Source of the DNA: an uncultured Acidimicrobiia bacterium | GTDB lineage: Bacteria; Actinomycetota; Acidimicrobiia; Spongiisociales; JAENVV01 | Direction of reading: 5' to 3' | NCBI GenBank assembly: GCA_963698385.1 | Contig: CAVOQP010000006.1 | Coordinates: 150,318 to 214,317 of the forward strand | Length of the DNA: 64,000 bases | In this document: in pieces, positions 1 to 64,000 of the stretch | Numbering within the stretch: the stretch's first letter is position 1 | Layout of the letters: each line of letters begins with the position of its first letter | Position numbers and translations under genes: made by a program | Notes under the pieces: model-generated | What the model was told of the DNA's origin: nothing | The model's input: the letters and a program-made list of their open reading frames with translations, nothing else | The model's database searches: none

Positions 1-1
1 G

Positions 2-1783
2 GCTGACTGGGAGCGCACCAAGACGCGGGTCCGCAAGGAGGTGGCGGCCGTGGCTGAGCAGGTTGTATCACTTCACCGCCGGCGAGCGCGGGCCTCGGGG
101 CATCCGTTCGCTCCCGACACGCCCTGGCAGCGCGAAATGGAGGGCACCTTCCCGTTCGAGGAGACTCCCGACCAATTGACCGCGATCGAGGCCGTGAAAG
201 CTGACATGGAGACCGAGCAGCCCATGGACCGGCTGGTCTTCGGAGACGTCGGGTTTGGGAAGACCGAAGTGGCTGTACGGGCGGTCTTCAAGGCAGTGAT
301 GGAAGGCAAGCAGGCCGCTGTCCTGTGCCCGACGACCTTGCTGGCCCAACAACACACACAGGTGTTCTCCGATCGGTTCGCCGGGTACCCGGTGCGCGTA
401 GAGATGCTGTCGCGGTTCCTGACCCAGAAGGAACAGAGAGCGGTGACCGACGGCATGGCGAGTGGCGAGGTCGACGTCGTCATCGGCACCCACCGCCTGC
501 TCTCGGACGGCGTCGTCTTCAAGGATCTCGGACTCCTCGTCGTCGATGAAGAGCAGCGTTTCGGAGTGGCTGCCAAGGATCGGATCAAGCGCTTCAGGAT
601 CGGGGTCGACGTCCTGACACTCACCGCCACACCGATTCCCCGCACCCTGGAGATGGCCCTCACCGGCGTCCGGGACGTCAGCCACATCCGCACGGCCCCA
701 GGCGATCGTCACCCCATCCTCACCTATGTCGGGCCCTACGACGAGCGGTCCGTCTCGGCTGCGATCCGTCGTGAGCTCCTGCGAGAGGGCCAGGTCTTCT
801 ATGTCCACAACCGGGTCCAGTCGATCGAGCGGGCGGTGGCCCAGCTTCGGGACCTGGTCCCCGACGCGCGCTACGCGGTCGCCCACGGGCAGATGAGCGA
901 GGGAGAGTTGGAGCAGGTCATGCTGGACTTCTGGGCCGGCTCGTACGACGTGCTGGTGGCGACGACGATCATCGAGTCCGGGCTCGACCTCCCGTCCGTG
1001 AACACCCTCATCGTCGAGCGCGCCGAGATGCTCGGGCTCGGTCAGCTCTACCAACTCCGCGGCCGGGTGGGGCGCGGGACCCAGCGGGCGTACGCCTACC
1101 TCTTCCACCCCGAGGAGCAGTCGCTGTCCGAGGATGCCTTCCGCCGCTTGCAGGCGATCGGGGAAGCGACCCAACTCGGTTCAGGGTTCGACCTGGCTCG
1201 TCGGGACCTCGAGATACGGGGCGCCGGTTCGATGCTCGGCGAAGTGCAGTCCGGCCACATCGCAGCTGTGGGATTCGACCTCTACCTGGAACTGGTCAGT
1301 GAGGCGGTCGGTGAACTGGCCGGCACAGGGGTCGAGAAAGTGGCTCCGATCGAGGTGCGGATCGACCTGCCGGTGGATGCCCACCTCCCGGAGTCGTACG
1401 TCGCCGACCAGGCGGCCCGCCTCGAGGCCTACCGACGGTTGGCCTCGACCACGACCCACGAGAGCGTGGACGATGTGGTGGCCGAGTGGGCGGATCGATA
1501 CGGTGAGCTTCCGGCTGAGGCGGAGGCGCTGATCCGGATGGCTCGGCTCCGGGTGGAGGCGGTGCGGGTGGGGCTGAAGGAGATCGTAAAACTCCGCAAC
1601 GAGATCCGCCTGGGACCAGTCTCACTCACCGACTCCCAGGAGGTCCGCCTCCAGCGCCTCACCAAGCGGCGGGCCATCGTCAAGCGGCGGGAAGGCCTCG
1701 TGTTCATCCCCGCCCCTCTCCGGAATGTCGATGAGGCCCTTCACGACTTCCTCCGGGAGATGTGGCCGGCGCCTGAGATGTGA
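2..1783 (+). CDS. mfd: transcription-repair coupling factor Mfd, C-terminal ~580 aa (5' end lies upstream of window)
   Basis: Reading frame is open to the window edge. Translation shows SF2 helicase motifs (GFGKTEVA Walker A, VVDEEQRFGV DEAD/DEEQ box, QLRGRVGRG motif VI) followed by the TRCF C-terminal domain. The mfd-mazG gene order is conserved in actinobacteria. Confidence 0.85.
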   Translation, partial: ADWERTKTRVRKEVAAVAEQVVSLHRRRARASGHPFAPDTPWQREMEGTFPFEETPDQLTAIEAVKADMETEQPMDRLVFGDVGFGKTEVAVRAVFKAVMEGKQAAVLCPTTLLAQQHTQVFSDRFAGYPVRVEMLSRFLTQKEQRAVTDGMASGEVDVVIGTHRLLSDGVVFKDLGLLVVDEEQRFGVAAKDRIKRFRIGVDVLTLTATPIPRTLEMALTGVRDVSHIRTAPGDRHPILTYVGPYDERSVSAAIRRELLREGQVFYVHNRVQSIERAVAQLRDLVPDARYAVAHGQMSEGELEQVMLDFWAGSYDVLVATTIIESGLDLPSVNTLIVERAEMLGLGQLYQLRGRVGRGTQRAYAYLFHPEEQSLSEDAFRRLQAIGEATQLGSGFDLARRDLEIRGAGSMLGEVQSGHIAAVGFDLYLELVSEAVGELAGTGVEKVAPIEVRIDLPVDAHLPESYVADQAARLEAYRRLASTTTHESVDDVVAEWADRYGELPAEAEALIRMARLRVEAVRVGLKEIVKLRNEIRLGPVSLTDSQEVRLQRLTKRRAIVKRREGLVFIPAPLRNVDEALHDFLREMWPAPEM

Positions 1784-1786
1784 CAC

Positions 1787-2800
1787 GTGGTCCGGCGTAC
1801 GCCCGGCCCCGCGATACCATCTAGGAACCCCGATTCATCGCTTGGAGACCCTGTGCGCCGCTTCATCCCACTCCTCGCCGCCATGGCGTTGGCCCTCACT
1901 GCTTGCGCGGGAGGGTCGAACACGATCGTCGCCACGGTCAACGGTGTCGACATCTCCCTGAATGACGTGCGTGAACTCCGACCCGACACCGACTCGGTCG
2001 GCGCTGATCAATTCGCCAGTGACCTCCAGTTGCTCGTCGTGAACCAGATCGTGCGCGAGGGTGCCGGAGCACTCGGCATCACGGTCACCACCGAGGAGAT
2101 CGCCGAGGAGTTGGCATTGATCGTGGACCAGATCGAAGCACCAGATCCGTCCACGGGCGCGACGATGACGTTCGAGGAATTCATGTCGCAGCAGAACCTC
2201 TCCGACGCCATCGTCGACCTCGCCATCGAACAGCAGGTGCTCAACGAGGAGCTGGTCGCCCATTTCTCCGACACGATCGAGGTCTCCGAAGAGGAGATCG
2301 AGGCCCAGTTCAACATCGAGCAGCAGAGCCGCTCGGAAGTGTGTGCATCCCACATCCTCCTCGAGGATGAGGCGACCGCCGATGAGGTCCTCGAACTCGC
2401 GCTCGCAGACGGGGCCGATTTCAGCGCCCTTGCCAACGAGTACTCGACCGGCCCGACCGGTCCCACCGGTGGAGTGCTTGGATGCGCATCGCCCGCCAAC
2501 TACGTCCCCGAGTTCGGCATCGCCACCCTGCTCGCAGAACTCAACGTGCCGTACGGCCCGGTGCAGTCGGAGTTCGGGTTCCACATCATCCTCGTCACGG
2601 CCCGCGAGGTCCCGGTCCTCGAGGACATCAGGGCTGAACTAGCCGCCACCGTGCGGGCTGGGGCCGCCAACGGGGAAGTGAGCGCTTGGTTCATCAGCCT
2701 GGTGAACGAAGCCGCGGTCACGATCGAGGCCGAATACGGGTCCTGGGTGGACAGCGGCGGCGGAGTCCCCGGGGTCGTGGCCCCGGCCCCGAACGCGTAG
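1787..2800 (+). CDS. parvulin-type peptidyl-prolyl cis-trans isomerase lipoprotein (PrsA/SurA-like); true start probably the GTG near 1853 (VRRFIPLLAAMALALTACAGG)
   Basis: Signal peptide with lipobox LTAC. C-terminal half has PpiC/parvulin-like sequence (CASHILLEDEATADEVLELALADGADFSALANEYS...FGFHIILV). Confidence 0.6.
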   Translation: MVRRTPGPAIPSRNPDSSLGDPVRRFIPLLAAMALALTACAGGSNTIVATVNGVDISLNDVRELRPDTDSVGADQFASDLQLLVVNQIVREGAGALGITVTTEEIAEELALIVDQIEAPDPSTGATMTFEEFMSQQNLSDAIVDLAIEQQVLNEELVAHFSDTIEVSEEEIEAQFNIEQQSRSEVCASHILLEDEATADEVLELALADGADFSALANEYSTGPTGPTGGVLGCASPANYVPEFGIATLLAELNVPYGPVQSEFGFHIILVTAREVPVLEDIRAELAATVRAGAANGEVSAWFISLVNEAAVTIEAEYGSWVDSGGGVPGVVAPAPNA

Positions 2801-2893
2801 TGCTCCGCCCACCAAGCTCTGCGGCGTCCTGGTGGCCAGGATCACCCCTCGAACACTCATGGACACGGCATTAGCGACACATAGGGGGCGAGG

Positions 2894-4486
2894 ATGACGC
2901 ACCAGGCGCCTCGTACCCTCCACGTCGTCGGACTCGGTCCCGGTTCCCTCGACCGGGTGAGCGGGAGAACGCTGGAGCTCCTGTTGGACGCCGACTGCAC
3001 CGTGCTGCTCCGCACGACCGAGCACCCCGCCGCCGAGGAATTGTCAGCCCAGCGTGAGGTGCGTGGCTTCGACGAGGTCTATCAGCAGTCGGAGACCTTC
3101 GATGAGGTCTACGAGGAGATCGCTCGCCAGGTCGTGGCTCGGGCTTCCGAGGCATCGGTGGTCTATGCGGTCCCCGGCTCTCCCCTCGTCGGCGAACGGA
3201 CCGTCCCACTGATCAGGGCGCTGGCCTCGAAGGCCGGACTCACCATCGAGGTCCACCCGGCCGAGTCGTTCATCGATTGCTCGCTGGCCGCGGTCGGCCT
3301 GGACCCGCTGTTCAGCGGCCTCCAAGTGCTCGATGGACACGACCTGCCCGATCCGCTCGAACTGCACCTCCCCACCTTGATCGGGCATCTCACCCTCCCG
3401 ATCATCGTCGCCGACATCCTCGACCGTCTCCGTGGCCTCCTCCCCGATGACCAACCCGTCACCGTCCTGACGAACGTCGGTGGACCGGGCGAGACCGTGG
3501 AACTCACTGCGCTCACCGACCTGACCCCGGACCTGGCCGGCCTCAGGGTCTCCCTCTTCCTCGACCCGGGTCCGAACGGACTCCACGGAGCCATCACCAC
3601 GATGCGCAGGCTGCGGGTCGAATGCCCGTGGGATGCCGAGCAGACGCACCAGAGCATTCTTCCCAACCTCGTCGAGGAAGCCTTCGAGTTGTACGACGCG
3701 CTCGAGGCGGTGGGGGAGGGCGTGCCCGGCGAGGGAGTGGAGCCCGCCTGGGGCGCATACGGCGAGGTCGAGGAGGAACTCGGTGACGTGCTCCTCCAGG
3801 TCTTGTTCCACACCACCATGGGCGAGGAGATCGGCGGCGTCTCGCTCGACGGTGTGACAACCACTCTGCGGGAGAAGCTCGAGCGGCGCCACCCCCACGT
3901 CTTTGGTGACGTCGAAGCCGGCACGGCCGGGGAGACGCTCGATCGGTGGGAACGGATCAAGGCTGATGAGAAGCGGCGACAGTCCGCGCTCGACGGCGTG
4001 CCACGCTCCCTGCCGGCCATCCCGCGAGCGATGAAACTCCAGCAGCGGGCCGCCCGAGTCGGATTCGATTGGGACTCGGTCCCCCCGGTGCTCGCCAAGG
4101 TCCGCGAGGAGATCGGCGAGTTGGAGGAGGCGATCGGAACCGATCACGCGCCGCATGAGGTGGGCGACCTCATCTTTGCCGTCGTCAACCTCGCTCGGCA
4201 CCTCGGGATCGATCCCGAACTGGCAGCACGGCGGGCCGTGGATCGATTCGACTCCCGATTCCGGAGCGTCGAGGCCATGGCGGAGGGGCCGCTCGACGAG
4301 ATGACGCTCGACCAACTCGACGCCCTGTGGGAGCGGGCGAAGGAGTACGAAGTACGGAGTACGGAGAGGCAGAGAACGGAGAACGGGGAACGGAGCCAGA
4401 GGGACGACGGATGGGGGACGCGTGGAGGGAGTACGGAGTACGGAGAAAGAGGGCCCGAGCCAGGGCTGCGGGCTCCCGGCCCGTGA
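2894..4486 (+). CDS. mazG: MazG nucleoside triphosphate pyrophosphohydrolase, YabN-type with N-terminal tetrapyrrole-methylase-like domain; C-terminal ~45 aa encoded by tandem repeats
   Basis: N-terminus HVVGLGPGSLDRVS...LLLDADCTVLLRT resembles the TP-methylase fold. Two MazG/EEXXE-type repeats (EVEEELGDVLLQVLF... and EIGELEEAIG...EVGDLIFAVVNLARHLGIDPE). Immediately downstream of mfd, as is typical. Confidence 0.8.
   Translation: MTHQAPRTLHVVGLGPGSLDRVSGRTLELLLDADCTVLLRTTEHPAAEELSAQREVRGFDEVYQQSETFDEVYEEIARQVVARASEASVVYAVPGSPLVGERTVPLIRALASKAGLTIEVHPAESFIDCSLAAVGLDPLFSGLQVLDGHDLPDPLELHLPTLIGHLTLPIIVADILDRLRGLLPDDQPVTVLTNVGGPGETVELTALTDLTPDLAGLRVSLFLDPGPNGLHGAITTMRRLRVECPWDAEQTHQSILPNLVEEAFELYDALEAVGEGVPGEGVEPAWGAYGEVEEELGDVLLQVLFHTTMGEEIGGVSLDGVTTTLREKLERRHPHVFGDVEAGTAGETLDRWERIKADEKRRQSALDGVPRSLPAIPRAMKLQQRAARVGFDWDSVPPVLAKVREEIGELEEAIGTDHAPHEVGDLIFAVVNLARHLGIDPELAARRAVDRFDSRFRSVEAMAEGPLDEMTLDQLDALWERAKEYEVRSTERQRTENGERSQRDDGWGTRGGSTEYGERGPEPGLRAPGP
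4340..4486 (+). repeat. GA-rich short tandem repeat block (GTACGGAGTACGGAG / GAGAACGGAGAACGG units) forming the 3' tail of the mazG ORF
   Basis: Direct reading: gagtacgaagtacggagtacggagaggcagagaacggagaacggggaacggag ... gagtacggagtacggagaaagag. It encodes the low-complexity peptide YEVRSTERQRTENGERS...STEYGERG. Confidence 0.7.
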
Positions 4487-4498
4487 AACGAATCCGGG

Positions 4499-6130
4499 TT
4501 GGTGGGCCGGTGCTCCTACTCTGCCCGTGTGCTCATCGCACGCGATCTCCGCATCGAGGCCGGGGTCCGGGTTCTGCTCGACGAGGCCTCCTTCACCCTT
4601 CAAGCCGGCGACAAGGTCGGCCTCGTGGGGCGGAACGGCGCGGGCAAGACGACCTTGATGAAGACCCTTGGTGGGACCAGGGCACCTACAGGTGGGACGA
4701 TCACCCGTTCCGGCAGCCACGGCTACTTCTCCCAGGAAGCCCACATCCCCGACCCGCGTAGCCCGCACCTCACCGCGATCGAGCGCATCCTCCAGGCGCG
4801 GGGTATTGGCGAACTCTTCGTTCGCATGGAGGAGACCCGCCGTGCCCTCGAGCGGGTCTCGGACCCGGGGGAGATCGGGGCCTTCGTCCACCGCCTCGCC
4901 CGCCTGCAGGATCAACTCGACACCCAGGGCGGCTATGCCGCCGAGGCCGAGGCGAAGAAGATCGCGGCGGCTGTGGGGATCGCCAACGAGGACCTCGACC
5001 AGCCCATCACCACGATGTCGGGTGGCCAGCGTCGGCGGGTCGAACTGGCCCGCATCCTCTTCAGTGAGACGGAGGTGCTGCTCCTCGACGAACCCACCAA
5101 CCACCTCGACCTCGATGCCAAGGCCTGGCTGATGGAGTACCTCGCTGCCTACAAGGGTGGCTTGCTCGTGGTCAGCCACGATCTGCCGCTCCTCGACCAG
5201 TCGATCACGTCGGTGCTCGCCCTCGACAACGGGCACCTCGAGGCCTACAAGGGCAACTACTCCCACTTCCTCGATGAGCGAGAGCGTCGTCGCGAGCAGA
5301 GGGAACGGGAGCGCAAGCAGCAGGACCAGAAGATCGCCCAGTTGGAGTACACGATCAACAGGTTCCGTGGAACCACCGAGAAGATGGCCAAGAAGGCCAA
5401 GGCGATGGAGACTCGGGTCGATCGCATCAAGCGTGACCTCGTCGAGATCGAGACGAGGGGACGGGACACCAAGATCGCGTTCCCGCAGCCCGAGCCCTCC
5501 AACCGGATCCCGATCGAGGCATCCGGCCTCGCCAAGGCCTACGGCGACAACGTCGTGTTCGTCGACGTCGGTGTGGTCATCGACCGGGGCGAGACCTTCC
5601 TCATCATGGGACTGAACGGTGCCGGCAAGACCACACTCCTGCGGATCCTGGCCGGGGTCGAGTCCCACGATCTCGGCGTGGTGAACGTCGGCGGAAAGAC
5701 CACCCTCGGGTACTACGCCCAGGAGCACGAGCAGATCGACCCGACTCGGACCGTCTTTGCCCACGTCCGCGAGGTCTCCGACCTCCCCGATGTCACCATC
5801 CGCGGACTCCTCGGCAGGTTCCTGCTGGCCGACAAGGTCGACCAGGATGCCGGGACCCTGTCCGGCGGCGAGAAGACGAAGCTCGCCCTGGCCCAGGTGG
5901 TCCTCGCCCGGCCGAACGTGCTGCTCCTCGACGAGCCGACCAACAACCTCGACCCCCAGTCGAAGGAAGCGTTGCTCGAGGCACTCCACGAGTACCAGGG
6001 AACGATCATCCTCGTCAGCCACGACACCGACTTCGTCGCCCGCCTCCAACCCGACCGAGCCCTCCTCATGCCCGACGCAGAGGTCCGGTACTTCGACGAA
6101 GAGATGCTCGAACTCGTCTCGCTTGCCTGA
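4499..6130 (+). CDS. ABC-F family ATPase with duplicated ABC domains (EttA/Uup/YheS-like translation factor type); likely start at the GTG near 4526
   Basis: Two complete nucleotide-binding domains (GRNGAGKTT ... LSGGQRRRVELARIL ... LLLDEPTNHLD; GLNGAGKTT ... LSGGEKTKLALAQVV ... LLLDEPTNNLD) separated by a charged coiled-coil linker (RERRREQRERERKQQDQKIAQLE). No transmembrane domain. Confidence 0.8.
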   Translation: MVGRCSYSARVLIARDLRIEAGVRVLLDEASFTLQAGDKVGLVGRNGAGKTTLMKTLGGTRAPTGGTITRSGSHGYFSQEAHIPDPRSPHLTAIERILQARGIGELFVRMEETRRALERVSDPGEIGAFVHRLARLQDQLDTQGGYAAEAEAKKIAAAVGIANEDLDQPITTMSGGQRRRVELARILFSETEVLLLDEPTNHLDLDAKAWLMEYLAAYKGGLLVVSHDLPLLDQSITSVLALDNGHLEAYKGNYSHFLDERERRREQRERERKQQDQKIAQLEYTINRFRGTTEKMAKKAKAMETRVDRIKRDLVEIETRGRDTKIAFPQPEPSNRIPIEASGLAKAYGDNVVFVDVGVVIDRGETFLIMGLNGAGKTTLLRILAGVESHDLGVVNVGGKTTLGYYAQEHEQIDPTRTVFAHVREVSDLPDVTIRGLLGRFLLADKVDQDAGTLSGGEKTKLALAQVVLARPNVLLLDEPTNNLDPQSKEALLEALHEYQGTIILVSHDTDFVARLQPDRALLMPDAEVRYFDEEMLELVSLA

Positions 6131-6167
6131 CCGGGAACCACCCGGGCGTAGCCTTCGTCCAATCAGC

Positions 6168-6560
6168 ATGAGACTCGCCACTGCCCTCCTGGTCCTGTTG
6201 GCCGCTTGCACCTACCCGGGCGGCGAGCCGCCGACCACCGATGCCCCGCTGCCGACCGGCGACTTCATCACGGGGACCGTCTTCGTCGAGGGGACAGCCG
6301 TCTCGATCGCAGAATCCTTCCCCATGCAGCTCTTTCTGCAGGTGTTCGGGGAGCTGGCAACCCCGTGTGACGAACTCGTGTGGGACGTCGAGGAGTCCCC
6401 CGGCCGCTTCGACGTCACGCTCGAAAGCCGAATCGACCCGGCGGTGTCGTGTAGTGCCGTCACCGAGCCATTCGACGTGAACATCAAGCTCGGGGACACA
6501 GAGGGAGGGGTCTTCGAGATCTACCTCAATGGAGAGCTCGTCGAGACGATCGACGTCTAG
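6168..6560 (+). CDS. small secreted lipoprotein (130 aa), function unknown
   Basis: ATG at 6168 is in frame with the long track ORF 5757..6560, whose upstream part overlaps the ABC-F gene. The N-terminus MRLATALLVLLAACTYPG is a lipoprotein signal peptide. No recognisable catalytic motif. Confidence 0.4.
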   Translation: MRLATALLVLLAACTYPGGEPPTTDAPLPTGDFITGTVFVEGTAVSIAESFPMQLFLQVFGELATPCDELVWDVEESPGRFDVTLESRIDPAVSCSAVTEPFDVNIKLGDTEGGVFEIYLNGELVETIDV

Positions 6561-6636
6561 CGGTGTGTCTGCGGATTGATGGTGGCGTGCCCGTGGATCG
6601 ATGGCGACTCGACCCACTCAGCTCGAAGACACACCT

Positions 6637-7299
6637 CTAGCGAAGCGCTGCGCGGAGTTCCCGGACGGCGTCGGCCTTGCCCACGGGATGAGCGAGGATC
6701 GCCGATCCGGCGATGAAGTCCTCGGCGCCCGCCGCCCTCGCCGCCCCGATGGTGTGGGGTTTGATGCCACCGTCCACCTCGACACGCGTGGTCAGTCCGC
6801 GGGTGTCGATGAGCCGACGGGCTTCGCCGATCTTCCCCTCGACTTCCGGAAGATAGGCCTGGCCGGCGTAGCCGGGGTGGACAGTCATGAGGACGAGGAG
6901 GTCGATCCGCTCCCATGCCCCGTCGAGTACTGAGAGGGGAGTGCCCGGGTTGAGTGCAACCCCGGCCGCGGCCCCGACCGCGCGGACCTGGGTGAGCAGT
7001 CCGACGAGGTCGTGGACTGCCTCGACATGGAAGATGACCGTCTCGCAGCCGGCCTCGACGAAGTCGAGGACCGCCGTCTCAGGATGCTCGACCATGAGGT
7101 GTGCCTCGAACGGGAGTGTCGTGAGCGGGCGGGCTGCAGCCACGATGTCGGCCCCGAAGGTGATCGGAGGAACGAAGCTTCCGTCCATGACGTCCCACTG
7201 GATGCCATCGACCCCGGCGGACTCGAGATCGGCCACCTCGGTCGCGAGGTGCATGTAGTCGGCGCCGAGCACGGAGGCGATGATGCGGGCTGGGTGCAT
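6637..7299 (-). CDS. rpe: ribulose-phosphate 3-epimerase
   Basis: 220 aa. IIASVLGADYMHLATEVADLESAGVDGIQWDVMDGSFVP...HLMVEHPE...VDGG motif pattern typical of Rpe TIM-barrel. Confidence 0.85.
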   Translation of the reverse strand: MHPARIIASVLGADYMHLATEVADLESAGVDGIQWDVMDGSFVPPITFGADIVAAARPLTTLPFEAHLMVEHPETAVLDFVEAGCETVIFHVEAVHDLVGLLTQVRAVGAAAGVALNPGTPLSVLDGAWERIDLLVLMTVHPGYAGQAYLPEVEGKIGEARRLIDTRGLTTRVEVDGGIKPHTIGAARAAGAEDFIAGSAILAHPVGKADAVRELRAALR

Positions 7300-7318
7300 C
7301 AGCGCAGCCTATCTTGCC

Positions 7319-7344
7319 CTGCGTCTGCGTCTGCGTCTGCGTCT
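7319..7344. repeat. (CTGCGT)x4 hexanucleotide tandem repeat in the rpe/msiK divergent intergenic region
   Basis: Direct reading: ccctgcgtctgcgtctgcgtctgcgtcttg. Confidence 0.8.
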
Positions 7345-7506
7345 TGCATATGTCGGGGCCGGAAGCCCCACCTGGTACGGGCGGAGCGATCGGACTGCAA
7401 GCGCTTACATAGGCATGAAGGGGCAATTCTCGACGAATCAAGGGCATCTCACTGGAAACGCTTGCGGCCTTCGTATAGGTTGGACTCGACACGGAGAGGA
7501 TCCCAC

Positions 7507-8649
7507 ATGGCGAACATCACCTTCAGAGGCGTCGGGAAGGTCTACCCGGACGGCACCCGGGCGATCGAGGACGTGAGTTTCGAGATCGGCGATGGCGAGT
7601 TCGTCGTCCTCGTCGGCCCATCGGGGTGTGGGAAGTCGACCCTGCTCCGCATGGTGGCCGGCCTCGAGGAGATCACCGAGGGTGAAGTGGCGATCGGAGA
7701 GCGGGTCGTCAACGACATCCCGCCCAAGGACAGGGACATCGCCATGGTCTTCCAGAACTACGCGCTGTACCCCCACATGTCCGTCTACGACAACATGGCG
7801 TTCGGCCTCAAGCTGCGCAAGTTCGCCAAGGATGACATCGATCGGCGCGTCAAGGAGGCGGCCCGGGTCCTCGAGATCACCGAGTACCTCGAGCGCAAGC
7901 CCAAGGCGCTCTCCGGAGGCCAACGACAGCGGGTCGCCATGGGCCGGGCAATCGTCCGCGAGCCCTCAGCCTTCCTGATGGATGAGCCGCTCTCCAACCT
8001 CGACGCCAAGCTTCGTGTACAGATGCGATCCGAGCTCGGCCTCCTTCATGCTCGTCTCAAGACGACGACGCTCTATGTGACCCACGACCAGGTCGAGGCG
8101 ATGACCATGGGCGACCGGGTGGCGGTCATCCGCAAGGGTCTCCTCCAGCAGGTCGACGCTCCCCAGGCGCTGTATGAGTCGCCTCTCAACCTCTTCGTGG
8201 CCGGCTTCATCGGGAGCCCCGCCATGAACTTCATCGGGGGCCAGCTCGTCGGTGGTCGATTCGACTTCGGCATCGGCACGCTCGCCGTCAACCGCCAGGT
8301 GAAGGGTGCGACCGGTCGGCTGGTGGCCGGCATCCGTCCTGAGTCGTTCTTCGTCGCCGACAGCGGTACGCCGGACGACCAGGTCGTCGAGGCCCAGGTC
8401 GACCTGGTCGAGCAGCTCGGGTCGGACGCCTACATCCATTTCGAGCTGGACGTACCGCCGACCATCACTCCCGACATTCGGGAACTCCTCGCCGATCAAG
8501 GCGAGGACGCCTCCGCGATCGGGGAGAGGACCAAGATGGTTGCACGGGTCGACCCGCACCGGGCTCCCCGGGCCGGGGAGCGGGTCAGGCTGCGCATCGA
8601 GACCTCCAAGATGCACTTCTTCGACGAAGATGGGGGTGCGGCGCTGTAG
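7507..8649 (+). CDS. sugar ABC transporter ATP-binding protein, MalK/UgpC/MsiK family
   Basis: ATG at 7507 (MANITFRGVGKVY) is in frame with track ORF 7012..8649. Walker A GPSGCGKST, signature LSGGQRQRVAMGRAI, Walker B FLMDEPLSNLD, H-loop YVTHDQ. C-terminal TOBE/MalK regulatory domain is present. Confidence 0.8.
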   Translation: MANITFRGVGKVYPDGTRAIEDVSFEIGDGEFVVLVGPSGCGKSTLLRMVAGLEEITEGEVAIGERVVNDIPPKDRDIAMVFQNYALYPHMSVYDNMAFGLKLRKFAKDDIDRRVKEAARVLEITEYLERKPKALSGGQRQRVAMGRAIVREPSAFLMDEPLSNLDAKLRVQMRSELGLLHARLKTTTLYVTHDQVEAMTMGDRVAVIRKGLLQQVDAPQALYESPLNLFVAGFIGSPAMNFIGGQLVGGRFDFGIGTLAVNRQVKGATGRLVAGIRPESFFVADSGTPDDQVVEAQVDLVEQLGSDAYIHFELDVPPTITPDIRELLADQGEDASAIGERTKMVARVDPHRAPRAGERVRLRIETSKMHFFDEDGGAAL

Positions 8650-8667
8650 CTGTCGTCGCTTTCCTGG

Positions 8668-8695
8668 GAAGCCCCGGTCCGTCCACCGGGGCTTC
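8668..8695 (+). terminator. GC-rich hairpin downstream of the msiK-like gene (10-bp stem, 8-nt loop, no U-tract)
   Basis: gaagccccgg-tccgtcca-ccggggcttc, perfect inverted repeat starting 19 nt after the stop codon. Confidence 0.5.
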
Positions 8696-8837
8696 GTCGC
8701 GTCGGGATGGCATCCCGGGTTCGTATGCTTCAGTGACTGGCGGCCATGCAGTGGGGTCGGCATGCAACCGTTCACACACACCTGGGACGTGATGACGCTT
8801 CGGGCGTTGCGCTCCATGTACCTACAGGAGGAAGAAG

Positions 8838-10079
8838 ATGCGTCATCCTTGGTTGCCGTTTCTCGTCCTCGCTCTTGTCGCGACCGCGTGCTCCACGACC
8901 ACTGGCACCGAAGCGCCCCCTGAGACCGAGGCCGTCATCGCCACCGAGGCCCCGGCCACCGAGGCCCCGACCGAGACAGAGCCTCCCTTGACCGGTGTCG
9001 TCACCCTGTGGCATGGCTGGAACGAGAAGGAGATCGAGTCCCTTGACGACGTGATCGTCAGTTTCCATGCCGCGTACCCGGGCATCGTGGTCGAGTCGCT
9101 CTTCGTGCCGTTCGAGGATCTCGAGAGCGAAGCAATCGCCGGCTGGGGATCGGGGGGAGGTCCAACCGTCCTTCTCGGCGGCACGGATTGGGCTCCCGCC
9201 TTCGGCGCCGCCGACGTGATCTACGACATGTCTGAGGTGATCTCGGCTGACGTGATCGACGCCCTCGTTGAGAGTGGCATCGGCGCTGTCGAATTCGACG
9301 GCGTTCTTCTCGGCCTGCCCCACTCCCTCAATGGGGTGGTCATGTACCGCAACACGGCGCTCATGCCGGATGCTCCCGGCTCTCTCGCCGACATCATCGC
9401 CACTGGCGGTGCCGACCTCGAGCGAGGCTTCTTCTTCTCCGTGGGTCACCTCGTGACCGCGTGTGGTGGGGCCATCACCAACCCCGACGGTACCGCGGCG
9501 TTCGCCGGAGCCACCGGCGAGTGCTGGCTAGAGACCCTCGCCTCGTTCCCGGGTGTCGAGGGCGAGTACTACTCCGACAACGATGTCAGCCGGATGAAGG
9601 CCGGCGAGGTGTCGGTCATCATCGACGGCACCTGGAACCTCGCCGCGATCGTCGAGGCGATTGGTGAGGACAACGCTGCCATCGACCCGTGGCCCGCCAC
9701 GGCCAACGGCGCGATGTCGGGCGTCGTGAGGACCGAGTCGATCTACATTGCCAGCCTCGCCGTAGGGGGAGAGCTCGCAGCCGCCGTTGCGTTCGTCGAG
9801 TTCTTCCTCGGCGCCGAGGCCCAGTCGATCCTCGCCGATCCAGCCAAGGCCGGTCACATCCCGGTACTGGAGGGACTCGTCGTCGCCGGCAAGTTCCAAG
9901 CCCAGGCACTTGCCGCTTTCACGGGCGGCATCCCGCTGCCGCGCTTCGAAGCCTGCTATTGGGGCAACCTGGACACCGCACTCCAGGCCTACTTCGGTGG
10001 TTCGGTGGACGCTGGGACCGCGCTCGCCGATGCCGCTGCCGCGATTGACGCCGCGGTCGCCGATGGTGCGTGTGCCTAG
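8838..10079 (+). CDS. extracellular solute-binding lipoprotein, family 1 (maltose/maltodextrin-type carbohydrate ABC transporter substrate-binding protein)
   Basis: Lipobox LVATAC followed by a Thr/Glu/Ala/Pro-rich linker. The body (TLWHGWNEKEIESLDDVIVSFHAAYPGIVVESLFVPFEDL...) matches SBP_bac_1 architecture. Confidence 0.7.
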   Translation: MRHPWLPFLVLALVATACSTTTGTEAPPETEAVIATEAPATEAPTETEPPLTGVVTLWHGWNEKEIESLDDVIVSFHAAYPGIVVESLFVPFEDLESEAIAGWGSGGGPTVLLGGTDWAPAFGAADVIYDMSEVISADVIDALVESGIGAVEFDGVLLGLPHSLNGVVMYRNTALMPDAPGSLADIIATGGADLERGFFFSVGHLVTACGGAITNPDGTAAFAGATGECWLETLASFPGVEGEYYSDNDVSRMKAGEVSVIIDGTWNLAAIVEAIGEDNAAIDPWPATANGAMSGVVRTESIYIASLAVGGELAAAVAFVEFFLGAEAQSILADPAKAGHIPVLEGLVVAGKFQAQALAAFTGGIPLPRFEACYWGNLDTALQAYFGGSVDAGTALADAAAAIDAAVADGACA

Positions 10080-10100
10080 TGCCCACACGAGGGATCTGAG

Positions 10101-13100
10101 ATGAGCATCGAGCCCGAGCATCGAGCCCGGACTCGCGCGGTCGCTGTCGCGCTCGTATTGGTCGCATGCACGGCCGGGACCCCCACCCCGGCACCGGACG
10201 TTCCGGAGGTCGCCCCGACCGAGGTGGATGTAGACGTAGACGTCGAACGCGATCCCTCCTTCCAACTCATGCTGCTCTGGCATCAACACCAGCCCTTCTA
10301 CCCCAAGGACGATGAGGGAGTTGTCACCCGCCCGTGGGTGCGAGTCCATGCCACCAAGGACTACGTCGACACGGCCACGCTCCTCGAGCAGTACCCCGAC
10401 GTCCACGCCACCATCAACCTCACCCCGGTGCTCATGCTGCAGCTCGAGGAGCTCCAAGCAGGCGTGCGCGACAGCTACTGGGTCCACTCCGAGATCCCGG
10501 CCGACGACCTGGATGATGACGAGAAGCGGTTCCTCCTGACCCGCCTCTTCGATGTCAACGCCCGGGTCATCGACCGCTTCCCCCGCTACCGGGAGCTCGC
10601 CGACCGGCGCACGGAAGCCGGCGGAGGCGAAGCCAACCTCGGAGTATTCACCACCGCCGAGTACCGCGACCTCCAAGTGCTCTTCAACCTCGCGTGGACC
10701 GACCCCGACTTCCTGACCGTGGCACCGCTCGCAGCGCTGGTCGCCAAGGGACGGGATTTCACCGAGGAGGACAAGGCTGTGCTCCTGGCCGAGCATGAGC
10801 GGATTGTTGGCGAAGTGTTCGAAGTGCACCGTCGGATGTGGGACGCCGGCCAGATCGAGGTCATCACCACCCCATTGGCGCATCCCATCCTCCCCCTCGT
10901 GATCGACACCTCGGTGGCGCTCGTCGGTGACCCGACCGCTGTCATGCCGGACGGAAGGTTCAACGAACCCGACGATGCCGTCGAACAGGTGGAGCGTGGG
11001 CTCGATGTCGCCGAACGCCTCCTCGGGCGCCGGCCAGTGGGGATGTGGCCGGGTGAGGGGGCCGTGAGCCAACCTGCCGCGGCAGTGATGTCGCGCGCCG
11101 GCATCCAGTGGATCGCCACCGGGGAGCCGGTGCTCGCCGCCTCGCTCGGCCGCGGAAGCGGATTCGCCCGAGGGGAGAACGGCGTCCCCGACGATGCGGA
11201 GCTTCTCTACCGCCCGTGGTCGGCGACCTTCGGCCGGAACCCGGATCTCCCCATCTTCTTCCGGGACCTCCGCCTCTCCGACCTCGTCGGCTTCGAGTAC
11301 TCGGGCATGAGCGGGGAGGACGCGGCGCAGGACTTCATGGACCGCCTGGCAGCCATCAAGGCGGCGCTCGGCCCGGCCGACCCGGGGCAGCCCTGGGTGG
11401 TGAGCGTGGTGCTCGACGGCGAGAACGCCTGGGAGCAGGACGACGACGACGGCAAGGACTTCTTCCACGCCCTCTACTCCAAGCTCTCCGGGGCCGACTG
11501 GCTGACGACCACGACACCGTCGGCCTACCTGGCCGCCCACGATCCACCGCAGGCACTCCCCGGTGAGGTGTTCCCTTCGTCATGGTTCCAGGCCAACTAC
11601 GCCACTTGGATCGGGGAGGACGAAGAGGCAGCCGCCTGGGACTACCTCATCGAGGCCCGTACCGACCTCACAGCCGCAGGCACCACCGGGGCGTATACCG
11701 ACGCGCAGTTGGCCGCTGCCCGCGAGGCGATCCTCTTCGCCGAGGGATCCGACTGGTTCTGGTGGTATGGCGCCGACCGGTGGTCGGGAGACGACGGCTA
11801 CTTCGACACAGCGTTCCGAGCGTGGCTCGCCCGCATGTACCGCGCCCTCGGACAGGAGGTACCCGGGTACGTGGACGTGCCGATCGTCGCTTCCGCCCCT
11901 TCCGAACCGTCGGCGACCAGCTCGGAGGTCATCACCCCCGTCATCGACGGAGTCCAATCCGAGGGGGAGTGGGCGGCTGCCACCGTCTACGGGTTCACCG
12001 ACGCCACTCCATCCCTCGTCGCCCTCGGCTTCGACACAGCCTCCCTCCATCTGCTCATCGACGGCTTCGGCCATCCGATCACGATCGAGCTGGGCGTCCC
12101 GTCGGGCATGGCCACCCGGGGCAGGACCATCGACGGCGCCCCCGTCGGATTCGGGGTGACCCACCAGCTCCAGGTGAGCGACGACCAAGCGTGCCTCCGC
12201 CCCGCAACCGAGGACGGCTCCCCCGACCTCACCTGCTCCCCGGCAGCGTGGAATTCGGGCCTGTGGGAGGCATCGATCCCGGTGACCGACATCGGGTTCC
12301 CTGGAGGCCGGGCGACCGGGTCCTGTTCCGGATAGTGGCCCCCGAAGGGCTCCTTCCCGAGTTCGCCCCCGGCTACGTCCAAGTCCCGGACAGCTCGACC
12401 GTTGACGTTCGTTTCGCGGCCATCGACCCGACTGGGGACGACACAGGGATCGGGACCTACACCTACGCCAAGGACGCGGTGTTCGGCTCCGGGTCGTACG
12501 ACCTCACCCGGTTCACGGCAGGCATCGATGGTGAGGATGTCGTTTTCACGGTCGAGGTCAACGCCCCGATCCGCAACCCGTGGGGGAGCGCAGTCGGCCT
12601 CTCCATCCAGACCTTCGACATCTACCTCGACACCGACCCGGGAGCCGGGACCGGCGCCCGCCTCCTCATCCCTGGGCGAAACGCCGCGCTCGCCGCCGGC
12701 AATGGGTGGGAGTACGCGGTCACCGTCGAGGGGTGGGACCCGTCCATGTACATCGCCGCGGCCGACGGCACGATCGAGGAGACGAAGCCGACCTTCAAGA
12801 CAGTCGTCCTCGGCGACAAGGGGAAGGTGCTCATTCGCATTCCAGCTCAACTCCTCGGCGGAGGCGACCCGGCGGACTGGGGCTACGTCGTTGCCCTCCT
12901 CGGCCAAGAGGGATACCCGTCTGGCGGAGTGCGTCGGGTCCGGGACGTCAACCCGGCAGCGGAGCAGTGGCGGTTCGGAGGTGCCCCCGAAGGCACGACC
13001 AACCACACCCGCATCATGGACCTCATCTGGCCCGAGGAGGGAGGGGTGCAGGGTGGAATCGGTGCCCAGGCAGGGTTCCTGTCCGGCTTCCCCCGCCTCG

Positions 13101-13171
13101 ATGTGTCGACCGACGACCTGACGGCCGACGACGTCGCGCAACTCCCGCTGCTGGTGGAGGGAGGAGAGTGA
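10101..13171 (+). CDS. glycoside hydrolase family 57 (alpha-amylase/amylopullulanase-like) lipoprotein with C-terminal glucodextranase-like beta-sandwich domain; reading frame broken by an apparent frameshift near 12300-12335
   Basis: Lipobox ALVLVACTAG. GH57 signature LLWHQHQPFYP with ...ATKDYVD.... Track ORF 10101..12335 stops at GSCSG*. The overlapping track ORF 11582..13171 continues the same protein in another frame (LFRIVAPEGLLPEFAPGYVQVPDSSTVDVRF...) through a C-terminal domain typical of GH57 amylopullulanases. Confidence 0.65.
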
Positions 13172-13173
13172 CG

Positions 13174-14757
13174 ATGCAGTCGGTACGACCCGTCGGTAGC
13201 CGGTGGTGGGAGACCGCCGTGGGCTATGAGGTGTACATCCGTTCCTTCGCCGACGGCAACGGGGACGGGATAGGCGATTTCGTCGGCCTCACCGCCCGCC
13301 TCGACCACCTGGCATGGCTCGGCGTCGACACCGTGTGGGTGACTCCGTTCTACCCGTCGCCGCAGCGCGACTTCGGCTACGACGTCGCCGACTACTGCGA
13401 TGTGGCGCCGGAGTACGGCACCCTCGAGGACTTCGACCGTTTCGTCGTCCGGTGCCGGGAGTTGGGCCTGCGGGTGATGGTCGACATCGTCCCCAACCAC
13501 TGCTCGTCGGACCACCCCTGGTTCCTGGAGGCACTCTCGGATCCTTCGAGCCCGAAACGGGACTACTTCATCTGGAAGGACCCGGCCGCCGGTGGAGGTC
13601 CCCCGAACAACTGGCTGGCCATCTTCGGTGGTTCGGCATGGGCGCTCGACGAGGTGTCGGGGCAGTACTGGATGCACCTGTTTCTCCCCGAGCAACCTGA
13701 CCTCAACTGGGAGAACCCGGCGGTCAGGGACGAGTTCGAGGACATCCTCCGCTTCTGGCTCGACCGGGGTGTCGACGGGTTCCGGATCGATGTCGCCCAC
13801 TCCCTCGTGAAGGACCGGTCGTTCGCCGACAATGTCGTCCGACCGGGTCTCGACGTTGCCCACGAATTCGGTGACTTCTCAGTTCATCACGACATCGACC
13901 AGGACGGCGTGTTCGAGATCTACGAGGCCTGGTCGCGGATCGCCGCCGAGTACGACGCCGTGCTCCTCGGCGAGGCGTGGGAGAAGCCAACCCGGATCTG
14001 GGAGTACACCCGTCCCGGTCGGCTCGACCATTCGTTCTACTTCGGCCTCATGAACCGGGAGTGGGACCCGGTCGACTTTGCGGTCGATGTGCGACACGCC
14101 ATTGCCGGCGTCCCCGACGGGCACGCGTGGGTGCATGGCTCCCACGACGAGAGCCGGTGTGCCACCCGCTTCGGCGGGGGAGCCCTGGGATTCGAGCGAT
14201 CGCTGGCGCTGTGGGTGGGCATGATGGGGCTCCCGGGCGTCCCTTTCCTCTACCAAGGGGACGAGCTCGGCCTCGAGGACGGATACGTGGCACCGGCCGA
14301 CGTCCAGGACCCGGTCGGTCTTCGCGACCCGGATGATGGCCGCGACCCTTGCCGAACCCCGATCCCTTGGGAGGCGGGCATCCCACACTCCGGGTTCACA
14401 ACTGGTGAACGGGCCTGGCTGCGCTCAAGGCCGCGACTTCCCGAGGAGTCGGTGTCGTTCCAACGAGGCGACGCGACCTCGCCACTGCATCGCACACGCG
14501 CGCTCCTGATGACCCGCCGCGCCCTGGCCGGCGCCCGGGTGGACCCGGTGGAGTGGCTCCCCGCCCCGGCCGGGGTCCTGCTCTACCGGCGGGGAACCAC
14601 CATCCATGCCGCGAACCTCCTCGATGAGTCCGTTCGCTGCGCTATCCCCGCTGGGGCTTGGGGGACCGCCCACGCAACGAACGGCGGGCGACTGGAGGAT
14701 GGCAGGACGGTTGTCCTGCCCGGACCGGGCGGCGTCATTCTGAAGGAGACGTCATGA
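13174..14757 (+). CDS. GH13 alpha-glucosidase / oligo-1,6-glucosidase / trehalose-synthase-like enzyme
   Basis: ATG at 13174 is in frame with track ORF 12580..14757. RWWETAVGYEVYIRSFADGNGDGIGDFVGL...GVDTVWVTPFYPSPQRDFGYDVADY...MVDIVPNHCS...GFRIDVAHSL are the canonical GH13 regions I-II. Overlaps the upstream stop (GTGACGATG). Confidence 0.8.
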   Translation: MQSVRPVGSRWWETAVGYEVYIRSFADGNGDGIGDFVGLTARLDHLAWLGVDTVWVTPFYPSPQRDFGYDVADYCDVAPEYGTLEDFDRFVVRCRELGLRVMVDIVPNHCSSDHPWFLEALSDPSSPKRDYFIWKDPAAGGGPPNNWLAIFGGSAWALDEVSGQYWMHLFLPEQPDLNWENPAVRDEFEDILRFWLDRGVDGFRIDVAHSLVKDRSFADNVVRPGLDVAHEFGDFSVHHDIDQDGVFEIYEAWSRIAAEYDAVLLGEAWEKPTRIWEYTRPGRLDHSFYFGLMNREWDPVDFAVDVRHAIAGVPDGHAWVHGSHDESRCATRFGGGALGFERSLALWVGMMGLPGVPFLYQGDELGLEDGYVAPADVQDPVGLRDPDDGRDPCRTPIPWEAGIPHSGFTTGERAWLRSRPRLPEESVSFQRGDATSPLHRTRALLMTRRALAGARVDPVEWLPAPAGVLLYRRGTTIHAANLLDESVRCAIPAGAWGTAHATNGGRLEDGRTVVLPGPGGVILKETS

Positions 14758-14966
14758 GCGGCACCATCACGGGATGTCGCCCGTGAGCGGGCCGCCCGGG
14801 GCGCCGGGTGGGTCGGGATTCTCCACGCTCCGTCAATCGGCTGTGGGGGCCGTCGCCCAACTCCTCCGCGACCTCCCCAGCGGAGCCGCGGTCGGCGAAG
14901 TCCTCCATGGCCACGAACTGATCGTCCGCTCCACGTCGCGCTGAGTAGCCGGCGGCCTCTCAACCC

Positions 14967-16277
14967 GTGTTGGCGGCCGGGGGTGGAGAAGGCCCCCTAC
15001 ACTCCCCGTTCGTGCGGAGACACCTCTTCCTCGTGATCGTGGTCGGCATCGTGGCCGCCACCGTCATGCCTGCGCTGGCCTCGGGCGAGACCATCCAGGG
15101 GGTGCTCGAGAGCATCGACGGAGGAGTGAAGACCCCGGTGGAGGGGGCCCGCGTGACCGTTCTCCTCGGCGAGGAGGTGGTCGGAGAAGGGGTGTCCGGG
15201 CCCGATGGGGCGTTCGTCGTCCCCGTGCCCGGTGCGGAGACCTACAGCGTGATGATCGATCCGTCGTCCTTCCCGTCTGGGGTGGCGCTCACCGACCCCG
15301 AGAAGACGAGCCTGCCAGCAGTCCGTGTCCGCGACGGACAGCAGAAGACGGTCCTTTTCCAGCTCGGCCCCGGGCGGGTGGTGGAGGTCGACCTGTGGAA
15401 GCGGATCGGCGAACTGACGATTCTCGGCCTCAAACTCGGCGCGATCATCGCGCTGAGTGCCATCGGCCTCAGCCTCATCTTCGGCGTCACCGGCCTCGTC
15501 AACTTCGCGCATGGTGAACTCGTCACGTTGGGGGCGATGCTCACCTGGTATTTCAACGCAACCTTCGGCTTGCATCTCTTCGTGGCGGCGATACCCGGAG
15601 TGGCGATCGTCGCACTCTTCGGCGGGGTGCAGGAGCGCTGGCTGTGGCGTCCGCTGCGGGCGAGAAAGACCGGGAACATCGCCATGATCGTGATCGCCAT
15701 CGGCCTCTCACTGTTGCTCCGCTACGGTGCGATCCTCGTCCCGTTCGGTGGATTGCCCCGTCCCTTCCGGCAGTTCGTGATCCAGACCCCGATCGAGATA
15801 CTCGGTCTCTCCATCATCCCCAAGAACCTCATCATCATCGGGGCCACAGCCGCCATCCTCACCGCGGTCGGCCTCATGCTGCAGAAGACACAGATCGGCA
15901 TGGCGATGCGAGCGGTGGCCGACAACACCGATCTCGCACGATCATCGGGGATCGACGTCGACAAGGTCGTACTCACGACGTGGATAGTCGGGGCAGGACT
16001 CGCCGCCCTCGGTGGCGTGTTCTTCGGGGTGTCCGAGATCGTCGAGTGGGAGATGGGCTTCAAGATGCTCCTCCTCATCTTCTCCGGGGTGGTGCTCGGC
16101 GGCCTCGGCACCGCCTACGGCGCGATGCTCGGCGGGTTCCTCATCGGGCTCGCAGTCGAGCTCTCGACGCTGGTCCTTCCGGTCGAGTTCAAGCACGTCG
16201 TGGCCCTCCTCGCCCTGGTCGCGATGCTGCTGTTCCGGCCGCAGGGCCTCCTGGGACGAAAGGAGCGGATCGGCTGA
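14967..16277 (+). CDS. livH: branched-chain amino acid ABC transporter permease LivH with an N-terminal signal peptide plus ~120-aa secreted beta-sandwich (carboxypeptidase-regulatory-like) extension; probable start GTG ~15012
   Basis: C-terminal ~290 aa is LivH-like (LTILGLKLGAIIALSAIGLSLIFGVTGLVNFAHGE ... EAA-like loop). N-terminal part is VMPALASGETIQGVLESIDGGVKTPVEGARVTVLLGEEVVGEGVSGPDGAFVVPVPG-ETYSVMIDP, resembling CarboxypepD_reg/Cna-B type folds. Confidence 0.75.
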   Translation: MLAAGGGEGPLHSPFVRRHLFLVIVVGIVAATVMPALASGETIQGVLESIDGGVKTPVEGARVTVLLGEEVVGEGVSGPDGAFVVPVPGAETYSVMIDPSSFPSGVALTDPEKTSLPAVRVRDGQQKTVLFQLGPGRVVEVDLWKRIGELTILGLKLGAIIALSAIGLSLIFGVTGLVNFAHGELVTLGAMLTWYFNATFGLHLFVAAIPGVAIVALFGGVQERWLWRPLRARKTGNIAMIVIAIGLSLLLRYGAILVPFGGLPRPFRQFVIQTPIEILGLSIIPKNLIIIGATAAILTAVGLMLQKTQIGMAMRAVADNTDLARSSGIDVDKVVLTTWIVGAGLAALGGVFFGVSEIVEWEMGFKMLLLIFSGVVLGGLGTAYGAMLGGFLIGLAVELSTLVLPVEFKHVVALLALVAMLLFRPQGLLGRKERIG

Positions 16278-17263
16278 TGGACTTCCTCAAGATCATCATC
16301 GACGCCCTTCGGGCTGCGGTCGGAGTCCCCGCCGCGGCCTATGCCCTCACCTCCGTGGGATTGAACCTGCAGTTCGGGTACACCGGCCTGCTCAACTTCG
16401 GCCACGTTGCTTCGATGCTGATGGGAGCGTACGGGCTCGCAATTACCGTGGAGCGCGGGGGCTCCATGTGGCTCGGAGTGCTTGTCGGCATCCTCGCTGC
16501 CGTGCTGCTTGGCATCCTCTGGGGCTTCCCGACCGTCCGGCTCCGTGCCGACTACCTCGCCATCACCACCATCGGAGCGGCCGAGATCATTCGTTTCCTC
16601 GTCCGTTCGAACTGGGCCCGACCGTTCACGAAGGGGGTTTTCGGGATCCAGGCGTTCGCCCATGGCTTCTTCGATCGCAACCCCATACCGCGGGGTACCT
16701 ATGGCCTCGGCACATTCCGTTTCGACCAGCGGCAGCTGTGGGTGATGGCCTTGGGCTGGACCCTGGTCGTGGTGTCGGTGCTCCTGGTGGGGCGCCTCAT
16801 CCGCAGCCCCTGGGGCCGGGTGATCAGGGCGATCCGGGAGGATGAGGACGCGGTGGCGTCCCTCGGGAAGAACGTCTTTCTCTACAAGCTGCAGTCACTC
16901 ATGTTGGGTGGGGCGATCGGGGCCCTCGCCGGCATGGTGCTGGCGATCGACCAACAAAACGTCTCGCCCGACTTCTTCCTCCCGCTCATCACGTTCTACG
17001 CCTACACGATCGTCATCATGGGTGGCCCTGCAACGGTGTGGGGACCGGTCGCCGGCGGAGTGTTCTTCTGGTTCCTGTTCGAATTCCTCGACGGCTTCGT
17101 CGGACAAGCGGTCGCTCTCGGCTGGACCGGCGACCTGCTGGACTCGACGGACGTGGGTCCGATCCGCTTCGCGATCGTCGGCCTCGGACTCATGCTCCTG
17201 ATGATCTTCCGACCCCAGGGCATGTTCGGATCGCGAGAGGAGATCCTCGTCGATGACCGCTGA
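16277..17263 (+). CDS. livM: branched-chain amino acid ABC transporter permease LivM
   Basis: ATG at 16277 overlaps livH stop (ATGA). In frame with track ORF 15644..17263. LNLQFGYTGLLNFGHVASMLMGAYG motif typical of LivM. Confidence 0.8.
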   Translation: MDFLKIIIDALRAAVGVPAAAYALTSVGLNLQFGYTGLLNFGHVASMLMGAYGLAITVERGGSMWLGVLVGILAAVLLGILWGFPTVRLRADYLAITTIGAAEIIRFLVRSNWARPFTKGVFGIQAFAHGFFDRNPIPRGTYGLGTFRFDQRQLWVMALGWTLVVVSVLLVGRLIRSPWGRVIRAIREDEDAVASLGKNVFLYKLQSLMLGGAIGALAGMVLAIDQQNVSPDFFLPLITFYAYTIVIMGGPATVWGPVAGGVFFWFLFEFLDGFVGQAVALGWTGDLLDSTDVGPIRFAIVGLGLMLLMIFRPQGMFGSREEILVDDR

Positions 17264-18077
17264 ACACCTCTCGTCCCTCACCCCCCGACCGGGAGTCGTG
17301 AAACCCGACCCCATCCTCGAAGTGACCGACATGGTGCGCAACTTCGGGGGCCTGAAGGCGGTCGACGTCGACCGCCTCTCCATCCAACGGGGCACCATTA
17401 CTTCACTCATCGGTCCCAACGGGGCAGGCAAGACGACACTCTTCAACCTCCTGACCGCCTTCGACCAACCCGACTCGGGAGAGTGGCACCTCAACCAAGC
17501 GACACTGGTGGGGATCCCATCGTTCCGAGTCGCCCGCAGGGGCATGGTTCGTACCTTCCAGCTCACGAAGTCCCTGGCCCGGCTGACGGTCCTCGAAAAC
17601 GTCCAGCTGGCTGGGACCGGGCAGTCGGGAGAGCGGATGCTTCGGGGGCTCCTGGGCGGATGGAAGGCGGAGGAACGGGCGGGGGAGGTGGCCTCAATGG
17701 CCCTCCTCGAGCGTTTCGGCCTCGCCCACATGCGGGATGAGTACGCCGGATCGCTGTCGGGTGGCCAGCGCAAGCTGTTGGAGATGGCCAGGGCCCTGCG
17801 CGCCGAGCCGGACCTCATCATGCTCGACGAGCCCATGGCCGGCGTGAACCCAGCCCTCACCGAGTCGCTCCTCACGCACATCAAGGCACTCCGCGATGAG
17901 GAGGACAAGACGGTGATCTTCATCGAGCATGACATGGATGTCGTGATGGAGATCTCCGACTGGGTTGTCTGCCTTGCCCAGGGATCGGTCATCAGTGAGG
18001 GTCCTCCGCGCCACGTAGCGTCCGACCCGGCAGTGATCGATGCCTACCTCGGCTCTACGCACGGTGAGCGCGCATGA
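17253..18077 (+). CDS. livG: branched-chain amino acid ABC transporter ATP-binding protein LivG
   Basis: GPNGAGKTTLFNLLT, LSGGQRKLLEMARAL, LIMLDEPMAGVNP. Confidence 0.85.
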   Translation: MTAEHLSSLTPRPGVVKPDPILEVTDMVRNFGGLKAVDVDRLSIQRGTITSLIGPNGAGKTTLFNLLTAFDQPDSGEWHLNQATLVGIPSFRVARRGMVRTFQLTKSLARLTVLENVQLAGTGQSGERMLRGLLGGWKAEERAGEVASMALLERFGLAHMRDEYAGSLSGGQRKLLEMARALRAEPDLIMLDEPMAGVNPALTESLLTHIKALRDEEDKTVIFIEHDMDVVMEISDWVVCLAQGSVISEGPPRHVASDPAVIDAYLGSTHGERA

Positions 18078-18802
18078 CCGAGCCGATCCTCGCGGCCGAG
18101 AGCCTTGTCGCCGGCTACCTGCCGGGGGTCGACATCCTCCGTGGCTGCAGCATCGAAGTGGGCCTCGGCGAGCTGGTCGGGATCATCGGCCCGAACGGTG
18201 CGGGCAAGTCGACCCTCGTGAAGGCGGTCTTCGGGCTCGTGTCGGTGCGATCCGGACGGGTGACACTCAACGGTGAGGACATAACCTCCCTGCCCGCCCA
18301 CAAGCTGGTGGCGGCCGGGGTGGGATACGTTCCGCAACGCGAGAACGTCTTCGGGACGCTCACGGTGGAGGAGAACCTCCGGATGGGCCTCTACCTTCGC
18401 CCGGCGGCGTGGGACGAGCGGTGGGCCTTCGTGACCGAGATGTTCCCGCGCCTCGGCGAACGGCGGGACCAGCGGGCGGGCTTCCTCTCGGGAGGGGAGC
18501 GCCAGATGCTGGCGGTGGCCCGGGCCCTCATGATGGACCCCTCGGTGCTGTTGCTCGACGAGCCGTCCGCGGGGCTCTCACCCGGCAACCAGGACATGAT
18601 CTTCGAGCGTGTACGTGGGATCTGCGGCACGGGGGTCTCCATCCTCATGGTGGAGCAGAACGCGCGTCGGTGCCTCCAGATCTGTGACCGTGCCTATGTC
18701 CTCGACCAAGGGGTGGACGCCCACACCGGGGCCGGCCACGACTTGCTTCATGACCCGAAAGTGGTCGAGTTGTACCTCGGAGCGCTCGGCAAGGTGGACT
18801 GA
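18074..18802 (+). CDS. livF: branched-chain amino acid ABC transporter ATP-binding protein LivF
   Basis: GPNGAGKSTLVKAVFG, LSGGERQMLAVARAL, LLLDEPSAGLSP. Overlaps livG stop. Confidence 0.85.
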   Translation: MTEPILAAESLVAGYLPGVDILRGCSIEVGLGELVGIIGPNGAGKSTLVKAVFGLVSVRSGRVTLNGEDITSLPAHKLVAAGVGYVPQRENVFGTLTVEENLRMGLYLRPAAWDERWAFVTEMFPRLGERRDQRAGFLSGGERQMLAVARALMMDPSVLLLDEPSAGLSPGNQDMIFERVRGICGTGVSILMVEQNARRCLQICDRAYVLDQGVDAHTGAGHDLLHDPKVVELYLGALGKVD

Positions 18803-18849
18803 TCCCCACGCGGGAGTAACTCCGGTGCCACAACTACGCTCCCCGGGGT

Positions 18850-19686
18850 ATGGAACACGTGACGTGGGACTACCGGCCGACGTTGATCGACCCGGTCGCA
18901 TTCATCGCCTATTCGGGGTGGAACGACGGTGGTGAGGCCGCGACGAGTGCCATCGAGCACATGATCGACGTGCTCGGCGCCGAGCAGGTCGCAGGCATCG
19001 ACCACGAGGACTTCGCAGACTTCCAGGTGACCCGCCCGATGATCGTTCACGAGGAGGACGGAACCCGCCAGGTCACGTGGCCGGAGACCAGCGTCTTCGT
19101 GGCCTCCTCCCTCGGACGGGACATCGTCCTCATCGTCGGGGAGGAACCGCGGCTGCGCTGGAAGGCGTATTGCCGGGTGGTGGCCGGGGTCCTGAAGGAC
19201 CTCGACGTGGCCCGGTGCGTGACCTTCGGTGCGTTCCTCGGACAGGTCGCGCACACCTCCGAGCCCCCGATCGTCGGGGTGGCCTCCCCGGCGGTACAGG
19301 TGGCCCACGACCTGCTCTCGAGCTCCTATGAGGGGCCCACCGGCATCGTCGGGGTGCTCACCTCGGTCCTCGGCGACTTCGACCTCGACGTCACGAGCCT
19401 GTGGGCCGCCACACCCCACTACCTCGCAGGGACTGACAACCCCAAGGCCGCCCGAGCATTGATTGCCAAGGCGGAGCAGGTGTTCGGCCTCGAACTGGGC
19501 TCAGCCACGCTCGACGAGGCTGTCGAGGAGTGGGAGCAGCGGATAGAGGAGGCCGTGCTGGGCTCCGATGACCTGCAGGACTACGTCGAGCGCCTGCAGG
19601 AGGTCCATACCGAGATCGAAGGAACCGGCGGCAGGCTCGTGGAGGAGATCGAACGCTTCCTGCGGGACGACGGACCCGTCGAGTGA
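18850..19686 (+). CDS. PAC2 (proteasome assembly chaperone 2-like) family protein
   Basis: N-terminal PVAFIAYSGWNDGGEAATSAIEHM matches the actinobacterial PAC2 signature (V.AFEGWNDAG.AA). Confidence 0.6.
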   Translation: MEHVTWDYRPTLIDPVAFIAYSGWNDGGEAATSAIEHMIDVLGAEQVAGIDHEDFADFQVTRPMIVHEEDGTRQVTWPETSVFVASSLGRDIVLIVGEEPRLRWKAYCRVVAGVLKDLDVARCVTFGAFLGQVAHTSEPPIVGVASPAVQVAHDLLSSSYEGPTGIVGVLTSVLGDFDLDVTSLWAATPHYLAGTDNPKAARALIAKAEQVFGLELGSATLDEAVEEWEQRIEEAVLGSDDLQDYVERLQEVHTEIEGTGGRLVEEIERFLRDDGPVE

Positions 19687-20609
19687 GACCCGGCGTCGTC
19701 GTCGACACGCCGCGCCTCGACCGATGGCTTCCGGCCATCGCATCCCGCCTCCCCGAAGCCCATGTGACCTCCATCCCGGCCTGCGTCGACCCGTCGCAGG
19801 TGGTCGCAGCCCTCGTCTGGAAACCCGGCAGGGGTTCGCTTGTCCCCTTCCCGAACCTCCGACTCATCCAGTCGTTCGGTCACGGTGCCGACGCGCTGGT
19901 CCGAGATGACTCCCTTCCGCCCGTTCCCGTCGCACGTCTCGTCGACCCCGAGTTGGCCCGGGCGATGGCTCGCTACGTCCTCCACGCGGCGCTTCACCAC
20001 CTCCTCGAGGTCGACTCCTATCGGGAGGGCCAGGCGGCGGGTGAATGGAGGTCGCGACGACCCCGGTTCGCCTCTCGGTTCCCGGTGACCGTCCTGGGGT
20101 TGGGTGCCATCGGCGGTGAGGTGGCCAAGGTCGCCGCCGCGGCCGGGTTCCCGGTGCGGGGCTGGAGTCGAACGCCGAAGGACGCGCCCCACCCCATGTT
20201 CCACGGCAGGTCAGGCCTGGCCGGGGCAGTCGAAGGAGCCGGGATCGTCGTGAACGTGCTTCCCCTGACATCGGAGACGGAGGGACTGTGCGACGACACC
20301 TTCTTCCGGCTCTTCCGCGGTCGAGACACGCTGTTCGTGAACGTCGGCCGGGGAGCGACCGTCGACGAGGAAGCCCTTATCCGGGCCCTCGACGCGGATT
20401 CCGTCGGACACGCCACCCTCGACGTCACCCGTGAGGAGCCGCTCCCTCGGGCCAGCCCGCTCTGGAGTCACCCGCGGGTCACGATCACACCCCATGTCTC
20501 GGGACCCACCGAGATCGACTCGGCCGCCGACATCCTCGCGGCCAATCTGCGGCGGGCCATCGAGGGCGGGACGCCCGAGCACCTGGTCGACCGGGCGCGG
20601 GGGTACTGA
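19683..20609 (+). CDS. D-isomer-specific 2-hydroxyacid dehydrogenase family protein (glyoxylate/hydroxypyruvate reductase A-like)
   Basis: NAD-binding VTVLGLGAIGGEVAKVAAAAGFPVRGWSR. Catalytic region FVNVGRGATVDEEALIRAL...TPHVSG. Start overlaps PAC2 stop. Confidence 0.75.
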   Translation: MRPGVVVDTPRLDRWLPAIASRLPEAHVTSIPACVDPSQVVAALVWKPGRGSLVPFPNLRLIQSFGHGADALVRDDSLPPVPVARLVDPELARAMARYVLHAALHHLLEVDSYREGQAAGEWRSRRPRFASRFPVTVLGLGAIGGEVAKVAAAAGFPVRGWSRTPKDAPHPMFHGRSGLAGAVEGAGIVVNVLPLTSETEGLCDDTFFRLFRGRDTLFVNVGRGATVDEEALIRALDADSVGHATLDVTREEPLPRASPLWSHPRVTITPHVSGPTEIDSAADILAANLRRAIEGGTPEHLVDRARGY

Positions 20610-20635
20610 GGGCCGCAGCGCGGCCCAGTTCGACG

Positions 20636-20726
20636 TCCCAAGTCCCAAGTTCAAGATGTGCTGGCTGCGGGGCTGGGTGGTCCGTCGTCCGTCGTCCTCT
20701 GTCCTCTGTCCTCGGTCCTCGGTCCC
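20636..20726. repeat. short tandem repeat block: (GTCCCAA)x2 then heptamer series GTCCGTC x2, GTCCTCT x2, GTCCTCG x2
   Basis: Direct reading: gtcccaagtcccaagttcaag ... gtccgtcgtccgtcgtcctctgtcctctgtcctcggtcctcggtcc. Confidence 0.8.
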
Positions 20727-20734
20727 CCCACGCG

Positions 20735-20768
20735 GTCCGGCCCGGGGTGGAAGCCCCGGGCCGGACGG
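20735..20768. terminator. perfect 13-bp-stem hairpin between convergent genes (bidirectional terminator candidate)
   Basis: gtccggcccgggg-tggaag-ccccgggccggac. Lies between the stop of the 2-hydroxyacid dehydrogenase (+) and the stop of the livK-type gene (-). Confidence 0.6.
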
Positions 20769-20806
20769 TCAACTGGCGAGACGCCAGTGCATGGGGACGG
20801 CTTGGA

Positions 20807-22132
20807 TCAGCCGCCGTAGATCACCTGTTCGAGGGTCTGGGCAGCACCCTCGGCGTCGTAGATGTAGACGTCGTAGCTGCCGACTCCGGGCTCACCGACC
20901 TCGTTGAAGTCGAGTGGACCAGAGGCCCCGTCGTAGTCGATGTCCGTGCCCGCGGCGATGAGTGCGTGGCAGGCCTCGTAGGAGGTGCACTTCTCACCGC
21001 CGGTGGTGACGGAGATCATGTTGGCCTGGATGGTCGGGCCGTCGGCAGCTCCGCCCTGCTCGGCGGCGAGCACGATGATCATCAGGCAGTCGTAGGACTG
21101 GCTGGAGAAGATCGTGGGCACGTCGGGTGCGAAGGCCGCGAACCGGGCTGGGAACGTTGCCTCGCCGGACGCGGGAGCAGCGGACGGTGCCGTGCCCTTC
21201 ACACCTTCGAGGGCGGCCGGGTTGTCAGGATCGACGTCGGCTGCAGCGACGGAGTCCTTGAACCCATCGGTGACGTAGATGGCGACGTCGGCCGGGCCGA
21301 CTCCCGCCTCGATCATGGCCTGCATCACTGCGGCACCTTCGGAGAAGGAGACGACGACGATCGCGTCAGGAGCGGCATCGGCGAGCTGGGCGACTTCGGC
21401 GTCGAAGGTCGTCCCAGCCGGGTCGTACGCCACCGACGCCGCGACGGTGAGACCCGAGTCCTGGAGGCCCGCAGACAGGACATCGTTGAAACCGGATCCG
21501 TACTCGTCGTTGCGGTAGATCACGCCGACCGTGGTCATGCCGTCATCGGCGATGACGTCGGCGAGGGCCGGGCCCTGCAGCACATCGGAAGGGGCGGTGC
21601 GGAAGTAGTAGCCACCGTCGTCGTAGTTGGTGAGGTTCGTGCCCGTGTTCGACGGCGAGCACTGCACGACCTCGGAGCCGGTGATCTTGTCGATCACGGC
21701 CAGGGAGACGCCGGACGCAGCCGCACCGATGATGGCGGGGACGCCTTCATTCAGGAGCTGGTCCACTGTCACTGATGCGACGGCGGGGTCGGTGCCCGAG
21801 TCACCCGGGATGAGCGTCACGGAGCCGCCGGCGGCGTTGATCTCCGCCACGGCCATCTCGATCGGCTTCACGAGGGCGTCGATGATGACTGCCAGACCGC
21901 CGGTCTGGGGCAGCAGGTAGCCAACCACGATGTCCAGGGGCGCCATCTCCATCGGGGCTTCGGTCTCCATAGGAGCTTCGGTGGCGGGGGGTTCGGTCGC
22001 CGGGGCTTCGGTCGGGGCGACCGTCGCCGCAGGTTCGGTGTCAGCGGTCTCCGCCGCACACGCCGCTGTGATCAGGGCGAGTACGACGATCAGCACGCCG
22101 AACTTCATGAGTTGTTTCACTGTTTCCTCCAT
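20807..22132 (-). CDS. livK: branched-chain amino acid ABC transporter substrate-binding lipoprotein (LivK/LivJ type, periplasmic binding protein type I); likely start at the internal Met (MKFGVL, ~22108)
   Basis: Lipobox LITAAC plus a Thr/Glu/Ala/Pro linker. DIVVGYLLPQTGGLAVIIDALVKPIEMAVAEINAAGG... is typical of Leu/Ile/Val-binding proteins. Only 2 kb from livHMGF but on the opposite strand. Confidence 0.7.
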   Translation of the reverse strand: MEETVKQLMKFGVLIVVLALITAACAAETADTEPAATVAPTEAPATEPPATEAPMETEAPMEMAPLDIVVGYLLPQTGGLAVIIDALVKPIEMAVAEINAAGGSVTLIPGDSGTDPAVASVTVDQLLNEGVPAIIGAAASGVSLAVIDKITGSEVVQCSPSNTGTNLTNYDDGGYYFRTAPSDVLQGPALADVIADDGMTTVGVIYRNDEYGSGFNDVLSAGLQDSGLTVAASVAYDPAGTTFDAEVAQLADAAPDAIVVVSFSEGAAVMQAMIEAGVGPADVAIYVTDGFKDSVAAADVDPDNPAALEGVKGTAPSAAPASGEATFPARFAAFAPDVPTIFSSQSYDCLMIIVLAAEQGGAADGPTIQANMISVTTGGEKCTSYEACHALIAAGTDIDYDGASGPLDFNEVGEPGVGSYDVYIYDAEGAAQTLEQVIYGG

Positions 22133-22141
22133 TGTGAGAAC

Positions 22142-22160
22142 GCTCGATCATCGATCGAGC
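22142..22160. promoter_or_regulatory. perfect palindrome gctcgatc-atc-gatcgagc ~35 bp upstream of the livK-type gene start; candidate operator
   Basis: Direct reading of 8-bp inverted repeat with 3-nt spacer in the 5' region of the minus-strand binding-protein gene. Confidence 0.35.
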
Positions 22161-22245
22161 GCCCCATCAGCATAGAGTCGCGCTGGGCTATTCGGTCGGA
22201 ACCGACCTCACAATCCTCGAAACTCCAAACGCATCGAGAGTGGGG

Positions 22246-22767
22246 TCAGCCGGCGAGGAGGAGGTCGCGCCAGGCTCGGCACACCGTGGCGAAGGGTTCG
22301 TCGAGGCGTTCGAGTGCCACGGCCAGTTCGGCAGCGGTCGCCCGCGCCTTGTCGACCCACAATGGCGGGTAGTCGAGGCGGTCCTTGTGCAGGAGGAACT
22401 CGTCCTCATCGTCGAGGAGCACTTCCCCGTCCTGGTTGCGAATGACGTCCAGGTCGAGGTCGACCATCGTCACGACCCCTTCGGTGATGACGGCGGGGGT
22501 CACCACGTCGATGTAGTGGGTGAGGTCGCGGTCGTCCCCGTTGAAGATGAGCGACCACCATCCGCCGGGGACGATGAGCTGGACAAACGGTGCTGTGCAG
22601 AAGAAGCCGCGCTCGTGGAGTGTCACAGGGATCGGCACTTCGCCCTTCTTGAGCCAGGTCTTCTCGTTGGCGCCGAGCCACAGCCCATGTTCATCCTCCC
22701 CGAGCGGGAGCATGGGATCGTGACGCCAGTGGGGCGTGCCGGGGTGCTTGAGATACTGAATGCGCAT
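22246..22767 (-). CDS. DUF402-family protein (FomD / nucleoside di- and triphosphatase-like)
   Basis: 173 aa. YIDVVTPAVITEGVVTMVDLDLDVIRNQDGEVLLDDEDEF resembles the conserved DUF402 core with paired DLDLDV acidic motif. Confidence 0.5.
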   Translation of the reverse strand: MRIQYLKHPGTPHWRHDPMLPLGEDEHGLWLGANEKTWLKKGEVPIPVTLHERGFFCTAPFVQLIVPGGWWSLIFNGDDRDLTHYIDVVTPAVITEGVVTMVDLDLDVIRNQDGEVLLDDEDEFLLHKDRLDYPPLWVDKARATAAELAVALERLDEPFATVCRAWRDLLLAG

Positions 22768-22809
22768 GATGGTTGCGGGTTCGCGGGCTGTGATCCGGCA
22801 GGTGTCGTG

Positions 22810-23820
22810 CTACTCGACGGTCCACGTACCGAGGCTGCGGACCAGCTTTGCAAGGTCGCCGGGACCCCGCTTCTCCTGCACCTCGGCGAGTTGGCGATTC
22901 AAGGCGTCGTCGTACGCTTCGCGTGGCGTGTCGAGGAAGACCCCCAGCGGTGCAGGTCCGCTGGGGCCCTGGTTGAGGCGACTGAGGGCGAAAGCCTGGC
23001 TGCGCGAGTACGACGTCTCGTCATGGACGAGGATGCGGTCCATGGCGACCGATGCCGTCTCGACGATCTTGGCCTCGGCACCATCGAGCATGACCGCATA
23101 CTCACCGTCGGGTCCGAAGATGAGCGGCTCGCCGTGGCGCATGTAGATGCGGTTGTGGGCCCGCTCCTCCTTGCCGGTGAGCTTGATGAATGCCTTGTCG
23201 TTGAACACGTTGCAGTTCTGGTAGATCTCGATGAAGGCCGTGCCCCGGTGGGCGTGGGCTCGTTCGAGCATCTCGACGGTGTGGCCCGGGTCGGAGTCGA
23301 GAGTCCGGGCAACGAACGTGGCTTCGGCCCCGAGGGCGAGGCTGATCGGGTTGAACGGGTAGTCCAAGGATCCGACCGGCGACGACTTCGTTTTCTTCCC
23401 CTGCTCGGAGGTGGGGGAGTACTGGCCCTTGGTGAGTCCGTAGATCTGGTTGTTGAACAGCAGGATCTTGAGGTTGACGTTGCGTCGCAGGGCGTGGATG
23501 AGGTGATTGCCGCCGATCGACAGGGCGTCGCCGTCCCCGGTGATGACCCAGACGTCGAGGTCGGGTCGGGACGATGCGAGGCCGGTGGCGATGGCCGGTG
23601 CTCGCCCGTGGATCGAGTGCATCCCGTAGGTGTTCATGTAGTAGGGGAAGCGGCTCGAACAGCCGATGCCGGAGATGAAGACGATCTTCTCCCTGGCGAC
23701 GCCCATTTCTGCCATGTACCGCTGGACGCTGGAGAGGATCGTGTAGTCGCCACACCCGGGGCACCAGCGGGGCTCCTGGTCGGTCTGGAAGTCCGCCCGT
23801 GTGTAGTTGAGCGTCGTCAT
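22810..23820 (-). CDS. korB: 2-oxoglutarate:ferredoxin oxidoreductase beta subunit (TPP-binding)
   Basis: WCPGCGDYTILSS...FISGIGCSSRFPYY...ITGDGDALSIGGNHLIHALRRNVNLKILLFNNQIYGLTKGQ matches the KorB TPP-binding fold. Start overlaps korA stop. Confidence 0.8.
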   Translation of the reverse strand: MTTLNYTRADFQTDQEPRWCPGCGDYTILSSVQRYMAEMGVAREKIVFISGIGCSSRFPYYMNTYGMHSIHGRAPAIATGLASSRPDLDVWVITGDGDALSIGGNHLIHALRRNVNLKILLFNNQIYGLTKGQYSPTSEQGKKTKSSPVGSLDYPFNPISLALGAEATFVARTLDSDPGHTVEMLERAHAHRGTAFIEIYQNCNVFNDKAFIKLTGKEERAHNRIYMRHGEPLIFGPDGEYAVMLDGAEAKIVETASVAMDRILVHDETSYSRSQAFALSRLNQGPSGPAPLGVFLDTPREAYDDALNRQLAEVQEKRGPGDLAKLVRSLGTWTVE

Positions 23821-25685
23821 GCCGTCATCTCCAGGATCTTGTCGCGTATCTCCGAGATCTTGAATGGCTCGGCAGCGACTTTGTTGAGGCCCTCGGTGGG
23901 AACCAGGAACTCGGCCCGGAGGATGTAGCGGAGTTGGCCGCTGTTCAGTTCGGGGACGAGGATCTTCTTGTAGGAACCCAAGACCTCACCGAGGTTCCTC
24001 GGGAACGGGTTGAGGTACCGGAGGTGGGCGCGAGCGACCTTGGTCCCGCGGTTCCGGCGGAGATTGTTGACCGCCGCCTTGATGGGCGGGAAGGTCGACC
24101 CCCAGCCGAGCACCAGCACGTCGGCCCCGTCGGGGTCATCCACCTCGAGGTCGGGTATGTCATTGGCGATACCGGCGATCTTGGCGGCACGGGCATCGGT
24201 CATGACTTGGTGGTTGGTGGTGTCGTAGGAGACGTTGCCGGTGACCGACTCGCTCTCGAGGCCGCCGATGCGGTGTTCGAGGCCCGCCGTACCCGGGATG
24301 GCCCAAGGGCGCGCCAGGGTGACGGAGTCGCGGAGGTAGGGGAGGAATGTCCCGTCCGGGGAGTTGGGGGCCGTCGCGTACCCGCCCGTGAGGTCCGGCA
24401 GTTCGTCGATGTCGGGGATGGCCCACGGTTCGGAGCCGTTCGCGACGTTGTTGTCCGAGAGCAGGATCACCGGGGTCATGAACTTGAGGGCGATCCGCGC
24501 CGCCTCGATCGCCACATCGAAGGCGTCCGACGGCGATGCAGCAGCGATGATCGGGAGCGGCGACTCCCCGTGGCGGCCGAAGAGCGCGAAGAGGAGGTCG
24601 GACTGCTCGGGCTTGGTCGGGAGACCCGTGGAAGGCCCGCCGCGCTGGACGTCGACGATGATCATCGGGAGTTCGGTCATCACGGCCAGGCTGATCGCCT
24701 CGCTCTTGAGAGCGAGACCGGGTCCCGACGTGCCGGTGATGGCGAGGCTGCCTCCGAACGCGGCGCCGATGACCGAACCGATGGCGGCGATCTCGTCCTC
24801 CGCCTGGAAGGTCCGAACTCCGAAATTCTTGTGCTTCGCCAGTTCGTGGAGGATGTCGGTGGCGGGTGTGATCGGGTACGAACCGTAGAAGACGGGGAGA
24901 TTCGCTTGCTGACCGGCGGCGATGAGGCCCCAGGCCAGCGCCATGTTCCCGCTGATGTTCGTGTAGGTGCCCGGGCGGAGTTGGGCTGGCTGAACGTGGA
25001 AGGTGGTCTTGAACGCCTCGGTCGTGAGTCCGAAGTTGTATCCACCGCGCAGGGCACCGATGTTGGCATCGACCACGGTGGGGTTGCTGGCGAACTTCGT
25101 CCTCACCCAGTCGATGGACGGCTCGAGGGGGCGGTTGAAGAGCCAGGCGAGGAGTCCGACTGCAAGCATGTTCTTCGACCGCAATGCCTCGCGACCGGAG
25201 ACACCGCTGTTGACGACCGCTTCCTTGGTGAGCTTCTCCATCGGTACTTCGATGACGCGGTATCCCTCGAGATCACCGTTCTCCAAGGGGTTGTGGTCCC
25301 ACTCGGCCTTCTCCAGGTTCCGTTCGGTGAAGGCGTCGGTGTTGACGATGATCGTGCCGTTCTTGCGAACGTCGGCCAGGTTGGCCTTGAGGGCGGCCGG
25401 GTTCATGGCTACCAGTACGTCGGGTTCGTCCCCAGCGGTGAGGATGTCGAAGTCGGCGATCTGGACCTGGTAGGAGCTCACCCCGGCGATCGTGCCTTGG
25501 GGCGCCCGGATCTCGGCCGGGAAGGAGGGGAGGGTTGCGAGGTCGTTGCCGAACAGGGCGGAGGCTTCGGTGAAGCGCGAGCCGGCGACCTGCATTCCGT
25601 CTCCGGAGTCGCCGGCGAAGCGGATGATCACCTTTTCGAGGTGCTCTGCTTCTACCCCATCGGGGAGGGTTCTTGTGTCAGACAC
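23817..25685 (-). CDS. korA: 2-oxoglutarate:ferredoxin oxidoreductase alpha subunit
   Basis: 622 aa. Pyruvate/2-oxoacid:ferredoxin oxidoreductase domain order gamma-like N-term + alpha core (AGYPITPATDILHELAKH). Confidence 0.8.
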   Translation of the reverse strand: MSDTRTLPDGVEAEHLEKVIIRFAGDSGDGMQVAGSRFTEASALFGNDLATLPSFPAEIRAPQGTIAGVSSYQVQIADFDILTAGDEPDVLVAMNPAALKANLADVRKNGTIIVNTDAFTERNLEKAEWDHNPLENGDLEGYRVIEVPMEKLTKEAVVNSGVSGREALRSKNMLAVGLLAWLFNRPLEPSIDWVRTKFASNPTVVDANIGALRGGYNFGLTTEAFKTTFHVQPAQLRPGTYTNISGNMALAWGLIAAGQQANLPVFYGSYPITPATDILHELAKHKNFGVRTFQAEDEIAAIGSVIGAAFGGSLAITGTSGPGLALKSEAISLAVMTELPMIIVDVQRGGPSTGLPTKPEQSDLLFALFGRHGESPLPIIAAASPSDAFDVAIEAARIALKFMTPVILLSDNNVANGSEPWAIPDIDELPDLTGGYATAPNSPDGTFLPYLRDSVTLARPWAIPGTAGLEHRIGGLESESVTGNVSYDTTNHQVMTDARAAKIAGIANDIPDLEVDDPDGADVLVLGWGSTFPPIKAAVNNLRRNRGTKVARAHLRYLNPFPRNLGEVLGSYKKILVPELNSGQLRYILRAEFLVPTEGLNKVAAEPFKISEIRDKILEMTA

Positions 25686-25833
25686 GGTTCACTTTCCTGG
25701 GGCTGGACAGGTCTAGCGGCACCTGCAATGGCCAATTGTCCCACAGACGCCGGGCTTGTCTGGAGCATTGGAGTCTCCGCGGGGGCCGGGGTGCCTCGCT
25801 ACCGGCCACATGTCCGTGCGGTACCCTCCCGGG

Positions 25834-27045
25834 ATGAGCGAAGTCTTCATCGTCGATGCCTGCCGGACGCCGATCGGGAAGCTGGGAGGCGTGCTGGCCC
25901 ACGTCCGCCCGGACGACCTGGCGGCCCACATCCTCGACCGCCTCATGCAGCGGAATCCGACGGTCGATCCGTCCCTGGTCGAGGACGTTGTGTGGGGTGC
26001 GGCGAACCAGGCCGGGGAGGACAACCGCGACGTTGCCCGGATCGCCGCCCTCCTCGCAGGCTTCCCGGTGGAGGTGGCCGGCGTGACCGTCAATCGGCTG
26101 TGTGGCTCCAGCCTGCAGGCGACCATCCAAGCCGGGCAGGCCCTCAAGGACGGCTGGGGCTCGTTCATGATCGCCGGCGGGTCGGAGTCGATGAGCCGTG
26201 CGCCTCTCGTGATGATGACGAAGCCGCAGTCAGCCTTCCGGCCCGGGATCCCCGAGGTTGCCGACACAACGCTCGGTTGGCGCCTCGTCAACCCCCGCTG
26301 GCCCGATGTCCACAGGGCGCTCAGCATGGGTGAGACCGCCGAAGAGGTGGCCGAGCGGTTCCGGGTCTCCCGCGACGACCAGGACGCGTTCGCTCTGGAA
26401 TCCCATCGTCGGGCGGTGGCGGCGATGGATGGGGGTCGTCTCGCTGGTCAGATCGAGGCCATCGAAGCCCCCCAGGATGCCCGGGGACGGCAGGTCGTCC
26501 GGGTGACCGAGGACGAGGGCCCGCGTCGGGAGGCCAACCTGGAGTCGATGGCCAGGCTGAAGCCGGTGTTCCGTGACGGCGGGACCGTCACGGCGGGGAA
26601 TGCCTCCCAGATGAACGATGGGGCCGCCGCCGTCCTGCTGGCAACGGGGGCCGCCGTCGAGCGGCACGGCCTGCAGCCGATGGCTCGCATCGTCTCGGGG
26701 GCCGCGGTGGGGGTGCATCCCGACATCATGGGGATCGGGCCGGTGCCTGCCAGTCGCAAGGCCCTCGAACGGGCGGGCCTGGCCATCGAGGACGTCGGTC
26801 TTGCGGAGCTCAATGAGGCATTTGCCTCCCAGGCGATCGCCTGCGTGCGGGAGCTCGGTCTCGACCCCGAGATCGTGAACACGAACGGCGGTGCCATCGC
26901 CAACGGGCACCCGTTGGGGGCGTCTGGGGCGAAGATCCTGACCACCCTCCTCCATGAGATGCAGGCGCGGGACGTCCGGTATGGGTTGGCGTCGATGTGT
27001 ATCGGGGTTGGCCAGGGAGTGGCGATCGTGGTGGAGAAGGTCTAG
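25834..27045 (+). CDS. acetyl-CoA C-acyltransferase (thiolase II family)
   Basis: MSEVFIVDACRTPIGK...NRLCGSSLQA (active Cys)...NGGAIANGHPLGASGA...CIGVGQGVA. ATG 25834 is in frame with track ORF 25756..27045. Confidence 0.85.
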   Translation: MSEVFIVDACRTPIGKLGGVLAHVRPDDLAAHILDRLMQRNPTVDPSLVEDVVWGAANQAGEDNRDVARIAALLAGFPVEVAGVTVNRLCGSSLQATIQAGQALKDGWGSFMIAGGSESMSRAPLVMMTKPQSAFRPGIPEVADTTLGWRLVNPRWPDVHRALSMGETAEEVAERFRVSRDDQDAFALESHRRAVAAMDGGRLAGQIEAIEAPQDARGRQVVRVTEDEGPRREANLESMARLKPVFRDGGTVTAGNASQMNDGAAAVLLATGAAVERHGLQPMARIVSGAAVGVHPDIMGIGPVPASRKALERAGLAIEDVGLAELNEAFASQAIACVRELGLDPEIVNTNGGAIANGHPLGASGAKILTTLLHEMQARDVRYGLASMCIGVGQGVAIVVEKV

Positions 27046-27145
27046 GGCGAGCCGCCCGAGCACGAGCATGAACCCGAGCCGGAGTCCGAACCGGACTCCG
27101 AGTTTGAGCCCGAGTCCGAGCGTGAATCCGAGCACGAGCCCGAGC
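27046..27145. repeat. degenerate tandem repeat block (GAGCCCGAG / GAGCACGAGC units) in the convergent thiolase/amidase intergenic region
   Basis: Direct reading: cccgagcacgagcatgaacccgagccggagtccgaaccggactccgagtttgagcccgagtccgagcgtgaatccgagcacgagcccgagc. The same GCCCGAGCACGAGCC core recurs at 29645-29735. Confidence 0.75.
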
Positions 27146-28519
27146 TCAGCTGAAGGGCGGTGGGCGGAATCCGAAGGTGCCGGCGGCCTCGGCCCTCCTC
27201 GACACTCCCAGCAGCAGGGCCTCGGCTCCCCATGGGGCGATGAGCTGGATCGAGTGGGGGAGGCCGGTGCCCTCGGTGAGGGGGGCCGTCAGGGCTGGGG
27301 TTTGCATGTGGTTGACGAGTGAGGCGAACCAGGCCAGGGCGATGCGGTACGGGTGATCGATGTCGTCGACGGTGATCATCGGCTGGCCGATCACCTTGCG
27401 ATTTGCACCGACGGCGGGCGTTGCCAGTATGTCAACCGAGTCGAACGCCCGCTCGGTGGCGGACTTCAAGGAGGCCTGCCAAGCGAGAGCGTCGACGAGT
27501 TGGTCGGACGTGATGCCGAGAGCGAGCAGGAGGCGCTCTTCGACCTCGGGGCCGTACTCCATGGTCGGGTCTTCCAGCCAGTCGCGGTGGACGGAGGCGG
27601 CTTGTGCTCCCATCAGCACGTTGAGCTCGCCCCACGGGGCGAGGGTGGGGGCGCTGATCTCCGTCACGGTCGCTCCGCTGTCGGCCAACTGGTCGAGTGT
27701 CCTGTGGAATGCCGCGGAGATGCCAGCATCGAGAGGTGCACTGGCGAGCCACTCGGCAGGCACGCCGATGCGGAGCGGCCAGCGGTCGACCGCTTCCGGA
27801 CGGTTCGGGATGCTCCAAGGATCCAACGGGTCGTACCCCTTCATGACCTCGAACACGGTGGCGAGATCGGCCGACGTACGTGCAAATGGGCCGACAGTGT
27901 CGACGGAGGCGGCGAGTGGGAAGACACCGGTGAGCGGGACCCGCCCGTGGGTGACCTTGAGGCCGAAGGTCCCCGTGAGGGCCGCAGGGACCCGCACGCT
28001 CCCGCCGGTGTCGGTGCCAATCCCGATCGGTGCGAGACCGCCGGCGACTGCGGCCGCCGAGCCACCCGACGAACCTCCGGGTGACGTCGTGAGGTCCCAT
28101 GGGTTCCTCACCGGACCGAACCAGTGGTTCTCGGAGGAGAAGCCGTACGCGAATTCATGGAGGTTGGTACGCCCCACGATCACGGTCCCCGCGTCTTCGA
28201 GCCTCTGGACGACTGTCGCCGAGACGGACGGCGTCTGGCGGTGGAAACCGGACCCGCAGGTCGTCACCTCCCCGGCCTGGTCGATGAGGTCCTTGAGGGC
28301 CACGGGGACACCGGTGAGGGGTCCCGGGTCGTCACCGGCTGCGAGCCGAGCGTCGAGGTCGGCCGCTCGGGCCATGACCCGATCCTCGGGGACGGAGGTG
28401 AAGGCGTTGAGCTGTGAGCCACGGATGCGGTCCAGGTGGGAACGCGCCACGGCGGTCACCGTCGTCTCGCCGGCCTTGACAGCGGCGGTGATGTCGGCTG
28501 CGGTCGACCCGACTACCAC
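27146..28519 (-). CDS. amidase signature (AS) family amidase (GatA-like)
   Basis: GGSSGGSAAAVAGGLAPIGIGTDTGGSVRVPAALTGTFGLKVTHGRV is the AS signature with catalytic Ser. Likely GTG start at 28519 rather than the track ORF start 28735, which overlaps the upstream gene. Confidence 0.8.
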   Translation of the reverse strand: MVVGSTAADITAAVKAGETTVTAVARSHLDRIRGSQLNAFTSVPEDRVMARAADLDARLAAGDDPGPLTGVPVALKDLIDQAGEVTTCGSGFHRQTPSVSATVVQRLEDAGTVIVGRTNLHEFAYGFSSENHWFGPVRNPWDLTTSPGGSSGGSAAAVAGGLAPIGIGTDTGGSVRVPAALTGTFGLKVTHGRVPLTGVFPLAASVDTVGPFARTSADLATVFEVMKGYDPLDPWSIPNRPEAVDRWPLRIGVPAEWLASAPLDAGISAAFHRTLDQLADSGATVTEISAPTLAPWGELNVLMGAQAASVHRDWLEDPTMEYGPEVEERLLLALGITSDQLVDALAWQASLKSATERAFDSVDILATPAVGANRKVIGQPMITVDDIDHPYRIALAWFASLVNHMQTPALTAPLTEGTGLPHSIQLIAPWGAEALLLGVSRRAEAAGTFGFRPPPFS

Positions 28520-29601
28520 GTGACCTCTCGGCCGTTGGGGAAGATCGCAACCCAGAGCTTGCCCGGGGGCACCTGGAGTGCAGCGCCGGAGGCATCCGTG
28601 AGATCGAACACCTTCGAGGTCGACGACCGTGACCACGTCCCCTTGGCGACGGCCCCGTTCGAGAAGACGAACGCATTGCCGGACCCGACGGTGTCCATGG
28701 CGGGGACGCAGGACCCCTGGTCGGCGGGTGGGCACTTGGAGTATCGATCGGCGAAGAGCACCACGATGGTCTGGGCCGTGATCGTCTCCTCAGTGGTCGT
28801 GTCTCCCTTGTCCGGGAAGACCGTGTGGGGCTTGGTGCCAGCGAAGCGGAGGTACCCCGACCCGTCGAAGTGCCAGGTGACGTCTTCCATGTCGTCGGAC
28901 CAATCGAACGTGATGGCGAGGGCCGGTTCGGTTCCCCGCAGGGGCCCGAAGTCGAAGAATCGGGGTGGGGGGTCGTCCTCGTAGCCTCGCCTGTCGGCTA
29001 TCTCCCGGAGGAGGGTGGTGTCGACATAGAGGTTGTGGGGTGCCGAGCGGTGGGAGACGCGGAACGCAGCCGGAGGCTCCTCCCCGATGAGGTGGACGTC
29101 GAGGCTGCGGATGAGCGACTGCACCCATGCCTGTGCCCCCGAGATCGTGAACGTGGCTCCGAGTGGGGCCAGGAGGGTCGGGTCTGTGGGTCGCCCTGAG
29201 CGGTTCGGGCCGAGGTAGTCGGTGTCGGACTGGAGGAAGAGGGCGATGAACCGAGTGAGACCTGCTTCGACGAGCATCTCATAGACGGCGTCGGCGTCCT
29301 CCAGGCCGGACTGTGGCCTTGCGTTCCAGTGATTGTCGACCTTCACGGCCATCACCCGGCGGTTGATCGAGTCTTCATCGGCGACGAACAGGCCGTTGAG
29401 GGGTGACTCGAACCCCGCCGGTGGTTCGGTGGTCGTGGTCGTCAGGATGGTCGTGGCAGGGATCGTGGCCCGGGGTTCGGTGGAGCCCTGGGTGGATTGT
29501 GGGGTGTCTGTGGGAGCGGATGTCCCCGTGGTGTCGTCGCCACCACAGGCGGCGACGACCAACAGGAGCGTCAGCAGGAACGCGATGAATCGGATGCGCA
29601 T
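28513..29601 (-). CDS. DUF3048 (YerB-like) lipoprotein
   Basis: ATG at 29601 is in frame with the track ORF. MRIRFIAFLLTLLLVVAACGG lipobox. VMAVKVDNHWNARPQSGLEDADAVYEMLVEAGLTRFIALF matches the DUF3048 N-domain. The upstream part of the track ORF (LVLVWLVLVLV) is simply the translated tandem repeat. Confidence 0.6.
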   Translation of the reverse strand: MRIRFIAFLLTLLLVVAACGGDDTTGTSAPTDTPQSTQGSTEPRATIPATTILTTTTTEPPAGFESPLNGLFVADEDSINRRVMAVKVDNHWNARPQSGLEDADAVYEMLVEAGLTRFIALFLQSDTDYLGPNRSGRPTDPTLLAPLGATFTISGAQAWVQSLIRSLDVHLIGEEPPAAFRVSHRSAPHNLYVDTTLLREIADRRGYEDDPPPRFFDFGPLRGTEPALAITFDWSDDMEDVTWHFDGSGYLRFAGTKPHTVFPDKGDTTTEETITAQTIVVLFADRYSKCPPADQGSCVPAMDTVGSGNAFVFSNGAVAKGTWSRSSTSKVFDLTDASGAALQVPPGKLWVAIFPNGREVTW

Positions 29602-29644
29602 GAGATGGCGCAGGATAGGGGGAGGGGCGTTATCGGCGGTCACA

Positions 29645-29735
29645 CGCCCGAGCACGAGCCAGACAAGCACGAGCACGAGCACGAGCCAGACAAGCACGAG
29701 CCAGACAAGCCCGAGCACGAGCCAGAGCGCGTTGT
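29645..29735. repeat. tandem repeat block (CACGAGC / CAGACAAG units) sharing the GCCCGAGCACGAGCC core with the 27046-27145 block
   Basis: Direct reading: gcccgagcacgagccagacaagcacgagcacgagcacgagccagacaagcacgagccagacaagcccgagcacgagccagagcgc. Confidence 0.8.
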
Positions 29736-29826
29736 GGGACTGCGCCACCACCCACGGCCCCCTACCCCGCACGAGTCCTTGCTGCGCTCGGCCGATGCGG
29801 GGGCCCCTTCCCCCCGCCTGCGGCGA

Positions 29827-29866
29827 GGGGACAGACATGTGTTGCGACGATGCGTTGTCTGTCCCC
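29827..29866 (-). terminator. 11-bp perfect-stem hairpin ~100 nt downstream of sodN, followed by a second 7-bp hairpin (ccccagc-gaa-gctgggg); candidate sodN terminator
   Basis: ggggacagaca-(18 nt)-tgtctgtcccc read directly. No U-tract, as is usual in high-GC genomes. Confidence 0.4.
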
Positions 29867-29967
29867 CCAGCGAAGCTGGGGGGAAGGTCCTGCCCCGGAG
29901 CGAAGCGAAGGGGGAGGTAGGGGGGAACGCGCGGGCCGAGCCTTCTGCCCCCGTGTCTGAACTCGCG

Positions 29968-30384
29968 CTAGCCGGGCGGATACACCCCGACGTTGGCCGA
30001 TTCGGCGGTCTGCCAGAAGATGTCCGCGATCTCATCGATGAGGCGAACCAGTTCCTCGGAGACTGCCGGGTCCATCGACTTCTTGGCGTCTCCGGCCTGC
30101 TTGATCGCTTTCCAGAACGTGTCGTGGAGTTGGGGGAACGCTTCGAGGTGGTGGGGCTTGAAGAAGTCCGTCCATAGGACCGACAGGTGGTGCTTCACCA
30201 ATTCGGCACGCTCCTCCTTGATCGAGATGGCCCTGGCACGGAAGACGTCATCCTCGGAGGCGTGGTACTTGTTGGCGCATTGAAGGACCGACTTGGCCTC
30301 GATCATCGCCTGGGCGGGGTCGTAGACGCCACAGAAGAGATCGCAATGGGCATGGGCGACGGTGGGTGGACGGAAGAGGCGCAT
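29968..30384 (-). CDS. sodN: nickel-containing superoxide dismutase precursor
   Basis: 138 aa. Pro-peptide MRLFRPPTVAHA followed by the Ni-hook HCDLFCGVYDPAQA. Overall similarity to Streptomyces SodN (..IKEERAELVKHHLSVLWTDFFKP..IFWQT). Position 5 of the hook is Phe (ttc) rather than the usual Pro. Confidence 0.85.
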   Translation of the reverse strand: MRLFRPPTVAHAHCDLFCGVYDPAQAMIEAKSVLQCANKYHASEDDVFRARAISIKEERAELVKHHLSVLWTDFFKPHHLEAFPQLHDTFWKAIKQAGDAKKSMDPAVSEELVRLIDEIADIFWQTAESANVGVYPPG

Positions 30385-30430
30385 GGGTGGCTCCTGGGGG
30401 TGGCTGACCTGCTGAAGATACACTCCCCGG

Positions 30431-30841
30431 GTGTCGAAGCGATGGGGACTCTTCCAAGTAGCCGAACACTCCATGGCGCCCGCCCTCCGATCGGGTGACC
30501 GAGTGGTGGCGATCCATCGTCCACTCGCGGCCGGTGTAATCGTGGTGTTCGAGGCCGCCGATGGGATGGTCATGGTGAAGCGAGTCGTCGGGCTCCCCGG
30601 GGACACCGTCACGATCGGCCACGGGATGGTGTTGGTCAACGGGACGCCACGCGAGGATGTCCTCGACACACCCGGTGAAGGGTCGTGGAGCATCGGTCCG
30701 GGGGAGTGCTTCGTGCTCTCCGATGCCAGGGACTTGACCTTGGCCGACAGTCGTACGTTCGGCCCGATCGACGTCTCGTCGATCCTGGGCACCGTCGCGT
30801 TCCGCTATCGACCGCTCTCCCGGATGGGACGCCCTCGCTGA
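30431..30841 (+). CDS. sodX: S26 signal-peptidase-like NiSOD maturation protease
   Basis: Divergent from sodN with a 46-bp gap. EHSMAPALRSGDRVV (S26 catalytic Ser box) and VKRVVGLPGDTVTI box. 136 aa, as for SodX. Confidence 0.65.
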   Translation: MSKRWGLFQVAEHSMAPALRSGDRVVAIHRPLAAGVIVVFEAADGMVMVKRVVGLPGDTVTIGHGMVLVNGTPREDVLDTPGEGSWSIGPGECFVLSDARDLTLADSRTFGPIDVSSILGTVAFRYRPLSRMGRPR

Positions 30842-30866
30842 CGCCTGCGATCCGCAGTGTTGGTGC

Positions 30867-31855
30867 CTACCAGCTGGCGATCGTGCGGATGTAGTTGGCG
30901 CGTTCGTAGGCGGCAGGGTCCGGCGAGTTCTTCTGCGAGAGGCTGCCCCGGGCCTGGTCGATCGAGACGTAGTCCCGCTCGTCAAACCAGTCGGTGACCC
31001 CCGTGAGGACCGTTGCCAGGTACTCGGGTCCGTGGAGGAGGAGCGCCGATGCCATTCCAACCGCGTCGGCCCCCGCCAGGAGAAGCTTCACGGCTCCCGC
31101 GGCGTCGTGCACACCGGTTGATGCGCAGAGCGAACCGGGGACCCGGCCGTGAAGGATCGCCATCCACCGCAGGACGTGGCGCATCTCGGCCGGGTCCGAG
31201 AGAACCAGGTTCGGCTCCACCCGCATCGTGCCGAGGTTGATGTCGGGCTGGTAGAAGCGGTTGAAGAGCACCAGGCCGTCGGCGCCAGCTTCGAAGACTC
31301 GTCGAGCCATGTCGGGGAGCGAGGAGAATGCCGGCCCCAGCTTGACCGCGAGCGGGATCTCGATCTCGGACCGCAGACCGTCGATGAGAGCGATGTACCG
31401 GGTCTCCAACTCCGTCGAGGTCGTCTCCGGGTCAGCAGCGACGAAGTAGATGTTGAGCTCGATCGCGTCGGCACCGGCGTCTTGTAGTTGGTGGGCGAAC
31501 CGCACCCAGCCGCCTTCGGTGTACCCGTTGATGGACGGGATGATCGGCATCGACACCGCCTCCTTCGCCTCCGCCAGGTGCCGGAGGTACTCGTCCGGCC
31601 CGGTGTTGTAATCATCCATCTCGGGGAAGTACCCGGTGGCGGCCTCTGCGAAGACCCCTGCCCCGAGTTCCAGCCCGTGGTGGATCGACATCGCGTCATG
31701 CTCGATCTGCTCCTCGAACAACGACGGGAGCACCGCCGCCCCGGCCCCGGCTTGTTCGAGCTTGCGCAGGCCACTGACCGTGCCGGTGACCGGTGAGGCC
31801 GTGGCGATGATCGGGCTCGAGAGTGAGAGCCCGAGGTAGCTCGTTGTTGTATCGA

Positions 31856-31859
<4 letters not shown>
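30867..31859 (-). CDS. dihydroorotate-dehydrogenase-like (DHOD family) protein of the type co-encoded with pyruvate:ferredoxin oxidoreductase
   Basis: TIM-barrel PyrD-like sequence (LSLSSPIIATASPVTGTVSGLRKL...INGYTE...ELNIY...VKLGP...). Start overlaps the PFOR stop (translational coupling). Confidence 0.6.
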
Positions 31860-35425
<3,566 letters not shown>

Positions 35426-35460
35426 GAATCGAGGTTCTTGACAAAGCTACGCGATCTCGG

Positions 35461-35530
35461 CCCGGGCCCGAGCCCCGAGTCCCGAGCCCCGAGTCCCGAG
35501 CAAGCGGAAGATCGTCCGTCGTCCGTCGTT
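35461..35530. repeat. tandem repeats (CCCGAGC/CCCGAGT)x4 followed by (GTCCGTC)x2-3 in the PFOR/metG intergenic region
   Basis: Direct reading: cccgggcccgagccccgagtcccgagccccgagtcccgagcaagcggaagatcgtccgtcgtccgtcgttcg. Confidence 0.8.
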
Positions 35531-35534
35531 CGCC

Positions 35535-37286
35535 CTACCCCATCCGGTCGGTGATGGCCTCCGGGTCGAGCTTCTCGAACAACGGTTGGATCGCGCCGAA
35601 CGGACGGCCCGGGGCGAGCTCCGAAGGTTCCCAGGCGGAGGTGGCGGGGCTGTGGTCGTAGCGGAGAACCAGGTGCTCGCCGCGTTCATCAGGGACGAGT
35701 TCGGTGTACTGCCGCCCGAAGAGATCCCCCGCGTAGCCGAGCATCGCGTGGATTGACTGGGCGGCGTGGGGCAGGATCGGCGACCAGAGGGTCTTGAGCC
35801 AGTCGATGGCCTGTAGCGCCACCCACACCGCGGTCGCCGCGGCGTCGGGGTCGGTCTTGATGAGTGTCCAGGGTGCCTTCTCGTTGAGGTACTGGTTCAC
35901 GCGCTGGGAGAGGCGGCGGCACTCGACGAGGGCGGCCCGCAATTGCACTGCGTCGTAGCGGGCCGCGACCGAGTCGAACCCGGCGCGAACGTCGTCGAGG
36001 AGGGCTTGGTCCACTGCGTCCAAGGCGCCTGGGCCCGGGACCGCCCCTTCGAAGCGCTTGTCCGCGAAGCCGACGACCCGGTTGACGAGGTTCCCGAAGT
36101 TGGCAACGAGCTCGTTGTTCACCCGCTCGACGAAGTCGTCCCACGTGAACTCCACGTCGTTGCCCTCGGGAGCCAGGGCCGTCAGGACGTAGCGCCACGC
36201 GTCGGGCTGGAATGCCTCGAGGACCGCGTTGAAGCCGATCACCCGTCCCCGACTGGTGGAGAACTGCTCACCGCCCAGGTTGAGGTACTCGTTGGCAGGA
36301 ACGTCGTAGGGGAGGTTGAGTCGGGTATCACCGTCCGAGTACCCGAGGAGCATCCCGGGCCAAATGATCGTGTGGAATGGGATGTTGTCCTTGCCGATGA
36401 AGTTGTAGATGTGCGTGTCAGGACCCCGGTCGGCGTCCCAGTACCGCTGCCATTTCAGATCGTCGCCGGTGAGATGTGCCCACTCCCTGGCGGCCGACAG
36501 GTACCCGATGACCGCGTCGTACCAGACGTAGATCCGCTTGTCCGGGTAACCGTCGACGGGAATGGTGACTCCCCAATCGATGTCCCGCGTGATGGCCCTG
36601 CCCCGCAGCTCCTGGAGGGCGAGCTGGCTGCGGGTGAAGTTGAGGACGTTGGGCCGCCAGTGGTCCTTGTCGTGCTCGATCCAGTCGAGGAGGGGCTGGT
36701 TCATCTTCGCCATGTCGAGGTAGAAGTGCTCCGTGGACCGCACCTCGAGGTCGGTGGTGCCGGTCAGCTTGGAGCGCGGGTTCTTCAACTCCAGCGCGTC
36801 AAACAGGCGACCACAGTTGTCGCATTGGTCGCCGCGGGCGCCGTCGTAGTCGCAGTAGGGGCAGCTGCCCTCGACGTAGCGGTCCGGAAGGAAGCGACCG
36901 GCGATGGGGTCGAAGAGGTGGTCCTGGGAGTCCGTGTAGAGGTACCCCGTCTCGAGGTGCCGGAGGAACATCTCGTGGGTCGTATCCCAGTGGATCTGGG
37001 TGTCGGTGTGGGTGTAGAGGTCAAAGGTGAGGCCCATGGCGAGGCAGCCGTCCACGAACATGGCGTGGTACTTCTCCACCACTTCCATGGGGGCAACGCC
37101 CAGCTCCTCGGCTGCGAGGGTGATGGGAGTCCCATGCGTGTCCGAGCCGCTGACCATCAGGACTTCGTGGCCGCGCATGCGCTGGTACCGGGCGAAGATG
37201 TCGGGCGGGAGGTAGGCGCCGGCGATCTGGCCGATGTGCTTCTCGCCGTTCGGGTATGGCCAGGCGACGCCGACGAGGATGTGCAT
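35535..37286 (-). CDS. metG: methionyl-tRNA synthetase
   Basis: ATG at 37286 ([20 protein letters not shown] = HIGH region). Zinc knuckle [23 protein letters not shown]-class features. Collinear with E. coli MetG. The upstream ~100 codons of the track ORF are unlikely to be coding. Confidence 0.85.
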
Positions 37287-37467
37287 GTCCGGGAGCCTAG
37301 GGCGGGCAGGCACCGACCCCCACCGGATTCTCGATCGTGTCGACCACTCCATGGAATGTCGCTTGCCGGGGACGTGCCTCGGCATGGGCTTGTAGGATCG
37401 AAGCCCAAGGGGACCCACACCCGGAAGCAGACTCGGCCCGGAAGGGCGGGGGTCTCGGTCATCGGCA

Positions 37468-38271
37468 TTGGCGAACCTCCCTGGATGTGACATGGTGGAG
37501 AACGAAGAGCTGTGGCGGAAGATGTTCTCGGAAGGGAACGCCGTTCTCGATAGAGGACGAGCTCTCTTCGGGATCATCCCGTCCGACCCCCGATGCATGT
37601 TCTGCCATGGTCCCTTTGCGGGACCCGGCCGTCACCTCATGGCGATGTTGGGGAGAGGGCAGTCGCGCGAGGACCCGCGAATCTGCAATTCGTGCATACG
37701 GCACGGCCAGGAGCACCCGGGGGGCGCTCATGTGGACATCGCAACCGTGTTCGCCGACATGAGGGGATCGACGCCGACTGCTCAACGCATTGGTGATCGT
37801 GCCTTCGGTGAGCTGATCGATCGGTTCTTCCAGACCTCTTCCAAGGTGCTCATCGACAAGGGTGCCCTGCTCGGCCGGTTGGCGGGGGACGAAGCAATCG
37901 GGTACTTCGTCCCAGGTGTTGCCGGGCGCGACTATGCCAAAGCTGCCCTGGACAGCGCATTGGAGCTTCTCCGCGCCACCGGACACACGAACCCCGACGG
38001 GCCGTGGATACCGCTGGGCGTGGGCGTCCATGCAGGCAACGCCTACGTCGGGTTGCTGGGCAAGAAAGGGAGAGCAACCGAGCTGACCGCCCTGGGCGAC
38101 GACGTGAACATCGGGGCACGACTGGCCGATTCCGCCGGGGTGGGAGAGGTCCTGGCAAGCCTGCAACTCACCCGGAAGATCGGGTTGAACACCGACGATC
38201 TCGAGCATCGGACCCTCGACCTCAAGGGCAAGGAAGCGCCCTTCGATGTGGTCGTCATCAAGCCGGACTGA
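37468..38271 (+). CDS. class III adenylate/guanylate cyclase with N-terminal zinc-ribbon-like CxxC...CxxC module
   Basis: Cyclase homology domain ([14 protein letters not shown]...AGDEAIGYF...[14 protein letters not shown]...DVNIGARL). Cys pairs CMFCHGPF...CNSCIRHG. Confidence 0.7.
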
Positions 38272-38425
38272 CCGATTCGGCCGGCGGGGGTGGTGCGCGG
38301 ATCGGGCCACCGGCCAGCCGGGAGACGTTGGCCCGGCGACCCCCCACGCGCTCCCGCGAAGGTCGACTCCCGGGGCAGGCATGGGTGGTAACAGCCCTGA
38401 GCGGAACGGCGAATTGCCACTCAGG

Positions 38426-38893
38426 TCAGCTTGTCTCCTCCGTGTAGAGCCATTCGGCGGTGAAAGCGTCGAGCACGACGAAGGCGAACCGGACGAGTCC
38501 ACCTTCGGCAGGGGTCCCGTCCGCAGTCATCGGACCGCTGGAGGAGATCGAGAGGCCCGAGTACCGCACCAACCAGACGGGACGCTCCTCGACGAGGGCG
38601 CCCGGGTCGGTGAGCGTCACCAGGAAAGCGTCGACCTCACCGCCTTGGTAGCGCTGGCCATACTCGGCGTCGACGGTCGCCAGCGCTCGTTCCTCGGAGA
38701 TGGCACCTTCCCCGGTGAAGGGAGTTGCCACGGCTCCGGCCGGCAGGGCGTCGGTGGGCAGTTCCATGGCACTCACCGGTGTCGGTGGTGGATCCATCCG
38801 CGGACCATCGGTGGCGCCTCCTCCGCACCCGGTCACGAGTAGGGCCAGCGCCACCTGTGCCGCTGCCACACGAGTGCCCTGCCCGTATCTCAT
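38426..38893 (-). CDS. small lipoprotein, function unknown
   Basis: Lipobox LLVTGCGGG. 155 aa, no recognisable motif. Confidence 0.4.
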   Translation of the reverse strand: MRYGQGTRVAAAQVALALLVTGCGGGATDGPRMDPPPTPVSAMELPTDALPAGAVATPFTGEGAISEERALATVDAEYGQRYQGGEVDAFLVTLTDPGALVEERPVWLVRYSGLSISSSGPMTADGTPAEGGLVRFAFVVLDAFTAEWLYTEETS

Positions 38894-38973
38894 GGTGATG
38901 GGACGTTACCCACGGTCCAAGGTTCCGTTGCGGGGAGGGACCGCCCGGAGGTCGGTGGTACGTTTCCTTCATC

Positions 38974-39375
38974 GTGCGCTTCGTCATTGACGCCCCCACC
39001 CTGCTGCAGCTTGTCGACGGCGATCTGAATGTCGATCCCATCCATCAGCTGGTAGCACCACACTCGATCCGGTCGGAAGCGCTGGGGCTCTTGCTGCGCG
39101 ACGTCCGAGACGGCACCCGCACAGAGAAGGCCGCGCTGGAGGCGCAGGAGCGGCTGACGCAGGTGAAGATGCGGCTGCTCGGTGATCGAGCGTCACGCGG
39201 CTTGGCGTGGCGGATCGCGCGGCAAGACGACCGGACCACGATCCGCGACGCGGAGTACCTGGCGATCGTCCGGCTGCAGGCCGACGCGTTGGTCACGGTG
39301 GACCCCGACCTCGCTGCCAGGGCCCAGGGCGTCGTCGAGGTCGCTCCCCTCCGAGCTCTTCTCGCGAGCGCCTAG
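38974..39375 (+). CDS. PIN-domain-like protein (VapC-like fold), solitary
   Basis: 133 aa. N-terminal FVIDAPTL with Asp6. C-terminal DALVTVDPDLAARAQGVVEV resembles the PIN LVT.D.DF motif. Four acidic residues at PIN-like spacing. No adjacent antitoxin-sized ORF. Confidence 0.35.
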   Translation: MRFVIDAPTLLQLVDGDLNVDPIHQLVAPHSIRSEALGLLLRDVRDGTRTEKAALEAQERLTQVKMRLLGDRASRGLAWRIARQDDRTTIRDAEYLAIVRLQADALVTVDPDLAARAQGVVEVAPLRALLASA

Positions 39376-39467
39376 CAGGGGCGAGTTCAGGCCTGTACCT
39401 CGGCTCCATCACGCCATACCCGGCGCTCGCGACCCCTCACCGCCCACTCGCTACTACCTTCGCACCG

Positions 39468-40133
39468 ATGCAGACCCTTGTCGCCCTCATCGCGGCGCTC
39501 GTCGCCACCTGGTTCGCGGTCGAGATCGGCCGCGACGCGGTGGGACGACCGCGGCCCCACGTCATCGCCTACGCGTTGGGCGTCGGGGCATTCGCGTTGG
39601 CAACCTGGGCGCTGTTGGTCGGGATCGCCTTCGGATGGGGAGAGGCCTCGTACAAGGTCTTCTTCCTCTTTGGGGCGATCCTCAACGTCCCGTTCCTCGC
39701 GCTCGGCTCGGCATTCCTCGTGGCTCCGGCCCTCGCCAAACCGATGCTCGGACTCGTTGTCCCGTTCAGTTTCTTTGCGGCGATGGTGATCCTCCCCCAG
39801 AAGCTGAGGGTGACGGAGTTCGCAGCCGGTGAGATCCCCGAGCGTGCTGCGACCTTCCTCTACGAGACCCTTCCCCGAGTGCTGGCGATCATCGCTGGAG
39901 CAGCCGGTTCCGTGATCCTCGTCGTCTTGGCACTCATCTCCATCCGGAAGTTCTGGAAGCTGAACCGCAGCGTGGTCACGGGCTCGGCCCTGATCCTGGC
40001 CGGGACGTTCTCGGCCGCGTCGGGGGGGACGCTGCTCGGTCTCGGCCTTGGACAGGCGGGCTTCAGCCTCAGCCTGTTGGTGGCCGTGGTCCTCATCTAC
40101 CTGGGCTACCGGACGGCGTCCGGTTCTCGCTGA
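39468..40133 (+). CDS. integral membrane protein (~6 predicted hydrophobic segments), function unknown
   Basis: ATG 39468 is in frame with track ORF 39207..40133. Highly hydrophobic throughout (LVALIAALVATWFAV..., YALGVGAFALATWALLVGIAF...). Confidence 0.4.
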   Translation: MQTLVALIAALVATWFAVEIGRDAVGRPRPHVIAYALGVGAFALATWALLVGIAFGWGEASYKVFFLFGAILNVPFLALGSAFLVAPALAKPMLGLVVPFSFFAAMVILPQKLRVTEFAAGEIPERAATFLYETLPRVLAIIAGAAGSVILVVLALISIRKFWKLNRSVVTGSALILAGTFSAASGGTLLGLGLGQAGFSLSLLVAVVLIYLGYRTASGSR

Positions 40134-40216
40134 GCCGGGAGCGGTTGGCGGCCTTCGGGTGCACGGGTGGTGGCGGTTCATCACCCACAGTGGCCGAGTC
40201 CCCGTAGCATCCCCCC

Positions 40217-41101
40217 GTGCTGCAGATGTTGGAGCTGTCGAAGTCCTACGGCGCGGTCCGGGCGATGGACCGGGTCACGCTCGACGTTGGCCGCGGACGA
40301 ATGCTCGGATTCATCGGACCGAACGGTGCCGGGAAGACCACGACGATGCGGGTCCTGTTCGGTTTGGTTCTGCCCGAGTCGGGGAGCGCTGCGTGGAACG
40401 GACGGCCCATCGACTCGCACGTGCGCAAGCGTTTCGGCTACATGCCCGAACAGAGAGGTCTCTACCCCCGGATGCGGGTCGGTGACCACCTCCGGTACAT
40501 CGCCCGCCTTCACGGACTCGATCGCAGGAGCGCCACCACCGCAGTCGACGCGTGGCTGAAGCGGTTTGGTCTTGCGGATCGGGCCGACGACAAGGTCGAA
40601 CAGCTGTCGCACGGCAACCAGCAGCGGATCCAGCTCGCAGCCGCCCTCGTCCACGGCCCGGACCTGCTCGTGCTCGACGAACCGTTCAGTGGCCTCGATC
40701 CCAACGGGGTCGATGAAATGACCGAGATCCTGCACGAGCAGACCGCGAGGGGTGCTTCGGTTCTGTTCTCGTCGCATCAGCTCGAACTCGTGGAGGGGGT
40801 CTGCGAGGACGTCGCGATCATCCGCGATGGTCGGATCGTCCTCCACGGCGACGTCACCGACCTCACCGAGGCATCGCCACTCCGCAGGGTCGAGGTGGGC
40901 GGCGACCTGCCGGCGGGTTGGTACCGGGCTCTGACGGGGGTGGAGCAGGCCCGACCCCGGAACGGCAGAACCATTCTCCTCGTCGACCGTCGTGTCGAGC
41001 CGTCCGATGTGCTGGCTGCCGCCGAGGCGGCCGGCCGGGTTCGCCACTTCTCGTACACACCACCGTCGCTCACCGACCTGTTCCGGGAGTCGGTTCGATG
41101 A
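40217..41101 (+). CDS. ABC transporter ATP-binding protein, ABC-2 (DrrA/NatA-like) exporter type
   Basis: GPNGAGKTTTMRVLFG, LSHGNQQRIQLAAAL, LLVLDEPFSGLDP. C-terminal extension typical of DrrA-like ATPases. Confidence 0.8.
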   Translation: MLQMLELSKSYGAVRAMDRVTLDVGRGRMLGFIGPNGAGKTTTMRVLFGLVLPESGSAAWNGRPIDSHVRKRFGYMPEQRGLYPRMRVGDHLRYIARLHGLDRRSATTAVDAWLKRFGLADRADDKVEQLSHGNQQRIQLAAALVHGPDLLVLDEPFSGLDPNGVDEMTEILHEQTARGASVLFSSHQLELVEGVCEDVAIIRDGRIVLHGDVTDLTEASPLRRVEVGGDLPAGWYRALTGVEQARPRNGRTILLVDRRVEPSDVLAAAEAAGRVRHFSYTPPSLTDLFRESVR

Positions 41102-42300
41102 CCCCGACCCAGGAGGTCCTGGCCGTTGCCCGGCGCGAGTTCACGGAGCGCCTCCGCTCGAAGGCGTTCCTTGTCTCGACGATCGCCACCACCCTCGTGG
41201 CTGCCCTGCTCCTCGCCCTCCCAAGCCTGATCGAGGAACGCATCGACCAGGTCGAGCTCGGTGCCCACCCGGATGCCTCCGGCCTGGTGGCTGCCCTCGA
41301 CCAGGTGGCCCTCGAGCTCGGCGTCACGATCCTCTTTCGTACGGTCCGCACGGCCGAGGACGTCGAAGCTGCCTTGGCCGACGGTGACATAGACCTCGTT
41401 CTGCTGGCGGATCACTCGATCGTGGTCGAGTCCTCGCTCCGCCAAGCGAGCGGTTTTGAACTGGTGAACGCCGCGCATCGGCTCCTCGTATTGAGGGAAG
41501 CGGCGGACGCGGTAGGGGTCGATGATGAACGCCTGGGTGATCTCCTCGCGCTTGAACTGGCCGTCGAGAGCGTCGGGGTGACGGGGGGTGGCGACGAAGC
41601 CCGGACATCGATAGCCACCGGTGGCCTCATCCTCACCTACATGGCCATCCTCATGTACGGTGCCTGGACCCTCATGGGCGTCACCGAGGAGAAGAGCAGC
41701 CGGGTGGTCGAGCTCATCCTCGCAACCATCCGCCCCCGCCACCTCTTGGCGGGAAAGGTGCTCGGCATCGGCAGCCTGGCGGTTGGCCAGATGCTCCTCA
41801 TTGCCGGGGTCCTCATCGGCGTCGGGATGGGGGTGGGAACCATGGGGACGGTCGAGACCGTCTCGGGGGTGAACGTCTCCACCGTCCCGTTCGATGTGAT
41901 CGGGATCCTCCTCGCCTGGTTCATCGCCGGCTTCGCCCTCTACAACGCCATGTTCGCCGCGGTGGGGAGCCTGATCTCGCGGATCGAGGACGCGCAGTCG
42001 GTGAACCTCCCGATCGCCCTCGGGGTGGTTGCCAGCGTCGCCATCAGCTTCTTCGTGCTTGAGCGTCCCGCCAGCCCGGTCGGGGTGATCGCCACCTTCG
42101 TGCCGTTCTCGGCGCCATTCGTGGCCCCCGTTCGCTTCGCGCTCGGGGTGTTGCCGGCCTGGCAGCTAGTTGTGGCCATGGTCATCACCGTGGGGTTCAC
42201 ATGGGTGATGGTGCGGGTGGCTGGGAGGATCTACCAGGGGGCGATCCTGCGGGTGGGCGGCAAGGTTCCGCTCCGCCAGGCGTGGCGCGGCCTCGAGTAA
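41098..42300 (+). CDS. ABC-2 family transporter permease (NatB-like)
   Basis: ATG 41098 overlaps the ATPase stop. N-terminal TM, large extracytoplasmic loop, then 5 clustered TM helices (LILTYMAILMYGAWTLMGV...). Confidence 0.6.
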   Translation: MTPTQEVLAVARREFTERLRSKAFLVSTIATTLVAALLLALPSLIEERIDQVELGAHPDASGLVAALDQVALELGVTILFRTVRTAEDVEAALADGDIDLVLLADHSIVVESSLRQASGFELVNAAHRLLVLREAADAVGVDDERLGDLLALELAVESVGVTGGGDEARTSIATGGLILTYMAILMYGAWTLMGVTEEKSSRVVELILATIRPRHLLAGKVLGIGSLAVGQMLLIAGVLIGVGMGVGTMGTVETVSGVNVSTVPFDVIGILLAWFIAGFALYNAMFAAVGSLISRIEDAQSVNLPIALGVVASVAISFFVLERPASPVGVIATFVPFSAPFVAPVRFALGVLPAWQLVVAMVITVGFTWVMVRVAGRIYQGAILRVGGKVPLRQAWRGLE

Positions 42301-42315
42301 CGAGGTCGTTGGCGA

Positions 42316-45204
42316 TCAGGCCTTGCCAGACTCCAGTGCCTGGTCGGCCAGCACCTGTGAGAAGATGTGGTCGGGGATGGCCGCGGCCGCCATCGGGCGG
42401 GCCATGAAGTATCCCTGGCCGGTGTTGCACCCGAGGTCGCGGAGGAAGGCGGCGTGCTGACTCTCCTCGATGCCCTCGGCGATGACCTCGAGGCCCAAAC
42501 CCTCGGCCAGCCGCACGGTGGCCTCGACGATCGACGCCGACGTGGCCGAGTTGAGCAAGTCCTTCACGAACTCCTGGGCGACCTTGATCCGGTTGACCTG
42601 GAACTGTTTGAGGTAGAGCAGCGACGAGTAGCCGGTGCCGAAGTCGTCGATCGCCAACCGGATCCCTGCCGACCGAAGGGAGGCAAGCACGTCCGTGTTG
42701 CCCGGGTCGGCCGAGAGCAGGGCGGCTTCCGTGAGCTCCAGTTCGATTCGATCGAGCTCGATCGGACAGGAGGAGAACTCGGCGAGGATCGTGTCGGCGA
42801 ACGTCGGGTCCTGCAGTTCCATGGGCGAGAGATTGACCCCGACCAGGGGAACCCGGAGCCCGGCGTCCTCCCACCGCTTGGCCTGCGCGAACGCCTCGGT
42901 CCGGACCCAACGTCCGATGGGGCGCATCAGGCCGTGGTCCTCCGCGACCCCTATGAAGAGGCCCGGAGGGACGATCCCGCGCGACGGATGGTCCCACCGA
43001 ATGAGCGCCTCGACGCCGGTGAGCTCCCCCGTGGTCAGGTTGTACTGGGGTTGGTAGTGGAGGAGGAACTGGTTGTGGGTGATGGCTTCCCGGAGTTCCT
43101 GGGCGATCTGGAGGTCGACCTTGAGCTGACGTCCCAGCTCCTCGTTGAACCAGACGGCGGTGTTGCGGCCGAGGTGCTTGGCTTGATAGAGCGCCACGTC
43201 GGCTTCATCGATCAGTTCGTCGGGCGCCTTTTCCCCCACCGAAGTCGTGATCCCGATGCTCGTCGAGATCTGGACCTCGCTCCCCATGAGCGTGAAGGGC
43301 TCACGCATCGAATCGAGGATCCGCTCGGCCAAGCGGTTCGCTTCTTCGGTGGTGGCGCCCTCGGTCAGGATGGCGAACTCGTCGCCGCCGAGCCGAGCGA
43401 CGACATCGACCTCGCGGACGATCGACTTGAAGCGGTTGCCGGCCTTCCGGATGAGTTGGTCGCCGGCCGGGTGCCCGAACGTGTCGTTGACGTTCTTGAA
43501 CCGGTCGAGGTCGAGGAACATGAGGTGGAGAGGTTCGCCGGTGCGTCGCGACCTCGCCAGGGAGAAGTCGAGGAGTTCGCGCAGGATGCGCCGGTTGGGG
43601 AGGCCGGTGAGGTCGTCGTGGGTGGCGAGGTAGTGGATTCGCTCCTCAGCCCTCAGTTGGTGGGTGATGTTCTCGATGACGGCGACGAGGTTCGCCACCT
43701 CGCCGTCGGGGTCCCTCACGGACGACATGGCCACTTCCGCTGTGATCGGGCGGCGGTTGAGGCCTTGGATCTCCAGGCGACCGGACCACGATCCGCTGTT
43801 GGCCGCCTGGTAGATCTCATCCCAGTTCGTCGTGTGGTCCTCGGTGTCGAGGATCGAGAGTGGTTTGCCCTGTGCGAGGAGGTTGGGGAAGCCGGTCATC
43901 GACGAGAACGCGGCGTTCGTCCACTCGATCTCGCCCTCGGGGGAGGTGACTGCCACCGCTGCCACGGTGGAGTTGAAGGCCGCAGTGATCACCTCCAGCC
44001 GTCGCATGTGGTCCTTGAGGTCCGTGATGTCGCGCCCCACCTCGACCGCCCCGACCGGGCGATCACCGGTGCCGGGGATCAGGAACGCAGATGCGATGAT
44101 GTCTCGTTCTCCCTTGGGGGTCGTGACCTTCAGTTCGAGCCCGGGGCCGAAGGCGCGGTCGTCGGCGATCACGGCAGCCTCGTTGAACACCTCTTCGAGG
44201 GGGGCGATCGCTTCCAGGCGCCACTCCTCGGCGAGGCGGTTCGCGAATCGGGCACCGGTCTCGAACGAGTGGGCGACGATCCCGTCCCCGGTGGCGTTGA
44301 GGATCGCCTCGAGGAACCGCTCGGTGTGTGAGAGGGTTGACGACACGGTTCGGAGTTCGGTGACGTCGGCCCAGACCGAGACTGCCCCGATCTGTCGGTG
44401 GAACGAGTTGTAGAGGGGGCGGGCGCTGGCTTCGAACTGTGTGGGGCCTTCCCTGCAGTCGATGGACAGGCGGGCGGAACGGACGATCTCCCCGCGGTGG
44501 GCCCGCGCCAACGGCAGGTCGGGCTGAGGGACGTCTCGGCCGGTGGAGTCCCTTGCCCGCAGGATGGTGCCGTCCCAAGCCTCGTCGGTGAACCGGGCGA
44601 AGTAGTTCCGGGCTGCGGCGTTGGTGGTGGTGATCCTCCCACGCATGTCGATGGCGATGATGGCCTCGGCGGTTGCGTCCATCACGCTTTCGAGGAGCAC
44701 CTGGTCGTCGCTGAGGGCGGTGATCGTCTGGTCACGTTCGGTCACGTCCTGGGCGACCAGGAGGACGCGCTCTCCGTCGGCCGGGGTGAGGGCCACGTCG
44801 TACGTCCGCACGTCTCCCGCGGCACCGCGGAGGCGGATGGCCCCGTACTCGAGGTCGCGGCTGGCCAGGGCCCGCGAAAGGAGGGGCGGGAGCGAGGGCG
44901 GCACGAGTTCGTCGAGGACTTCGTGGAGGAGGTCGACGAGGGGCTTGCCTGCACCGTCGGCCGGAGGGACACCCGCCACCGCCCACAGGCTGGGGTTGGC
45001 GTACTCGACCAACCCGGACGCGTCGACGACCGCGATGAGAGCCTCCTGCTCGGCGAGGAGTGCGAGGACGACCGCCAACTCGCTCTCGATTCGTTGCGGC
45101 TCCACTGCGGCTCCTGGTCGGCGGCTGATCACGGTGGCTGCCAACGGAGTTGAATCGCCCGATCCCGCGCTTGAGAACGAGCGTTCAAGCCTCCCTGTGG
45201 CCAC
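42316..45204 (-). CDS. multi-PAS sensor diguanylate cyclase/phosphodiesterase (PAS x3-4, GGDEF, EAL)
   Basis: GGDEF domain with intact RLGGDEFAIL. EAL domain with EALIRW...DDFGTGYSSL...KVAQEF. Several PAS/PAC repeats N-terminal. Confidence 0.85.
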   Translation of the reverse strand: MATGRLERSFSSAGSGDSTPLAATVISRRPGAAVEPQRIESELAVVLALLAEQEALIAVVDASGLVEYANPSLWAVAGVPPADGAGKPLVDLLHEVLDELVPPSLPPLLSRALASRDLEYGAIRLRGAAGDVRTYDVALTPADGERVLLVAQDVTERDQTITALSDDQVLLESVMDATAEAIIAIDMRGRITTTNAAARNYFARFTDEAWDGTILRARDSTGRDVPQPDLPLARAHRGEIVRSARLSIDCREGPTQFEASARPLYNSFHRQIGAVSVWADVTELRTVSSTLSHTERFLEAILNATGDGIVAHSFETGARFANRLAEEWRLEAIAPLEEVFNEAAVIADDRAFGPGLELKVTTPKGERDIIASAFLIPGTGDRPVGAVEVGRDITDLKDHMRRLEVITAAFNSTVAAVAVTSPEGEIEWTNAAFSSMTGFPNLLAQGKPLSILDTEDHTTNWDEIYQAANSGSWSGRLEIQGLNRRPITAEVAMSSVRDPDGEVANLVAVIENITHQLRAEERIHYLATHDDLTGLPNRRILRELLDFSLARSRRTGEPLHLMFLDLDRFKNVNDTFGHPAGDQLIRKAGNRFKSIVREVDVVARLGGDEFAILTEGATTEEANRLAERILDSMREPFTLMGSEVQISTSIGITTSVGEKAPDELIDEADVALYQAKHLGRNTAVWFNEELGRQLKVDLQIAQELREAITHNQFLLHYQPQYNLTTGELTGVEALIRWDHPSRGIVPPGLFIGVAEDHGLMRPIGRWVRTEAFAQAKRWEDAGLRVPLVGVNLSPMELQDPTFADTILAEFSSCPIELDRIELELTEAALLSADPGNTDVLASLRSAGIRLAIDDFGTGYSSLLYLKQFQVNRIKVAQEFVKDLLNSATSASIVEATVRLAEGLGLEVIAEGIEESQHAAFLRDLGCNTGQGYFMARPMAAAAIPDHIFSQVLADQALESGKA

Positions 45205-45269
45205 TCAGCCGATTATACCCAGAAGGCGCGTACGGTGGGTGAATAGCTACGCAAGGTGGCGAGGAACAC

Positions 45270-46517
45270 TCACTGCGGTGGGCGATCGGCGAGGAGCAGT
45301 CCGGGTTCACTCGTCCAGCCGGCGAGGAGGGAGAGGAAGCGTGATGCCTCGGTGCCGTCGGCGACCCGGTGGTCGAAGGCCAGGCTGAGGTTGAGGGTCG
45401 GACGTACGACGACCACGCCGGCCTCCACCACGGCCCGGTCCCGGATCGCGCCCATTCCGAGGATCGCCACGTCTGGATGGTTGATGAGAGGGATCCCGCC
45501 ATCGACCCCGAGTGCGCCGAAGTTGGTGATCGTGAATGTGGACCCCACCAGGTCCGAGGGCGTCAGCGCGTTGGCCCGGGCTCCGTCGGCGAGACGGGCC
45601 AACTCGGCCGAGAGTTCGCGGATGGTGAGCGTCTGGGCGTTCCGCACCACCGGCACGATGAGTCCCCGGTCGGTGGCCGTTGCCACGCCGAGGTGGATTT
45701 CGCCGAGCAGCGTGATCTCCTCCGCCGTGTAGCGGGCATTGAGATGGGGAACCGCCCTCAGGCCCTCGACCACCAAGCGGCAGAGGATGGAGAGTGCGGT
45801 GATGCGCTCATCGGGGTGTTGTGCCTTGAGTGCCTTGCGCAGGCTCTGGAGGCCGGACGCGTCCGCCTCGAGCCACGCCGCGGCGGCAGGAATCGTGTGG
45901 GAGACCTCCATGTGGTGGGCGATGGTGCGTCGAACGCCGCGAACGGGGATGGTCGACCCGGGCGTCGGGGGAGGTGCCGGGCGCGTGCTGCTTCTGGGAG
46001 CGGACGGGCTGTCTGCTGCCCGCAGCACGTCGTCACGGCTCACCGTGCCCTGGGGCCCGGTGGCGGAGACCGTGGCGAGGTCGATGCCGAGCTCCTTGGC
46101 GAGCTTGCGAACGGGTGGCTTCACCAACGGTTTCGCCGGGGTCCGGAGCTCCGGTTCCCGGGCGGGGGACGTGGGGCGGCGGCGGCGTTGCTGGCCCTCC
46201 TCGGACGTTGCCCCGTACCCCACGAGGTTGGGGACTCGCTCCTCGTCGGGCGGGGCGGGGGCGCTCGTTCCTTCCCCACCGACCTCGGAGAAGGTGATGA
46301 GGGGTGTACCGACCTCCACCATGTCTCCGGCTGATGCATGGAGCTCCTCGACGACCCCGGCGAATGGCGATGGGATGATCACCGAGGCCTTGGCCGTCTC
46401 GACCTCGACGATGTCCTGGTCCTGGGCGACGTCGTCGCCGACCGCCACTTTCCATTCGACGATCTCGGCCTCCGTGAGGCCTTCGCCGAGGTCGGGGAGG
46501 TTGAAGGTCCTGGGCAT
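45270..46517 (-). CDS. dihydrolipoamide acyltransferase E2 of a branched-chain alpha-keto acid dehydrogenase complex
   Basis: ATG at 46517. Lipoyl domain VEVETAKASVIIPSPFAG. E3-binding domain PAKPLVKPPVRKLAKELGIDL. Catalytic domain with DHRVADG. Confidence 0.8.
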   Translation of the reverse strand: MPRTFNLPDLGEGLTEAEIVEWKVAVGDDVAQDQDIVEVETAKASVIIPSPFAGVVEELHASAGDMVEVGTPLITFSEVGGEGTSAPAPPDEERVPNLVGYGATSEEGQQRRRRPTSPAREPELRTPAKPLVKPPVRKLAKELGIDLATVSATGPQGTVSRDDVLRAADSPSAPRSSTRPAPPPTPGSTIPVRGVRRTIAHHMEVSHTIPAAAAWLEADASGLQSLRKALKAQHPDERITALSILCRLVVEGLRAVPHLNARYTAEEITLLGEIHLGVATATDRGLIVPVVRNAQTLTIRELSAELARLADGARANALTPSDLVGSTFTITNFGALGVDGGIPLINHPDVAILGMGAIRDRAVVEAGVVVVRPTLNLSLAFDHRVADGTEASRFLSLLAGWTSEPGLLLADRPPQ

Positions 46518-47488
46518 CAGTACTCCAGGGTCCGCTCGACGGCGTCGAGGATGCGATCGACCGAGGGAAGGTGATACTTCTCGAGCAACGCCGGGGGGTA
46601 GGGGATGTCGAACCCGGTCACCCGCTGCACGGGAGCCTCGAGGGAGTAGAACGCGTGCTCCTGGACGAGGGCCGCCACCTCGGCCGACACCCCGAGGGTG
46701 CCGGACGCCTCGTGGACGACGACGAGACGCCCGGTGTGTTGCACCGACTCGACGAGCGTGTGATGGTCGAGCGGGCTGAGCGAGCGCAAGTCCACGACCT
46801 CGAGCGACCAACCATGCTCCTTGGCCACCCGGGCCGCCTCGAGGCAGGTTCGCACGGTGGGGCCGTAGGTGGCGATGGTGGCCGTCTCACCCCGCGTCCG
46901 GTAGGCGGCTCTCTCGAACTCGGCCGCCTTGGTGGGCATGTCGCCGTCGGACTTCTCGTAGTAGCGGCGCTTCGGTTCGAGGAAGATCACGGGGTCGTCG
47001 CTCTCGACGGCGGCGCGGAGGAGGCCATAGGCGTCCTCGGGCGTCCCGGGAGTGATGACGCGGAGGCCCGCCGTGTGCACGAAGTAGCTCTCCGGGCTCT
47101 CGGAGTGATGCTCGACCGCCCCGATGCCGCCTCCATACGGGATTCGGACGACCAGGGGGACCCGCACCTTTCCATTCGTCCGGCTGTGGTACTTGGCAAC
47201 GTGGGAGACGATTTGGTCGAAGGCCGGGAACATGAAGCCGTCGAACTGGATCTCGACCACGGGTCGGAAACCGTTCATGGCGAACCCGAGGGCGGTCCCG
47301 ACGATCCCTGACTCGGCGAGGGGGGTATCGAAGCACCGGCGGTTCCCGAACTCGGCCTGGAGGCCGGCGGTGATTCGGAACACCCCGCCGAGCTGGCCGA
47401 CATCCTCCCCGAAGACAATCACCCGTTCGTCCGCCTCCATGGCGTCGTGCAGTGCCCGGTTGAGGCCTTCGGCGAGTGTGAAGCTCAT
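46517..47488 (-). CDS. 2-oxoisovalerate/pyruvate dehydrogenase E1 beta subunit
   Basis: Transketolase-like pyrimidine-binding domain (VIVFGEDVGQLGGVFRITAGLQAEFG). ATGA overlap with E2 start. Confidence 0.85.
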   Translation of the reverse strand: MSFTLAEGLNRALHDAMEADERVIVFGEDVGQLGGVFRITAGLQAEFGNRRCFDTPLAESGIVGTALGFAMNGFRPVVEIQFDGFMFPAFDQIVSHVAKYHSRTNGKVRVPLVVRIPYGGGIGAVEHHSESPESYFVHTAGLRVITPGTPEDAYGLLRAAVESDDPVIFLEPKRRYYEKSDGDMPTKAAEFERAAYRTRGETATIATYGPTVRTCLEAARVAKEHGWSLEVVDLRSLSPLDHHTLVESVQHTGRLVVVHEASGTLGVSAEVAALVQEHAFYSLEAPVQRVTGFDIPYPPALLEKYHLPSVDRILDAVERTLEY

Positions 47489-48573
47489 CCCTCCACCTCA
47501 GCCATCTCGGCGATGAGGAAGCGTTTCTGTGCCTCGAGCTGTGCCGTCGGTCGGGTGAACACCGCGTCGAACAAGCGCTCGACCGGTGGAGCGGTGGCGC
47601 TCACGATCTCCTCGCGTACGGCATTCGCCTCCTCGGTGGCCGCCGCCCGGATCTCCTCCGCGAGTACGTCGTCGAGGAGGTTGCGGGACCGAAGGAACCG
47701 GTCGAAGCGCAGGATCGGGCTCTTCTCGGACCACTCGTCGACTTCCTCGCGGGACCGGTAGCGGGTGTCATCGTCCGCCGTGGTGTGCGGCTGCATCCGA
47801 TAGGTGAGGGCCTCGATGATCGAAGGCCCGAGCCCCGCCTTGGCCCGGTCGAGAGCTGCCTTGGTGACGAAGTAGGTGGCGATGATGTCGTTGCCATCGA
47901 CGAGGTAGCCCTGGGCGCCGTACCCGACTCCCTTGTGGGCGATGGTTGGCGCGGCATTCTGGTGGGCCCGTGGGAGGGAGATCGCGAAATGGTTGTTCTG
48001 GATGAAGAAGACCACCGGTGCCTGGTAGACGGCGGCGTAGTTGACCGCTTCGTGGAAGTCGCCCTCGGAGGTGCCACCCTCGCCGGTGAAGGTGATGACG
48101 GCGTTGAGTTCACCCTTGAACTTGGAGGCGGTGGCGAAGCCGGTCGCGTGGAGGAGTTGGGTCGATATGGGGATCGAGTGCGGGGCAACCTTGTGGTCGT
48201 ACGGGTTGTACCCGCCATGCCAAACGCCCTTGTACTGGGTGAGGAGACCGGTGAACGGCACCCCGCGGACGAGTGTCACGCCATGGTCGCGGTACCCGGG
48301 GAAGATCCAGTCATCAGGCGAGAGCGCTTTGGCGCAACCGACCTGGGCTCCCTCCTGGCCGCGGCAGGAAGCCCAGACTCCGAGCTGGCCCTGCCGTTGG
48401 AGGGAGACCGCCAGGGTGTCGAGGGTCCGGGTCCGGATCATGTCGCGGTACATGCCGACGAGGTCGGCGTCCGAGAGACCGATGTGGGGGGTGTCGGGGG
48501 AGAGGGTGCCGTCGGGGGCGAGGAACGAGATGGGCTCGGCCGAGGGGAGGAGTACGTTGGGGTCGGCGTTCAT
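47485..48573 (-). CDS. 2-oxoisovalerate/pyruvate dehydrogenase E1 alpha subunit (TPP-dependent)
   Basis: ATG at 48573. TPP motif GEGGTSEGDFHEAVNYAAVYQAPVVFFIQNNHFAIS. Confidence 0.85.
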   Translation of the reverse strand: MNADPNVLLPSAEPISFLAPDGTLSPDTPHIGLSDADLVGMYRDMIRTRTLDTLAVSLQRQGQLGVWASCRGQEGAQVGCAKALSPDDWIFPGYRDHGVTLVRGVPFTGLLTQYKGVWHGGYNPYDHKVAPHSIPISTQLLHATGFATASKFKGELNAVITFTGEGGTSEGDFHEAVNYAAVYQAPVVFFIQNNHFAISLPRAHQNAAPTIAHKGVGYGAQGYLVDGNDIIATYFVTKAALDRAKAGLGPSIIEALTYRMQPHTTADDDTRYRSREEVDEWSEKSPILRFDRFLRSRNLLDDVLAEEIRAAATEEANAVREEIVSATAPPVERLFDAVFTRPTAQLEAQKRFLIAEMAEVEG

Positions 48574-48724
48574 CGGGACTCCTTCGGACGAGCAGCCAGT
48601 AGGTGCATCGTACGTCGAAACGGCAGGAGAATGATTGCGTAATGAGCGTCCTGATGGGGTTGTACGCAACCTGATGGCGCGCTGGCGTCGATTCGTGTGC
48701 TGAGATTGCTACTACACTCCGATC

Positions 48725-49195
48725 ATGCGTAGCAGTAGCCGCCTCGATGCGATCGATCGGCACATCCTCGGGATCCTGCAGGAGGAGGGACGGCTGGCGA
48801 ACCAGGAGCTGGCCGATCGGGTCGGTCTCTCGCCCTCACCCTGTCTCAGGCGGGTGCGGCGACTCGAACAGGACGGCTACATCGACCGCTACGTGGCGCT
48901 CGTCGACCCCGACCTTGTCGACCGGGGCCTGGACGTGTTCGTGCAGGTGAGGCTGGAACGGCAGAACCTCCGCGCCGTCGAGCGGTTCGAGTCGGAGGTG
49001 GTCGGACTGCCCGAGGTCCAGGCCTGCTTCAGGATGGTCGGGGACATCGACTTCCTTCTCCATCTGGTGCTCCCGGACCTCCACGGCTGGGACACCTTCT
49101 ACATGCGGCACCTCGGGGAGATCTCGGGCGTGGCGGGCCTGACGTCGATGATCGCCATGCGTCGCACGAAATATACGACCGCTGTCCCCGTGTAG
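48725..49195 (+). CDS. Lrp/AsnC family transcriptional regulator (BkdR-like), divergent from the E1/E2 operon
   Basis: HTH (DAIDRHILGILQEEGRLANQELADRVGLSPSPCLRRVRRLE) followed by a RAM/AsnC_trans_reg domain. Confidence 0.8.
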   Translation: MRSSSRLDAIDRHILGILQEEGRLANQELADRVGLSPSPCLRRVRRLEQDGYIDRYVALVDPDLVDRGLDVFVQVRLERQNLRAVERFESEVVGLPEVQACFRMVGDIDFLLHLVLPDLHGWDTFYMRHLGEISGVAGLTSMIAMRRTKYTTAVPV

Positions 49196-49253
49196 GGGCT
49201 CCTCGTCCCGGGGTCGTTTCGGCGCGCTGGGAGTCAGACGATCCCGAGACGGA

Positions 49254-50255
49254 CTAACTCCTCGGACGGGCGATGTCGCGCACGCCGAGTCCGACGAGGT
49301 AGAAGGACGCCGAGAACAGCGTGATGGCGATCGATGCCGAGCCGATCGCCTCCCAAGGGATCCCGGCCCGGTTGGCGGGGGGGAGCGAGAGCGAGAAGAA
49401 GATGATCGTTCCCCAGTTGAGTCGGGTATCGGAGAAGCCGAGGAACGACACGAACCCATCGGCGACGATCGCCCCGCTCACACCCAAGAGCATGTAGAGG
49501 GCGGCGACCGGGACGAGGTGAGGGAGGAGGTGGTTGAGGATGATCTGGCGTGGTCCGGCCCCGGCCACCTTGGCCGCGTCGATGAAGGGGCGGGAGAGGA
49601 TCGACAGCGCTTGGCTGCGCAGCACGATCGCTGCTGCCCCCGCACCGGAGACCACCCCGTACAGGACCCCGAAGACGAGCGGTGTCAGGTAGTCCCGGAG
49701 TGGCCCTGCCCCGAGGATGACCATGAGCAGGGGCGCCGGGAGAACGAGGAGCGCGTCGGAGACCTGGGTGAGCACCGCATCGGTTGATCGTCGGAAGTAG
49801 GCCCCGAGCGTCGCCACCACCACGCCGACGATCGCGGTCACGACGGCCGCCGACAGCCCGACCACGAATGACGGTGCGGTGGCCGCCAACACCATCGAGA
49901 GCACGTCGCGGCCGATGTTGTCGACCCCGAGTGGGTGCTCCTTGGTGAATGACTTGGGCTGTGTCACCTGGACGAACGTGTCACCCGGCTTGTAGAAGGG
50001 GTTCTGCATCCGGGCGTGCATGACGTCGATCTGGGTGTCGGGGTCGGTGACGACCTCGACGATCTCCAGCTCCTTCTCCACGTCGTCGTGTCCGAAGATC
50101 GGGTGATAGGTGGCGCGATCCCAGACCGTGGCCATCAGGATCGGATGGCTGATGGCGGCCACCAGGAACAGTCCGATCAGGAAGATCCCGAGCATGGCGA
50201 GCTTGTTCGCTCGGAACTTCTCCCACGCCTCACCGAGCCAGGATCGCCGCCTCAC
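49254..50255 (-). CDS. peptide/nickel-type ABC transporter permease (DppC/OppC-like)
   Basis: BPD_transp_1 EAA-region. N-terminal LAMLGIFLIGLFLVAAI typical of DppC. Confidence 0.7.
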   Translation of the reverse strand: MRRRSWLGEAWEKFRANKLAMLGIFLIGLFLVAAISHPILMATVWDRATYHPIFGHDDVEKELEIVEVVTDPDTQIDVMHARMQNPFYKPGDTFVQVTQPKSFTKEHPLGVDNIGRDVLSMVLAATAPSFVVGLSAAVVTAIVGVVVATLGAYFRRSTDAVLTQVSDALLVLPAPLLMVILGAGPLRDYLTPLVFGVLYGVVSGAGAAAIVLRSQALSILSRPFIDAAKVAGAGPRQIILNHLLPHLVPVAALYMLLGVSGAIVADGFVSFLGFSDTRLNWGTIIFFSLSLPPANRAGIPWEAIGSASIAITLFSASFYLVGLGVRDIARPRS

Positions 50256-51487
50256 AGGATCACCGTCGTTTCGGTCTCTATCCCATACCGGATTCGTGGG
50301 TCGAGCGCGGCGTGGAGGACGTCAATGACGATCCGAGCCCCGATCGAGATCATGCCGATGAAGAGGAGGCCGCCCATCACCAGGGGGAAGTCCCGTGCCT
50401 CGAGAGCGCGGAAGAGGACGATCGACAACCCAGGGAAGTAGAGGCTGGCGCCGTAGTGGGAGGGAACCGTGAACGCGAACTCCACGATGACGAGGCCGGT
50501 CAGGACGAACGGAAGGGAGACCACGAATTTCGAGAGGGCCGGGAGCAACGCCACTCGGGCGGCATGGTGGTCGCGGACGTCGCGCTCCCGGAGGCCCTTG
50601 GCGCGGGCCGCCAGGATGTACTGCTCACCGCGCACGCCGTCCATCGCGGACTCGACCACGAGCGCGATCTCCCCAAACGCCAGGATCGCGACGGCCAGCA
50701 TCGGGAGGGACAGCAGCGCCAGTATGTCGAGAGCCTTGGCTTGGTGGCCGAGCAAGGACCAGAACCAGAGGTTCCCCCCCGCCCACAGGCCGAGCAGCAC
50801 GAAGCCGGGGAGTCGACGCCGCAGCAGGCGGCGGTAGCCCCAGCCGATCCCCATGGAGAGGACCCCGATGACGACGATCCCGAGGATCATCGCCCACAGG
50901 AGTCCTTCTTGTCCTTCCGGGACGCTGATCGCGGTCCGACCGAGTCGGAACCCGCCGGGGTCGACATCCTCCACCCGCTGGAGTGCGGCCCAGGCCTGGT
51001 CGGAGAACGCCCATCCGAACATCACGGCGAGCACGAAGGTGAGGATCGGGGGGAACGCGGTGTGGGCGGTGACGGCGGCGAAACGGACGACGCCTTTGAC
51101 GACGCGACTGCGACTCCAGCCGATCAACCTGCCGAGCCAGTGGCCGAAGAGGAAGGCCAGGGTGATGGAGAGCGTGAAGATCAGCATCGTCCAGGGAAGG
51201 AGCATCATCATGATCTCGATGATCGGCTGCCCCGTGTTCGAGATCCCGAACTCCCCCTTGAGGAAGCTGGTCATGAACCGAAGCCACTGCCCCCACAGCG
51301 AACGATCGAGGCCCAGTTGCTCGCGGAGGACCTCACGTTGGGCGCCGAGTCCGGGCATGAAGTTGTTCGTGAAGTCGCCCGGCATGAGCGCGCTCGCCAG
51401 GAAGAACACGAAGGTTGCGAAGACGATGAGTGTGATCGCGGACGAGATCACCCGTCTGACGAGGAAGCGGCGCACGGCCCGGAGCAT
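50252..51487 (-). CDS. peptide/nickel-type ABC transporter permease (DppB/OppB-like)
   Basis: MLRAVRRFLVRRVISSAITLIVFATFVFFL is the typical DppB N-terminus. Overlaps dppC-like start. Confidence 0.7.
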   Translation of the reverse strand: MLRAVRRFLVRRVISSAITLIVFATFVFFLASALMPGDFTNNFMPGLGAQREVLREQLGLDRSLWGQWLRFMTSFLKGEFGISNTGQPIIEIMMMLLPWTMLIFTLSITLAFLFGHWLGRLIGWSRSRVVKGVVRFAAVTAHTAFPPILTFVLAVMFGWAFSDQAWAALQRVEDVDPGGFRLGRTAISVPEGQEGLLWAMILGIVVIGVLSMGIGWGYRRLLRRRLPGFVLLGLWAGGNLWFWSLLGHQAKALDILALLSLPMLAVAILAFGEIALVVESAMDGVRGEQYILAARAKGLRERDVRDHHAARVALLPALSKFVVSLPFVLTGLVIVEFAFTVPSHYGASLYFPGLSIVLFRALEARDFPLVMGGLLFIGMISIGARIVIDVLHAALDPRIRYGIETETTVIL

Positions 51488-51537
51488 AGGTTGGAAGCTC
51501 GGGCCTGTCCGGACAGCCTCCAGCTACCGTCTCCCCG

Positions 51538-52719
51538 ATGGGAATGCTCGAAGGTATCCGGGTGCTCGATTTCGGCCGCTTCATCGCCGGCCCGTTCTGT
51601 GCCACGCTGCTGGGCGACCTGGGCGCGGAGGTGATCCGGGTGGAGAAGGTCGACGGTGGTGAGGACCGGTTCCTCTCACCGGTGGCGGACGACGGGACCG
51701 GGGCCACCCACCTCAACCTGGGCCGGAACAAGAAGGGGATGACCCTCAACCCCCGGCGGCCGGCCGGGGCCGAGATCCTCGGCCGTCTCGTCACCACCGC
51801 CGACGTGGTGGTGGCCAACCTTCCCCGCAGGGGTCTCGAGGCTATGGGAGTCGACTACCCGAGCCTCACCGCCATCCGCCCGGACATCATCCTCACCAGC
51901 GTCGATGCCTATGGCGACGAGGGGCCGTATGCCGATCGGGTCGGCTTCGACGGGGTTGGCCAGGCAATGGCAGCCAACGCCTGGCTCTCCGGACCCGAGG
52001 GATCCCCAACGCGCTCCTACACCCCGTATGTCGACTTCGGTACCGCCAGCCTGGCCGCCTACGCGACCATGGCTGCCCTCTGGCATCGGGAGCGGACCGG
52101 GGAGGGCCAGCACGTCCAGGCGGCGCTCCTCCGGACGGCGCTCCAGTTCAACTCGTTCACGATGACCGAGCAGGCCGTAAGGGACAAGAACCGGGTCTCC
52201 ACCTGGAACCGGGGCCAGACCTCGGGACCAACTGACATCTTCAGGGCCCAGGACGGGTTCTTGGTCGTGCAAGTGGTCGGTGCCCCGCTGTTCGGCCGCA
52301 TCGCCCGGCTCATGGGCCGGGCTGACTGGATCGACGACCCGCGTTTCCGTTCCGACGACGGCCGCGGCGAGCACAGCCTCGAGTTGTCGGAGGTGATCGG
52401 GGCCTGGGTGGCAGAACGAACGGTGGAGCAGGCGATCCGCGACTTCAACGAGGCAGGGGTGCCCTCGGCGCCCGTGCTCGATGCCCAGGGCGTCCTCGAC
52501 GACCCGCATGTGGTCGCAACGTCGATGTTCGTCGACCTGCCCTACCCGGGTGCGTCCTCGGTTCCCCCGATCGCCGGCCTCCCAGTGCAGTTGTCCAGGA
52601 CCCCGACCGAACTGCGCCATCGGGCACCGCAGTTGGGGGAGCACACCGACGAGATCCTCGCCGAACTCGGGTACGCCCCCGAGGAGATCACCGGCTTTCG
52701 GCGCAACCGCGTCGTGTGA
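51538..52719 (+). CDS. family III CoA-transferase (CaiB/BaiF-like)
   Basis: LEGIRVLDFGRFIAGPFCATLLGDLGAEVIRVE. Catalytic Asp region VDFGTASLA. 393 aa. Confidence 0.8.
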   Translation: MGMLEGIRVLDFGRFIAGPFCATLLGDLGAEVIRVEKVDGGEDRFLSPVADDGTGATHLNLGRNKKGMTLNPRRPAGAEILGRLVTTADVVVANLPRRGLEAMGVDYPSLTAIRPDIILTSVDAYGDEGPYADRVGFDGVGQAMAANAWLSGPEGSPTRSYTPYVDFGTASLAAYATMAALWHRERTGEGQHVQAALLRTALQFNSFTMTEQAVRDKNRVSTWNRGQTSGPTDIFRAQDGFLVVQVVGAPLFGRIARLMGRADWIDDPRFRSDDGRGEHSLELSEVIGAWVAERTVEQAIRDFNEAGVPSAPVLDAQGVLDDPHVVATSMFVDLPYPGASSVPPIAGLPVQLSRTPTELRHRAPQLGEHTDEILAELGYAPEEITGFRRNRVV

Positions 52720-52751
52720 TGCGTCGTGGGGTCGTTTGATCGTGGCGGGGG

Positions 52752-53507
52752 TCAGGGGCGGCCGGGGGTGGGTCGCTGGGAGAAACGGACGGCAGCGGCC
52801 TGGACCTCTCGACCGAGGGCTGCTTCCCGACCCGGTTCGGGGAAGCGATAGCTCGGACCGTGCACGTGAATCGCGCCGAGCACCTGCCCACCGAGATCGA
52901 AGACAGCCGACGCGACCGACGTGATCCCCTCGGCGTACTCCTCCTCGATCCAGAAGAACCCCTGGGCCCGGATGGCCTCGAGTCGATCCCGGATCGTCGA
53001 CGGATCGGTGACGGTGCGCGGCGTGAAGGACTCGAGATCGCGTGACAGGTATCGGTCGATCTCGGCCGCTGGCCAGTTGGCCATGATGCACAGCCCGGAC
53101 GGGCCGACGTGCATCGGCACCCGGAGGCCGCTGTAGTCGCGGACCTGCACCGCGTTCGGCCCTTCGGCCTGCACCAGATAGTGCGTCGAGTACCCGACCG
53201 GTACCGAGAAGCCAGCGGTCTCGCCGAGGTGTTCGGCGAGGTGGGCCAGGTGGGGGCGAACCGCCATGATGAGCGAGTCGGACGCGTCGACGGAACCAGC
53301 CAGCTCGCCGATGGACTTCCCGATCCGGTAGTCGGAGGAGTCGTCGGCTCGTTCGACCGCCCCAACCTGTTCGAGTGTGGAGAGCATGCGGGCCACCGTG
53401 GACTTGGGCAGTGCGACCCGGGAGGCGATCTCCGAGACCCCGGCAGGTCCGACCGCCAGGCTCTGGAGGATCGAGAAGGCTCTCTCTATCGATTGGATGG
53501 ACGACAT
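52752..53507 (-). CDS. IclR family transcriptional regulator
   Basis: N-terminal HTH (IERAFSILQSLAVGPAGVSEIASRVALPKSTVARMLSTLE) plus C-terminal IclR effector domain. Confidence 0.8.
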   Translation of the reverse strand: MSSIQSIERAFSILQSLAVGPAGVSEIASRVALPKSTVARMLSTLEQVGAVERADDSSDYRIGKSIGELAGSVDASDSLIMAVRPHLAHLAEHLGETAGFSVPVGYSTHYLVQAEGPNAVQVRDYSGLRVPMHVGPSGLCIMANWPAAEIDRYLSRDLESFTPRTVTDPSTIRDRLEAIRAQGFFWIEEEYAEGITSVASAVFDLGGQVLGAIHVHGPSYRFPEPGREAALGREVQAAAVRFSQRPTPGRP

Positions 53508-53516
53508 GTGCTCTCC

Positions 53517-54356
53517 TCACTGCCCCGAGTCGGGGCCGTGGGTGGCGTCCCTCAGCGCAGCCTCGAACCACGCGACCGTGTCCTCGACTTGGTTGAAGGT
53601 GAAGATGTGAAGCCCGCGAATCCCGAGCGTGGGATCGAGGCCGGCGATGTCGTCGAGGAGGTCGTCGGGAGTGAACAGGCCGGGACGAATCATCCTGGCG
53701 ATCACGCGTCGGTTCTTCGTGAGGTAGCGGAGGGAGGCACCGACCCCGATCCGGGCTCCGATTGCCATCAGCTTGAGGGTGTCGGAGGCCCCGGGCACCC
53801 CGACCATGACCGGGAGGTCGATCCCGGCTGCTCGGATGTCCCGGATCCACTGCTCGATCGGGCCGGCGTCGAGGCACATCTGGGTGGTCACGTGTCCCGC
53901 CAGGGGCGACTTGTCTGAGAGGGCCGTCATCAGGGCGTCCGGTTGGATGAACGGGTGTCCTTCCGGGTACCCGGCGATGCCGATCTCGGCGAAGGGGTGG
54001 GACATCGTGGCCAGTGCGGAGAGCAGCGCCCCGGCGTCGGGGAATTCCCCGTGGTCGGTCGCATCACCGCCGACGACGAAGGCCCGAGTGATCCCGGCCG
54101 ATCCGAGGCGATCCACGATCGAGGCGAGGTCGCCCGTCGATGGGATCATCCTTGCCGCGAGGTGGGCCACCACGTCGTAGCCGTGCGATGCCAGGTGCGC
54201 GCACAACTCGACGGTCGCTTCCATCCCCTTGGTCGGTGACGCCGTCACCGAGACCGTCGCCCCGGTTGGGAGTCCCAGCGCCCGCTCGGCGGTGGACTTC
54301 ATGGGGATCACCTCGAAGATCGAGTGGTCCAGGAGGTCGAGGAGTCGCTCGTTCAT
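53517..54356 (-). CDS. metF: methylenetetrahydrofolate reductase (MetF-like, short type)
   Basis: 279 aa TIM-barrel with MetF-like blocks (FEVIPMKS...VVAHLAAR...AFVVGGD...IGIAGYPEGHP...MVGVPGA). Lies at the distal end of the methyltransferase operon. Confidence 0.65.
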   Translation of the reverse strand: MNERLLDLLDHSIFEVIPMKSTAERALGLPTGATVSVTASPTKGMEATVELCAHLASHGYDVVAHLAARMIPSTGDLASIVDRLGSAGITRAFVVGGDATDHGEFPDAGALLSALATMSHPFAEIGIAGYPEGHPFIQPDALMTALSDKSPLAGHVTTQMCLDAGPIEQWIRDIRAAGIDLPVMVGVPGASDTLKLMAIGARIGVGASLRYLTKNRRVIARMIRPGLFTPDDLLDDIAGLDPTLGIRGLHIFTFNQVEDTVAWFEAALRDATHGPDSGQ

Positions 54357-54359
54357 GGG

Positions 54360-55886
54360 TCAGAGGTCCGAGTCCGGGTAGGACGCTCGGCGGACATCGA
54401 TCCACTCGCGGAGCTCGGCGTCCTTCGCCTCGTCGAACGCGGGGAGCACGTACTCGGCGAGCATCTCCTTCCACCGTTTGTTGGCCATCATCTCGGCATC
54501 CGGTGCGCCCTCCGATTCCCACTGCTCGAAGCTGTTGTTGTCGGACAGGCCCGACGTCCAGAACGCTGTTTCGAAGTTGGCGAGGGTGTGTGGGGAGCCG
54601 AGATAGTGCTGCCCGGGATCGTTCTCGAGCATGGCATCGAGGGCAAGCCCGTTCTCACTGAGGTCGATGCCCCCCATGAGCTTGCCGGCCATTCCTGACC
54701 TGTCGGCATCGAGTACGAACTTCTCGTACCCCATGGTCAGGCCGCCTTCGAGCCACCCCGCAGCGTGGAGGACGAAGTTGGTGCCGGCTTGCATCGTGGA
54801 CATGAACGAGACGGCGCTCTCGTACGCAGCCTGGTAGTCGGACGTCTTGGATGATGTGAGGTTGCCGCCGCTCCGGAACGGGACCCCGAGTCGGCGGGCG
54901 AGTGCTGCAACCGTGTAGAGCACCATGCTGGGTTCGGGTGTCCCGAATGTCGGGGCGCCCGACTGCATGGACATCGACGAGGCGAACGAGCCGAAGATCA
55001 CCGGGGATCCCGGCCGGACGATCTGGCAGAACGCCATTCCGGCCAGCGCTTCGGCGAGGGTCTGGGTTGCGGCCGCAGCCGGGGTCACCGGCGACATCGC
55101 CCCGGTGAGGATGAAGGGGGTGATGAGGCTGGCCTGGTTGTTCTCGGCGTAGACCTTCGCCGAACCGAGCATGCTGAAGTCCCACGACATCGGCGAGTTG
55201 GCGTTGATCAGGCTTGTCAGCACCGTGTTCTGGTCGACGAATTCCTCGCCGAACACGATCCTGGCCATGTCGACGGAGTCCTGGGCACGACTCGGGTGGG
55301 TCACCGATCCCATGAACGGTTTGTCGGAATACGTGATGTGGCTGTAGAGCATCTCGAAGTGCCGCTTGTTGACAGGGAGGTCCACGGGCTCGCACAGCGT
55401 GCCGCCCGAGTGGTGCATGGCGGGGGCGAGGTAGGCCAGTTTCACGAAATTCCGGAAGTCCTCGATGGTCGCGTAGCGCCTCCCACGGTCGAGGTCTCGC
55501 ACGAAGGGCGACCCGTAGGCCGGAGCGAAGACGAGGTGCGGGTCACCGATGCGGACCGACCGCGCAGGGTTCCGGGCGTGCTGGGTGAAGACGGCAGGTG
55601 CAGAGTCGGTGATGAGGCCCCGGCACAGGCCCCGGGGGAAGCGAACGCGCGTGCCGCGCACGTCTGCACCGGCCGAGGCGAAGATCTCGAGGGCTTCTGG
55701 ATAGCCACCGATCTCGACGCCGACGCTCTCGAGCAGGGTGTCGGCGTGCTGCTCGATGAGCGAGAGGCCCTCCTCGCTGATCACCTCGAGGGGTGCCAGC
55801 GTCCTGGTGAGGAAGGGGATGGTGTCGATGGACCGGGCGGTCCGTTCGGCCTGGCGGGCTGCGCGCCCACGTCGTGCGTCGCTCAT
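54360..55886 (-). CDS. MttB-superfamily (trimethylamine methyltransferase family, non-pyrrolysine) quaternary amine:corrinoid methyltransferase, substrate unknown (glycine betaine plausible)
   Basis: 508 aa, collinear with MttB/MtgB proteins (FVDQNTVLTSLINANSPMSWDFSMLGSAKVYAENNQASLITPFILTGAMSPVTPAAA). No in-frame UAG. Confidence 0.8.
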   Translation of the reverse strand: MSDARRGRAARQAERTARSIDTIPFLTRTLAPLEVISEEGLSLIEQHADTLLESVGVEIGGYPEALEIFASAGADVRGTRVRFPRGLCRGLITDSAPAVFTQHARNPARSVRIGDPHLVFAPAYGSPFVRDLDRGRRYATIEDFRNFVKLAYLAPAMHHSGGTLCEPVDLPVNKRHFEMLYSHITYSDKPFMGSVTHPSRAQDSVDMARIVFGEEFVDQNTVLTSLINANSPMSWDFSMLGSAKVYAENNQASLITPFILTGAMSPVTPAAAATQTLAEALAGMAFCQIVRPGSPVIFGSFASSMSMQSGAPTFGTPEPSMVLYTVAALARRLGVPFRSGGNLTSSKTSDYQAAYESAVSFMSTMQAGTNFVLHAAGWLEGGLTMGYEKFVLDADRSGMAGKLMGGIDLSENGLALDAMLENDPGQHYLGSPHTLANFETAFWTSGLSDNNSFEQWESEGAPDAEMMANKRWKEMLAEYVLPAFDEAKDAELREWIDVRRASYPDSDL

Positions 55887-57865
55887 GTCGTCTCCTGGTC
55901 TGCCGTCCGTCGGCGGCGGTCGCGGGTTCGGGTGATGCGGGGGGCTGGGAGGGTGACCATCGCCCCAAGTCGTCGGTAGGGGTCCTTGGCGTGGGGGATC
56001 GACATGGCGGCGACGAAGTGCTCCTGGAACGCCGGCTCGGTCGCCGTCTCGATCTTTTCGATGGTGCGAGCCACGGACTCGACCTCGCGGCGGGACACGC
56101 CGGAAAGGAGAGCCATGAGGGCCCCGGTGCCGGCCGCGTTGCCCGCCGCCGAGACCCGCGTAGGGTCGATGTCGGGCACCAGGCCCAGCACCAGGGCGTG
56201 CATCGGGTCGATGTGGCTCCCGAAGGCACCGGCGAGTCGGATCGAGTCGACCTCTCTCACTCCCAAACGCTCCATCAGCAGGACGCAGCCGGCATGGAGG
56301 GCCGCCTTGGCGAGTTGAACTGCCCTGACGTCGTTCTGGGTCACCTCGACGATGGGGTCATCCCACAGCCGGTAGGAGAAGGTCCGCCCGTTACCGACGA
56401 CGCGTGCGGCAGCCGGGTCCTCGGCGATGACGCCGTCACTGGACAGGACCCCGGCCAGGTACATCTCTGCGACGGCCTCGATGATGCCGGAGCCACAGAT
56501 GCCGGTGACGCCCGTGGAATGCACCGAGTCAGCGAAACCGGGATCGTCCGACCACACTTCGGATCCGATCACCGTGAAGCGCGGCTCCTTGGTGTCGGGG
56601 TCGACCCGGACCCGCTCGATGGCCCCCGGGGTGGCTCGCTGCCCTGACGAGATGGCCGCCCCCTCGAACGCGGGGCCGGTGGGGGAGGAGGCTGCCATGA
56701 GTCGGTGACGGTTGCCGAGGATGATCTCGGCATTGGTGCCGATATCCACCAGCAACGTGACGGCCTCGCCGCGGTGGGGCCCCTCTGAGAGCGTCATGGC
56801 GGCAGCGTCGGCGCCCACATGCCCGGCGATGCACGGGAGTGCGTACACCGTGGCCCCGGGGTGCACCGAGAGGCCCAGTTCGGTTGCCCCGGTCTCCACG
56901 GCCTCGTCCGTGGCCAAGGCAAAGGGGGCGGTGCCCAGCGGAGTGGGATCGATCCCGAGGACGAGGTGGTGCATGATCGGGTTGCCGACGAACGTCAACT
57001 CGATGATGTCCTGCCGTGCGGTGTCGGCGTCGGTGCAGAGGTCGCCGATGAGGTCGTTCATTGCCTCCCGGACCCGGGCGGTGAGGATGGCCCGTCCCCC
57101 GGGGTTGAGCATCACGTAGGAGACCCGGCTCATGAGGTCCTCACCGAAGGCGATCTGGGGGTTCATGCGGCCGGCGGATGCCAGGATCGCACCCGAGGTG
57201 AGGTCGCAGAGGTGCCCGGCGAGGGTGGTGGATCCGACGTCGAACCCGACGCCGAGGATACGATCCCTGAAGCCCGGGAAGACCCCGACCAACGCTTTGT
57301 CGTGGCGAAGGGCGACAGTCACTGCCCACTGTCCGTCCCGGAGTGCGGATTGAACGGTGCCGAGCACCGAGGAGTGGACCGTCGCGACGGTGAGGCCCCA
57401 CTGGTCGACCAGGGCCGCCCGGAGCCGTTCCAGGTCACCGGATGGGGACGCCAAGTCGGGTTCCGGCACGGTGACGTAGTACAAGCGGACGACGGGGTCG
57501 ACAGCGATCGCATCGACATCGGCCCGCTTGCGGATGACCTGGCGATGGATCTGGCTTTCCGGCGGAACATCGATGACGACGTCCATCATCGCCTGGGCGG
57601 CGCAGCCAAGCCGGTGCCCCGCTCCCAGCGGGCGTCGCCCCCGGTAGTCGACCTCGATCGGTCCCGGCGCCGACAGGGAGGTGTGGTCCACCGGTACCCC
57701 GGACCGTGATCCAAGTGTCACTTGGCACCGGCCGCATATCCCGCGACCACCGCACACGGTGTCGAGGTCGACGCCCAACTCCCGGGCAGCGGCGAGCAGG
57801 TCGGTCCCGGTCGGGAACCTTCCCCGCCGGCCGGACGGGGCGAACGCGATCTCGACGGTCGACAC
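55883..57865 (-). CDS. corrinoid activation/regeneration protein (RamA/RACo-type reductive activase: N-terminal 2Fe-2S ferredoxin + ASKHA/DUF4445 ATPase)
   Basis: Ferredoxin motif CGGRGICGRCQV...C. Large ASKHA-like body with glycine-rich loops (GFDVGSTT, VDIGTNAEI, GICGSGIIEAV). Confidence 0.75.
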   Translation of the reverse strand: MSTVEIAFAPSGRRGRFPTGTDLLAAARELGVDLDTVCGGRGICGRCQVTLGSRSGVPVDHTSLSAPGPIEVDYRGRRPLGAGHRLGCAAQAMMDVVIDVPPESQIHRQVIRKRADVDAIAVDPVVRLYYVTVPEPDLASPSGDLERLRAALVDQWGLTVATVHSSVLGTVQSALRDGQWAVTVALRHDKALVGVFPGFRDRILGVGFDVGSTTLAGHLCDLTSGAILASAGRMNPQIAFGEDLMSRVSYVMLNPGGRAILTARVREAMNDLIGDLCTDADTARQDIIELTFVGNPIMHHLVLGIDPTPLGTAPFALATDEAVETGATELGLSVHPGATVYALPCIAGHVGADAAAMTLSEGPHRGEAVTLLVDIGTNAEIILGNRHRLMAASSPTGPAFEGAAISSGQRATPGAIERVRVDPDTKEPRFTVIGSEVWSDDPGFADSVHSTGVTGICGSGIIEAVAEMYLAGVLSSDGVIAEDPAAARVVGNGRTFSYRLWDDPIVEVTQNDVRAVQLAKAALHAGCVLLMERLGVREVDSIRLAGAFGSHIDPMHALVLGLVPDIDPTRVSAAGNAAGTGALMALLSGVSRREVESVARTIEKIETATEPAFQEHFVAAMSIPHAKDPYRRLGAMVTLPAPRITRTRDRRRRTADQETT

Positions 57866-57869
57866 GGAC

Positions 57870-58769
57870 TCAGCCCCGACGCCGGTTGCCCCGGCGAGCC
57901 CGGTGGGCGTCCCCCGCCCCGAGGTCGACGGCCCGATGGTGGCGGATCCACGTCTCGCAGTTGGGATCGTGCCCTGCGAGCACGTCGGCAGCCATGATCG
58001 ACCGCGTGATCTCGGTCTCCAGGGGATTGGTGATCGCGGAGGTCAATCCGGACGCGACCGCCATGGCGAGGAAGGCGGCGTTGATCCCCGGGCGATTCGG
58101 GAGCCCGAAACTGACGTTGGATGCTCCGCACGTCGTGTTGACCCGGAGTTCGTCACGGAGGCGACCGAGCAGATGGAAGACCTGTCGCCCGGCGGTTCCC
58201 ATGGCCCCGATGGGCATGACCAGGGGGTCGACAACGATGTCCTCCTTGGGGATGCCGTGGTCGGCGGCGCGATTGACGATCCTGCGGGCGACCTCGAACC
58301 GCACGTCAGGATCCTCGGAGATCCCGGTCTCGTCGTTGCTGATGGCGACGACTGCCGCTCCGTACTTCTTGATCAGCGGGAACACGGCCTCCATGCGGTC
58401 CTCCTCACCGGTGACTGAATTGACGAGTGCCTTGCCCTTGTACACGGCAAGGCCGGCTGCCAACGCCTCGACGATCGAGCTGTCGAGGGAGAGCGGCACA
58501 TCGACCAACCCTTGGACCAACAGTACGGTCTGGGCCAGGATCGTCGGCTCGTCGGCGAGTGGGATCCCGGCGTTCACGTCCAACATGCGGGCGCCGGCCT
58601 CGACCTGGGCGACGGCGTCGGTCTCCACCCGGCTGAAGTCGCCTTCCTTCATCTCGGCCGCGAGGAGCTTGCGGCCGGTGGGGTTGATGCGCTCCCCGAT
58701 GATGACGAAGGGGCGGTCGAAACCGATCACTACCTCCCGGGTGGGTGAGCTGACGTACGTGTCGGTCAT
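57870..58769 (-). CDS. pterin-binding methyltransferase (methylcobalamin:tetrahydrofolate methyltransferase, MtgA/MtrH/AcsE-like)
   Basis: ATG at 58769 with upstream ggag RBS. Dihydropteroate-synthase-like barrel (FVIIGERINPTGRKLLAAEMKEGDFS...MLDVNAG...ALVNSV...TCGASNVSFGLPNR). Confidence 0.65.
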   Translation of the reverse strand: MTDTYVSSPTREVVIGFDRPFVIIGERINPTGRKLLAAEMKEGDFSRVETDAVAQVEAGARMLDVNAGIPLADEPTILAQTVLLVQGLVDVPLSLDSSIVEALAAGLAVYKGKALVNSVTGEEDRMEAVFPLIKKYGAAVVAISNDETGISEDPDVRFEVARRIVNRAADHGIPKEDIVVDPLVMPIGAMGTAGRQVFHLLGRLRDELRVNTTCGASNVSFGLPNRPGINAAFLAMAVASGLTSAITNPLETEITRSIMAADVLAGHDPNCETWIRHHRAVDLGAGDAHRARRGNRRRG

Positions 58770-59095
58770 TGGTTCTCCGGGCCGTCGTGGCCGCCGGCCA
58801 TGGCCAATCGGCCGAGGGTATCCGGGGTGAACTCGAGTTCGAGGCGCGTCGCGGCCTCCTCGACGGCAGCCTCGAGGTCGATGGTGCATGGCGCCGTCGT
58901 CCGCCGCCATTCGCCGAGGTATTCGTCGGTGCCGAAGAGGCCGGCCTCCATGGCGGCCCGATCGATGGCAGCCTGGAAGCGGGGAGAAAGCTCGCGTCGC
59001 GCTGTCTCGCTTCCGGCCCGAGCGGTGACCTGGGCGGGGATGGCACGCCAGGAGATGACCGTGAGAGTGGGAGAAGCCCCCGAGCGTTCCCTCAT
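58766..59095 (-). CDS. small acidic protein (109 aa) of unknown function, translationally coupled between DUF1638 and the pterin methyltransferase
   Basis: ATGA overlaps at both ends. No recognisable motif. Confidence 0.3.
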   Translation of the reverse strand: MRERSGASPTLTVISWRAIPAQVTARAGSETARRELSPRFQAAIDRAAMEAGLFGTDEYLGEWRRTTAPCTIDLEAAVEEAATRLELEFTPDTLGRLAMAGGHDGPENQ

Positions 59096-59688
59096 GCCCG
59101 GAGCTCCGCCACCGCAGCTTCCAGGTCGCCGTAGCCGACGTGCCTGTGCCGGAACGCCAGGCCGAGCCTGTTGGCCGCTGCCTCGGCCCGCGAGACGAGT
59201 GTGGGATCGTCCACCTGGGAGAGGTAGACGAGTTGGCGGTAGTTGCCGAAGTAGGTGTCAAGGAGCTGGGGGTGGCGGTCGAGACCCAGCCCACTCCAGA
59301 CGAGGCGATCGAAGTGTCGAGCGAGGTAGTCGGTGAGATAGAAGGTGCGCGGCTCTTCGTCGTGCAACGACGCAAAGACGGAACCTCCACTGAAGAATTC
59401 GTAGCAGTGGGCGCCGGGGAGGCGTTCCACACCGTGCTTGGCGAGCACGGCGTCGAGTTGGCCCCCGGTCCCGCAGTCGGCGTAGCCGACGTAGATCGTG
59501 TCGTAGTCGTCCTTTGCCCGGACGATCCGTTCCTCGACTGCCGCGGGGATCCGATCCGGATGGTTGTGGTACGAGGCGGGAAGGCACTCGACCCGCAGTT
59601 GGGTGAGGTTGGTGCGGCGCACCACTTCGAGGAGCTCGCGGGCGATGGCGCCGCAGGCGATGATGAGGGTCCGGGGGTGCTCGGTCAA
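59092..59688 (-). CDS. DUF1638 domain protein (family recurrently encoded beside MttB-family/corrinoid methyltransferase genes)
   Basis: 198 aa, TTG start per track. TLIIACGAIARELLEVV...YVGYADCGTGGQLDAVL pattern matches the DUF1638 Cys-containing core. Confidence 0.5.
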   Translation of the reverse strand: MTEHPRTLIIACGAIARELLEVVRRTNLTQLRVECLPASYHNHPDRIPAAVEERIVRAKDDYDTIYVGYADCGTGGQLDAVLAKHGVERLPGAHCYEFFSGGSVFASLHDEEPRTFYLTDYLARHFDRLVWSGLGLDRHPQLLDTYFGNYRQLVYLSQVDDPTLVSRAEAAANRLGLAFRHRHVGYGDLEAAVAELRA

Positions 59689-59697
59689 CGCCTCACC

Positions 59698-60384
59698 TCA
59701 CATCGATCGCCTGGCCAGCACGAGGGCCTCTGCGGTCTGGGCGGCGACGGCCGCGTCGCGGCAGTAGGCGTCGGCGCCGACTGCCTTGCCGAACTCCTCG
59801 TTGAGTGGTGCACCCCCGACCAGCACGATGTACTGGTCGCGGAGGTTCCGGGCGATGAGGGTGTCGATCACCACCTTCATGTAGGGCATCGTCGTGGTGA
59901 GCAAGGCAGACATGCCGAGGATGTCCGGCTGGTGTTCCTCGAGGGCTGCGAGGAACTCCTCGGCATCGGTGTTGATGCCGAGGTCGATCACCTCGAAGCC
60001 GGCGCCTTCCAGCATCATCCCGACGAGGTTCTTGCCGATGTCGTGGATGTCGCCCTTGACGGTGCCCAGCACCACCTTGCCGATGGTGGATGCCCCGGTC
60101 TCGGCGAGGAGTGGGCGGAGGAGGCTCATGCCCGCCTTCATGGCGTTGGCCGAGAGCAGCACCTCGGGCACGAAGAGGATGCCGTCGCGGAAGTCGATGC
60201 CGACGATGCGCATCCCTTCGACGAGGGCCTCGCTGAGCACCCGTTGGGGATCCCAGCCCCGGCCGAGGAGGATCCGTGTTCCCTCGGCGATCTCATCGGC
60301 GAGGCCGTCGTAGAGGTCGTCGTGCATCTGGGGGACGAGGTCGTCGTCGGGGAGCGTGGAGAGGTCGAGGTTGTCGTCAGCCAT
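59698..60384 (-). CDS. cobalamin-binding corrinoid protein (MtgC/MtbC-like)
   Basis: B12-binding motif GTVKGDIHDIGKNLV (DxHxxG) with Rossmann-like domain and N-terminal helical cap. 228 aa. Confidence 0.8.
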   Translation of the reverse strand: MADDNLDLSTLPDDDLVPQMHDDLYDGLADEIAEGTRILLGRGWDPQRVLSEALVEGMRIVGIDFRDGILFVPEVLLSANAMKAGMSLLRPLLAETGASTIGKVVLGTVKGDIHDIGKNLVGMMLEGAGFEVIDLGINTDAEEFLAALEEHQPDILGMSALLTTTMPYMKVVIDTLIARNLRDQYIVLVGGAPLNEEFGKAVGADAYCRDAAVAAQTAEALVLARRSM

Positions 60385-60417
60385 GGCAGGCTCCTGGAGG
60401 GGTTGTCACGCACTGGC

Positions 60418-60434
60418 ATTCCACGATGTGGAAT
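60418..60434. promoter_or_regulatory. perfect palindrome attccac-gat-gtggaat ~35-50 bp upstream of the corrinoid-protein gene; candidate operator for the adjacent GntR regulator
   Basis: Direct reading: cattccacgatgtggaatcg, in the 185-bp leader of the methyltransferase operon. Confidence 0.35.
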
Positions 60435-60569
60435 CGTCTTGCGATATGGAACAAACGATAGCTCACGCCCCGCTCGTCGTCCATCAATCCCGCGGGGATT
60501 TCGCAATGGTGCGTCGCTCCGAGCGCGCCTCCTGACAGGAGGTGGACTCGTCCGATTCGGGGGTGGTCG

Positions 60570-61226
60570 TCAGATGATCGAGCGGACGGCGCGTTCAAAG
60601 CCGCGCACGTGCCGTCTCGCCACCGCGCGGGACCGGGTGGCATCACCGGCGAGCACTGCGTCGATGAGTTCCACGTGCTCCTCCACATGGCTGGAGATGT
60701 CGGGGAGGCGCTCGATGAAGAGGTGCCAGATCCGGAGCGCCAGGTTGTGGTACATCGTGGCGGTGGCCGTGAGGAACCGGTTGTGGGCGGCGGCATAGAT
60801 CGCCCGGTGGACCTCGGTGTCGACGCGGATCTGGGCGGCGATGGTCGTGGCCCGGAGCGTTGGGGTGAGGGCCTCGAGGGCCACCCGATCGGTATCGGTG
60901 GCTCGCCCGGCGGCCGATGCAGCGGCGTGCCCCTCCAACTCCTCGCGCAGGTCGGTGATCAGGGCGAGGTCGGCGATGTTGATGTCGGCTGCGAAGGTGC
61001 CCCGCCTCGGGTAGACCCTGACCAGTTGCTCACCCTCGAGGCGATGGACCGCCTCCCGCAAGGGTGTGCGGCCGACCCCGATCCGCTCCATGAGCTCGGC
61101 TTCCGGCAGCGGGGCGCCCGGCGGGATACCGAGCGTGATCAGCAGGTCCCGCAGCTCTTCGTAGGCCTCGTCGGCCCGGGAGACGTTTCCCCGTTGGAGT
61201 GCATGCACTGACATCCTGATCACCAA
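60570..61226 (-). CDS. GntR family transcriptional regulator (FadR-like C-terminal domain)
   Basis: wHTH (AYEELRDLLITLGIPPGAPLPEAELMERIGVGRTPLREAVHRLEGEQLVRV) plus all-helical FCD domain. Confidence 0.8.
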   Translation of the reverse strand: MVIRMSVHALQRGNVSRADEAYEELRDLLITLGIPPGAPLPEAELMERIGVGRTPLREAVHRLEGEQLVRVYPRRGTFAADINIADLALITDLREELEGHAAASAAGRATDTDRVALEALTPTLRATTIAAQIRVDTEVHRAIYAAAHNRFLTATATMYHNLALRIWHLFIERLPDISSHVEEHVELIDAVLAGDATRSRAVARRHVRGFERAVRSII

Positions 61227-61295
61227 TCATACACATCTGATATATTTCAAGCCACCACCCGTAGGGTGGGCAGTCCACGAGCGGAGGCATGACCC

Positions 61296-63821
61296 ATGAG
61301 CGAATTCCCGTCACAGGCCAGGGTGGTCATCATCGGGGCCGGGATCGTCGGCAACAGCCTGCTCGGACACCTGGCAGACCTCGGGTGGGATGACATGGTC
61401 CTCATCGACAAGGGCCCTCTCCCGAACCCCGGGGGGTCGACCGGCCACGCCTCGAACTTCATCTTCCCCACGGACCACAACAAGGAGATGGCCTTCCTCA
61501 CGGTCGAGAGCCAGCGCCAATACGAGGTCGCCGGGTTCAACACGGTGTGTGGCGGTATCGAGGTGGCTCGCACCCCCGAGCGCATGGAGGAGTTCCGTCG
61601 CCGGATGACCTCGGCCAAGTCGTACGGCATCGAATCCGAGCTGCTGACCCCCGCCGAGGTGAAGGAGTTGGTCCCATTCATCACCGAGGATGTGATCCTC
61701 GGGGGATTCCACACCCCGAGCGTCAGCGTCGTCGACTCGCTCGGCTATGGCACTTTCATGCGCGACCGGGCGAAGAACGCCGGCGCCGCCCAGGTGTTCG
61801 CCAACACCGAGGTGCTCGACCTCGAAACGGAACCCACCCCCTACGGACGACCCCGGGTCACGGCCGTGGTGACCGACCGCGGCCGAATCGAGGTGGAGCA
61901 TGTCGTGGTCGCGTGTGGCGTGTGGAGTCCCCGGATTGCGGCCATGGCCGGAGCAACGATCCCCCTCACGCCGGCCGTGCACCAGATGGCGGACGTCGGG
62001 CCGATCGATGTGCTGGCGGCCACCGGCAACGAGATCGGGTACCCGATCGTCAGGGACATGGACACATTCATGTACGAGCGTCAATCCGCCGGGTCGATGG
62101 AGGTCGGGTCGTACGCCCACCGCCCGATCTTCGTCCACCCGGATGAGATCCCCTCCAATGACGAAGCCGCACTCTCACCGACCGAGATGCCCTTCACCCC
62201 CGACGACTTCGACGACCAGATGGAGGATGCGCTGGAGCTCATGGGCGACATCCTCGAGACCGCCGAGATCCGATACGCCATCAACGGCCTGCTGTCGCTC
62301 ACACCCGATGCCATGCCGGTCCTGGGAGAGACGGTGGAGGTGGCGAACCTCTGGTCCGCTGCGGCCGTATGGATCAAGGAGGGCCCGGGGATCGCCCAGA
62401 TGATCGCCGAGTGGATGACCCACGGGTATCCACACATGTGTGACCCGCACGGCTCCGACATTGCCCGCCTCTACCCGCACGAACGCTCGGAGTCCCACAT
62501 CAATGCCCGATGCGCCGAGCACTTCAACAAGACGTACGGCATCGTCCATCCCCGTGAGCAATGGGCCAGTCGCCGTGGCCTCAAGCGATCGCCATTCCAC
62601 GCCCGCGAGGAGGCGCTCGGGGCCGCCTTCTACGACGCCCGGGGCTGGGAGCGGCCCCAGTGGTATGAGACCAACACCGACCTCGTTGAACGGTACGGGG
62701 TCGAGGATCGTCCCCACGAGTGGGACCGCCGCTGGTGGTCGCCGATCATCAACGCCGAACACCTCCACCTCCGAGAGAAGGTGGGCATGGTCGACCTCAC
62801 CGCCTTCCAGGTCTTCGAAGTCACCGGGCCCGGGGTGGTCGACTACATGCAGAAGATGACGGTCAACAGCGTGGAGGTGGCCGTGGGCCGGTCCGTCTAC
62901 ACACCGGTACTCACCGAACATGGCGGATTCAGATCGGACCTCACGGTGCTGCGTCTCGGAGCCGACCGGTATCGGATCGTCACCGGAGCCTTCGACGGCG
63001 GGCGGGACGAGTACTGGTTCCGCCGCAACCTCCCTGGTGATGGTTCCGTGCAGTTCGAGAACCGAACGTCGAGCCTCACGACCATCGGCGTCTGGGGACC
63101 CGACGCCCGTCGGGTGGTCGAAGTCGCCGCCGAAGGCGACGTCTCCGAGGAGGCAATCCCCTACGGGTCGGTCAGGGACGTGCTGATCGCCGGCGTCCCT
63201 TGCACACTCTTCCGCATCTCCTACGTCGGTGACCTCGGGTTCGAGATCTACACCGCGATGGAGTACGGCCTCGGCGTGTGGGACGCCCTGGCGGAGGCGG
63301 GCCGCGCCTTCGACATCCGGCCGGTGGGGATCGGCGTATATGGCACCACGGGTCGGCTCGAGAAGGGGTACCGCCTCATGGGTGCCGAGCTCGAGTCCGA
63401 ATACACGCCGGTCGAGGCCGGACTCGCCCGACCCCGAGTGAAGGCGGCGGACTTCATCGGCAAGGAGGCGTACCTGGCAGCCCGCGAAGAGGACCCGGTG
63501 GCGATCCTGTGCACGTTGACCATGGACTCCCACGAGGATGCGTCCGGGGTGAGGCGGTATCCGACTGGGGGAAACGAGCCGATCCTCACTCTCGACGGAG
63601 ACCGGATCGTCGATGCGAAAGGCCGTGTCTCCAGGGTCACCTCCGCCGGTGCCGGGCCGTCCCTCGGGGCGTACCTGTTGTTGGCCTACCTGCCTCCCGA
63701 CCACGCCGTGGAGGGTGCGAAGCTGCAGGTCATGTACATGAACGAGTGTTTCCCGGTGACGGTTGCCCGGGTCGGGAGCGAGCCCCTGTTCGACCCGGAC
63801 GACAGTCGGATGAAGTCCTGA
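61296..63821 (+). CDS. dimethylglycine/sarcosine dehydrogenase family enzyme (FAD-dependent oxidoreductase fused to GcvT-like tetrahydrofolate-binding aminomethyltransferase domain)
   Basis: N-terminal FAD fold VVIIGAGIVGNSLLGHLADLGW. C-terminal GcvT-like domains (MVDLTAFQVFEVTGPG...YVGDLGFEIY). 841 aa. Confidence 0.8.
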   Translation: MSEFPSQARVVIIGAGIVGNSLLGHLADLGWDDMVLIDKGPLPNPGGSTGHASNFIFPTDHNKEMAFLTVESQRQYEVAGFNTVCGGIEVARTPERMEEFRRRMTSAKSYGIESELLTPAEVKELVPFITEDVILGGFHTPSVSVVDSLGYGTFMRDRAKNAGAAQVFANTEVLDLETEPTPYGRPRVTAVVTDRGRIEVEHVVVACGVWSPRIAAMAGATIPLTPAVHQMADVGPIDVLAATGNEIGYPIVRDMDTFMYERQSAGSMEVGSYAHRPIFVHPDEIPSNDEAALSPTEMPFTPDDFDDQMEDALELMGDILETAEIRYAINGLLSLTPDAMPVLGETVEVANLWSAAAVWIKEGPGIAQMIAEWMTHGYPHMCDPHGSDIARLYPHERSESHINARCAEHFNKTYGIVHPREQWASRRGLKRSPFHAREEALGAAFYDARGWERPQWYETNTDLVERYGVEDRPHEWDRRWWSPIINAEHLHLREKVGMVDLTAFQVFEVTGPGVVDYMQKMTVNSVEVAVGRSVYTPVLTEHGGFRSDLTVLRLGADRYRIVTGAFDGGRDEYWFRRNLPGDGSVQFENRTSSLTTIGVWGPDARRVVEVAAEGDVSEEAIPYGSVRDVLIAGVPCTLFRISYVGDLGFEIYTAMEYGLGVWDALAEAGRAFDIRPVGIGVYGTTGRLEKGYRLMGAELESEYTPVEAGLARPRVKAADFIGKEAYLAAREEDPVAILCTLTMDSHEDASGVRRYPTGGNEPILTLDGDRIVDAKGRVSRVTSAGAGPSLGAYLLLAYLPPDHAVEGAKLQVMYMNECFPVTVARVGSEPLFDPDDSRMKS

Positions 63822-63824
63822 GAT

Positions 63825-64000
63825 GAGGGTCCTCGTCTGTATCAAGCGGGTTCCGGCGTCCGGTGCCCGCATCAACGTCACAGAGGACGGCATGGCGGTG
63901 GACACCTCCCATCTCGGCTTCACCATGAGTCCCCACGAGGAGTGTGCGGTGGAGGAGGCGGTTCGCATCGTCGAACGGGAAGGCGGCAGCGCCACCGTGC
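63825..64000 (+). CDS. etfB: electron transfer flavoprotein beta subunit, N-terminal fragment (3' end outside window)
   Basis: MRVLVCIKRVPASGARINVTEDGMAVDTSHLGFTMSPHEECAVEEAVRIVE matches the conserved EtfB N-terminus. Starts 4 nt after the dehydrogenase stop. Confidence 0.6.

Follow-up and report, generated by a model that had tools for sequence, protein, structure and literature searches.

The stretch of DNA analysed here (the window) is 64,000 nt long, comes from an uncultured Acidimicrobiia bacterium and carries six places at which short units are repeated, all of them described in an earlier note and each recovered by Tandem Repeats Finder (TRF; Table 1). Site 3 lies between convergent 2-hydroxyacid dehydrogenase and periplasmic binding-protein genes. 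The stop of the dehydrogenase gene (19683–20609) is followed after 26 nt by the GTCCCAA pair, and a further 29 nt separate this pair from the GTCCGTC block, which does not contain a single A and whose units are duplicated in the AABBCC order that had been pointed out for 20680–20725 and can be read directly in the sequence. An origin or terminus was rejected as the cause of the strand switch at 20.7 kb: GC skew simply tracks the coding strand.

The other sites lie in varied surroundings. Site 1 forms the last 47 codons of a TP_methylase-MazG ORF (2894–4486) and is translated into a low-complexity tail downstream of the last MazG/PRA-PH domain, Pfam domains ending at residue 442 of 530; its unit was previously given as 8 nt, but the period is 7 (GGAGTAC, GGAGAAC). 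Site 2 occupies the divergent spacer between rpe (6637–7299, minus strand) and an ABC ATPase gene (about 7507–8649, plus strand), on the upstream side of rpe and 20 nt from its start codon. Site 4 fills the whole 100-bp gap between a convergent thiolase (stop 27043–27045) and amidase (stop 27146–27148). Site 5, with a stretch of ~86 nt free of T, is found downstream of sodN and 35 nt upstream of the lipoprotein start of a DUF3048 gene (MRIRF..., 29610), and site 6 lies in the spacer between metG (stop 35535) and the start of pyruvate:ferredoxin oxidoreductase (PFOR). By period, sites 1, 3 and 6 are heptamers, while at sites 2, 4 and 5 the repeat length is 6 nt or otherwise divisible by 3 (TRF periods over sites 4 and 5 are 6, 12, 15, 18, 21, 27 and 30). 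Five of the six sites are intergenic and site 1 is a C-terminal ORF tail, according to a gene map that combines Pfam with codon usage; the codon-usage caller behind the map was home-made and had the window itself as its training set, so that coding/intergenic boundaries are approximate, in the related loci as well.

Table 1. Repeat arrays of the window and the hairpin predicted beside site 3
Feature	Position	Strand	Description	Method
Site 1	4340–4486	+	Composite heptamer arrays: GGAGTAC/GAAGTAC, GGAGAAC x7.6 (77% matches), then GGAGTAC x2.6	TRF
Site 1 sub-arrays	4342–4395; 4428–4445		GGAGAAC x7.6, 77% matches; GGAGTAC x2.6	TRF
Site 2	7319–7344	+	Perfect hexamer array, CTGCGT x4.3	TRF
Site 3a	20635–20650	+	GTCCCAA x2.3	TRF
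Site 3b	20680–20729	+	GTCCGTC x2, GTCCTCT x2, GTCCTCG x2, GTCCCCC (AABBCC order)	
Site 3b sub-arrays	20680–20697; 20694–20725		GTCCGTC x2.6; GTCCTCT/GTCCTCG x4.6	TRF
Hairpin	20735–20766		Predicted 14-bp G+C-rich stem, GGAA loop, no U tract; between convergent genes	RNA fold
Site 4	27046–27145	+	Degenerate hexamer array NNNGAR x about 15, core CCGAGC/CACGAG	
Site 4 by TRF	27055–27145		Periods 12/18/30	TRF
Site 5	29642–29735	+	CACGAG/CCCGAG hexamers plus CCAGACAAG nonamers; periods 6/15/21/27 (29642–29726)	TRF
Site 6a	35467–35501	+	CCCGAGC/CCCGAGT x5, perfect at period 14	TRF
Site 6b	35512–35529	+	GTCCGTC x2.6, 6 nt from metG stop	TRF

Our data show that tandem repetition in the window exceeds chance and that the excess is centred on one period. 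With 100 dinucleotide-preserving shuffles as the baseline and overlapping rows merged first, TRF arrays scoring at least 30, at least 36 and at least 50 number 46, 27 and 10 in the window versus 21.1 ± 4.7, 7.6 ± 2.9 and 0.72 ± 0.83 in the shuffles. The enrichment over shuffled sequence, on which the earlier note had made its case depend, was tested within the 64-kb window and is borne out there, observed counts being above those of all shuffles. Perfect period-7 runs of at least 2.5 copies occur five times, versus 0.02 expected from 200 second-order Markov simulations, none of which exceeded one such run; period-6 runs of the same minimum length occur twice (0.57 expected), and at periods 5 and 8–11 the perfect runs in the window match the Markov expectation with no excess. 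The window therefore holds what defines long simple sequence repeats (SSRs), namely head-to-tail units of 5–11 nt beyond chance, and period 7 is over-represented versus neighbouring periods both in the window and in related loci. Sites 2, 4 and 5, with their period of 6 or triplet multiples, fit the heptanucleotide long SSR class loosely.

The same peak is seen across the class. A search of genomes with the amidase found relatives only in Acidimicrobiia, the best at 68% amino-acid identity, and a scan of metagenomes with the dehydrogenase gave nothing above 37% identity. Looked up by exact sequence, the proteins of three genes next to the sites yielded a single further short contig for one and no hit for the other two. 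The related set comprised 80 Acidimicrobiia loci (1.23 Mb), and 0.78 Mb of bacterial loci from the dehydrogenase metagenome scan served as an unrelated control. In the related loci heptamers are the sole over-represented non-triplet period. Arrays scoring at least 45 there include 19 of period 7 and six of period 14, and none of period 4, 5, 6 or 8; perfect arrays of at least three copies include 15 heptamer arrays versus 0.0 expected, two of period 6, six of period 5 and none of periods 8–11. Of heptamer runs with 2.5 or more copies, the Acidimicrobiia loci contain 26 and the unrelated control one. Arrays scoring at least 50 amount to 6.8 per 64 kb in the related loci versus 10 in the window, which is therefore only moderately richer than its class. 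The view that such arrays are uncommon in compact bacterial genomes thus fits the unrelated control loci but not the Acidimicrobiia.

Location depends on period. On the approximate gene map, 30 of the 35 period-7/14 arrays in related loci are intergenic, one is partial and four are coding, with spacers making up about 10.6% of the DNA, whereas 168 of 199 triplet-period arrays are coding; non-triplet periods thus keep largely to non-coding DNA. Several different heptamer arrays stand side by side in one spacer in six related loci (L004, L009, L017, L025, L040 and L061), in agreement with the pattern at sites 3 and 6.

Comparison with two syntenic relatives, L001 and L002, shows how recent the arrays of the window are. 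L001 is syntenic with the window from 16.9 to 43 kb in alignment blocks of 74–80% nucleotide identity; sites 3–5 each interrupt the alignment, and at site 6 it shows a gap of 48 nt. Orthologous spacers were covered for sites 3–6 in L001 and for sites 3–4 in L002, and the window arrays are absent from every one of them; therefore, they arose in the window's own lineage. The spacer at site 3 is 198 bp long in the window versus 84 bp in L001, where it holds a (GGTT)4 tract and no heptamers, and about 125 bp in L002. At site 4 the 100 bp of the window correspond to about 0 in L001, whose stop codons abut, and about 10 nt in L002. The spacers at sites 5 and 6 measure 357 and 109 bp versus about 110 and about 55 bp in L001. 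At site 6, L001 lacks the ~48-nt block that holds the CCCGAGY array, and at the position of the GTCCGTC repeat it has an unrepeated ...GGGCGGTCGTTCG instead. The arrays at these sites are young.

Other related pairs document turnover directly. L020 and L024 have flanks that are 95–96% identical, yet one has about two degenerate copies of GCAATCA at a spacer where the other has 9.6 perfect ones, and TGCCGAC is present in 3.7 copies versus about 1.5. An orthologous spacer carries GAACGTA x3.4 in L028 and GAACGCA x5.3 in L023: one substitution has been homogenised over all units, that is, the unit has changed in concert. The pairs L004/L009 and L025/L028 have unrelated units at the same spacer, which amounts to complete unit replacement, while L011 and L012 (99.9% identical) differ by one substitution within an array of unchanged length. 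From these related genomes we infer that copy number is probably unstable at the window sites too.

We think that the arrays, which are specific in period, intergenic, restricted in lineage, absent from the nearest relatives and variable in both copy number and unit, are probably slippage-generated, fast-turnover intergenic SSRs of the known heptanucleotide long SSR class, here in Acidimicrobiia. The proposed slippage would operate as follows. During replication the nascent strand would slip on a short proto-repeat by a single unit, of 7 nt or at times of 14 or 6 nt, and the slip would duplicate or delete adjacent units; a point mutation followed by a further one-unit duplication would then give blocks of identical neighbours such as AABBCC or ABAB. 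Arrays would persist where a change of length is harmless, in spacers and, at site 1, in a dispensable C-terminal tail. They would lengthen their host spacers, and their particular sequences would not be needed for expression of the flanking genes. Slipped-strand expansion had been suggested before from the paired units alone, and the suggestion is strengthened by the identical neighbours at site 3 (AABBCC) and site 6 (ABABA), by the lack of the arrays in the closest syntenic relatives and by the 2 versus 9.6 copies in a related pair. The heptamer arrays are not a conserved signal at gene ends.

It is more difficult to explain why some units are shared between unlinked sites. The exact 14-mer GTCCGTCGTCCGTC occurs in the window only at 20680 and 35514, in accordance with the claim that GTCCGTC is common to the 20.7- and 35.5-kb sites. 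The identical stretch between sites 3b and 6b extends to 16 nt, and in both spacers a GTCCCRA-type array, a spacer and this GTCCGTC block follow each other in equal order and orientation. Exact CCGAGCACGAGC is found in the window only at 27056, 27128, 29648 and 29711, within sites 4 and 5, which have GCCCGAGCACGAGC in common as well. The CCCGAG core said to link the 27.0- and 35.5-kb sites is also confirmed (CCGAGC/CACGAG at site 4, CCCGAGC at site 6), so that within 64 kb a CCGAGC/CACGAGC core is present at three loci and GTCCGTC at two; apart from these shared units of sites 3–6, no unit in the 64-kb window recurs outside its own site. In the related loci ACCGAGA recurs in L004, L009 and L012, and TGGCTGT in L009 and L032. 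With the letters permuted within each unit as the expectation, identical heptamer pairs at unlinked spacers number 18 versus 2.7, and pairs at distance ≤1 number 98 versus 40 ± 6. Such sharing is not predicted by plain slippage at independent proto-repeats and hints at inter-site copying, sequence-dependent slippage or selection for particular units.

One could therefore suppose a dispersed repeat family specific to the genome and comparable with the cyanobacterial STRR heptamers, Xanthomonas GGGAATC or Beggiatoaceae TAACTGA; a few preferred units would have been seeded at many spacers by some form of copying, recombination or insertion, and slippage would only have modulated them later. Besides the pair excess and the blocks common to sites 3 and 6 (GTCCGTC x2.6 at both) and to sites 4, 5 and 6, this would account for ACCGAGA at two spacers of L004 (with the one-mismatch ACCGAAA at a third) and two of L009, and for TGGCTGT at three positions of L009. 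However, any one unit is found at 2–3 sites at most in 64 kb, the majority of units occur once, and the class as a whole has dozens of distinct units and not one family. The arrays are not flanked by terminal repeats, target duplications or mobile-element genes, and the unrepeated L001 sequence at the position of the GTCCGTC repeat of site 6 fits growth in place from a proto-repeat. We give this explanation a small but real chance; the word 'family' used in the earlier note is justified weakly, in the sense that units recur at unlinked spacers beyond chance. Equally tentative is a bolder version, according to which heptamer arrays in Acidimicrobiia are generated and propagated by a process peculiar to the lineage, units preferred in a given genome are copied between unlinked spacers, and certain spacers may be kept in the array state. 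If it were true, the arrays would not be mere leftovers of slippage; they could, for instance, provide a platform for binding with a footprint of 7 nt, or insulate adjacent genes by spacing them.

A second possibility, to which we assign only a slight chance, is that the arrays are functional cis-elements, such as sites for proteins with a footprint of ~7 nt (for example of the cold-shock type), Rho-loading sites or G-quadruplex and other non-B structures, that tune neighbouring genes. Several spacers retain a heptamer array across lineages in spite of a change of unit, so that the array state could be favoured, and some arrays abut start or stop codons, as in L025, where the array lies 3 nt before an ATG. 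For CspB of Bacillus subtilis, binding to direct repeats of heptamers has been reported, with one protein per heptamer (cited in PMC4679880). The minus strand of site 6a reads (CTCGGGR)5, a canonical G-quadruplex motif by sequence (35473–35497), taken as four or more tracts of at least three G with loops of 1–7 nt; it would lie on the mRNA-sense strand upstream of PFOR and resembles heptamers tested in Xanthomonas and Nostoc (PMC4692102). Only one of the six repeat sites has such a motif, though, amid 12 in the window, the arrays are not conserved in the nearest relatives, and the units are highly diverse.

Neither RNA structure nor orientation speaks for a function. At gathering thresholds Rfam has no match anywhere in the window, and the window contains no tRNA or tmRNA gene. 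RNA folds of site 3 predict three stable hairpins (20610–20626, 20735–20766 and 20773–20787), all outside the arrays, with the arrays themselves weakly paired. The middle hairpin is likely a bidirectional terminator separate from the repeats, since hairpins of different sequence are predicted at the equivalent position in L001 and L002; a scan of site 3 for consensus promoter and terminator patterns found nothing and would have missed this hairpin because it has no T run. Close to site 5 there is a C6/G6 hairpin, of which neither the window nor the related loci contain a second example. Array-bearing spacers (14 co-directional, 7 convergent, 4 divergent) follow the length shares of the spacer types (p=0.42), so gene 3' ends are not preferred; the description of the arrays as lying 'at gene ends' is true in the trivial sense that all sites are spacers or an ORF tail, and fails as a preference for 3' ends. 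Sense-strand (C–G)/(C+G) of 21 arrays in co-directional spacers lies between –0.37 and +0.40, above zero for 11 of them, below zero for 6 and at zero for 4, and both arrays of site 6 are G-rich in the sense direction. Rho-loading was rejected, as there is no consistent C excess on the sense strand of these 21 arrays, and the same inconsistency argues against other strand-specific RNA roles. The idea that the arrays are transcript-end structures is not supported either: they fold weakly, the hairpins adjoin them, and no bias in spacer type or sense strand was found.

Phase variation, that is, contingency loci at which the copy number of a tract switches adjacent genes on and off, had also been proposed, and we consider it very unlikely. 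Tracts of this kind do differ in copy number between close relatives, and sites 2, 5 and 6 lie 20–56 nt upstream of start codons, where a change of length could shift promoter or UTR elements. Yet none of the six sites appears to have a tract in an ORF or core promoter in a position to switch expression: no array is within a functional reading frame, site 1 follows the last domain, and sites 3 and 4 lie between convergent stops, where length cannot alter reading frame or promoters. Moreover, the tracts are short (2–5 copies) and partly degenerate, and the neighbours (rpe, metG, PFOR, thiolase) serve housekeeping metabolism rather than surface structures or restriction.

It is scarcely credible that the repeats of sites 4 and 5 are coding, as an acidic (X-E)n extension of the thiolase through read-through of its TAG and as a hydrophobic (LV)n N-terminus of the DUF3048 protein. 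The periods of both sites are divisible by 3; past the TAG, site 4 continues the frame of the thiolase, reads GEPPEHEHEPEPESEPDSEFEPESERESEHEPELS* and varies mostly at third positions, and a long ORF (28513–29838) runs through site 5. But the thiolase domain is complete at the last residue before the TAG, the extension has no in-frame start codon, and the segment is missing in L001 and L002, whose stops abut or nearly so; on these grounds the coding reading of site 4 was rejected. A classic lipoprotein signal peptide, MRIRFIAFLLTLLLVVAAC, starts the DUF3048 protein at 29610, downstream of the repeat, and L001 starts at the equivalent Met; the long ORF through site 5 is spurious because this signal peptide marks the true start. 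Finally, chance or an assembly artefact is hardly conceivable, for even though short tandem matches arise in high-GC sequence (shuffles yield 21 TRF rows scoring at least 30), the window counts surpass every shuffle and arrays of this class turn up in many assemblies that were made independently, by different projects and with different sequencing technologies.

While the heptanucleotide class has already been described in some bacteria, its occurrence in Acidimicrobiia is newly seen. To our knowledge, Acidimicrobiia were not among the genomes of the 2007 long-SSR survey. The literature we searched contained no paper joining Acidimicrobiia with tandem repeats, and a 2025 survey of short tandem repeats mentions neither heptamers nor Actinobacteria. 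This widespread and mostly uncultured class is thus a further lineage with a sharp 7-nt tandem-repeat peak, and it offers an independent high-GC case to those who ask why slippage in some bacteria prefers units of 7 nt. As VNTR-like loci the tracts are candidate markers for strain typing, and they are also likely to cause trouble in assembly and gene calling. The MazG tail, the in-frame acidic 'extension' of the thiolase and the false N-terminus of DUF3048 are examples of spurious ORF extensions produced by arrays. Arrays can also make a spacer de novo, as in the 100 bp between genes whose stops abut in the nearest relative. The finding points to no new regulatory element at these genes.

Several known systems resemble the arrays in part. 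In SARP sites, heptamers alternate with gaps of 4 nt, which gives a periodicity of 11 bp, and they adjoin the –10 region. Like the arrays, the SARP-binding repeats of Streptomyces are heptamer direct repeats in actinobacterial intergenic DNA (PMC5930380), but here the units are contiguous, with a period of 7, and are found between convergent stop codons as well. SARP-type heptamer operators were rejected for this difference in periodicity. Borg tandem repeats have longer units than the arrays here. In the account given of them in PMC9879509 they are rapidly evolving, recently formed and independently arising, as the arrays appear to be, but they belong to archaeal extrachromosomal elements and are selected to create disordered protein regions. 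The contingency SSRs of Haemophilus and Neisseria (e.g. PMC12721329) are likewise slippage-prone tandem tracts, some of them upstream of genes; theirs, however, are long perfect tracts of 1–5-nt units (occasionally 7), and the genes whose ORFs or core promoters contain them are surface or restriction genes, none of which is the case here.

Other heptamer repeats come closer. Marine Beggiatoaceae have TAACTGA direct repeats that strongly favour places immediately before start codons (PMC4679880); these are, as here, heptamers in 2–6 copies in spacers, some directly before starts, but they represent one specific unit, whereas the arrays here are made of diverse units and proved to favour neither a position nor a strand. 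The G-rich heptamer repeats GGGAATC of Xanthomonas and GGGGA(T/C)T of Nostoc form G-quadruplexes (PMC4692102). They too are intergenic, and at a given spacer their length and sequence differ from one close relative to another (PMC4692102); both they and the arrays here sometimes come as inverted pairs; site 6a fits the G-quadruplex pattern. G3 tracts are present at one of the six sites here, though, and there is no single genome-wide consensus unit.

The known STRR units are CCCCAGT, TTGGTCA and CAACAGT, and none of the TRF consensus units appeared, by eye only, to be a rotation or complement of them. Three STRR heptanucleotides are reported for Calothrix PCC 7601, as cited in PMC4692102. The STRR of Calothrix and Nostoc, as far as they are described there, share with the arrays that they are non-coding heptamer arrays with one unit at several unlinked places and that a function has not been established; they differ as few families with many copies genome-wide, compared with many units at 1–3 places each in the sequence analysed here.

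The closest counterpart is the class of long SSRs described by Mrazek et al. (2007). According to the summaries of that work in PMC4679880 and PMC4692102, long SSRs have units of 5–11 nt, heptanucleotides being the commonest in many bacteria, and are patchily distributed, the richest genomes including Burkholderia, cyanobacteria, three Actinobacteria and Xanthomonas. In so far as these summaries describe it, the class agrees with the arrays here in units of 6–7 nt beyond chance, a peak at heptamers, the mainly intergenic location of non-triplet periods and a patchy distribution that includes high-GC genomes. The tracts here are distinguished by being short, with 2–5 copies, and by having several different units strung in one spacer. 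For heptanucleotide SSRs, the same summaries report that a model of slippage related to the polymerase footprint has been proposed.

Outside its short tandem arrays, the convergent spacer at 20.7 kb, which separates the 2-hydroxyacid dehydrogenase and periplasmic binding-protein genes, is taken up by three hairpins (Table). The 14-bp stem of the central one has a counterpart of differing sequence at the same position in both closest syntenic relatives (L001 and L002), and the comparison suggests a conserved bidirectional, U-less terminator. The strand switch at this point was also considered as a replication origin or terminus, and we rejected this possibility. Throughout the window (1-64000) the coding strand is C-rich and gene orientation sets the GC skew, which is slightly negative at 0-20 kb, where genes lie on the plus strand, and reaches +0.06 to +0.12 at 20-37 kb and 42-48 kb, where they lie on the minus strand. 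Since the skew tracks gene orientation, its change of sign at 20 kb is no evidence for an origin or terminus.

Positions of the structural and repeat features (window coordinates unless a related locus is named)
Feature	Position	Context	Remarks
13-nt duplication	10103-10129	GH57 gene start	perfect
Hairpins	20610-20626, 20735-20766, 20773-20787	convergent spacer	G+C-rich, no U tract
In-frame tail	27043-27151	after thiolase stop	35 codons
Imperfect palindrome	29806-29887	3' of sodN	arms 32 nt, complementarity 81%
Mini-hairpin	29862-29884	inside the imperfect palindrome	C6...G6
Palindrome	35424-35439	upstream of PFOR	AAGAATCGAGGTTCTT
Quadruplex motif	35473-35497	upstream of PFOR	minus strand
L023 inverted arrays	4083-4119 and 4342-4375		(GCAGAAC)5.3, then (GCGTTCT)4.9
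L025 arrays	20959-20991 and 19305-19349	around ABC-F ATPase gene
L028 array	20651-20708	after ABC-F ATPase stop	(GGCTGCT/GGCAGCT)8

The region upstream of the pyruvate:ferredoxin oxidoreductase (PFOR) gene, whose start is probably the GTG at 35411, carries two elements. Read on the mRNA-sense strand, the CCCGAGY array there is (CTCGGGR)5 and forms one of the 12 canonical G3+ quadruplex motifs of the window, ∼56 nt upstream of the start. A palindrome immediately precedes the Shine-Dalgarno sequence and start; it is kept in L001 (∼3550-3570) as AAGAACCGATGTTCTT, while the adjoining repeat block is not, and the palindrome is a candidate operator or 5'-UTR element.

The imperfect palindrome follows the nickel superoxide dismutase gene, sodN, which is divergent to a small S26-family signal peptidase gene (29968-30841), presumably the usual pairing of SodN with its maturation protease (SodX). 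The exact sequence of its C6...G6 mini-hairpin has no second occurrence in the window or related loci. Similar C-run/G-run hairpin modules are found within tandem units of 77 bp and 286 bp in the related locus L009 and within an insertion in the spacer of L020, and such modules may represent an Acidimicrobiia class of REP/MITE-like elements. The 350-bp flanks on each side of the repeat-bearing spacer of another locus, L024, are 95-96% identical to those of L020, an Acidimicrobiia contig; the L024 record is titled 'uncultured Gammaproteobacteria bacterium', and the contig is probably mis-binned.

Two coding ends also deserve comment. In the GH57 glycoside hydrolase gene, AGCATCGAGCCCG stands twice immediately 3' of the ATG, ahead of a lipoprotein-like signal sequence; as this duplication changes the reading frame, the start or N-terminus given in the annotation may be incorrect or of recent origin. 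Beyond the TAG stop, the thiolase frame continues as an acidic (X-E)n peptide (PEHEHEPEPESE...) up to a TGA. Its reading as a read-through extension was rejected: the tail is missing in L001 and L002 and has no start codon.

In the window, the heptamer arrays in the tail of the TP_methylase-MazG ORF (4340-4486) lie upstream of an ABC-F ATPase gene (4529-6130), orthologs of which in other lineages (L025, L028) have heptamer arrays at their borders, with units unlike those of the window's MazG tail. In L025, (CGTTCAT)n stops 3 nt short of the ATG and (GGTCTCC)2(TGTCTCC)2 comes after the stop. In L023, one heptamer occurs as two inverted arrays ∼220 bp apart, an arrangement similar to the inverted pairs of heptamers reported from Xanthomonas.

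Follow-up and report, generated by a model that had tools for sequence, protein, structure and literature searches.

The VNTR/MIRU loci of mycobacteria are intergenic tandem arrays of 40-100-nt units that are polymorphic between strains and sometimes in frame with flanking genes. Polymerase slippage is the origin given for long simple-sequence repeats with units of 5-11 nt (Mrazek, Guo and Shah 2007, as cited in PMC4679880 and PMC4692102), and the same two papers describe heptamers as over-represented among such repeats and some Actinobacteria as repeat-rich. G-rich heptamer arrays are described from Xanthomonas (GGGAATC) and Nostoc (GGGGAYT, i.e. STRR1 CCCCAGT) (PMC4692102). Here we describe two short-unit arrays (blocks 1 and 2, Table 1) from an uncultured Acidimicrobiia bacterium, within a 64-kb stretch of DNA (the window), and conclude with moderate confidence that both belong to a lineage-specific set of 6-7-nt simple-sequence tandem arrays, generated by slippage or duplication, which has built up in this genome between genes and at their ends.

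Both blocks are present where the initial annotation had placed them: block 1 in a 100-nt gap at 27046-27145, and block 2 as an array now traced over approximately 29642-29728. The amidase and DUF3048 lipoprotein genes that it described as co-transcribed with a 7-nt overlap do overlap in this way (28513-28519, with the amidase GTG at 28519 and the DUF3048 stop at 28513), and the same overlap is also called in the related species L032, L034 and L035. The units are not, as had been stated, 7-10 nt long; they are hexamers of the form C[CA]CGAG, accompanied in block 2 by a 9-nt unit, CCAGACAAG. Block 1 takes up the entire convergent gap from the thiolase stop (TAG, 27043-27045) to that of the amidase (TCA, 27146-27148, minus strand), and consists of GGCGAG-CCG followed by 15 in-register NNNGAR hexamers (27055-27144, consensus CCCGAG), in every one of which GA is invariant and the remaining four positions vary; TRF assigns it a period of 6, with higher-order periods of 12, 18 and 30 and 0% indels. 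Block 2 combines CCCGAG or CACGAG hexamers with the 9-mer in the order (CCCGAG CACGAG CCAGACAAG)(CACGAG x3 CCAGACAAG)(CACGAG CCAGACAAG)(CCCGAG CACGAG CCAGAG), has TRF periods of 6, 15, 21 and 27, and contains a perfect 27-nt duplication (29649-29701) that is very recent. Its end lies 41 nt upstream of the DUF3048 ATG.

Table 1. Arrays, genes and associated elements in the 64-kb window.
Feature	Position	Strand	Remarks
Heptamer array	4342-4445		7-nt unit
Fourth core site, GAGCATCGAGCCC x2	10103-10129	+	Very start of GH57 gene
Heptamer array	20635-20725		7-nt unit
Thiolase gene	25756-27045	+	TAG at the position where L001 and L032 thiolases end (...EKV-stop)
Block 1, hexamer tandem array	27046-27145	+	Absent at orthologous junction of L001, L002, L030, L032 and L035
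Perfect 9-bp hairpin, CGGAGTCCG-AAC-CGGACTCCG	27080-27100	.	Centre of block 1; AGTTTGAG next on + strand
Amidase gene	27146-28519	-	457 aa, PF01425; second gene of pair; DUF3048 pairing kept in relatives
DUF3048 lipoprotein gene	28513-29601	-	362 aa; signal peptide MRIRFIAFLLTLLLVVAAC; ATG at 29601
CCCCTATCCTGC motif, -10-like TATCCT	29610-29621	-	7-10 nt before DUF3048 ATG
Block 2, tandem array	29642-29728	+	Absent from sodN-DUF3048 gap of six relatives
Long imperfect palindrome, nested hairpins	29745-29950	.	Downstream of sodN; 32-nt arms 29806-29837 and 29856-29887
sodN	29968-30384	-	~240 nt from block 2
Third array, same core, (CCCGAGC/CCCGAGT) heptamers	35460-35501	+	metG-PFOR intergenic gap; absent from orthologous L001 gap
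Heptamer array	35512-35529		7-nt unit

The two blocks are real and related, and their sharing of a core goes far beyond chance. With up to two mismatches allowed, the core GCCCGAGCACGAGCC has seven matches in the window, against 0.63 +/- 0.80 in shuffled sequences, of which none in 100 reached seven. To this extent the shared core originally described stands, but the exact 15-mer occurs solely in block 2 (twice, at 29646 and 29709), block 1 containing it with one mismatch (27054) or two (27126). The longest exact string common to the blocks is the 15-nt CGCCCGAGCACGAGC at their left edges (27053-27067 and 29645-29659), the right edges agree in 17 of 18 bases of CCGAGCACGAGCC[C/A]GAGC (27128-27145 and 29711-29728), and alignment of block 1 with block 2 gives a mean column identity of 72%, so that the possibility of unrelated blocks or of chance-level similarity can be set aside. 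The sharing of two-hexamer edges by arrays 2.6 kb apart is not easily explained by independent slippage. The core, moreover, does not uniquely bracket the gene pair, as the initial annotation had implied, since it recurs at 35460-35501 and 10103-10129; the dispersed repeat family that it had proposed to look for does exist on the scale of the window, where CGAG[CT] clusters form a small family of five at four loci (0.84 expected from Markov simulations, maximum 3). All four CGAGC loci are on the plus strand.

Array abundance and orientation are known here from 64 kb of the source genome. Under identical TRF settings, nine period-7 arrays of at least 2.5 copies are found in the 64-kb window and eight in 413 kb of related loci, i.e. 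the window has about seven times the density, and none of the arrays in the related loci scores 36 or more. A weak CCGGAGC period-7 match in the distant relatives L008 and L009 was rejected as unrelated, lying inside a long ORF. Unit length varies by locus (6, 7 or 13 nt), and the settings are mixed, comprising a convergent gap, an upstream region, a 3' UTR and the inside of gene ends. L001 and L002 lack the arrays at 35460-35529 and 20680-20725 in their orthologous gaps, while the sequence on either side and a terminator hairpin have been conserved. The array at 35512-35529 looks as if it had expanded from sequence that L001 also has, which favours local slippage. The minus strand of the third array (35460-35501) consists of GGG-N4 repeats and, as judged from its letters, has the sequence features of a putative G-quadruplex; the array folds no better than shuffles. 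A general G-quadruplex reading was discarded, the minus strands of blocks 1 and 2 having 6-nt units and sparse, widely spaced GGG runs in place of regular G3 runs, such that this array is the only one that fits the motif. GC-skew, which was used to orient the arrays relative to replication, is uninformative because it is dominated by gene strand.

Two readings would invoke movement between loci. According to the first, which we consider improbable, the CGAGC arrays are copies of an actively spreading dispersed element (cf. the cyanobacterial STRR heptamers) that would enter intergenic DNA in one orientation through some form of copying, with tandem expansion being secondary. The agreement of blocks 1 and 2 at both edges, the presence of four core loci on one strand within 64 kb, the lack of the arrays in relatives and the roughly 7-fold enrichment of heptamer arrays are all consistent with such an element; nevertheless, the arrays have no terminal inverted repeats, target-site duplications or transposase or recombinase genes, their unit lengths are unequal, one of them (35512-35529) looks like local expansion of L001-type sequence, and ~413 kb of related loci are essentially free of the core 13-mer. 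The second reading, which we regard as unlikely, supposes a recent genome-wide burst of an orientation-biased STRR-like family (C[CA]CGAG, GTCC-type and GGAGNAC-type arrays) that was copied ectopically and remodelled gene ends. It is hinted at by a ~45-aa tail on a methylase-MazG fusion protein and by the in-frame (X-E)n and (LV)n sequences abutting thiolase and DUF3048; if true, new low-complexity protein termini would have a natural origin in such a family. The tail of the methylase-MazG fusion is itself array-derived, corresponding to positions 4342-4445.

The locus was compared with those of six related Acidimicrobiia species (L001, L002, L030, L032, L034 and L035), among which identities to the DUF3048 protein are 79, 79, 77, 75, 72 and 68%. 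The gene order sodN, DUF3048, amidase, thiolase is kept in all six, and neither block was found in any of them wherever the junction was covered. In L001 and L032 the two convergent stops share a 4-nt overlap, in L002, L030 and L035 the thiolase stop is separated from that of the amidase by 10-12 nt, and the sodN-DUF3048 gap of the relatives measures 79-119 nt with one simple hairpin. The repeats therefore arrived after the gene order was fixed. The searched collections yielded no relative above 79% DUF3048 identity and no second strain; a DUF3048 metagenome scan gave none above 76%, that match (L029) being partial and in a different gene context. Exact-protein look-ups with the amidase, sodN and the 412-aa public DUF3048 protein gave no entry.

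This comparison defeats the idea that the two genes form a recombination-prone cassette bounded by the direct repeats, an idea that we now find scarcely credible. Whilst two related arrays in direct orientation do flank exactly the amidase and DUF3048 genes, the suggested survey of the two-gene unit for presence or absence found the pair in every one of the six species, between the same neighbours and with no repeats at either junction, i.e. the cassette is contradicted by synteny. The blocks moreover share no exact string longer than 15 nt, the same core lies also 6 kb and 17 kb away, and the neighbours (thiolase, PFOR, sodN, a DHODH-like gene and metG) do not include an integrase or recombinase, nor was a recombinase found among the eight neighbouring genes scanned.

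As an alternative to a cassette, the repeats had been suggested to act as structured RNAs or terminator-insulators. The former suggestion finds no encouragement: Rfam gave no match in the whole window at gathering level and, at a permissive threshold over 26950-30050, a sole sub-threshold match inside the DUF3048 gene, and the folding of block 2 does not surpass that of shuffled sequences (z = 0.14 and -1.49). The latter fares somewhat differently, since block 1 folds better than shuffles on its minus strand (z = -3.15; plus strand z = -1.35) and carries a perfect 9-bp stem followed by AGUUUGAG on the plus strand, making its central hairpin a possible but unproven bidirectional terminator; nevertheless, consensus scans found no promoter or terminator in either block, and the relatives are gapless at this junction, so that a terminator-insulator role for the repeats is weak at best. 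The ~230 bp of hairpin-bearing non-coding sequence reported before sodN exists, and extends over some 240 nt (29727-29967). It contains the long palindrome of Table 1, which has a fold z of about -2.8 on either strand and, like block 2, is lineage-specific, the relatives having a single simple hairpin instead. A search of the 64-kb window for the dispersed copies that would mark it as a MITE or REP-type palindromic element found the original only.

Upstream of the DUF3048 ATG, the CCCCTATCCTGC motif of the window recurs unchanged in L001 and L030, and the other relatives have near-identical versions of it (CCCCTATCCTCC in L002, CTCCTATCCTGC in L034); it probably marks the core promoter from which DUF3048 and amidase would be transcribed as a leaderless or near-leaderless mRNA. 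Block 2 starts ~20 nt upstream of its -10-like box. A rival reading is that the arrays are selected cis-acting elements, whether phased sites bound by a DNA- or RNA-binding protein, 3'-UTR or terminator-insulator modules between convergent genes, or a copy-number-variable upstream element of the DUF3048-amidase promoter that would tune or phase-vary the operon, and we judge this to be possible, if unlikely. It would fit with the hairpin of block 1 (followed by AGTTTG) and its minus-strand folding, with the position of block 2 and its recent 27-nt duplication, with the invariant GA positions, with the placing of four loci on one strand, and with heptamer arrays elsewhere having been proposed, in PMC4679880, as regulator binding sites. 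Against it, the same junctions are array-free in six relatives, shuffled sequences fold as well as block 2 and the third array do, consensus terminators and Rfam matches are lacking, and the array contexts are mixed. The arrays are probably not selected functional elements, although the invariant GA, the 9-bp hairpin and the restriction of the loci to one strand hint at constraint or a directed process over pure drift.

Both blocks lie in frame with a neighbouring gene. Directly after the thiolase TAG and in the same frame, block 1 reads PEHEHEPEPESEPDSEFEPESERESEHEPELS and then a stop, with a coding-like GC content by codon position of ~0.85/0.36/0.82 (hand count) and with variation mostly at wobble positions (GAG/GAA, CAC/CAT, CCC/CCG). 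No in-frame ATG, GTG or TTG occurs in it, and a scan of the whole window for (X-E)n periodicity returned block 1 only, so that frames of this type do not form a family there. Block 2 shares the frame of DUF3048 and is taken in by the database protein P0001 (412 aa), the public call for which begins at GTG 29751 and translates the block as an (LV)n-W extension. We nevertheless hold it very improbable that the arrays are translated, whether as a Glu-rich (X-E)n thiolase tail reached by TAG read-through, as the (LV)n-W extension, or as a plus-strand His/Glu-rich peptide beside sodN. Although the reading frames, the codon-position pattern of block 1, the inclusion of block 2 in P0001 and the lengths of the units of both blocks (all multiples of 3 nt) speak for translation, the in-frame prior is 1 in 3 per block, the thiolase TAG coincides with the end point of the thiolases in L001 and L032, and no start codon is available within block 1. 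Downstream of block 2, the -10-like box and the start with its lipoprotein signal peptide are conserved, and the plus-strand ORF across the block has non-coding GC by position (0.82/0.51/0.67) and would run antisense into sodN. Furthermore, the third array has the same core and cannot hold a reading frame because its period is 7 nt. The 50-residue (LV)n extension of the public DUF3048 protein, translated from block 2, is spurious.

Our preferred account remains that of lineage-specific simple-sequence arrays. It is supported by the recent duplications visible in their tandem structure, namely the 27-nt copy in block 2 and the indel-free 12-, 18- and 30-nt units of block 1, and by the lack of both blocks in the six species. 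The arrays would most likely have grown from a C[CA]CGAG seed, through slippage during replication or through local tandem duplication, possibly combined with copying or gene conversion between nearby arrays, as the common array edges suggest. The arrays probably persist because their positions tolerate insertion, these being, on this account, between two convergent stops (block 1) and in the stretch that separates the terminator of sodN from the core promoter of DUF3048 (block 2). Any effect would be incidental, e.g. the block 1 hairpin might stop convergent transcription, or block 2 might alter the upstream context of the promoter. In practical terms, such arrays mislead gene callers and can pass for cassette boundaries or structured RNAs, and, if further strains are found, they could serve as variable-number markers.

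Set against the described systems, the blocks resemble mycobacterial VNTR/MIRU loci in being actinobacterial intergenic tandem arrays but differ in having units of 6-9 nt. With long simple-sequence repeats, as portrayed in the papers cited above, they share short head-to-tail units, a mostly intergenic location, sporadic lineage enrichment and a proposed slippage origin with no function established; the units fall within the ~5-11-nt range, their frequency is beyond chance, the site is non-coding, and presence differs between related genomes (absent in six). Unlike the heptamers of that class, blocks 1 and 2 use 6-nt (plus 9-nt) units, and the enrichment seen here is that of a 64-kb window relative to related loci. 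The arrays of Xanthomonas and Nostoc are likewise described as intergenic, near gene ends and strongly variable in length and sequence between related species (PMC4692102), and the third array (CCCGAGY, GGG-N4 on the minus strand) would, from its sequence, be of their G-rich type; blocks 1 and 2, lacking regularly spaced G3 runs, fall outside the G4 motif, and, unlike most Xanthomonas arrays, which that paper places between the same genes in related species, those described here are absent from relatives. The TAACTGA heptamers of marine Beggiatoaceae offer a further parallel in that one short motif recurs intergenically, there in arrays of 2-6 copies at many sites; as PMC4679880 describes them, however, they lie a few nt upstream of start codons, with translational control suggested, whereas the positions here are mixed and the unit is G+C-rich. 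The arrays are accordingly of a known kind, with no new mechanism implied, to which they add an Acidimicrobiia example, extending the scattered list of bacterial lineages that gather 6-7-nt intergenic arrays.

Blocks 1 and 2, the tandem-repeat arrays on either side of the amidase and DUF3048 lipoprotein genes (see table), lie in a window of 66.7% G+C whose nearest database relatives are uncultured Acidimicrobiia; the 7-nt overlap reported for the gene pair was confirmed, and gene calls in three relatives show it too. The region is flanked by two separate pyruvate:ferredoxin/flavodoxin oxidoreductase-type genes. Block 1 comprises GGCGAG-CCG followed by 15 in-register NNNGAR hexamers (consensus CCCGAG, GA invariant throughout), for which TRF gave 70-77% matches and 0 indels at periods of 12, 18 and 30; the unit is therefore 6 nt, the 7-10 nt of the initial annotation being a mis-measurement. 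Its minus strand folds better than shuffled sequence (z = -3.15) and its plus strand does not (z = -1.35). Block 2, which contains a perfect 27-nt duplication, gains nothing over shuffled sequence on either strand, and no Rfam match was found, which argues against the structured RNA that had been proposed.

Positions in the window of the repeat arrays and of neighbouring genes and elements
Feature	Position	Strand	Remarks
GGAGTAC / GGAGAAC	4342-4445		3' end, methylase-MazG fusion gene
CTGCGT	7319-7344		upstream of rpe
GAGCATCGAGCCC x2	10103-10129		first codons of GH57 gene; core-sharing
GTCCCAA, GTCCGTC, GTCCTCT, GTCCTCG	20635-20725		3' UTR
POR/POR_N protein, 622 aa	23817-25685
Thiolase gene	25756-27045	+
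Block 1	27046-27145		whole 100-nt gap between convergent thiolase and amidase stop codons
Perfect 9-bp hairpin	27080-27100		CGGAGTCCG-AAC-CGGACTCCG, block 1 centre; AGTTTGAG next
Amidase gene	27146-28519	-
DUF3048 lipoprotein gene	28513-29601	-	signal peptide MRIRFIAFLLTLLLVVAAC
CCCCTATCCTGC box	29610-29621
Block 2	about 29642-29728		[CCCGAG CACGAG CCAGACAAG][CACGAG x3 CCAGACAAG][CACGAG CCAGACAAG][CCCGAG CACGAG CCAGAG]
sodN, nickel superoxide dismutase	29968-30384	-
ORF divergent from sodN	30431-30841	+	relatives: Peptidase_S26 (sodX-type) gene at this place
Full-length PFOR, 1189 aa	31856-35425
(CCCGAGC/CCCGAGT) x5, 7-nt period	35460-35501		metG-PFOR gap; core-sharing
TCGTCCG	35512-35529		metG-PFOR gap

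The two blocks are related to one another. The 15-mer that the initial annotation ascribed to both is exact only in block 2, block 1 carrying it with 1 and 2 mismatches; at up to 2 mismatches it matches seven times in the window, against 0.63 expected. When aligned, the blocks have a mean column identity of 72%, and their edges correspond, both beginning with the exact 15-mer CGCCCGAGCACGAGC and ending with CCGAGCACGAGCC[C/A]GAGC (17/18 bases); the longest identical run common to them is at most 15 bases. This bears on the proposal that the blocks delimit a recombining two-gene cassette, as do seven loci from six related species, with DUF3048 identities to the window of 79% (L001 and L032/L033), 77% (L034), 75% (L030/L031), 72% (L035) and 68% (L002); a sister strain of the source was not found in the searched collections. 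The order sodN, DUF3048, amidase is kept in all recovered related loci, with the thiolase convergent to the amidase wherever the contig extends that far. Where the window has block 1, the two stop codons of the relatives share 4 nt (L001, L032) or are 10-12 nt apart (L002, L030, L035). The sodN-DUF3048 gap, 366 nt in the window, is 79-119 nt in relatives and contains one simple terminator hairpin where the window has a palindromic stretch; neither this stretch nor block 2 is present in them. The gene order is therefore older, and the repeats are a later gain of this lineage. With this synteny, so short a shared identity and no recombinase among the nearby genes, a recombination-prone cassette is scarcely credible. 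The palindrome (29745-29950, downstream of sodN) is imperfect, about 200 nt long and single-copy within the 64-kb window, with nested hairpins, 32-nt arms, a perfect 10-bp stem TCCCCCCAGC/GCTGGGGGGA and a fold z of about -2.8 on both strands.

The C[CA]CGAG-type core is dispersed, recurring at two further sites within the window; five CGAG[CT] clusters, every one on the plus strand, are spread over four loci, against 0.84 expected, and the core 13-mer has only two isolated copies in 413 kb of related loci. Under identical TRF settings, period-7 arrays of at least 2.5 copies number 9 in the 64-kb window and 8 in the 413 kb, a roughly 7-fold higher density in the window, and none of those eight scores 36 or more. 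When L001 and L002 are aligned with the window, their orthologous gaps prove to lack the arrays of 35460-35529 and 20680-20725 but to conserve the flanks and a terminator hairpin; the array at 35512-35529 resembles an expansion of sequence present in L001. An actively spreading STRR-like element would be consistent with the shared edges and orientation, but is improbable, as no mobility hallmark was found and unit lengths differ among loci.

Several of these arrays have features of their own. That at 4342-4445 runs through the final ~45 codons of a TP_methylase-MazG fusion ORF (2894-4486, plus strand), giving a low-complexity tail that ends in EYEVRSTERQRTENGERSQRDDGWGTRGGSTEYGERGPEPGLRAPGP at the stop, beyond the Pfam domains; it looks as if the original stop codon was displaced by the array. 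The two-copy heptamers at 20635-20725 follow a 2-hydroxyacid dehydrogenase gene, in its 3' UTR, and directly precede a terminator hairpin (about 20727-20766) shared with L001 and L002, the arrays being absent from both. In the metG-PFOR gap, the five CCCGAGC/CCCGAGT units, whose minus strand reads as repeated GGG-N4 and is by sequence G-quadruplex-capable, are followed by (TCGTCCG)x2.6, which reuses the GTCCGTC unit of 20680; both are absent from L001. A 13-nt tandem duplication with a CGAGC core directly follows the ATG of the GH57 glycoside hydrolase gene, whose true start may therefore be mis-placed, and a perfect (CTGCGT)x4.3 precedes the start of the ribulose-phosphate 3-epimerase gene by ~20 nt, in a promoter region.

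Upstream of DUF3048, the window is homologous to its relatives from the CCCCTATCCTGC box up to about 29640, with block 2 and the palindrome beyond. The box, 7-10 nt before the DUF3048 ATG, is conserved in all seven genomes (window, L001, L002, L030, L032, L034, L035), identical in L001 and L030 and with a single-base difference in L002 and L034, which suggests a -10-like box and a leaderless or near-leaderless DUF3048-amidase mRNA. The public protein for this gene, P0001 (412 aa), is called from GTG 29751, so that block 2 appears in it as MVAQSHNALWLVLGLVWLVLVWLVLVLVLVWLVLG (29599-29751, minus strand); since relatives begin at an MR(I/L)… signal peptide, the extension is probably an annotation artefact, probably caused by the array. 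That the arrays are translated is very unlikely: block 2 reads as (LV)n-W in the DUF3048 frame, within P0001, and block 1 as PEHEHEPEPESEPDSEFEPESERESEHEPELS up to a stop in the thiolase frame, with wobble-type variation, but the thiolases of L001 and L032 stop at the same place as the window's TAG, after which no in-frame start follows. Downstream of block 2, moreover, the promoter box and the start of the signal peptide are both conserved; a sister array has a 7-nt period; and the plus-strand ORF over block 2, whose GC at the three codon positions is not that of coding sequence, would continue into sodN in antisense. A selected cis-element, with block 1 as terminator-insulator or block 2 as promoter-upstream modulator, is unlikely; the perfect hairpin and invariant GA of block 1, the single strand shared by the CGAG[CT] loci and the position of block 2 about 20 nt from the -10-like box speak for it, whereas relatives manage without arrays, neither block gave a terminator consensus or an Rfam match, and block 2 lacks structure.

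We favour instead an origin in which a C[CA]CGAG seed would have been expanded by slippage or duplication into both blocks, one perhaps copied from the other or both from a common source, as the shared edges suggest. Block 1 is probably the older, being degenerate, and block 2 was recently active, since its perfect duplication is still present. Any function is probably nil or incidental, and the arrays matter little except for keeping gene annotation clean and, possibly, for telling strains apart. What the data show is the structure of the blocks, their kinship, their restriction to this lineage and the local enrichment of such arrays; mechanism and neutrality are inferred. According to Mrazek et al. 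(2007), as summarised in PMC4679880 and PMC4692102, long simple-sequence repeats of prokaryotes have 5-11-nt units with heptamers over-represented, occur in scattered lineages that include Actinobacteria, and are attributed to polymerase slippage. The window arrays likewise are tandem, contain exact duplications nested within them, were gained rapidly, lie where intergenic DNA tolerates them and comprise several motifs in one genome, which is why we take blocks 1 and 2 to be slippage/duplication arrays. Rather than a cassette or a structured RNA, they add a new case to a known class of bacterial simple-sequence arrays.

Follow-up and report, generated by a model that had tools for sequence, protein, structure and literature searches.

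We found that the divergent gene pair at positions 29968 to 30841 of the window (the whole 64,000-nucleotide stretch of an uncultured Acidimicrobiia bacterium that was analyzed) very probably encodes a functional nickel superoxide dismutase (NiSOD) that belongs to a distinct subfamily, along with the cognate protease for its maturation. The nickel hook of this subfamily is best read as a relaxed motif, H-C-D-L-[F/Y/M]-C-G-V-Y, and, judged from the sequences compared here, the textbook version of the motif is too narrow. In the NiSOD literature, H-C-X-X-P-C-G-X-Y is called conserved and necessary for binding and catalysis, and the nine-residue Ni-hook with Pro5 serves as a diagnostic filter in genome and transcriptome surveys (e.g., PMC4460010). 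Motif filters that require Pro5 would silently miss the whole clade described below, since its hooks lack this residue.

The gene sodN (29968..30384, reverse strand) encodes a NiSOD precursor of 138 amino acids plus the stop codon. It was assigned with Pfam Sod_Ni (PF09055; 3.6e-40, 137.9 bits, cut-off 25) and TIGR02753 (139.5 bits, cut-off 90), both of which it passes, and with the predicted fold; a comparison with the PDB gave the Streptomyces NiSOD chains at about 1e-35. A Shine-Dalgarno sequence, AGGAG (30391..30395, reverse strand), is located 6 nt ahead of the ATG (30384), and equivalents (AGGAG or GAGGAG) were also found at related loci. The product consists of MRLFRPPTVAHA followed by HCDLFCGVYDPAQ. 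The first part is a putative pro-peptide of 12 codons (30349..30384, reverse strand) with an A-x-A type cleavage site ahead of His1, recognized from the pro-peptides of the homologs, nearly all of which have 11 to 20 residues and end in (V/T/L)-A-H-A; by analogy, we infer that it is removed at AHA before His1. The next nine codons (30322..30348, reverse strand; cat tgc gat ctc ttc tgt ggc gtc tac) form the hook His1-Cys2-Asp3-Leu4-Phe5-Cys6-Gly7-Val8-Tyr9, i.e., HCDLFCGVY, which is followed by DP. Phe5, encoded by ttc (30334..30336, reverse strand), replaces the canonical Pro5, and it is the only mismatch to the published motif. Since the motif definition includes Pro5, we filed the protein in a variant subfamily. 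Position 5 is not a nickel ligand and has a conformational role in canonical NiSODs.

The closest characterized relatives are the NiSODs of Streptomyces coelicolor and Streptomyces seoulensis (1T6U and 1Q0D). The window SodN is about 50% identical to them in its mature part, and it has in common with them the four-helix-bundle fold, the N-terminal pro-peptide, the cleavage context (AxA followed by H), and an adjacent sodX. It also keeps the nickel ligands His1, Cys2, and Cys6, together with Asp3, Gly7, Tyr9, Glu17, and Arg47. Within the second sphere, Asp3, Tyr9, Glu17, and Arg47 are retained, while Tyr62, a residue studied by mutagenesis in NiSOD, is changed to Phe. Besides Phe5 and Phe62, the differences from the Streptomyces enzymes comprise Leu22, Val35, Ser56, and Phe71, as well as about 10 additional C-terminal residues with a conserved GVYPP end.

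The same hook is carried by nearly all close relatives of the protein. Among the best 120 proteins retrieved from a collection of 5.8 billion (74 to 100% identity), 117 have HCDLFCGVY, the other three having Tyr5, Met5, and Ala at position 7, respectively. A relative of the window SodN is encoded at no fewer than 524 loci of species-representative genomes; in the best 80, nearly all from named Acidimicrobiia (MAGs), HCDLFCGVY was present in 80/80, a proportion that is partly biased, as HAHCDLFC was one of the six seed peptides of the genome scan. The unbiased counts of Phe5 are those of the 120 closest homologs and of two further sets described below (the 50%-identity representatives and the Tyr5-seeded set). 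The best matching locus (L059), in an Acidimicrobiia MAG, encodes a SodN 93% identical to that of the window. Over the window and the 80 loci, Phe5 is encoded by TTC (60) or TTT (21), all nine hook residues (9/9) are invariant in spite of synonymous variants at each hook codon, and the dN/dS of sodN relative to the window has a median of 0.13 (dS about 1.1). By these measures, Phe5 is upheld by purifying selection and characterizes a large subfamily of Acidimicrobiia, in which it is conserved. The initial annotation had read the codon correctly as ttc (30336-30334), two substitutions away from any Pro codon, and had offered Phe5 as an unusual residue, a natural variant or an error. The natural variant stands (117/120 homologs and 81/81 assemblies) and the error does not; however, the residue is common in the related lineage and so cannot be called unusual, and in a broad SodN alignment it recurs across one clade.

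The extent of this clade was delimited with two further searches. HMMER, run exhaustively against 1.84 billion cluster representatives (50% identity), yielded 804 matches, and intact hooks were found in 103 of the best 150, with Pro (90), Tyr (8), Phe (3), or Met (2) at position 5; sequences less than about 63% identical to the window SodN switch to Pro5. The second homolog search, seeded with a Tyr5 representative, provided a set of 120 sequences, the Tyr5 sister group, with 113 Tyr5 and 6 Phe5 hooks and with Phe62 in 120/120. The sources named in this set include Ilumatobacter sp., Ilumatobacter coccineus, and Mycolicibacterium sarraceniae, and it also contains the RefSeq entry "MULTISPECIES: superoxide dismutase, Ni [Mycobacterium]", whose cluster has 338 member sequences. 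In a neighbor-joining tree of 114 non-redundant mature SodN sequences, with positions 5 and 62 masked, every good-quality non-Pro5 sequence fell within one clade, and the nearest outgroup or sister of this clade (P0157) has Pro5 with Phe62. Because the good-quality non-Pro5 sequences form a single clade, the loss of Pro5 goes back essentially to one old event, by which a subfamily is defined. Inside the clade, Phe and Tyr swap many times at position 5, which requires a one-base change, and Pro is never regained. On this tree, a large hydrophobic residue is the ancestral state of position 5 in the clade, being Phe in most Acidimicrobiia, Tyr in Ilumatobacter-like bacteria and some Mycobacterium, and rarely Met. 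One sequence with Tyr5/Phe62 in marine-type company (P0233) was considered as a second origin and rejected as probably chimeric, since it has the pro-peptide N-terminus of the Tyr5 clade on a marine-type body and a frameshifted C-terminus. Two Met5 sequences, P0170 (a Met5/Tyr62 exception outside the clade) and P0172, were discounted as frameshifted.

We compared 131 non-Pro5 with 63 Pro5 mature sequences in one alignment. His1, Cys2, and Cys6 are invariant in all 194, and Asp3, Gly7, Tyr9, and Glu17 show next to no variation in either group; Arg47 is present in the window protein and in 111/131 non-Pro5 sequences. Within the clade, the hook is the best-conserved segment of SodN. The two groups differ at position 62, which is Phe in 129/131 non-Pro5 and Tyr in 57/63 Pro5 sequences; in the window, Phe62 (mature numbering, precursor residue 74) is encoded at 30163..30165 (reverse strand). 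The non-Pro5 group also has Leu22, Val35, Phe71, and usually Ser56, as well as a conserved C-terminal extension ending in G-V-Y-P-P (29974..29988 in the window, reverse strand), with G133, Y135, P136, and P137 invariant in alignment A1. This clade-specific tail is missing in most Pro5-type sequences and in the Streptomyces crystal-structure chains. Because the outgroup P0157 combines Pro5 with Phe62, the change of Tyr62 to Phe appears to be earlier than the loss of Pro5. The link between positions 5 and 62 is an association, weak as evidence of covariation since it goes back to essentially one evolutionary event on one branch.

The companion gene sodX (30431..30841, forward strand) encodes a 136-amino-acid Ser/Lys peptidase of the S26 family, the putative SodN maturation protease, with the catalytic Ser14 (30470-30472) and Lys50 (30578-30580) in the SM.P and KR motifs. 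Its start codon is a GTG, and no other in-frame start precedes the catalytic SMAP motif. The protein passed the Peptidase_S26 model (6e-21, 75.5 bits, cut-off 22.9) and the generic signal-peptidase-I model, but reached only 23.7 bits with TIGR02754 (sod_Ni_protease), below the cut-off of 63.25. Like the SodX of Streptomyces and Prochlorococcus represented by TIGR02754, it is an S26 Ser/Lys peptidase encoded beside sodN with the invariant SM.P and KR motifs; unlike them, it has 136 residues versus the 90 positions of the model. A SodX homolog is found immediately upstream of sodN on the opposite strand in 80/80 loci; Ser14 and Lys50 never vary among the loci in which these positions aligned (78 and 79 of 80, respectively), nor do the GD and DS..G boxes. 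A divergent sodX also adjoins the Tyr5-type sodN in one Ilumatobacter genome and one complete Mycobacterium genome, and the scores of these proteins with TIGR02754 (38.6 and 20.5 bits, respectively) are below the cut-off too. Because of such scores with the NCBI sod_Ni_protease model, SodX probably carries a generic signal peptidase I label in these genomes.

In S. coelicolor, sodN (SCO5254) and sodX (SCO5255) are adjacent and have a conserved intergenic region (PMC3919588). The layout found here is the ordinary actinobacterial one. The identities given to sodN and the S26-type sodX in the initial annotation were borne out by the curated SodN models and Peptidase_S26 (6e-21), and the ORF coordinates confirm the head-to-head arrangement with 46 bp between the start codons. 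However, the arrangement that it had singled out is shared by 80/80 related loci and also by Ilumatobacter and Mycobacterium, and the spacing ranges, with the choice of start codon, between a few tens of bp and about 240 bp, 46 bp being confined to the closest relatives.

Within these 46 bp (30385..30430), the window, L059, and another locus (L001) have the conserved motif GAGTGTATCTTCAG. It includes two candidate -10 hexamers of the TANNNT type that overlap at 30415-30424, TACACT on the sodX strand (30419-30424, forward) and TATCTT on the sodN strand (30420-30415, reverse), the latter about 30 nt ahead of the sodN ATG. Overlapping divergent promoters for sodN and sodX, already proposed in the initial annotation, are a reasonable inference from this arrangement, while a scan of the region with the sigma-70 consensus detected no promoter. 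Since TACACT ends 6 nt before the GTG, the sodX mRNA may be leaderless. The only terminator-like candidate of the scan, a weak 5-bp stem (30425-30439, reverse strand), spans the sodX start codon and was not counted. The sodN stop codon is followed, at a distance of about 80 nt, by a long imperfect hairpin (29806..29887, reverse strand) with 32-nt arms that are 81% complementary, possibly a T-less terminator or a 3'-UTR structure; folding of this region gave -98.9 kcal/mol over 191 nt (z = -3.2). The hairpin may belong to the sodN unit. No Rfam family was found within 29400-30600.

An AlphaFold2 model of SodN, computed from a 43-sequence alignment, has the form of a four-helix bundle with four long helices (mean pLDDT 86). 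With Foldseek, the only matches of high significance were Streptomyces NiSOD structures (TM 0.90 to 0.94), with an rmsd of 0.8 to 2.9 Å to 1T6U, 1Q0D, 1T6I, 4NCQ, and 3G50 and of 0.8 to 0.9 Å to the apo forms. The matches included the Y9F and D3A structures of the work by Herbst et al. in 2009. Residues 11 to 19, at the junction of pro-peptide and hook, had a pLDDT below 50, a value that is uninformative on the Leu4-Phe5 geometry and that would fit a disordered apo hook. A search of the PDB by sequence and by fold found no NiSOD entry with a residue other than Pro at position 5.

In the NiSOD crystal structures of Barondeau and of Wuerges in 2004, Pro5 is said to form a cis-peptide. Active metallopeptides with the hook HCDLPCGVY have been modeled with a trans Leu4-Pro5 bond (PMC5722923). 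In these maquettes, the first 6 to 12 residues alone bind nickel and are catalytically active; they differ from our case in being peptides, in keeping Pro5, and in having activity below that of the enzyme. The trans models of these active maquettes show a non-cis geometry at residues 4 and 5 to be compatible with nickel binding and turnover. In addition, the title of a report by Basak, Zambelli, Cabelli, Ciurli, and Maroney (J Inorg Biochem 234:111858, 2022) states that P5A-NiSOD still forms the Ni-hook. Going by this title and by the trans-modeled active peptides, proline would be dispensable for hook formation. The P5A enzyme, named in that title, resembles the window SodN in lacking proline at position 5, but it was engineered in the laboratory by point mutation of S. 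coelicolor NiSOD, with a small Ala in a Tyr62 background, whereas here a bulky aromatic residue is naturally conserved together with co-occurring changes. By analogy with the active hook peptides, the Leu4-Phe5 or Leu4-Tyr5 bond is probably trans, and our best guess is that the aromatic side chain of residue 5 is buried against Phe62.

Judging from the homologous systems of Streptomyces and Prochlorococcus, SodN would be made with its 12-residue pro-peptide, and SodX would cleave past Ala12, so that His13 of the precursor becomes the new N-terminus, His1. The freed hook would then bind nickel through the amine and the imidazole (axial) of His1, the amide N and the thiolate of Cys2, and the thiolate of Cys6. 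Finally, the four-helix bundle would assemble, and Ni(II)/Ni(III) cycling would dismutate superoxide.

The loss of Tyr62 and the SodX score below the TIGR02754 cut-off speak against the assignment as a functional NiSOD with its own protease. No biochemical account of any non-Pro5 NiSOD was found in the literature searched.

It is possible, although we consider it rather less than probable, that Phe5 is an adaptive redesign of the pocket and not a tolerated substitution, packing on Phe62 and the C-terminal tail and altering anion access, peroxide release, or redox tuning with respect to the Pro5/Tyr62 enzymes. The restriction of position 5 to F, Y, or M across a deep divergence argues for it, as do the strict association with Phe62, with P0157 (Pro5/Phe62) suggesting a permissive order of change, and the repeated interchange of Phe and Tyr without a return to Pro. 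However, with a single well-supported origin, phylogenetic inertia explains the association equally well, and of the two sequences outside the clade, P0233, which might have been a second origin, is probably chimeric, and P0170, with Met5 and Tyr62, carries a frameshift. Tentatively, then, this abundant subfamily, found in most Acidimicrobiia and some mycobacteria, might have a hook without the proline turn in which the aromatic residue 5, Phe62, and GVYPP make up a distinct pocket, with a trans or a rare non-prolyl cis Leu4-Xaa5 bond and altered anion access or kinetics. If such a pocket does exist, the clade would be a natural experiment on the contribution of the diagnostic cis-Pro, and the motif would have to be redefined as H-C-X-X-[PFYM]-C-G-X-Y.

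We consider it quite improbable that the non-Pro5 proteins have lost or changed their function, as inactive paralogs or as proteins with another metal or another redox role, a reading in which the hook, deprived of the proline turn, could not attain its proper fold and Tyr62 is lacking. The departure of the hook from a motif called diagnostic and necessary would be expected under such a loss, as would the concurrent loss of Tyr62 and the extra conserved C-terminal tail, and the literature searched holds no experimental characterization. Nevertheless, there is no variation in the metal ligands or in Asp3, Tyr9, and Glu17, the strongest conservation in the protein falls on the hook, and sodX, its catalytic dyad intact, has been kept beside sodN at every locus examined. 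Moreover, the Y62F mutant of S. coelicolor NiSOD (Herbst et al. in 2009) reportedly keeps considerable activity. Formation of the hook without Pro5, as announced in the title of Basak et al. (2022), also argues against a loss of function. Last, a sequencing or assembly error in a codon that is really Pro, for which the sole support is the a priori expectation of Pro5 as an invariant residue of the published motif, is excluded for practical purposes, because HCDLFCGVY occurs in 117/120 of the nearest homologs and, with the window, in 81/81 assemblies (80 of them independent genomes) with both Phe codons, two base errors would be needed at once, and the remainder of sodN shows clean purifying selection.

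The databases already name the proteins of this clade "superoxide dismutase, Ni," and tolerance of the loss of Pro5 is, as far as the title of the P5A study goes, already anticipated experimentally. In the literature searched, we found no paper with HCDLFCGVY or HCDLYCGVY and no meaningful link between sodN and Acidimicrobiia, and two papers on NiSOD evolution did not discuss the hook. The natural subfamily, its signature of Phe62 and GVYPP, and its occurrence in cultured mycobacteria and Ilumatobacter appear to be undescribed. Samples from the sea, sponges, soil, and sediment commonly contain Acidimicrobiia. Although the basic picture of how NiSOD works is unaltered, the clade offers natural, evolutionarily optimized non-Pro5 hooks for which cultured sources exist (Ilumatobacter and Mycobacterium strains with complete genomes), and, complementing the P5A and Y62F mutants, it could reveal the roles of Pro5 and Tyr62 in hook folding, nickel loading, and catalysis.

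The SodX proteases encoded beside nickel superoxide dismutases (NiSODs) of the subfamily lacking Pro5 at the Ni-hook scored poorly against their dedicated NCBIfam model, sod_Ni_protease (TIGR02754). With a cut-off of 63.25 bits, the window protein (30431-30841) reached 23.7 bits, that of the Mycobacterium locus L081 (2140-2415) 20.5 bits, and that of the Ilumatobacter locus L084 (2055-2486) 38.6 bits, so that none of the three attained it. Since the window SodX does clear the generic signal peptidase I model, sodX genes of this subfamily are likely mis-named by automatic annotation.

Upstream of sodN, a second group of Phe5 loci (L026, L052, L054, L057, L060 to L065, L071, L072, and L077) carries a conserved motif, CGCTATTCTGGC...ACAGGAT, ca. 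45 nt before the ATG, in place of which the group of loci containing the window has GAGTGTATCTTCAG. These differing motifs suggest that the non-Pro5 subfamily uses two or more designs of promoter or operator.

On the other side of sodN, ca. 80 to 160 nt downstream of its stop codon, we found an imperfect long inverted repeat (29806-29887, minus strand) with 32-nt arms of 81% complementarity. The predicted hairpin is highly stable, the 191-nt region folding at -98.9 kcal/mol (z = -3.2 versus shuffles). The repeat lacks a T-tract and matches nothing in Rfam; possible identities are a T-less actinobacterial terminator, an element of the sodN 3' untranslated region, and a REP-like repeat. The gap of ca. 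370 bp separating sodN from the gene of a DUF3048 lipoprotein, which probably starts at MRIRF... near 29598, also contains a tandem repeat of approximately four to five AGCACGAGCCAGACA-like units (29642-29726; periods of 6, 15, 21, and 27). The long ORFs called on both strands over this stretch are probably artifacts, produced by the repeat together with a high G+C content.

Immediately past sodX, the block at 30867-35425 comprises a 1,189-aa ORF (31856-35425, minus strand), which from reading its sequence looks like a pyruvate:ferredoxin oxidoreductase, directly followed by a dihydroorotate dehydrogenase-like gene (30867-31859, minus strand, 330 aa; Pfam DHO_dh, 28.8 bits). If the former assignment is true, an oxygen-sensitive enzyme adjoins the superoxide dismutase locus.

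One apparent second loss of Pro5, the cluster representative P0233 (174 aa), is probably an assembly chimera and should not be counted as independent: its first ca. 26 residues (pro-peptide and HCDLYCGVYDPA) resemble the Tyr5 clade, the remainder is a marine/cyanobacterial-type NiSOD (relatives of HCDGPCG), and the C terminus is frameshifted. Complete Mycobacterium and Mycolicibacterium genomes also encode a member of the Acidimicrobiia-type NiSOD subfamily with Tyr5 and Phe62 (proteins P0386, from locus L081 at 173322-173744 of LR134353.1, GCA_900637135.1, and P0390), probably acquired by horizontal transfer. It corresponds to a RefSeq "MULTISPECIES" protein with 338 member sequences, and a divergent SodX-like gene (92 aa) lies upstream of it. 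The mycobacterial protein is a non-Pro5 enzyme obtainable from a cultured source.

Follow-up and report, generated by a model that had tools for sequence, protein, structure and literature searches.

The window analysed here, a stretch of DNA of 64,000 nucleotides, contains between position 52,752 and its end the genes and the candidate regulatory site listed in Table 1. Domains were assigned by profile searches against Pfam and NCBIfam. All the genes that had been named in a sequence-only reading of this DNA were found at the place which that reading had given for them.

Table 1. Genes and other features of the locus (positions are those of the window).
Feature	Position	Strand	Basis
IclR-family transcriptional regulator	52752..53507	-	PF09339 + PF01614
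MetF-like protein, divergent single-subunit MTHFR-like (MetF2-like)	53517..54356	-	PF02219, only 40 bits
Non-pyrrolysine MttB-superfamily methyltransferase, MtgB-like	54360..55886	-	PF06253, 711 bits
RACo/RamA-like ATP-dependent reductive activase	55883..57865	-	PF17650 + PF17651 + PF14574
Pterin-binding methyl-corrinoid:THF methyltransferase, MtgD-like	57870..58769	-	PF00809; NF005719
109-aa PF13769 'Virulence_fact' protein	58766..59095	-	PF13769, 59 bits
DUF1638 protein	59092..59688	-	PF07796, 104 bits
Corrinoid (cobalamin-binding) protein, putative aerobic MtgC type	59698..60384	-	PF02310 + PF02607 (B12-binding + cap domain)
Perfect palindrome, candidate IclR operator, 5' of corrinoid gene	60418..60434	.	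ATTCCAC-GAT-GTGGAAT
GntR/FCD-family regulator	60570..61214	-	PF00392 + PF07729
841-aa dimethylglycine oxidase/dehydrogenase-family flavoenzyme	61296..63821	+	PF01266 + PF16350 + PF01571 + PF08669
etfB 5' end, cut by window end	63823..64000	+	identity to ETF-beta N-termini

The earlier reading described nine co-oriented genes, most of them overlapping by ATGA. The co-orientation was confirmed, the ninth gene being that of the IclR regulator, just outside the coordinates considered at that time; ATGA overlaps, however, occur at only three of the eight junctions (DUF1638/PF13769, PF13769/pterin methyltransferase and RACo/MttB). Four junctions are gaps of 3–9 nt, and between the GntR and corrinoid genes lie 185 bp which include hairpins. 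As had also been claimed, the dimethylglycine-dehydrogenase-like gene and etfB are divergent, both lying on the plus strand. Identical proteins occur on a 1.34-Mb NCBI/ENA contig, and our gene calls agree with the public annotation. The taxonomic placement relies on the nearest relatives, Acidimicrobiia MAGs. A recent horizontal acquisition was considered and set aside, as base composition gives no sign of it (GC is uniform, 0.64–0.69, across the window). An Rfam scan of the whole window at gathering thresholds gave no match, and hence no cobalamin riboswitch.

The gene order of the module repeats in about 40–54 of 80 genome loci, which belong to Actinomycetota, Chloroflexota, Acidobacteriota and Pseudomonadota. 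As the same order recurs in that many loci of several phyla, the clustering is not due to chance. Two further candidates for module parts, a neighbouring family III CoA-transferase and a pair of ABC permeases, were rejected, each being conserved with the module in none of the 80 loci. These data on domain identities, gene order and orthology, like those on residue conservation given below, are direct observations. The gene cluster is real and intact, and is predicted to serve the B12-dependent demethylation of a betaine, most likely glycine betaine.

The MttB homologue matches PF06253 with 710.6 bits (cut-off 25) over residues 5–503 of 508, and belongs therefore to the superfamily. When compared with PDB sequences, it aligned along its full length with Desulfitobacterium hafniense MtgB (387 bits) and only in its C-terminal half with Methanosarcina barkeri MttB (95 bits). 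Its open reading frame is uninterrupted, without any in-frame stop; the residue equivalent to Pyl334 is Leu343, encoded by CTC, and the score against the equivalog model TIGR02369 is 235 bits, below the cut-off of 525. That the enzyme is of the non-pyrrolysine type, as the sequence-only reading held, is well borne out by these results. The best PDB match, with 666 bits, is 4YYC, annotated as 'putative trimethylamine methyltransferase', which we take to be the protein of the Sinorhizobium meliloti cluster; literature searches on 4YYC returned nothing relevant in the collection searched.

In the crystallographic site of D. hafniense MtgB, R312 and H348 bind the carboxylate of glycine betaine and the aromatic pair Y97/F356 binds the trimethylammonium group (PMC13080624). 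Picking et al. considered this four-residue motif the likely minimum for glycine betaine use. Three of the four residues are retained here: Y97, R312 and H348 correspond to Y124, R338 and H374, and are invariant in 125 members of the clade. F356 aligns, within an ungapped stretch, with G382, which is glycine throughout the clade, so that only one half of the aromatic pair is preserved. W378, four residues before G382, is also invariant in the clade and may act in place of F356 as the cation-pi partner. The assignment of glycine betaine as substrate is hence upheld by Y124, R338 and H374 and weakened by the loss of F356; because the pocket is only three-quarters conserved with respect to MtgB, we infer the substrate rather than read it from the site.

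The same machinery might instead act on another methylated onium compound for which the MttB homologue would be specific (proline betaine, carnitine, gamma-butyrobetaine, a choline derivative or some other acidic quaternary amine), the flavoenzyme then acting on its demethylated product. The replacement of F356 by glycine together with a clade-specific tryptophan agrees with this, and so does the presence in aerobes of as many as seven PF06253 paralogues, presumed to have different substrates. MtcB, MtpB, MthB and MtyB share R312 and, in part, H348, so that these residues do not discriminate between both alternatives. Y97, however, is kept as well, and according to Picking et al. enzymes of the other specificities do not conserve the aromatic pair; the best solved relatives of the flavoenzyme are dimethylglycine-specific. 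The family III CoA-transferase next door could be taken as a further hint of a different substrate, but as stated above it does not travel with the module. Moreover, the orthologous clusters of cultured bacteria sit by betaine-related genes; that of S. meliloti further contains bmt/mtgE together with a glycine betaine/proline ABC ATPase, and a Paracoccus plasmid cluster adjoins a carnitine 3-dehydrogenase gene. On balance we regard a substrate other than glycine betaine as unlikely.

The corrinoid protein carries, as read in its translation, a DIHDIG (DxHxxG) motif. Two MtgC models are its top NCBIfam matches, both below cut-off (206 against 370), and it is 74–78% identical to proteins of alphaproteobacterial clusters. 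The pterin-binding methyltransferase scores 362 bits against NF005719, above the cut-off of 259, and is 63–64% identical to the products of the S. meliloti and Paracoccus cluster genes; its start codon, ATG at 58769, overlaps the upstream stop codon as ATGA. The activase matches the RACo linker, middle and C-terminal ASKHA domains with 80, 157 and 280 bits, respectively, and an N-terminal CGGRGICGRC...C motif (C-x4-C-x2-C...C), of the [2Fe-2S] type, is visible in its translation. Since its NCBIfam scores against AcsV (348 bits) and RamA (106 bits) are below both specific cut-offs, the activase is by sequence a member of the RACo/RamA family and not an equivalog of either protein.

It can also be considered that the corrinoid protein, the pterin methyltransferase, the activase and DUF1638 mainly form a split methionine synthase core, as in Phaeobacter inhibens, betaine demethylation being secondary or absent. 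The 78% identity of the corrinoid protein to that of S. meliloti, which is encoded near bmt/mtgE, would fit such a role. Nevertheless, neither a PF02574 homocysteine-binding (MtgE) module nor MetH is present in the 64-kb window. In addition, MttB and MetF genes belong to the operon, and opposite to it stands the gene of a dimethylglycine-type dehydrogenase, an arrangement that argues for catabolism. We consider a core devoted mainly to methionine synthesis improbable; a dual role, in methionine synthesis and in betaine demethylation, is compatible with the glycine betaine pathway that we favour. That the MttB homologue could be a true trimethylamine methyltransferase and the cluster demethylate trimethylamine is suggested by the family name and by automatic annotations ('trimethylamine--corrinoid protein Co-methyltransferase'), but is already refuted by the sequence, considering the absence of an in-frame UAG, the CTC codon at the Pyl334 site, the scores against TIGR02369 and M. 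barkeri MttB given above, and the fact that the window showed no pyl genes.

Two small proteins are encoded between the corrinoid protein and the pterin methyltransferase. DUF1638 has been implicated genetically by fitness data from P. inhibens (PMC5764234) and, by analogy, would assist the activase in reactivating B12. Of the 80 related loci, 44 contain the PF13769 gene, as does the S. meliloti cluster. The AF2 model of its product has a pLDDT of 86, and a search for solved fold relatives of this model found none; from its context the protein is predicted to be a conserved accessory. A bolder proposal, about which we are rather doubtful, is that DUF1638 and the PF13769 protein might constitute a cofactor-maintenance pair that keeps the corrinoid methyltransferase working under oxygen and that, alongside, the pocket of the W378/G382 MttB clade, and possibly its substrate range, might differ from those of MtgB.

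The best solved relative of the MetF-like protein is the methyl-THF-oxidising S6MTHFR (7XG9; 107 bits, residues 15–264), and homologues with 39–51% identity are encoded at the same position in 39 loci. Type-4 MTHFR motifs have been located in loop beta2-alpha3, helix alpha8 and loop beta8-alpha11 (PMC11868366). The protein studied here keeps two of the seven type-4 residues (P49 and F269), the equivalents of L48, R78, F215, C219 and P268 being S, M, I, I and T; the complete type-4 motif is therefore not present, a point against the pathway proposed below. As for the gene order, the arrangement resembles that of S6MTHFR in Sphingobium lignivorans: in both cases the MTHFR gene lies directly downstream of that of a THF-dependent demethylase. 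The difference is that only P49 and F269 of the highlighted residues are kept here. By analogy, we propose that the MetF-like protein oxidises 5-methyl-THF to 5,10-methylene-THF.

The divergent flavoenzyme shows the complete domain architecture of its family (DAO + FAO_M + GCV_T + GCV_T_C), of which the GcvT domain binds THF. Along their whole length, dimethylglycine oxidase (DMGO) of Arthrobacter globiformis (1PJ5, 454 bits) and mammalian dimethylglycine dehydrogenase (DMGDH; 4PAA, 260 bits, and 5L46) share these four domains with it, which discards its being an unrelated FAD oxidase and agrees with the previous assignment. H51 aligns with H48 of DMGO, the histidine to which FAD is covalently bound. 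Sequence does not distinguish dimethylglycine from sarcosine specificity in this enzyme. The divergent arrangement is kept in loci L017, L018, L028 and L032; a DMGO/DMGDH-family gene together with etfBA adjoins the module in four loci from Acidimicrobiia and Chloroflexota, and in another actinobacterial lineage a paralogous gene of the family is co-oriented upstream of the module. Although only 59 codons of etfB lie inside the window, this fragment shares 58–71% identity with the N-terminal ends of its counterparts in 10 loci. The counterpart in L017 is a PF01012 gene followed by etfA with PF00766. As the flavoenzyme gene is followed by etfB (in relatives also by etfA), a feature in which the locus differs from DMGO and DMGDH, the gene order suggests that the electron acceptor is ETF rather than O2. 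Against this link counts that the closest solved relative is an oxidase and not an ETF-linked dehydrogenase.

With respect to regulation, the sequence-only reading had noted the GntR protein upstream of the genes. Homologues of it were found in 0 of the 80 related loci, and the GntR/FCD regulator is thus specific to the source lineage; the regulator accompanying the module is instead the IclR protein, orthologues of which (45–60% identity) adjoin it in about 25 loci. Of 47 module loci, 22 have the sequence TTCC[AG]C-N3-G[TC]GGAA in the 300 bp that precede the corrinoid gene, the background rate being 0.017 per 310 bp, and its occurrence goes along with that of an IclR orthologue. Judging from sequence conservation, the IclR protein is the probable cognate regulator of the module, and the palindrome TTCCAC-N3-GTGGAA (ATTCCACGATGTGGAAT) a candidate for its operator.

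We consider it reasonably likely that the locus represents the aerobic cobalamin-dependent MtgBCD pathway of glycine betaine catabolism in an actinobacterium, probably a member of the Acidimicrobiia. The route put forward in the sequence-only reading, from a betaine to Co(I), THF and MetF and then through the dehydrogenase to ETF, fits every test that was run; we infer from homology each of its catalytic steps, and likewise its regulation. The TIM barrel of the MttB-family protein would bind glycine betaine, R338 and H374 holding the carboxylate and Y124, probably with W378, the trimethylammonium group. The corrinoid Co(I) would then abstract one methyl group, leaving dimethylglycine, and the pterin-binding methyltransferase would hand this methyl to tetrahydrofolate. 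Oxidation of 5-methyl-THF to 5,10-methylene-THF by the MetF-like protein would make the C1 unit available for oxidation or assimilation. Cofactor that has become oxidised to Co(II) would be reduced again by the [2Fe-2S]/ASKHA activase at the expense of ATP, and DUF1638 and the PF13769 protein would be putative accessories to this step. The divergent flavoenzyme would oxidatively demethylate dimethylglycine, or possibly sarcosine, capturing the C1 unit on THF and passing electrons to ETF and from there to the respiratory chain. The IclR protein, acting at the TTCCAC-N3-GTGGAA palindrome, is the probable regulator of expression.

As a probable copy of a known pathway in an actinobacterium, the locus is not a surprise. 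It carries aerobic B12-dependent glycine betaine demethylation beyond marine Proteobacteria, into Actinomycetota and, by synteny, also into Gaiellales/Thermoleophilia, soil Chloroflexota and Acidobacteriota. By implication, the route is widespread, together with its cobalamin demand, in soil and host-associated aerobes, in which MttB-family genes should therefore not be used as markers of trimethylamine use or of anaerobiosis. The analysis also provides a compact nine-gene operon fit for reconstitution, a candidate IclR operator and a conserved accessory gene (PF13769) left out of the published models.

Among the systems already characterized, that of D. hafniense (MtgB/MtgC/MtgA; 2QNE, 9YCE; PMC13080624) shares with the locus a non-Pyl TIM barrel of the MttB superfamily, the conserved Y97, R312 and H348, the leucine at the Pyl position and the chemistry from corrinoid to THF. 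It differs in that F356 is a glycine here, with an invariant tryptophan four residues before, in that the corrinoid protein falls below the NCBIfam MtgC cut-offs, and in that the host is here an aerobe with Ni-SOD. The description of the corrinoid system as 'anaerobe-style' is outdated: Mausz et al. (PNAS 2025, PMC12478193) have reported this system from aerobes, and it has been shown genetically in aerobic Ruegeria pomeroyi and P. inhibens (PMC12478193, PMC5764234). For the same gene set, R. pomeroyi has provided aerobic genetics and proteomics, in which the knockouts were confined to mtgC and mtgD, while for the MtgB paralogues induction alone was observed (PMC12478193). Mausz et al. also assign the S. 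meliloti cluster to aerobic MtgBCD glycine betaine demethylation (PMC12478193), and 5% of marine mtgC reads had already been assigned to Actinomycetota (cited with PMC12478193 and PMC5764234). Literature searches for an explicit description of the operon in an actinobacterium returned nothing relevant in the collection searched.

The six components of the aerobic MtgBCD system of R. pomeroyi, P. inhibens and S. meliloti (MtgB, MtgC, MtgD, a MetF paralogue, the ferredoxin-DUF4445 activase and DUF1638) are all present here, and in a single operon. Identities to the proteins of the S. meliloti cluster are 61% for MttB, 78% for MtgC, 64% for MtgD, 56% for the activase, 47% for DUF1638 and 46% for PF13769. 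Genes for dimethylglycine demethylation lie near the module both in marine Proteobacteria and at this locus; no gene for a betaine transporter, for sarcosine oxidase or for the conversion of choline or carnitine to betaine was found in the 64-kb window, which counts against the glycine betaine reading. The proteobacterial clusters carry a MetV/MetF pair, in contrast to the short single-subunit MetF-like protein (279 aa) found here, and mtgE is not nearby in the present case. The published model does not discuss the PF13769 gene, which is present here. The locus differs further from the aerobic systems in its putative regulation by an IclR protein at a palindromic operator, in the tight operon that gathers all components and in its host, a member of the Actinomycetota.

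Profile searches of the region with Pfam and NCBIfam located every gene listed in the sequence-only reading of this window, and several of the exact window proteins are on record for the contig in NCBI/ENA, so that the gene calls agree with public annotation. Together these genes form a genuine cluster that is complete and coherent. The count of nine co-oriented genes stands, but the ninth is an IclR regulator gene that lies just beyond the stretch 53517-64000 to which the set had been assigned. The description of these genes as mostly overlapping by ATGA was too strong: such overlaps occur at three junctions, and gaps of 3–9 nt at four. A 185-bp stretch containing hairpins separates the GntR gene from the operon; a GC-rich one follows immediately after the stop codon of GntR. 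The most likely function, as read from the sequence, would be cobalamin-dependent methyl transfer from glycine betaine to THF, followed by ETF-linked oxidation of dimethylglycine. That the cluster encodes a corrinoid system transferring methyl groups from methylated amines in general to THF is very probable; glycine betaine as the specific substrate is a fairly probable assignment.

Features of the window, with the number of related loci (of 80) carrying a homologue
Feature	Position	Strand	Profile or remark	Loci
Two-subunit 2-oxoacid:ferredoxin oxidoreductase	22810-25685			
Ni-superoxide dismutase (Ni-SOD)	29968-30792		listed ORF probably over-extended at N-terminus	
1189-aa PFOR-type enzyme	30867-35425		beside DHODH-like gene	
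Opp/Dpp-type permeases, CoA-transferase	49254-52719			
IclR regulator	52752-53507	-		
Divergent MTHFR-like (MetF-like) protein	53517-54356	-	PF02219, only 40 bits	39
MttB-superfamily protein	54360-55886	-	PF06253, 711 bits	
RACo-type activase	55883-57865	-	linker, middle, ASKHA domains	53
Pterin-binding methyltransferase	57870-58769	-	NF005719, 362 bits (cut-off 259)	47
109-aa protein	58766-59095	-	PF13769 'Virulence_fact'	44
DUF1638 protein	59092-59688	-	PF07796	40
Corrinoid protein	59698-60384	-	cap and B12-binding domains, DIHDIG motif	47
Palindrome ATTCCAC-GAT-GTGGAAT	60418-60434		perfect	
GC-rich hairpin	60520-60550			
GntR/FCD regulator	60570-61214	-	PF00392, PF07729	
Inverted repeat CCACCC-GTA-GGGTGG	61255-61269			
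841-aa flavoenzyme	61296-63821	+	DAO, FAO_M, GcvT, GcvT_C	
etfB, first 59 codons	63823-64000	+	58-71% identity to ETF-beta genes (then etfA) in related loci	

Species-representative genomes were scanned with the window MttB, yielding 80 loci of 63–74% identity, against which all window proteins were then searched by tblastn. The order of the window (corrinoid protein, DUF1638, PF13769, pterin methyltransferase, activase, MttB, MetF) is also found in Acidimicrobiia, Gaiellales/Thermoleophilia, other Actinomycetota, Chloroflexota (Limnocylindria) and two Acidobacteriota; in Pseudomonadota the module genes are present in rearranged order. The window shares its divergent flavoenzyme and etfB with three Acidimicrobiia genomes, among them Candidatus Spongiisocius, and with a single Chloroflexota locus (L017, L018, L028 and L032), etfA following etfB at L017. 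Besides the window, IclR follows MetF only at the Acidimicrobiia loci L010, L014 and L016. As the MttB and PF13769 proteins likewise have their closest named relatives in Acidimicrobiia MAGs, assigning the module to a high-GC actinobacterial background was reasonable; GC content is even throughout the window. At two Acidimicrobiia loci, L017 (12867-14681) and L018 (12241-14190), the place taken by IclR in the window is occupied by a fused aminodeoxychorismate synthase/lyase gene (PabB-PabC, folate precursor pABA).

The MttB homologue is of the non-pyrrolysine type: its ORF has no internal stop, and a CTC codon (Leu343) aligns with Pyl334 of M. barkeri MttB. It scored 666 bits against 4YYC, an entry titled 'putative trimethylamine methyltransferase', 387 bits against D. 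hafniense MtgB and 95 bits against M. barkeri MttB. We take 4YYC to be the MttB protein of the S. meliloti cluster. The glycine betaine site of MtgB has been defined by mutagenesis and a ligand-bound structure, with cation-pi contacts from Y97 and F356 and the carboxylate held by R312 and H348 (Picking et al., PMC13080624). Conservation of the substrate pocket, on which the earlier reading had made its assignment depend, is partial: in an ungapped alignment to MtgB, Y124, R338 and H374 are kept, but the position of F356 is taken by G382. The three kept residues are invariant among 125 aligned sequences, as are G382 and W378 across the clade; D. hafniense MtgB lacks W378. On this alignment the clade would keep three of the four MtgB contacts, and the second aromatic contact may be supplied from a different position, that of W378. 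Since one of the four pocket-defining residues is missing, glycine betaine is a substrate that we infer.

Leu occupies the Pyl-equivalent position in 54 of the 55 module-embedded MttB genes, as well as in MtgB and 4YYC, whereas Phe is found there in 14 of the 25 stand-alone loci versus one of the 55. The loci L001-L009, L011-L013, L015 and L038 (MttB at about 10001-11512) have Phe and no module within 10 kb. This residue is a second marker telling orthologues from paralogues. The stand-alone Chloroflexota genes are slightly nearer to the window MttB overall (71–74% identity); as they carry Phe for Leu, they probably represent a paralogous specificity.

The divergent dimethylglycine-dehydrogenase-like gene and etfB were also confirmed, etfB by its counterparts in related loci and the flavoenzyme by a full-length match to Arthrobacter dimethylglycine oxidase (454 bits; 260 bits against mammalian dimethylglycine dehydrogenase). 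The flavoenzyme keeps a histidine at the position of the covalent-FAD His48. The presence of etfBA alongside favours ETF over O2 as electron acceptor; dimethylglycine and sarcosine specificity are indistinguishable. L024 and its relatives, from another actinobacterial lineage, have a paralogous family member (35–38% identical to the flavoenzyme) immediately before the corrinoid gene and in the same orientation; here the two functions are associated independently. At L024 ('uncultured Actinomycetes' lineage; 829-5894 and 6620-9901), aldehyde dehydrogenase, pirin and DMGDH-family genes precede the corrinoid gene in the same orientation; the DMGDH-family gene is in two ORFs, possibly by frameshift or assembly error, and a single 1093-aa ORF covers pterin methyltransferase and activase.

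The sole good solved relative of the MetF-like protein is S6MTHFR of Sphingobium lignivorans (107 bits), which oxidises methyl-THF produced by THF-dependent demethylases (PMC11868366) and thus supports by analogy the oxidative direction proposed. The protein is not classed here with the 'type 4' MTHFRs, just two of the seven residues highlighted for that group being kept.

With respect to regulation, we searched 300 bp upstream of the corrinoid gene for TTCC[AG]C-N3-G[TC]GGAA, allowing at most two mismatches. The motif is present in 22 of 47 module loci (background 0.017 per 310 bp). Conservation of the palindrome extends over loci from Actinomycetota, Chloroflexota and Acidobacteriota, with perfect TTCCAC-N3-GTGGAA copies also at L022 (4995-5009), L044 (4818-4832), L046 (5967-5981), L056 (4908-4922) and L058 (4546-4560); it is a candidate IclR operator. 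As the motif co-occurs with an IclR orthologue (at least 45% identity) adjoining the module, and GntR homologues are absent from all 80 loci by tblastn, we propose the IclR protein as the cognate regulator. GntR would be a lineage-specific addition that perhaps acts on the divergent dehydrogenase/etf unit. The dehydrogenase start codon lies 27 bp downstream of an inverted repeat. No riboswitch was found.

The PF13769 protein has about 200 stand-alone homologues, each of about 100 aa; its predicted model is confident (pLDDT 86), and no solved fold relative was found. The remaining genes of the window are of a housekeeping kind: Mfd, ABC transporters, GH57 and alpha-amylase, MetRS, a PAS-GGDEF-EAL protein, a 2-oxoacid dehydrogenase E1/E2 set and the Ni-SOD, 2-oxoacid:ferredoxin oxidoreductase and PFOR-type genes. 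Absent from the 64 kb are a homocysteine-binding module, MetH, a betaine transporter, a sarcosine oxidase and any gene for cobalamin synthesis. Bordering the module are a family III CoA-transferase and two Opp/Dpp-type ABC permeases, the latter without adjoining binding protein or ATPase; they are conserved with it in none of the 80 loci. Three oxygen-related gene sets (2-oxoacid:ferredoxin oxidoreductase, Ni-SOD and PFOR-type enzyme) share the window. The coexistence of a corrinoid system with Ni-SOD had been considered ecologically informative; it is instead expected, the pathway being documented in aerobes.

In aerobic Phaeobacter inhibens, fitness genetics showed that the corrinoid protein, pterin methyltransferase, ferredoxin-DUF4445 (RamA-like) and DUF1638 proteins are required for B12-dependent methionine synthesis (Price et al. 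2018, PMC5764234). Aerobic Ruegeria pomeroyi growing on glycine betaine induces two PF06253 proteins, a metF paralogue (MetF2), a RamA-like protein and DUF1638; in other bacteria the same genes are often clustered with later demethylation steps, and Actinomycetota account for 5% of the marine mtgC reads (Mausz et al. 2025, PMC12478193). The genome tables of that study include no actinobacterial genome, and no paper describing the actinobacterial operon was found in the literature searched. New, if modest, points are the single short MetF, the candidate IclR operator and the previously unmentioned PF13769 accessory.

Comparison with annotated S. meliloti and Paracoccus records supports orthology. 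Identities of the S. meliloti cluster to the window are 61% for MttB, 78% for the cobalamin-binding protein, 47% for DUF1638, 46% for the 'virulence factor' PF13769, 64% for the pterin methyltransferase and 56% for the ASKHA protein; it lies about 10 kb or less from bmt (mtgE of Mausz et al.) and a glycine betaine/proline ABC ATPase. On Paracoccus methylovorus plasmid p1 (L081, 363792-389240), a complete proteobacterial module adjoins carnitine 3-dehydrogenase, a GlxA-family regulator and an IS630 transposase, an arrangement suggesting that the module is able to move between replicons. In architecture, the actinobacterial/Chloroflexota version stands apart most clearly by its MetF: S. meliloti and other proteobacterial clusters carry a MetV/MetF pair, whereas the window has a single short MetF-like gene.
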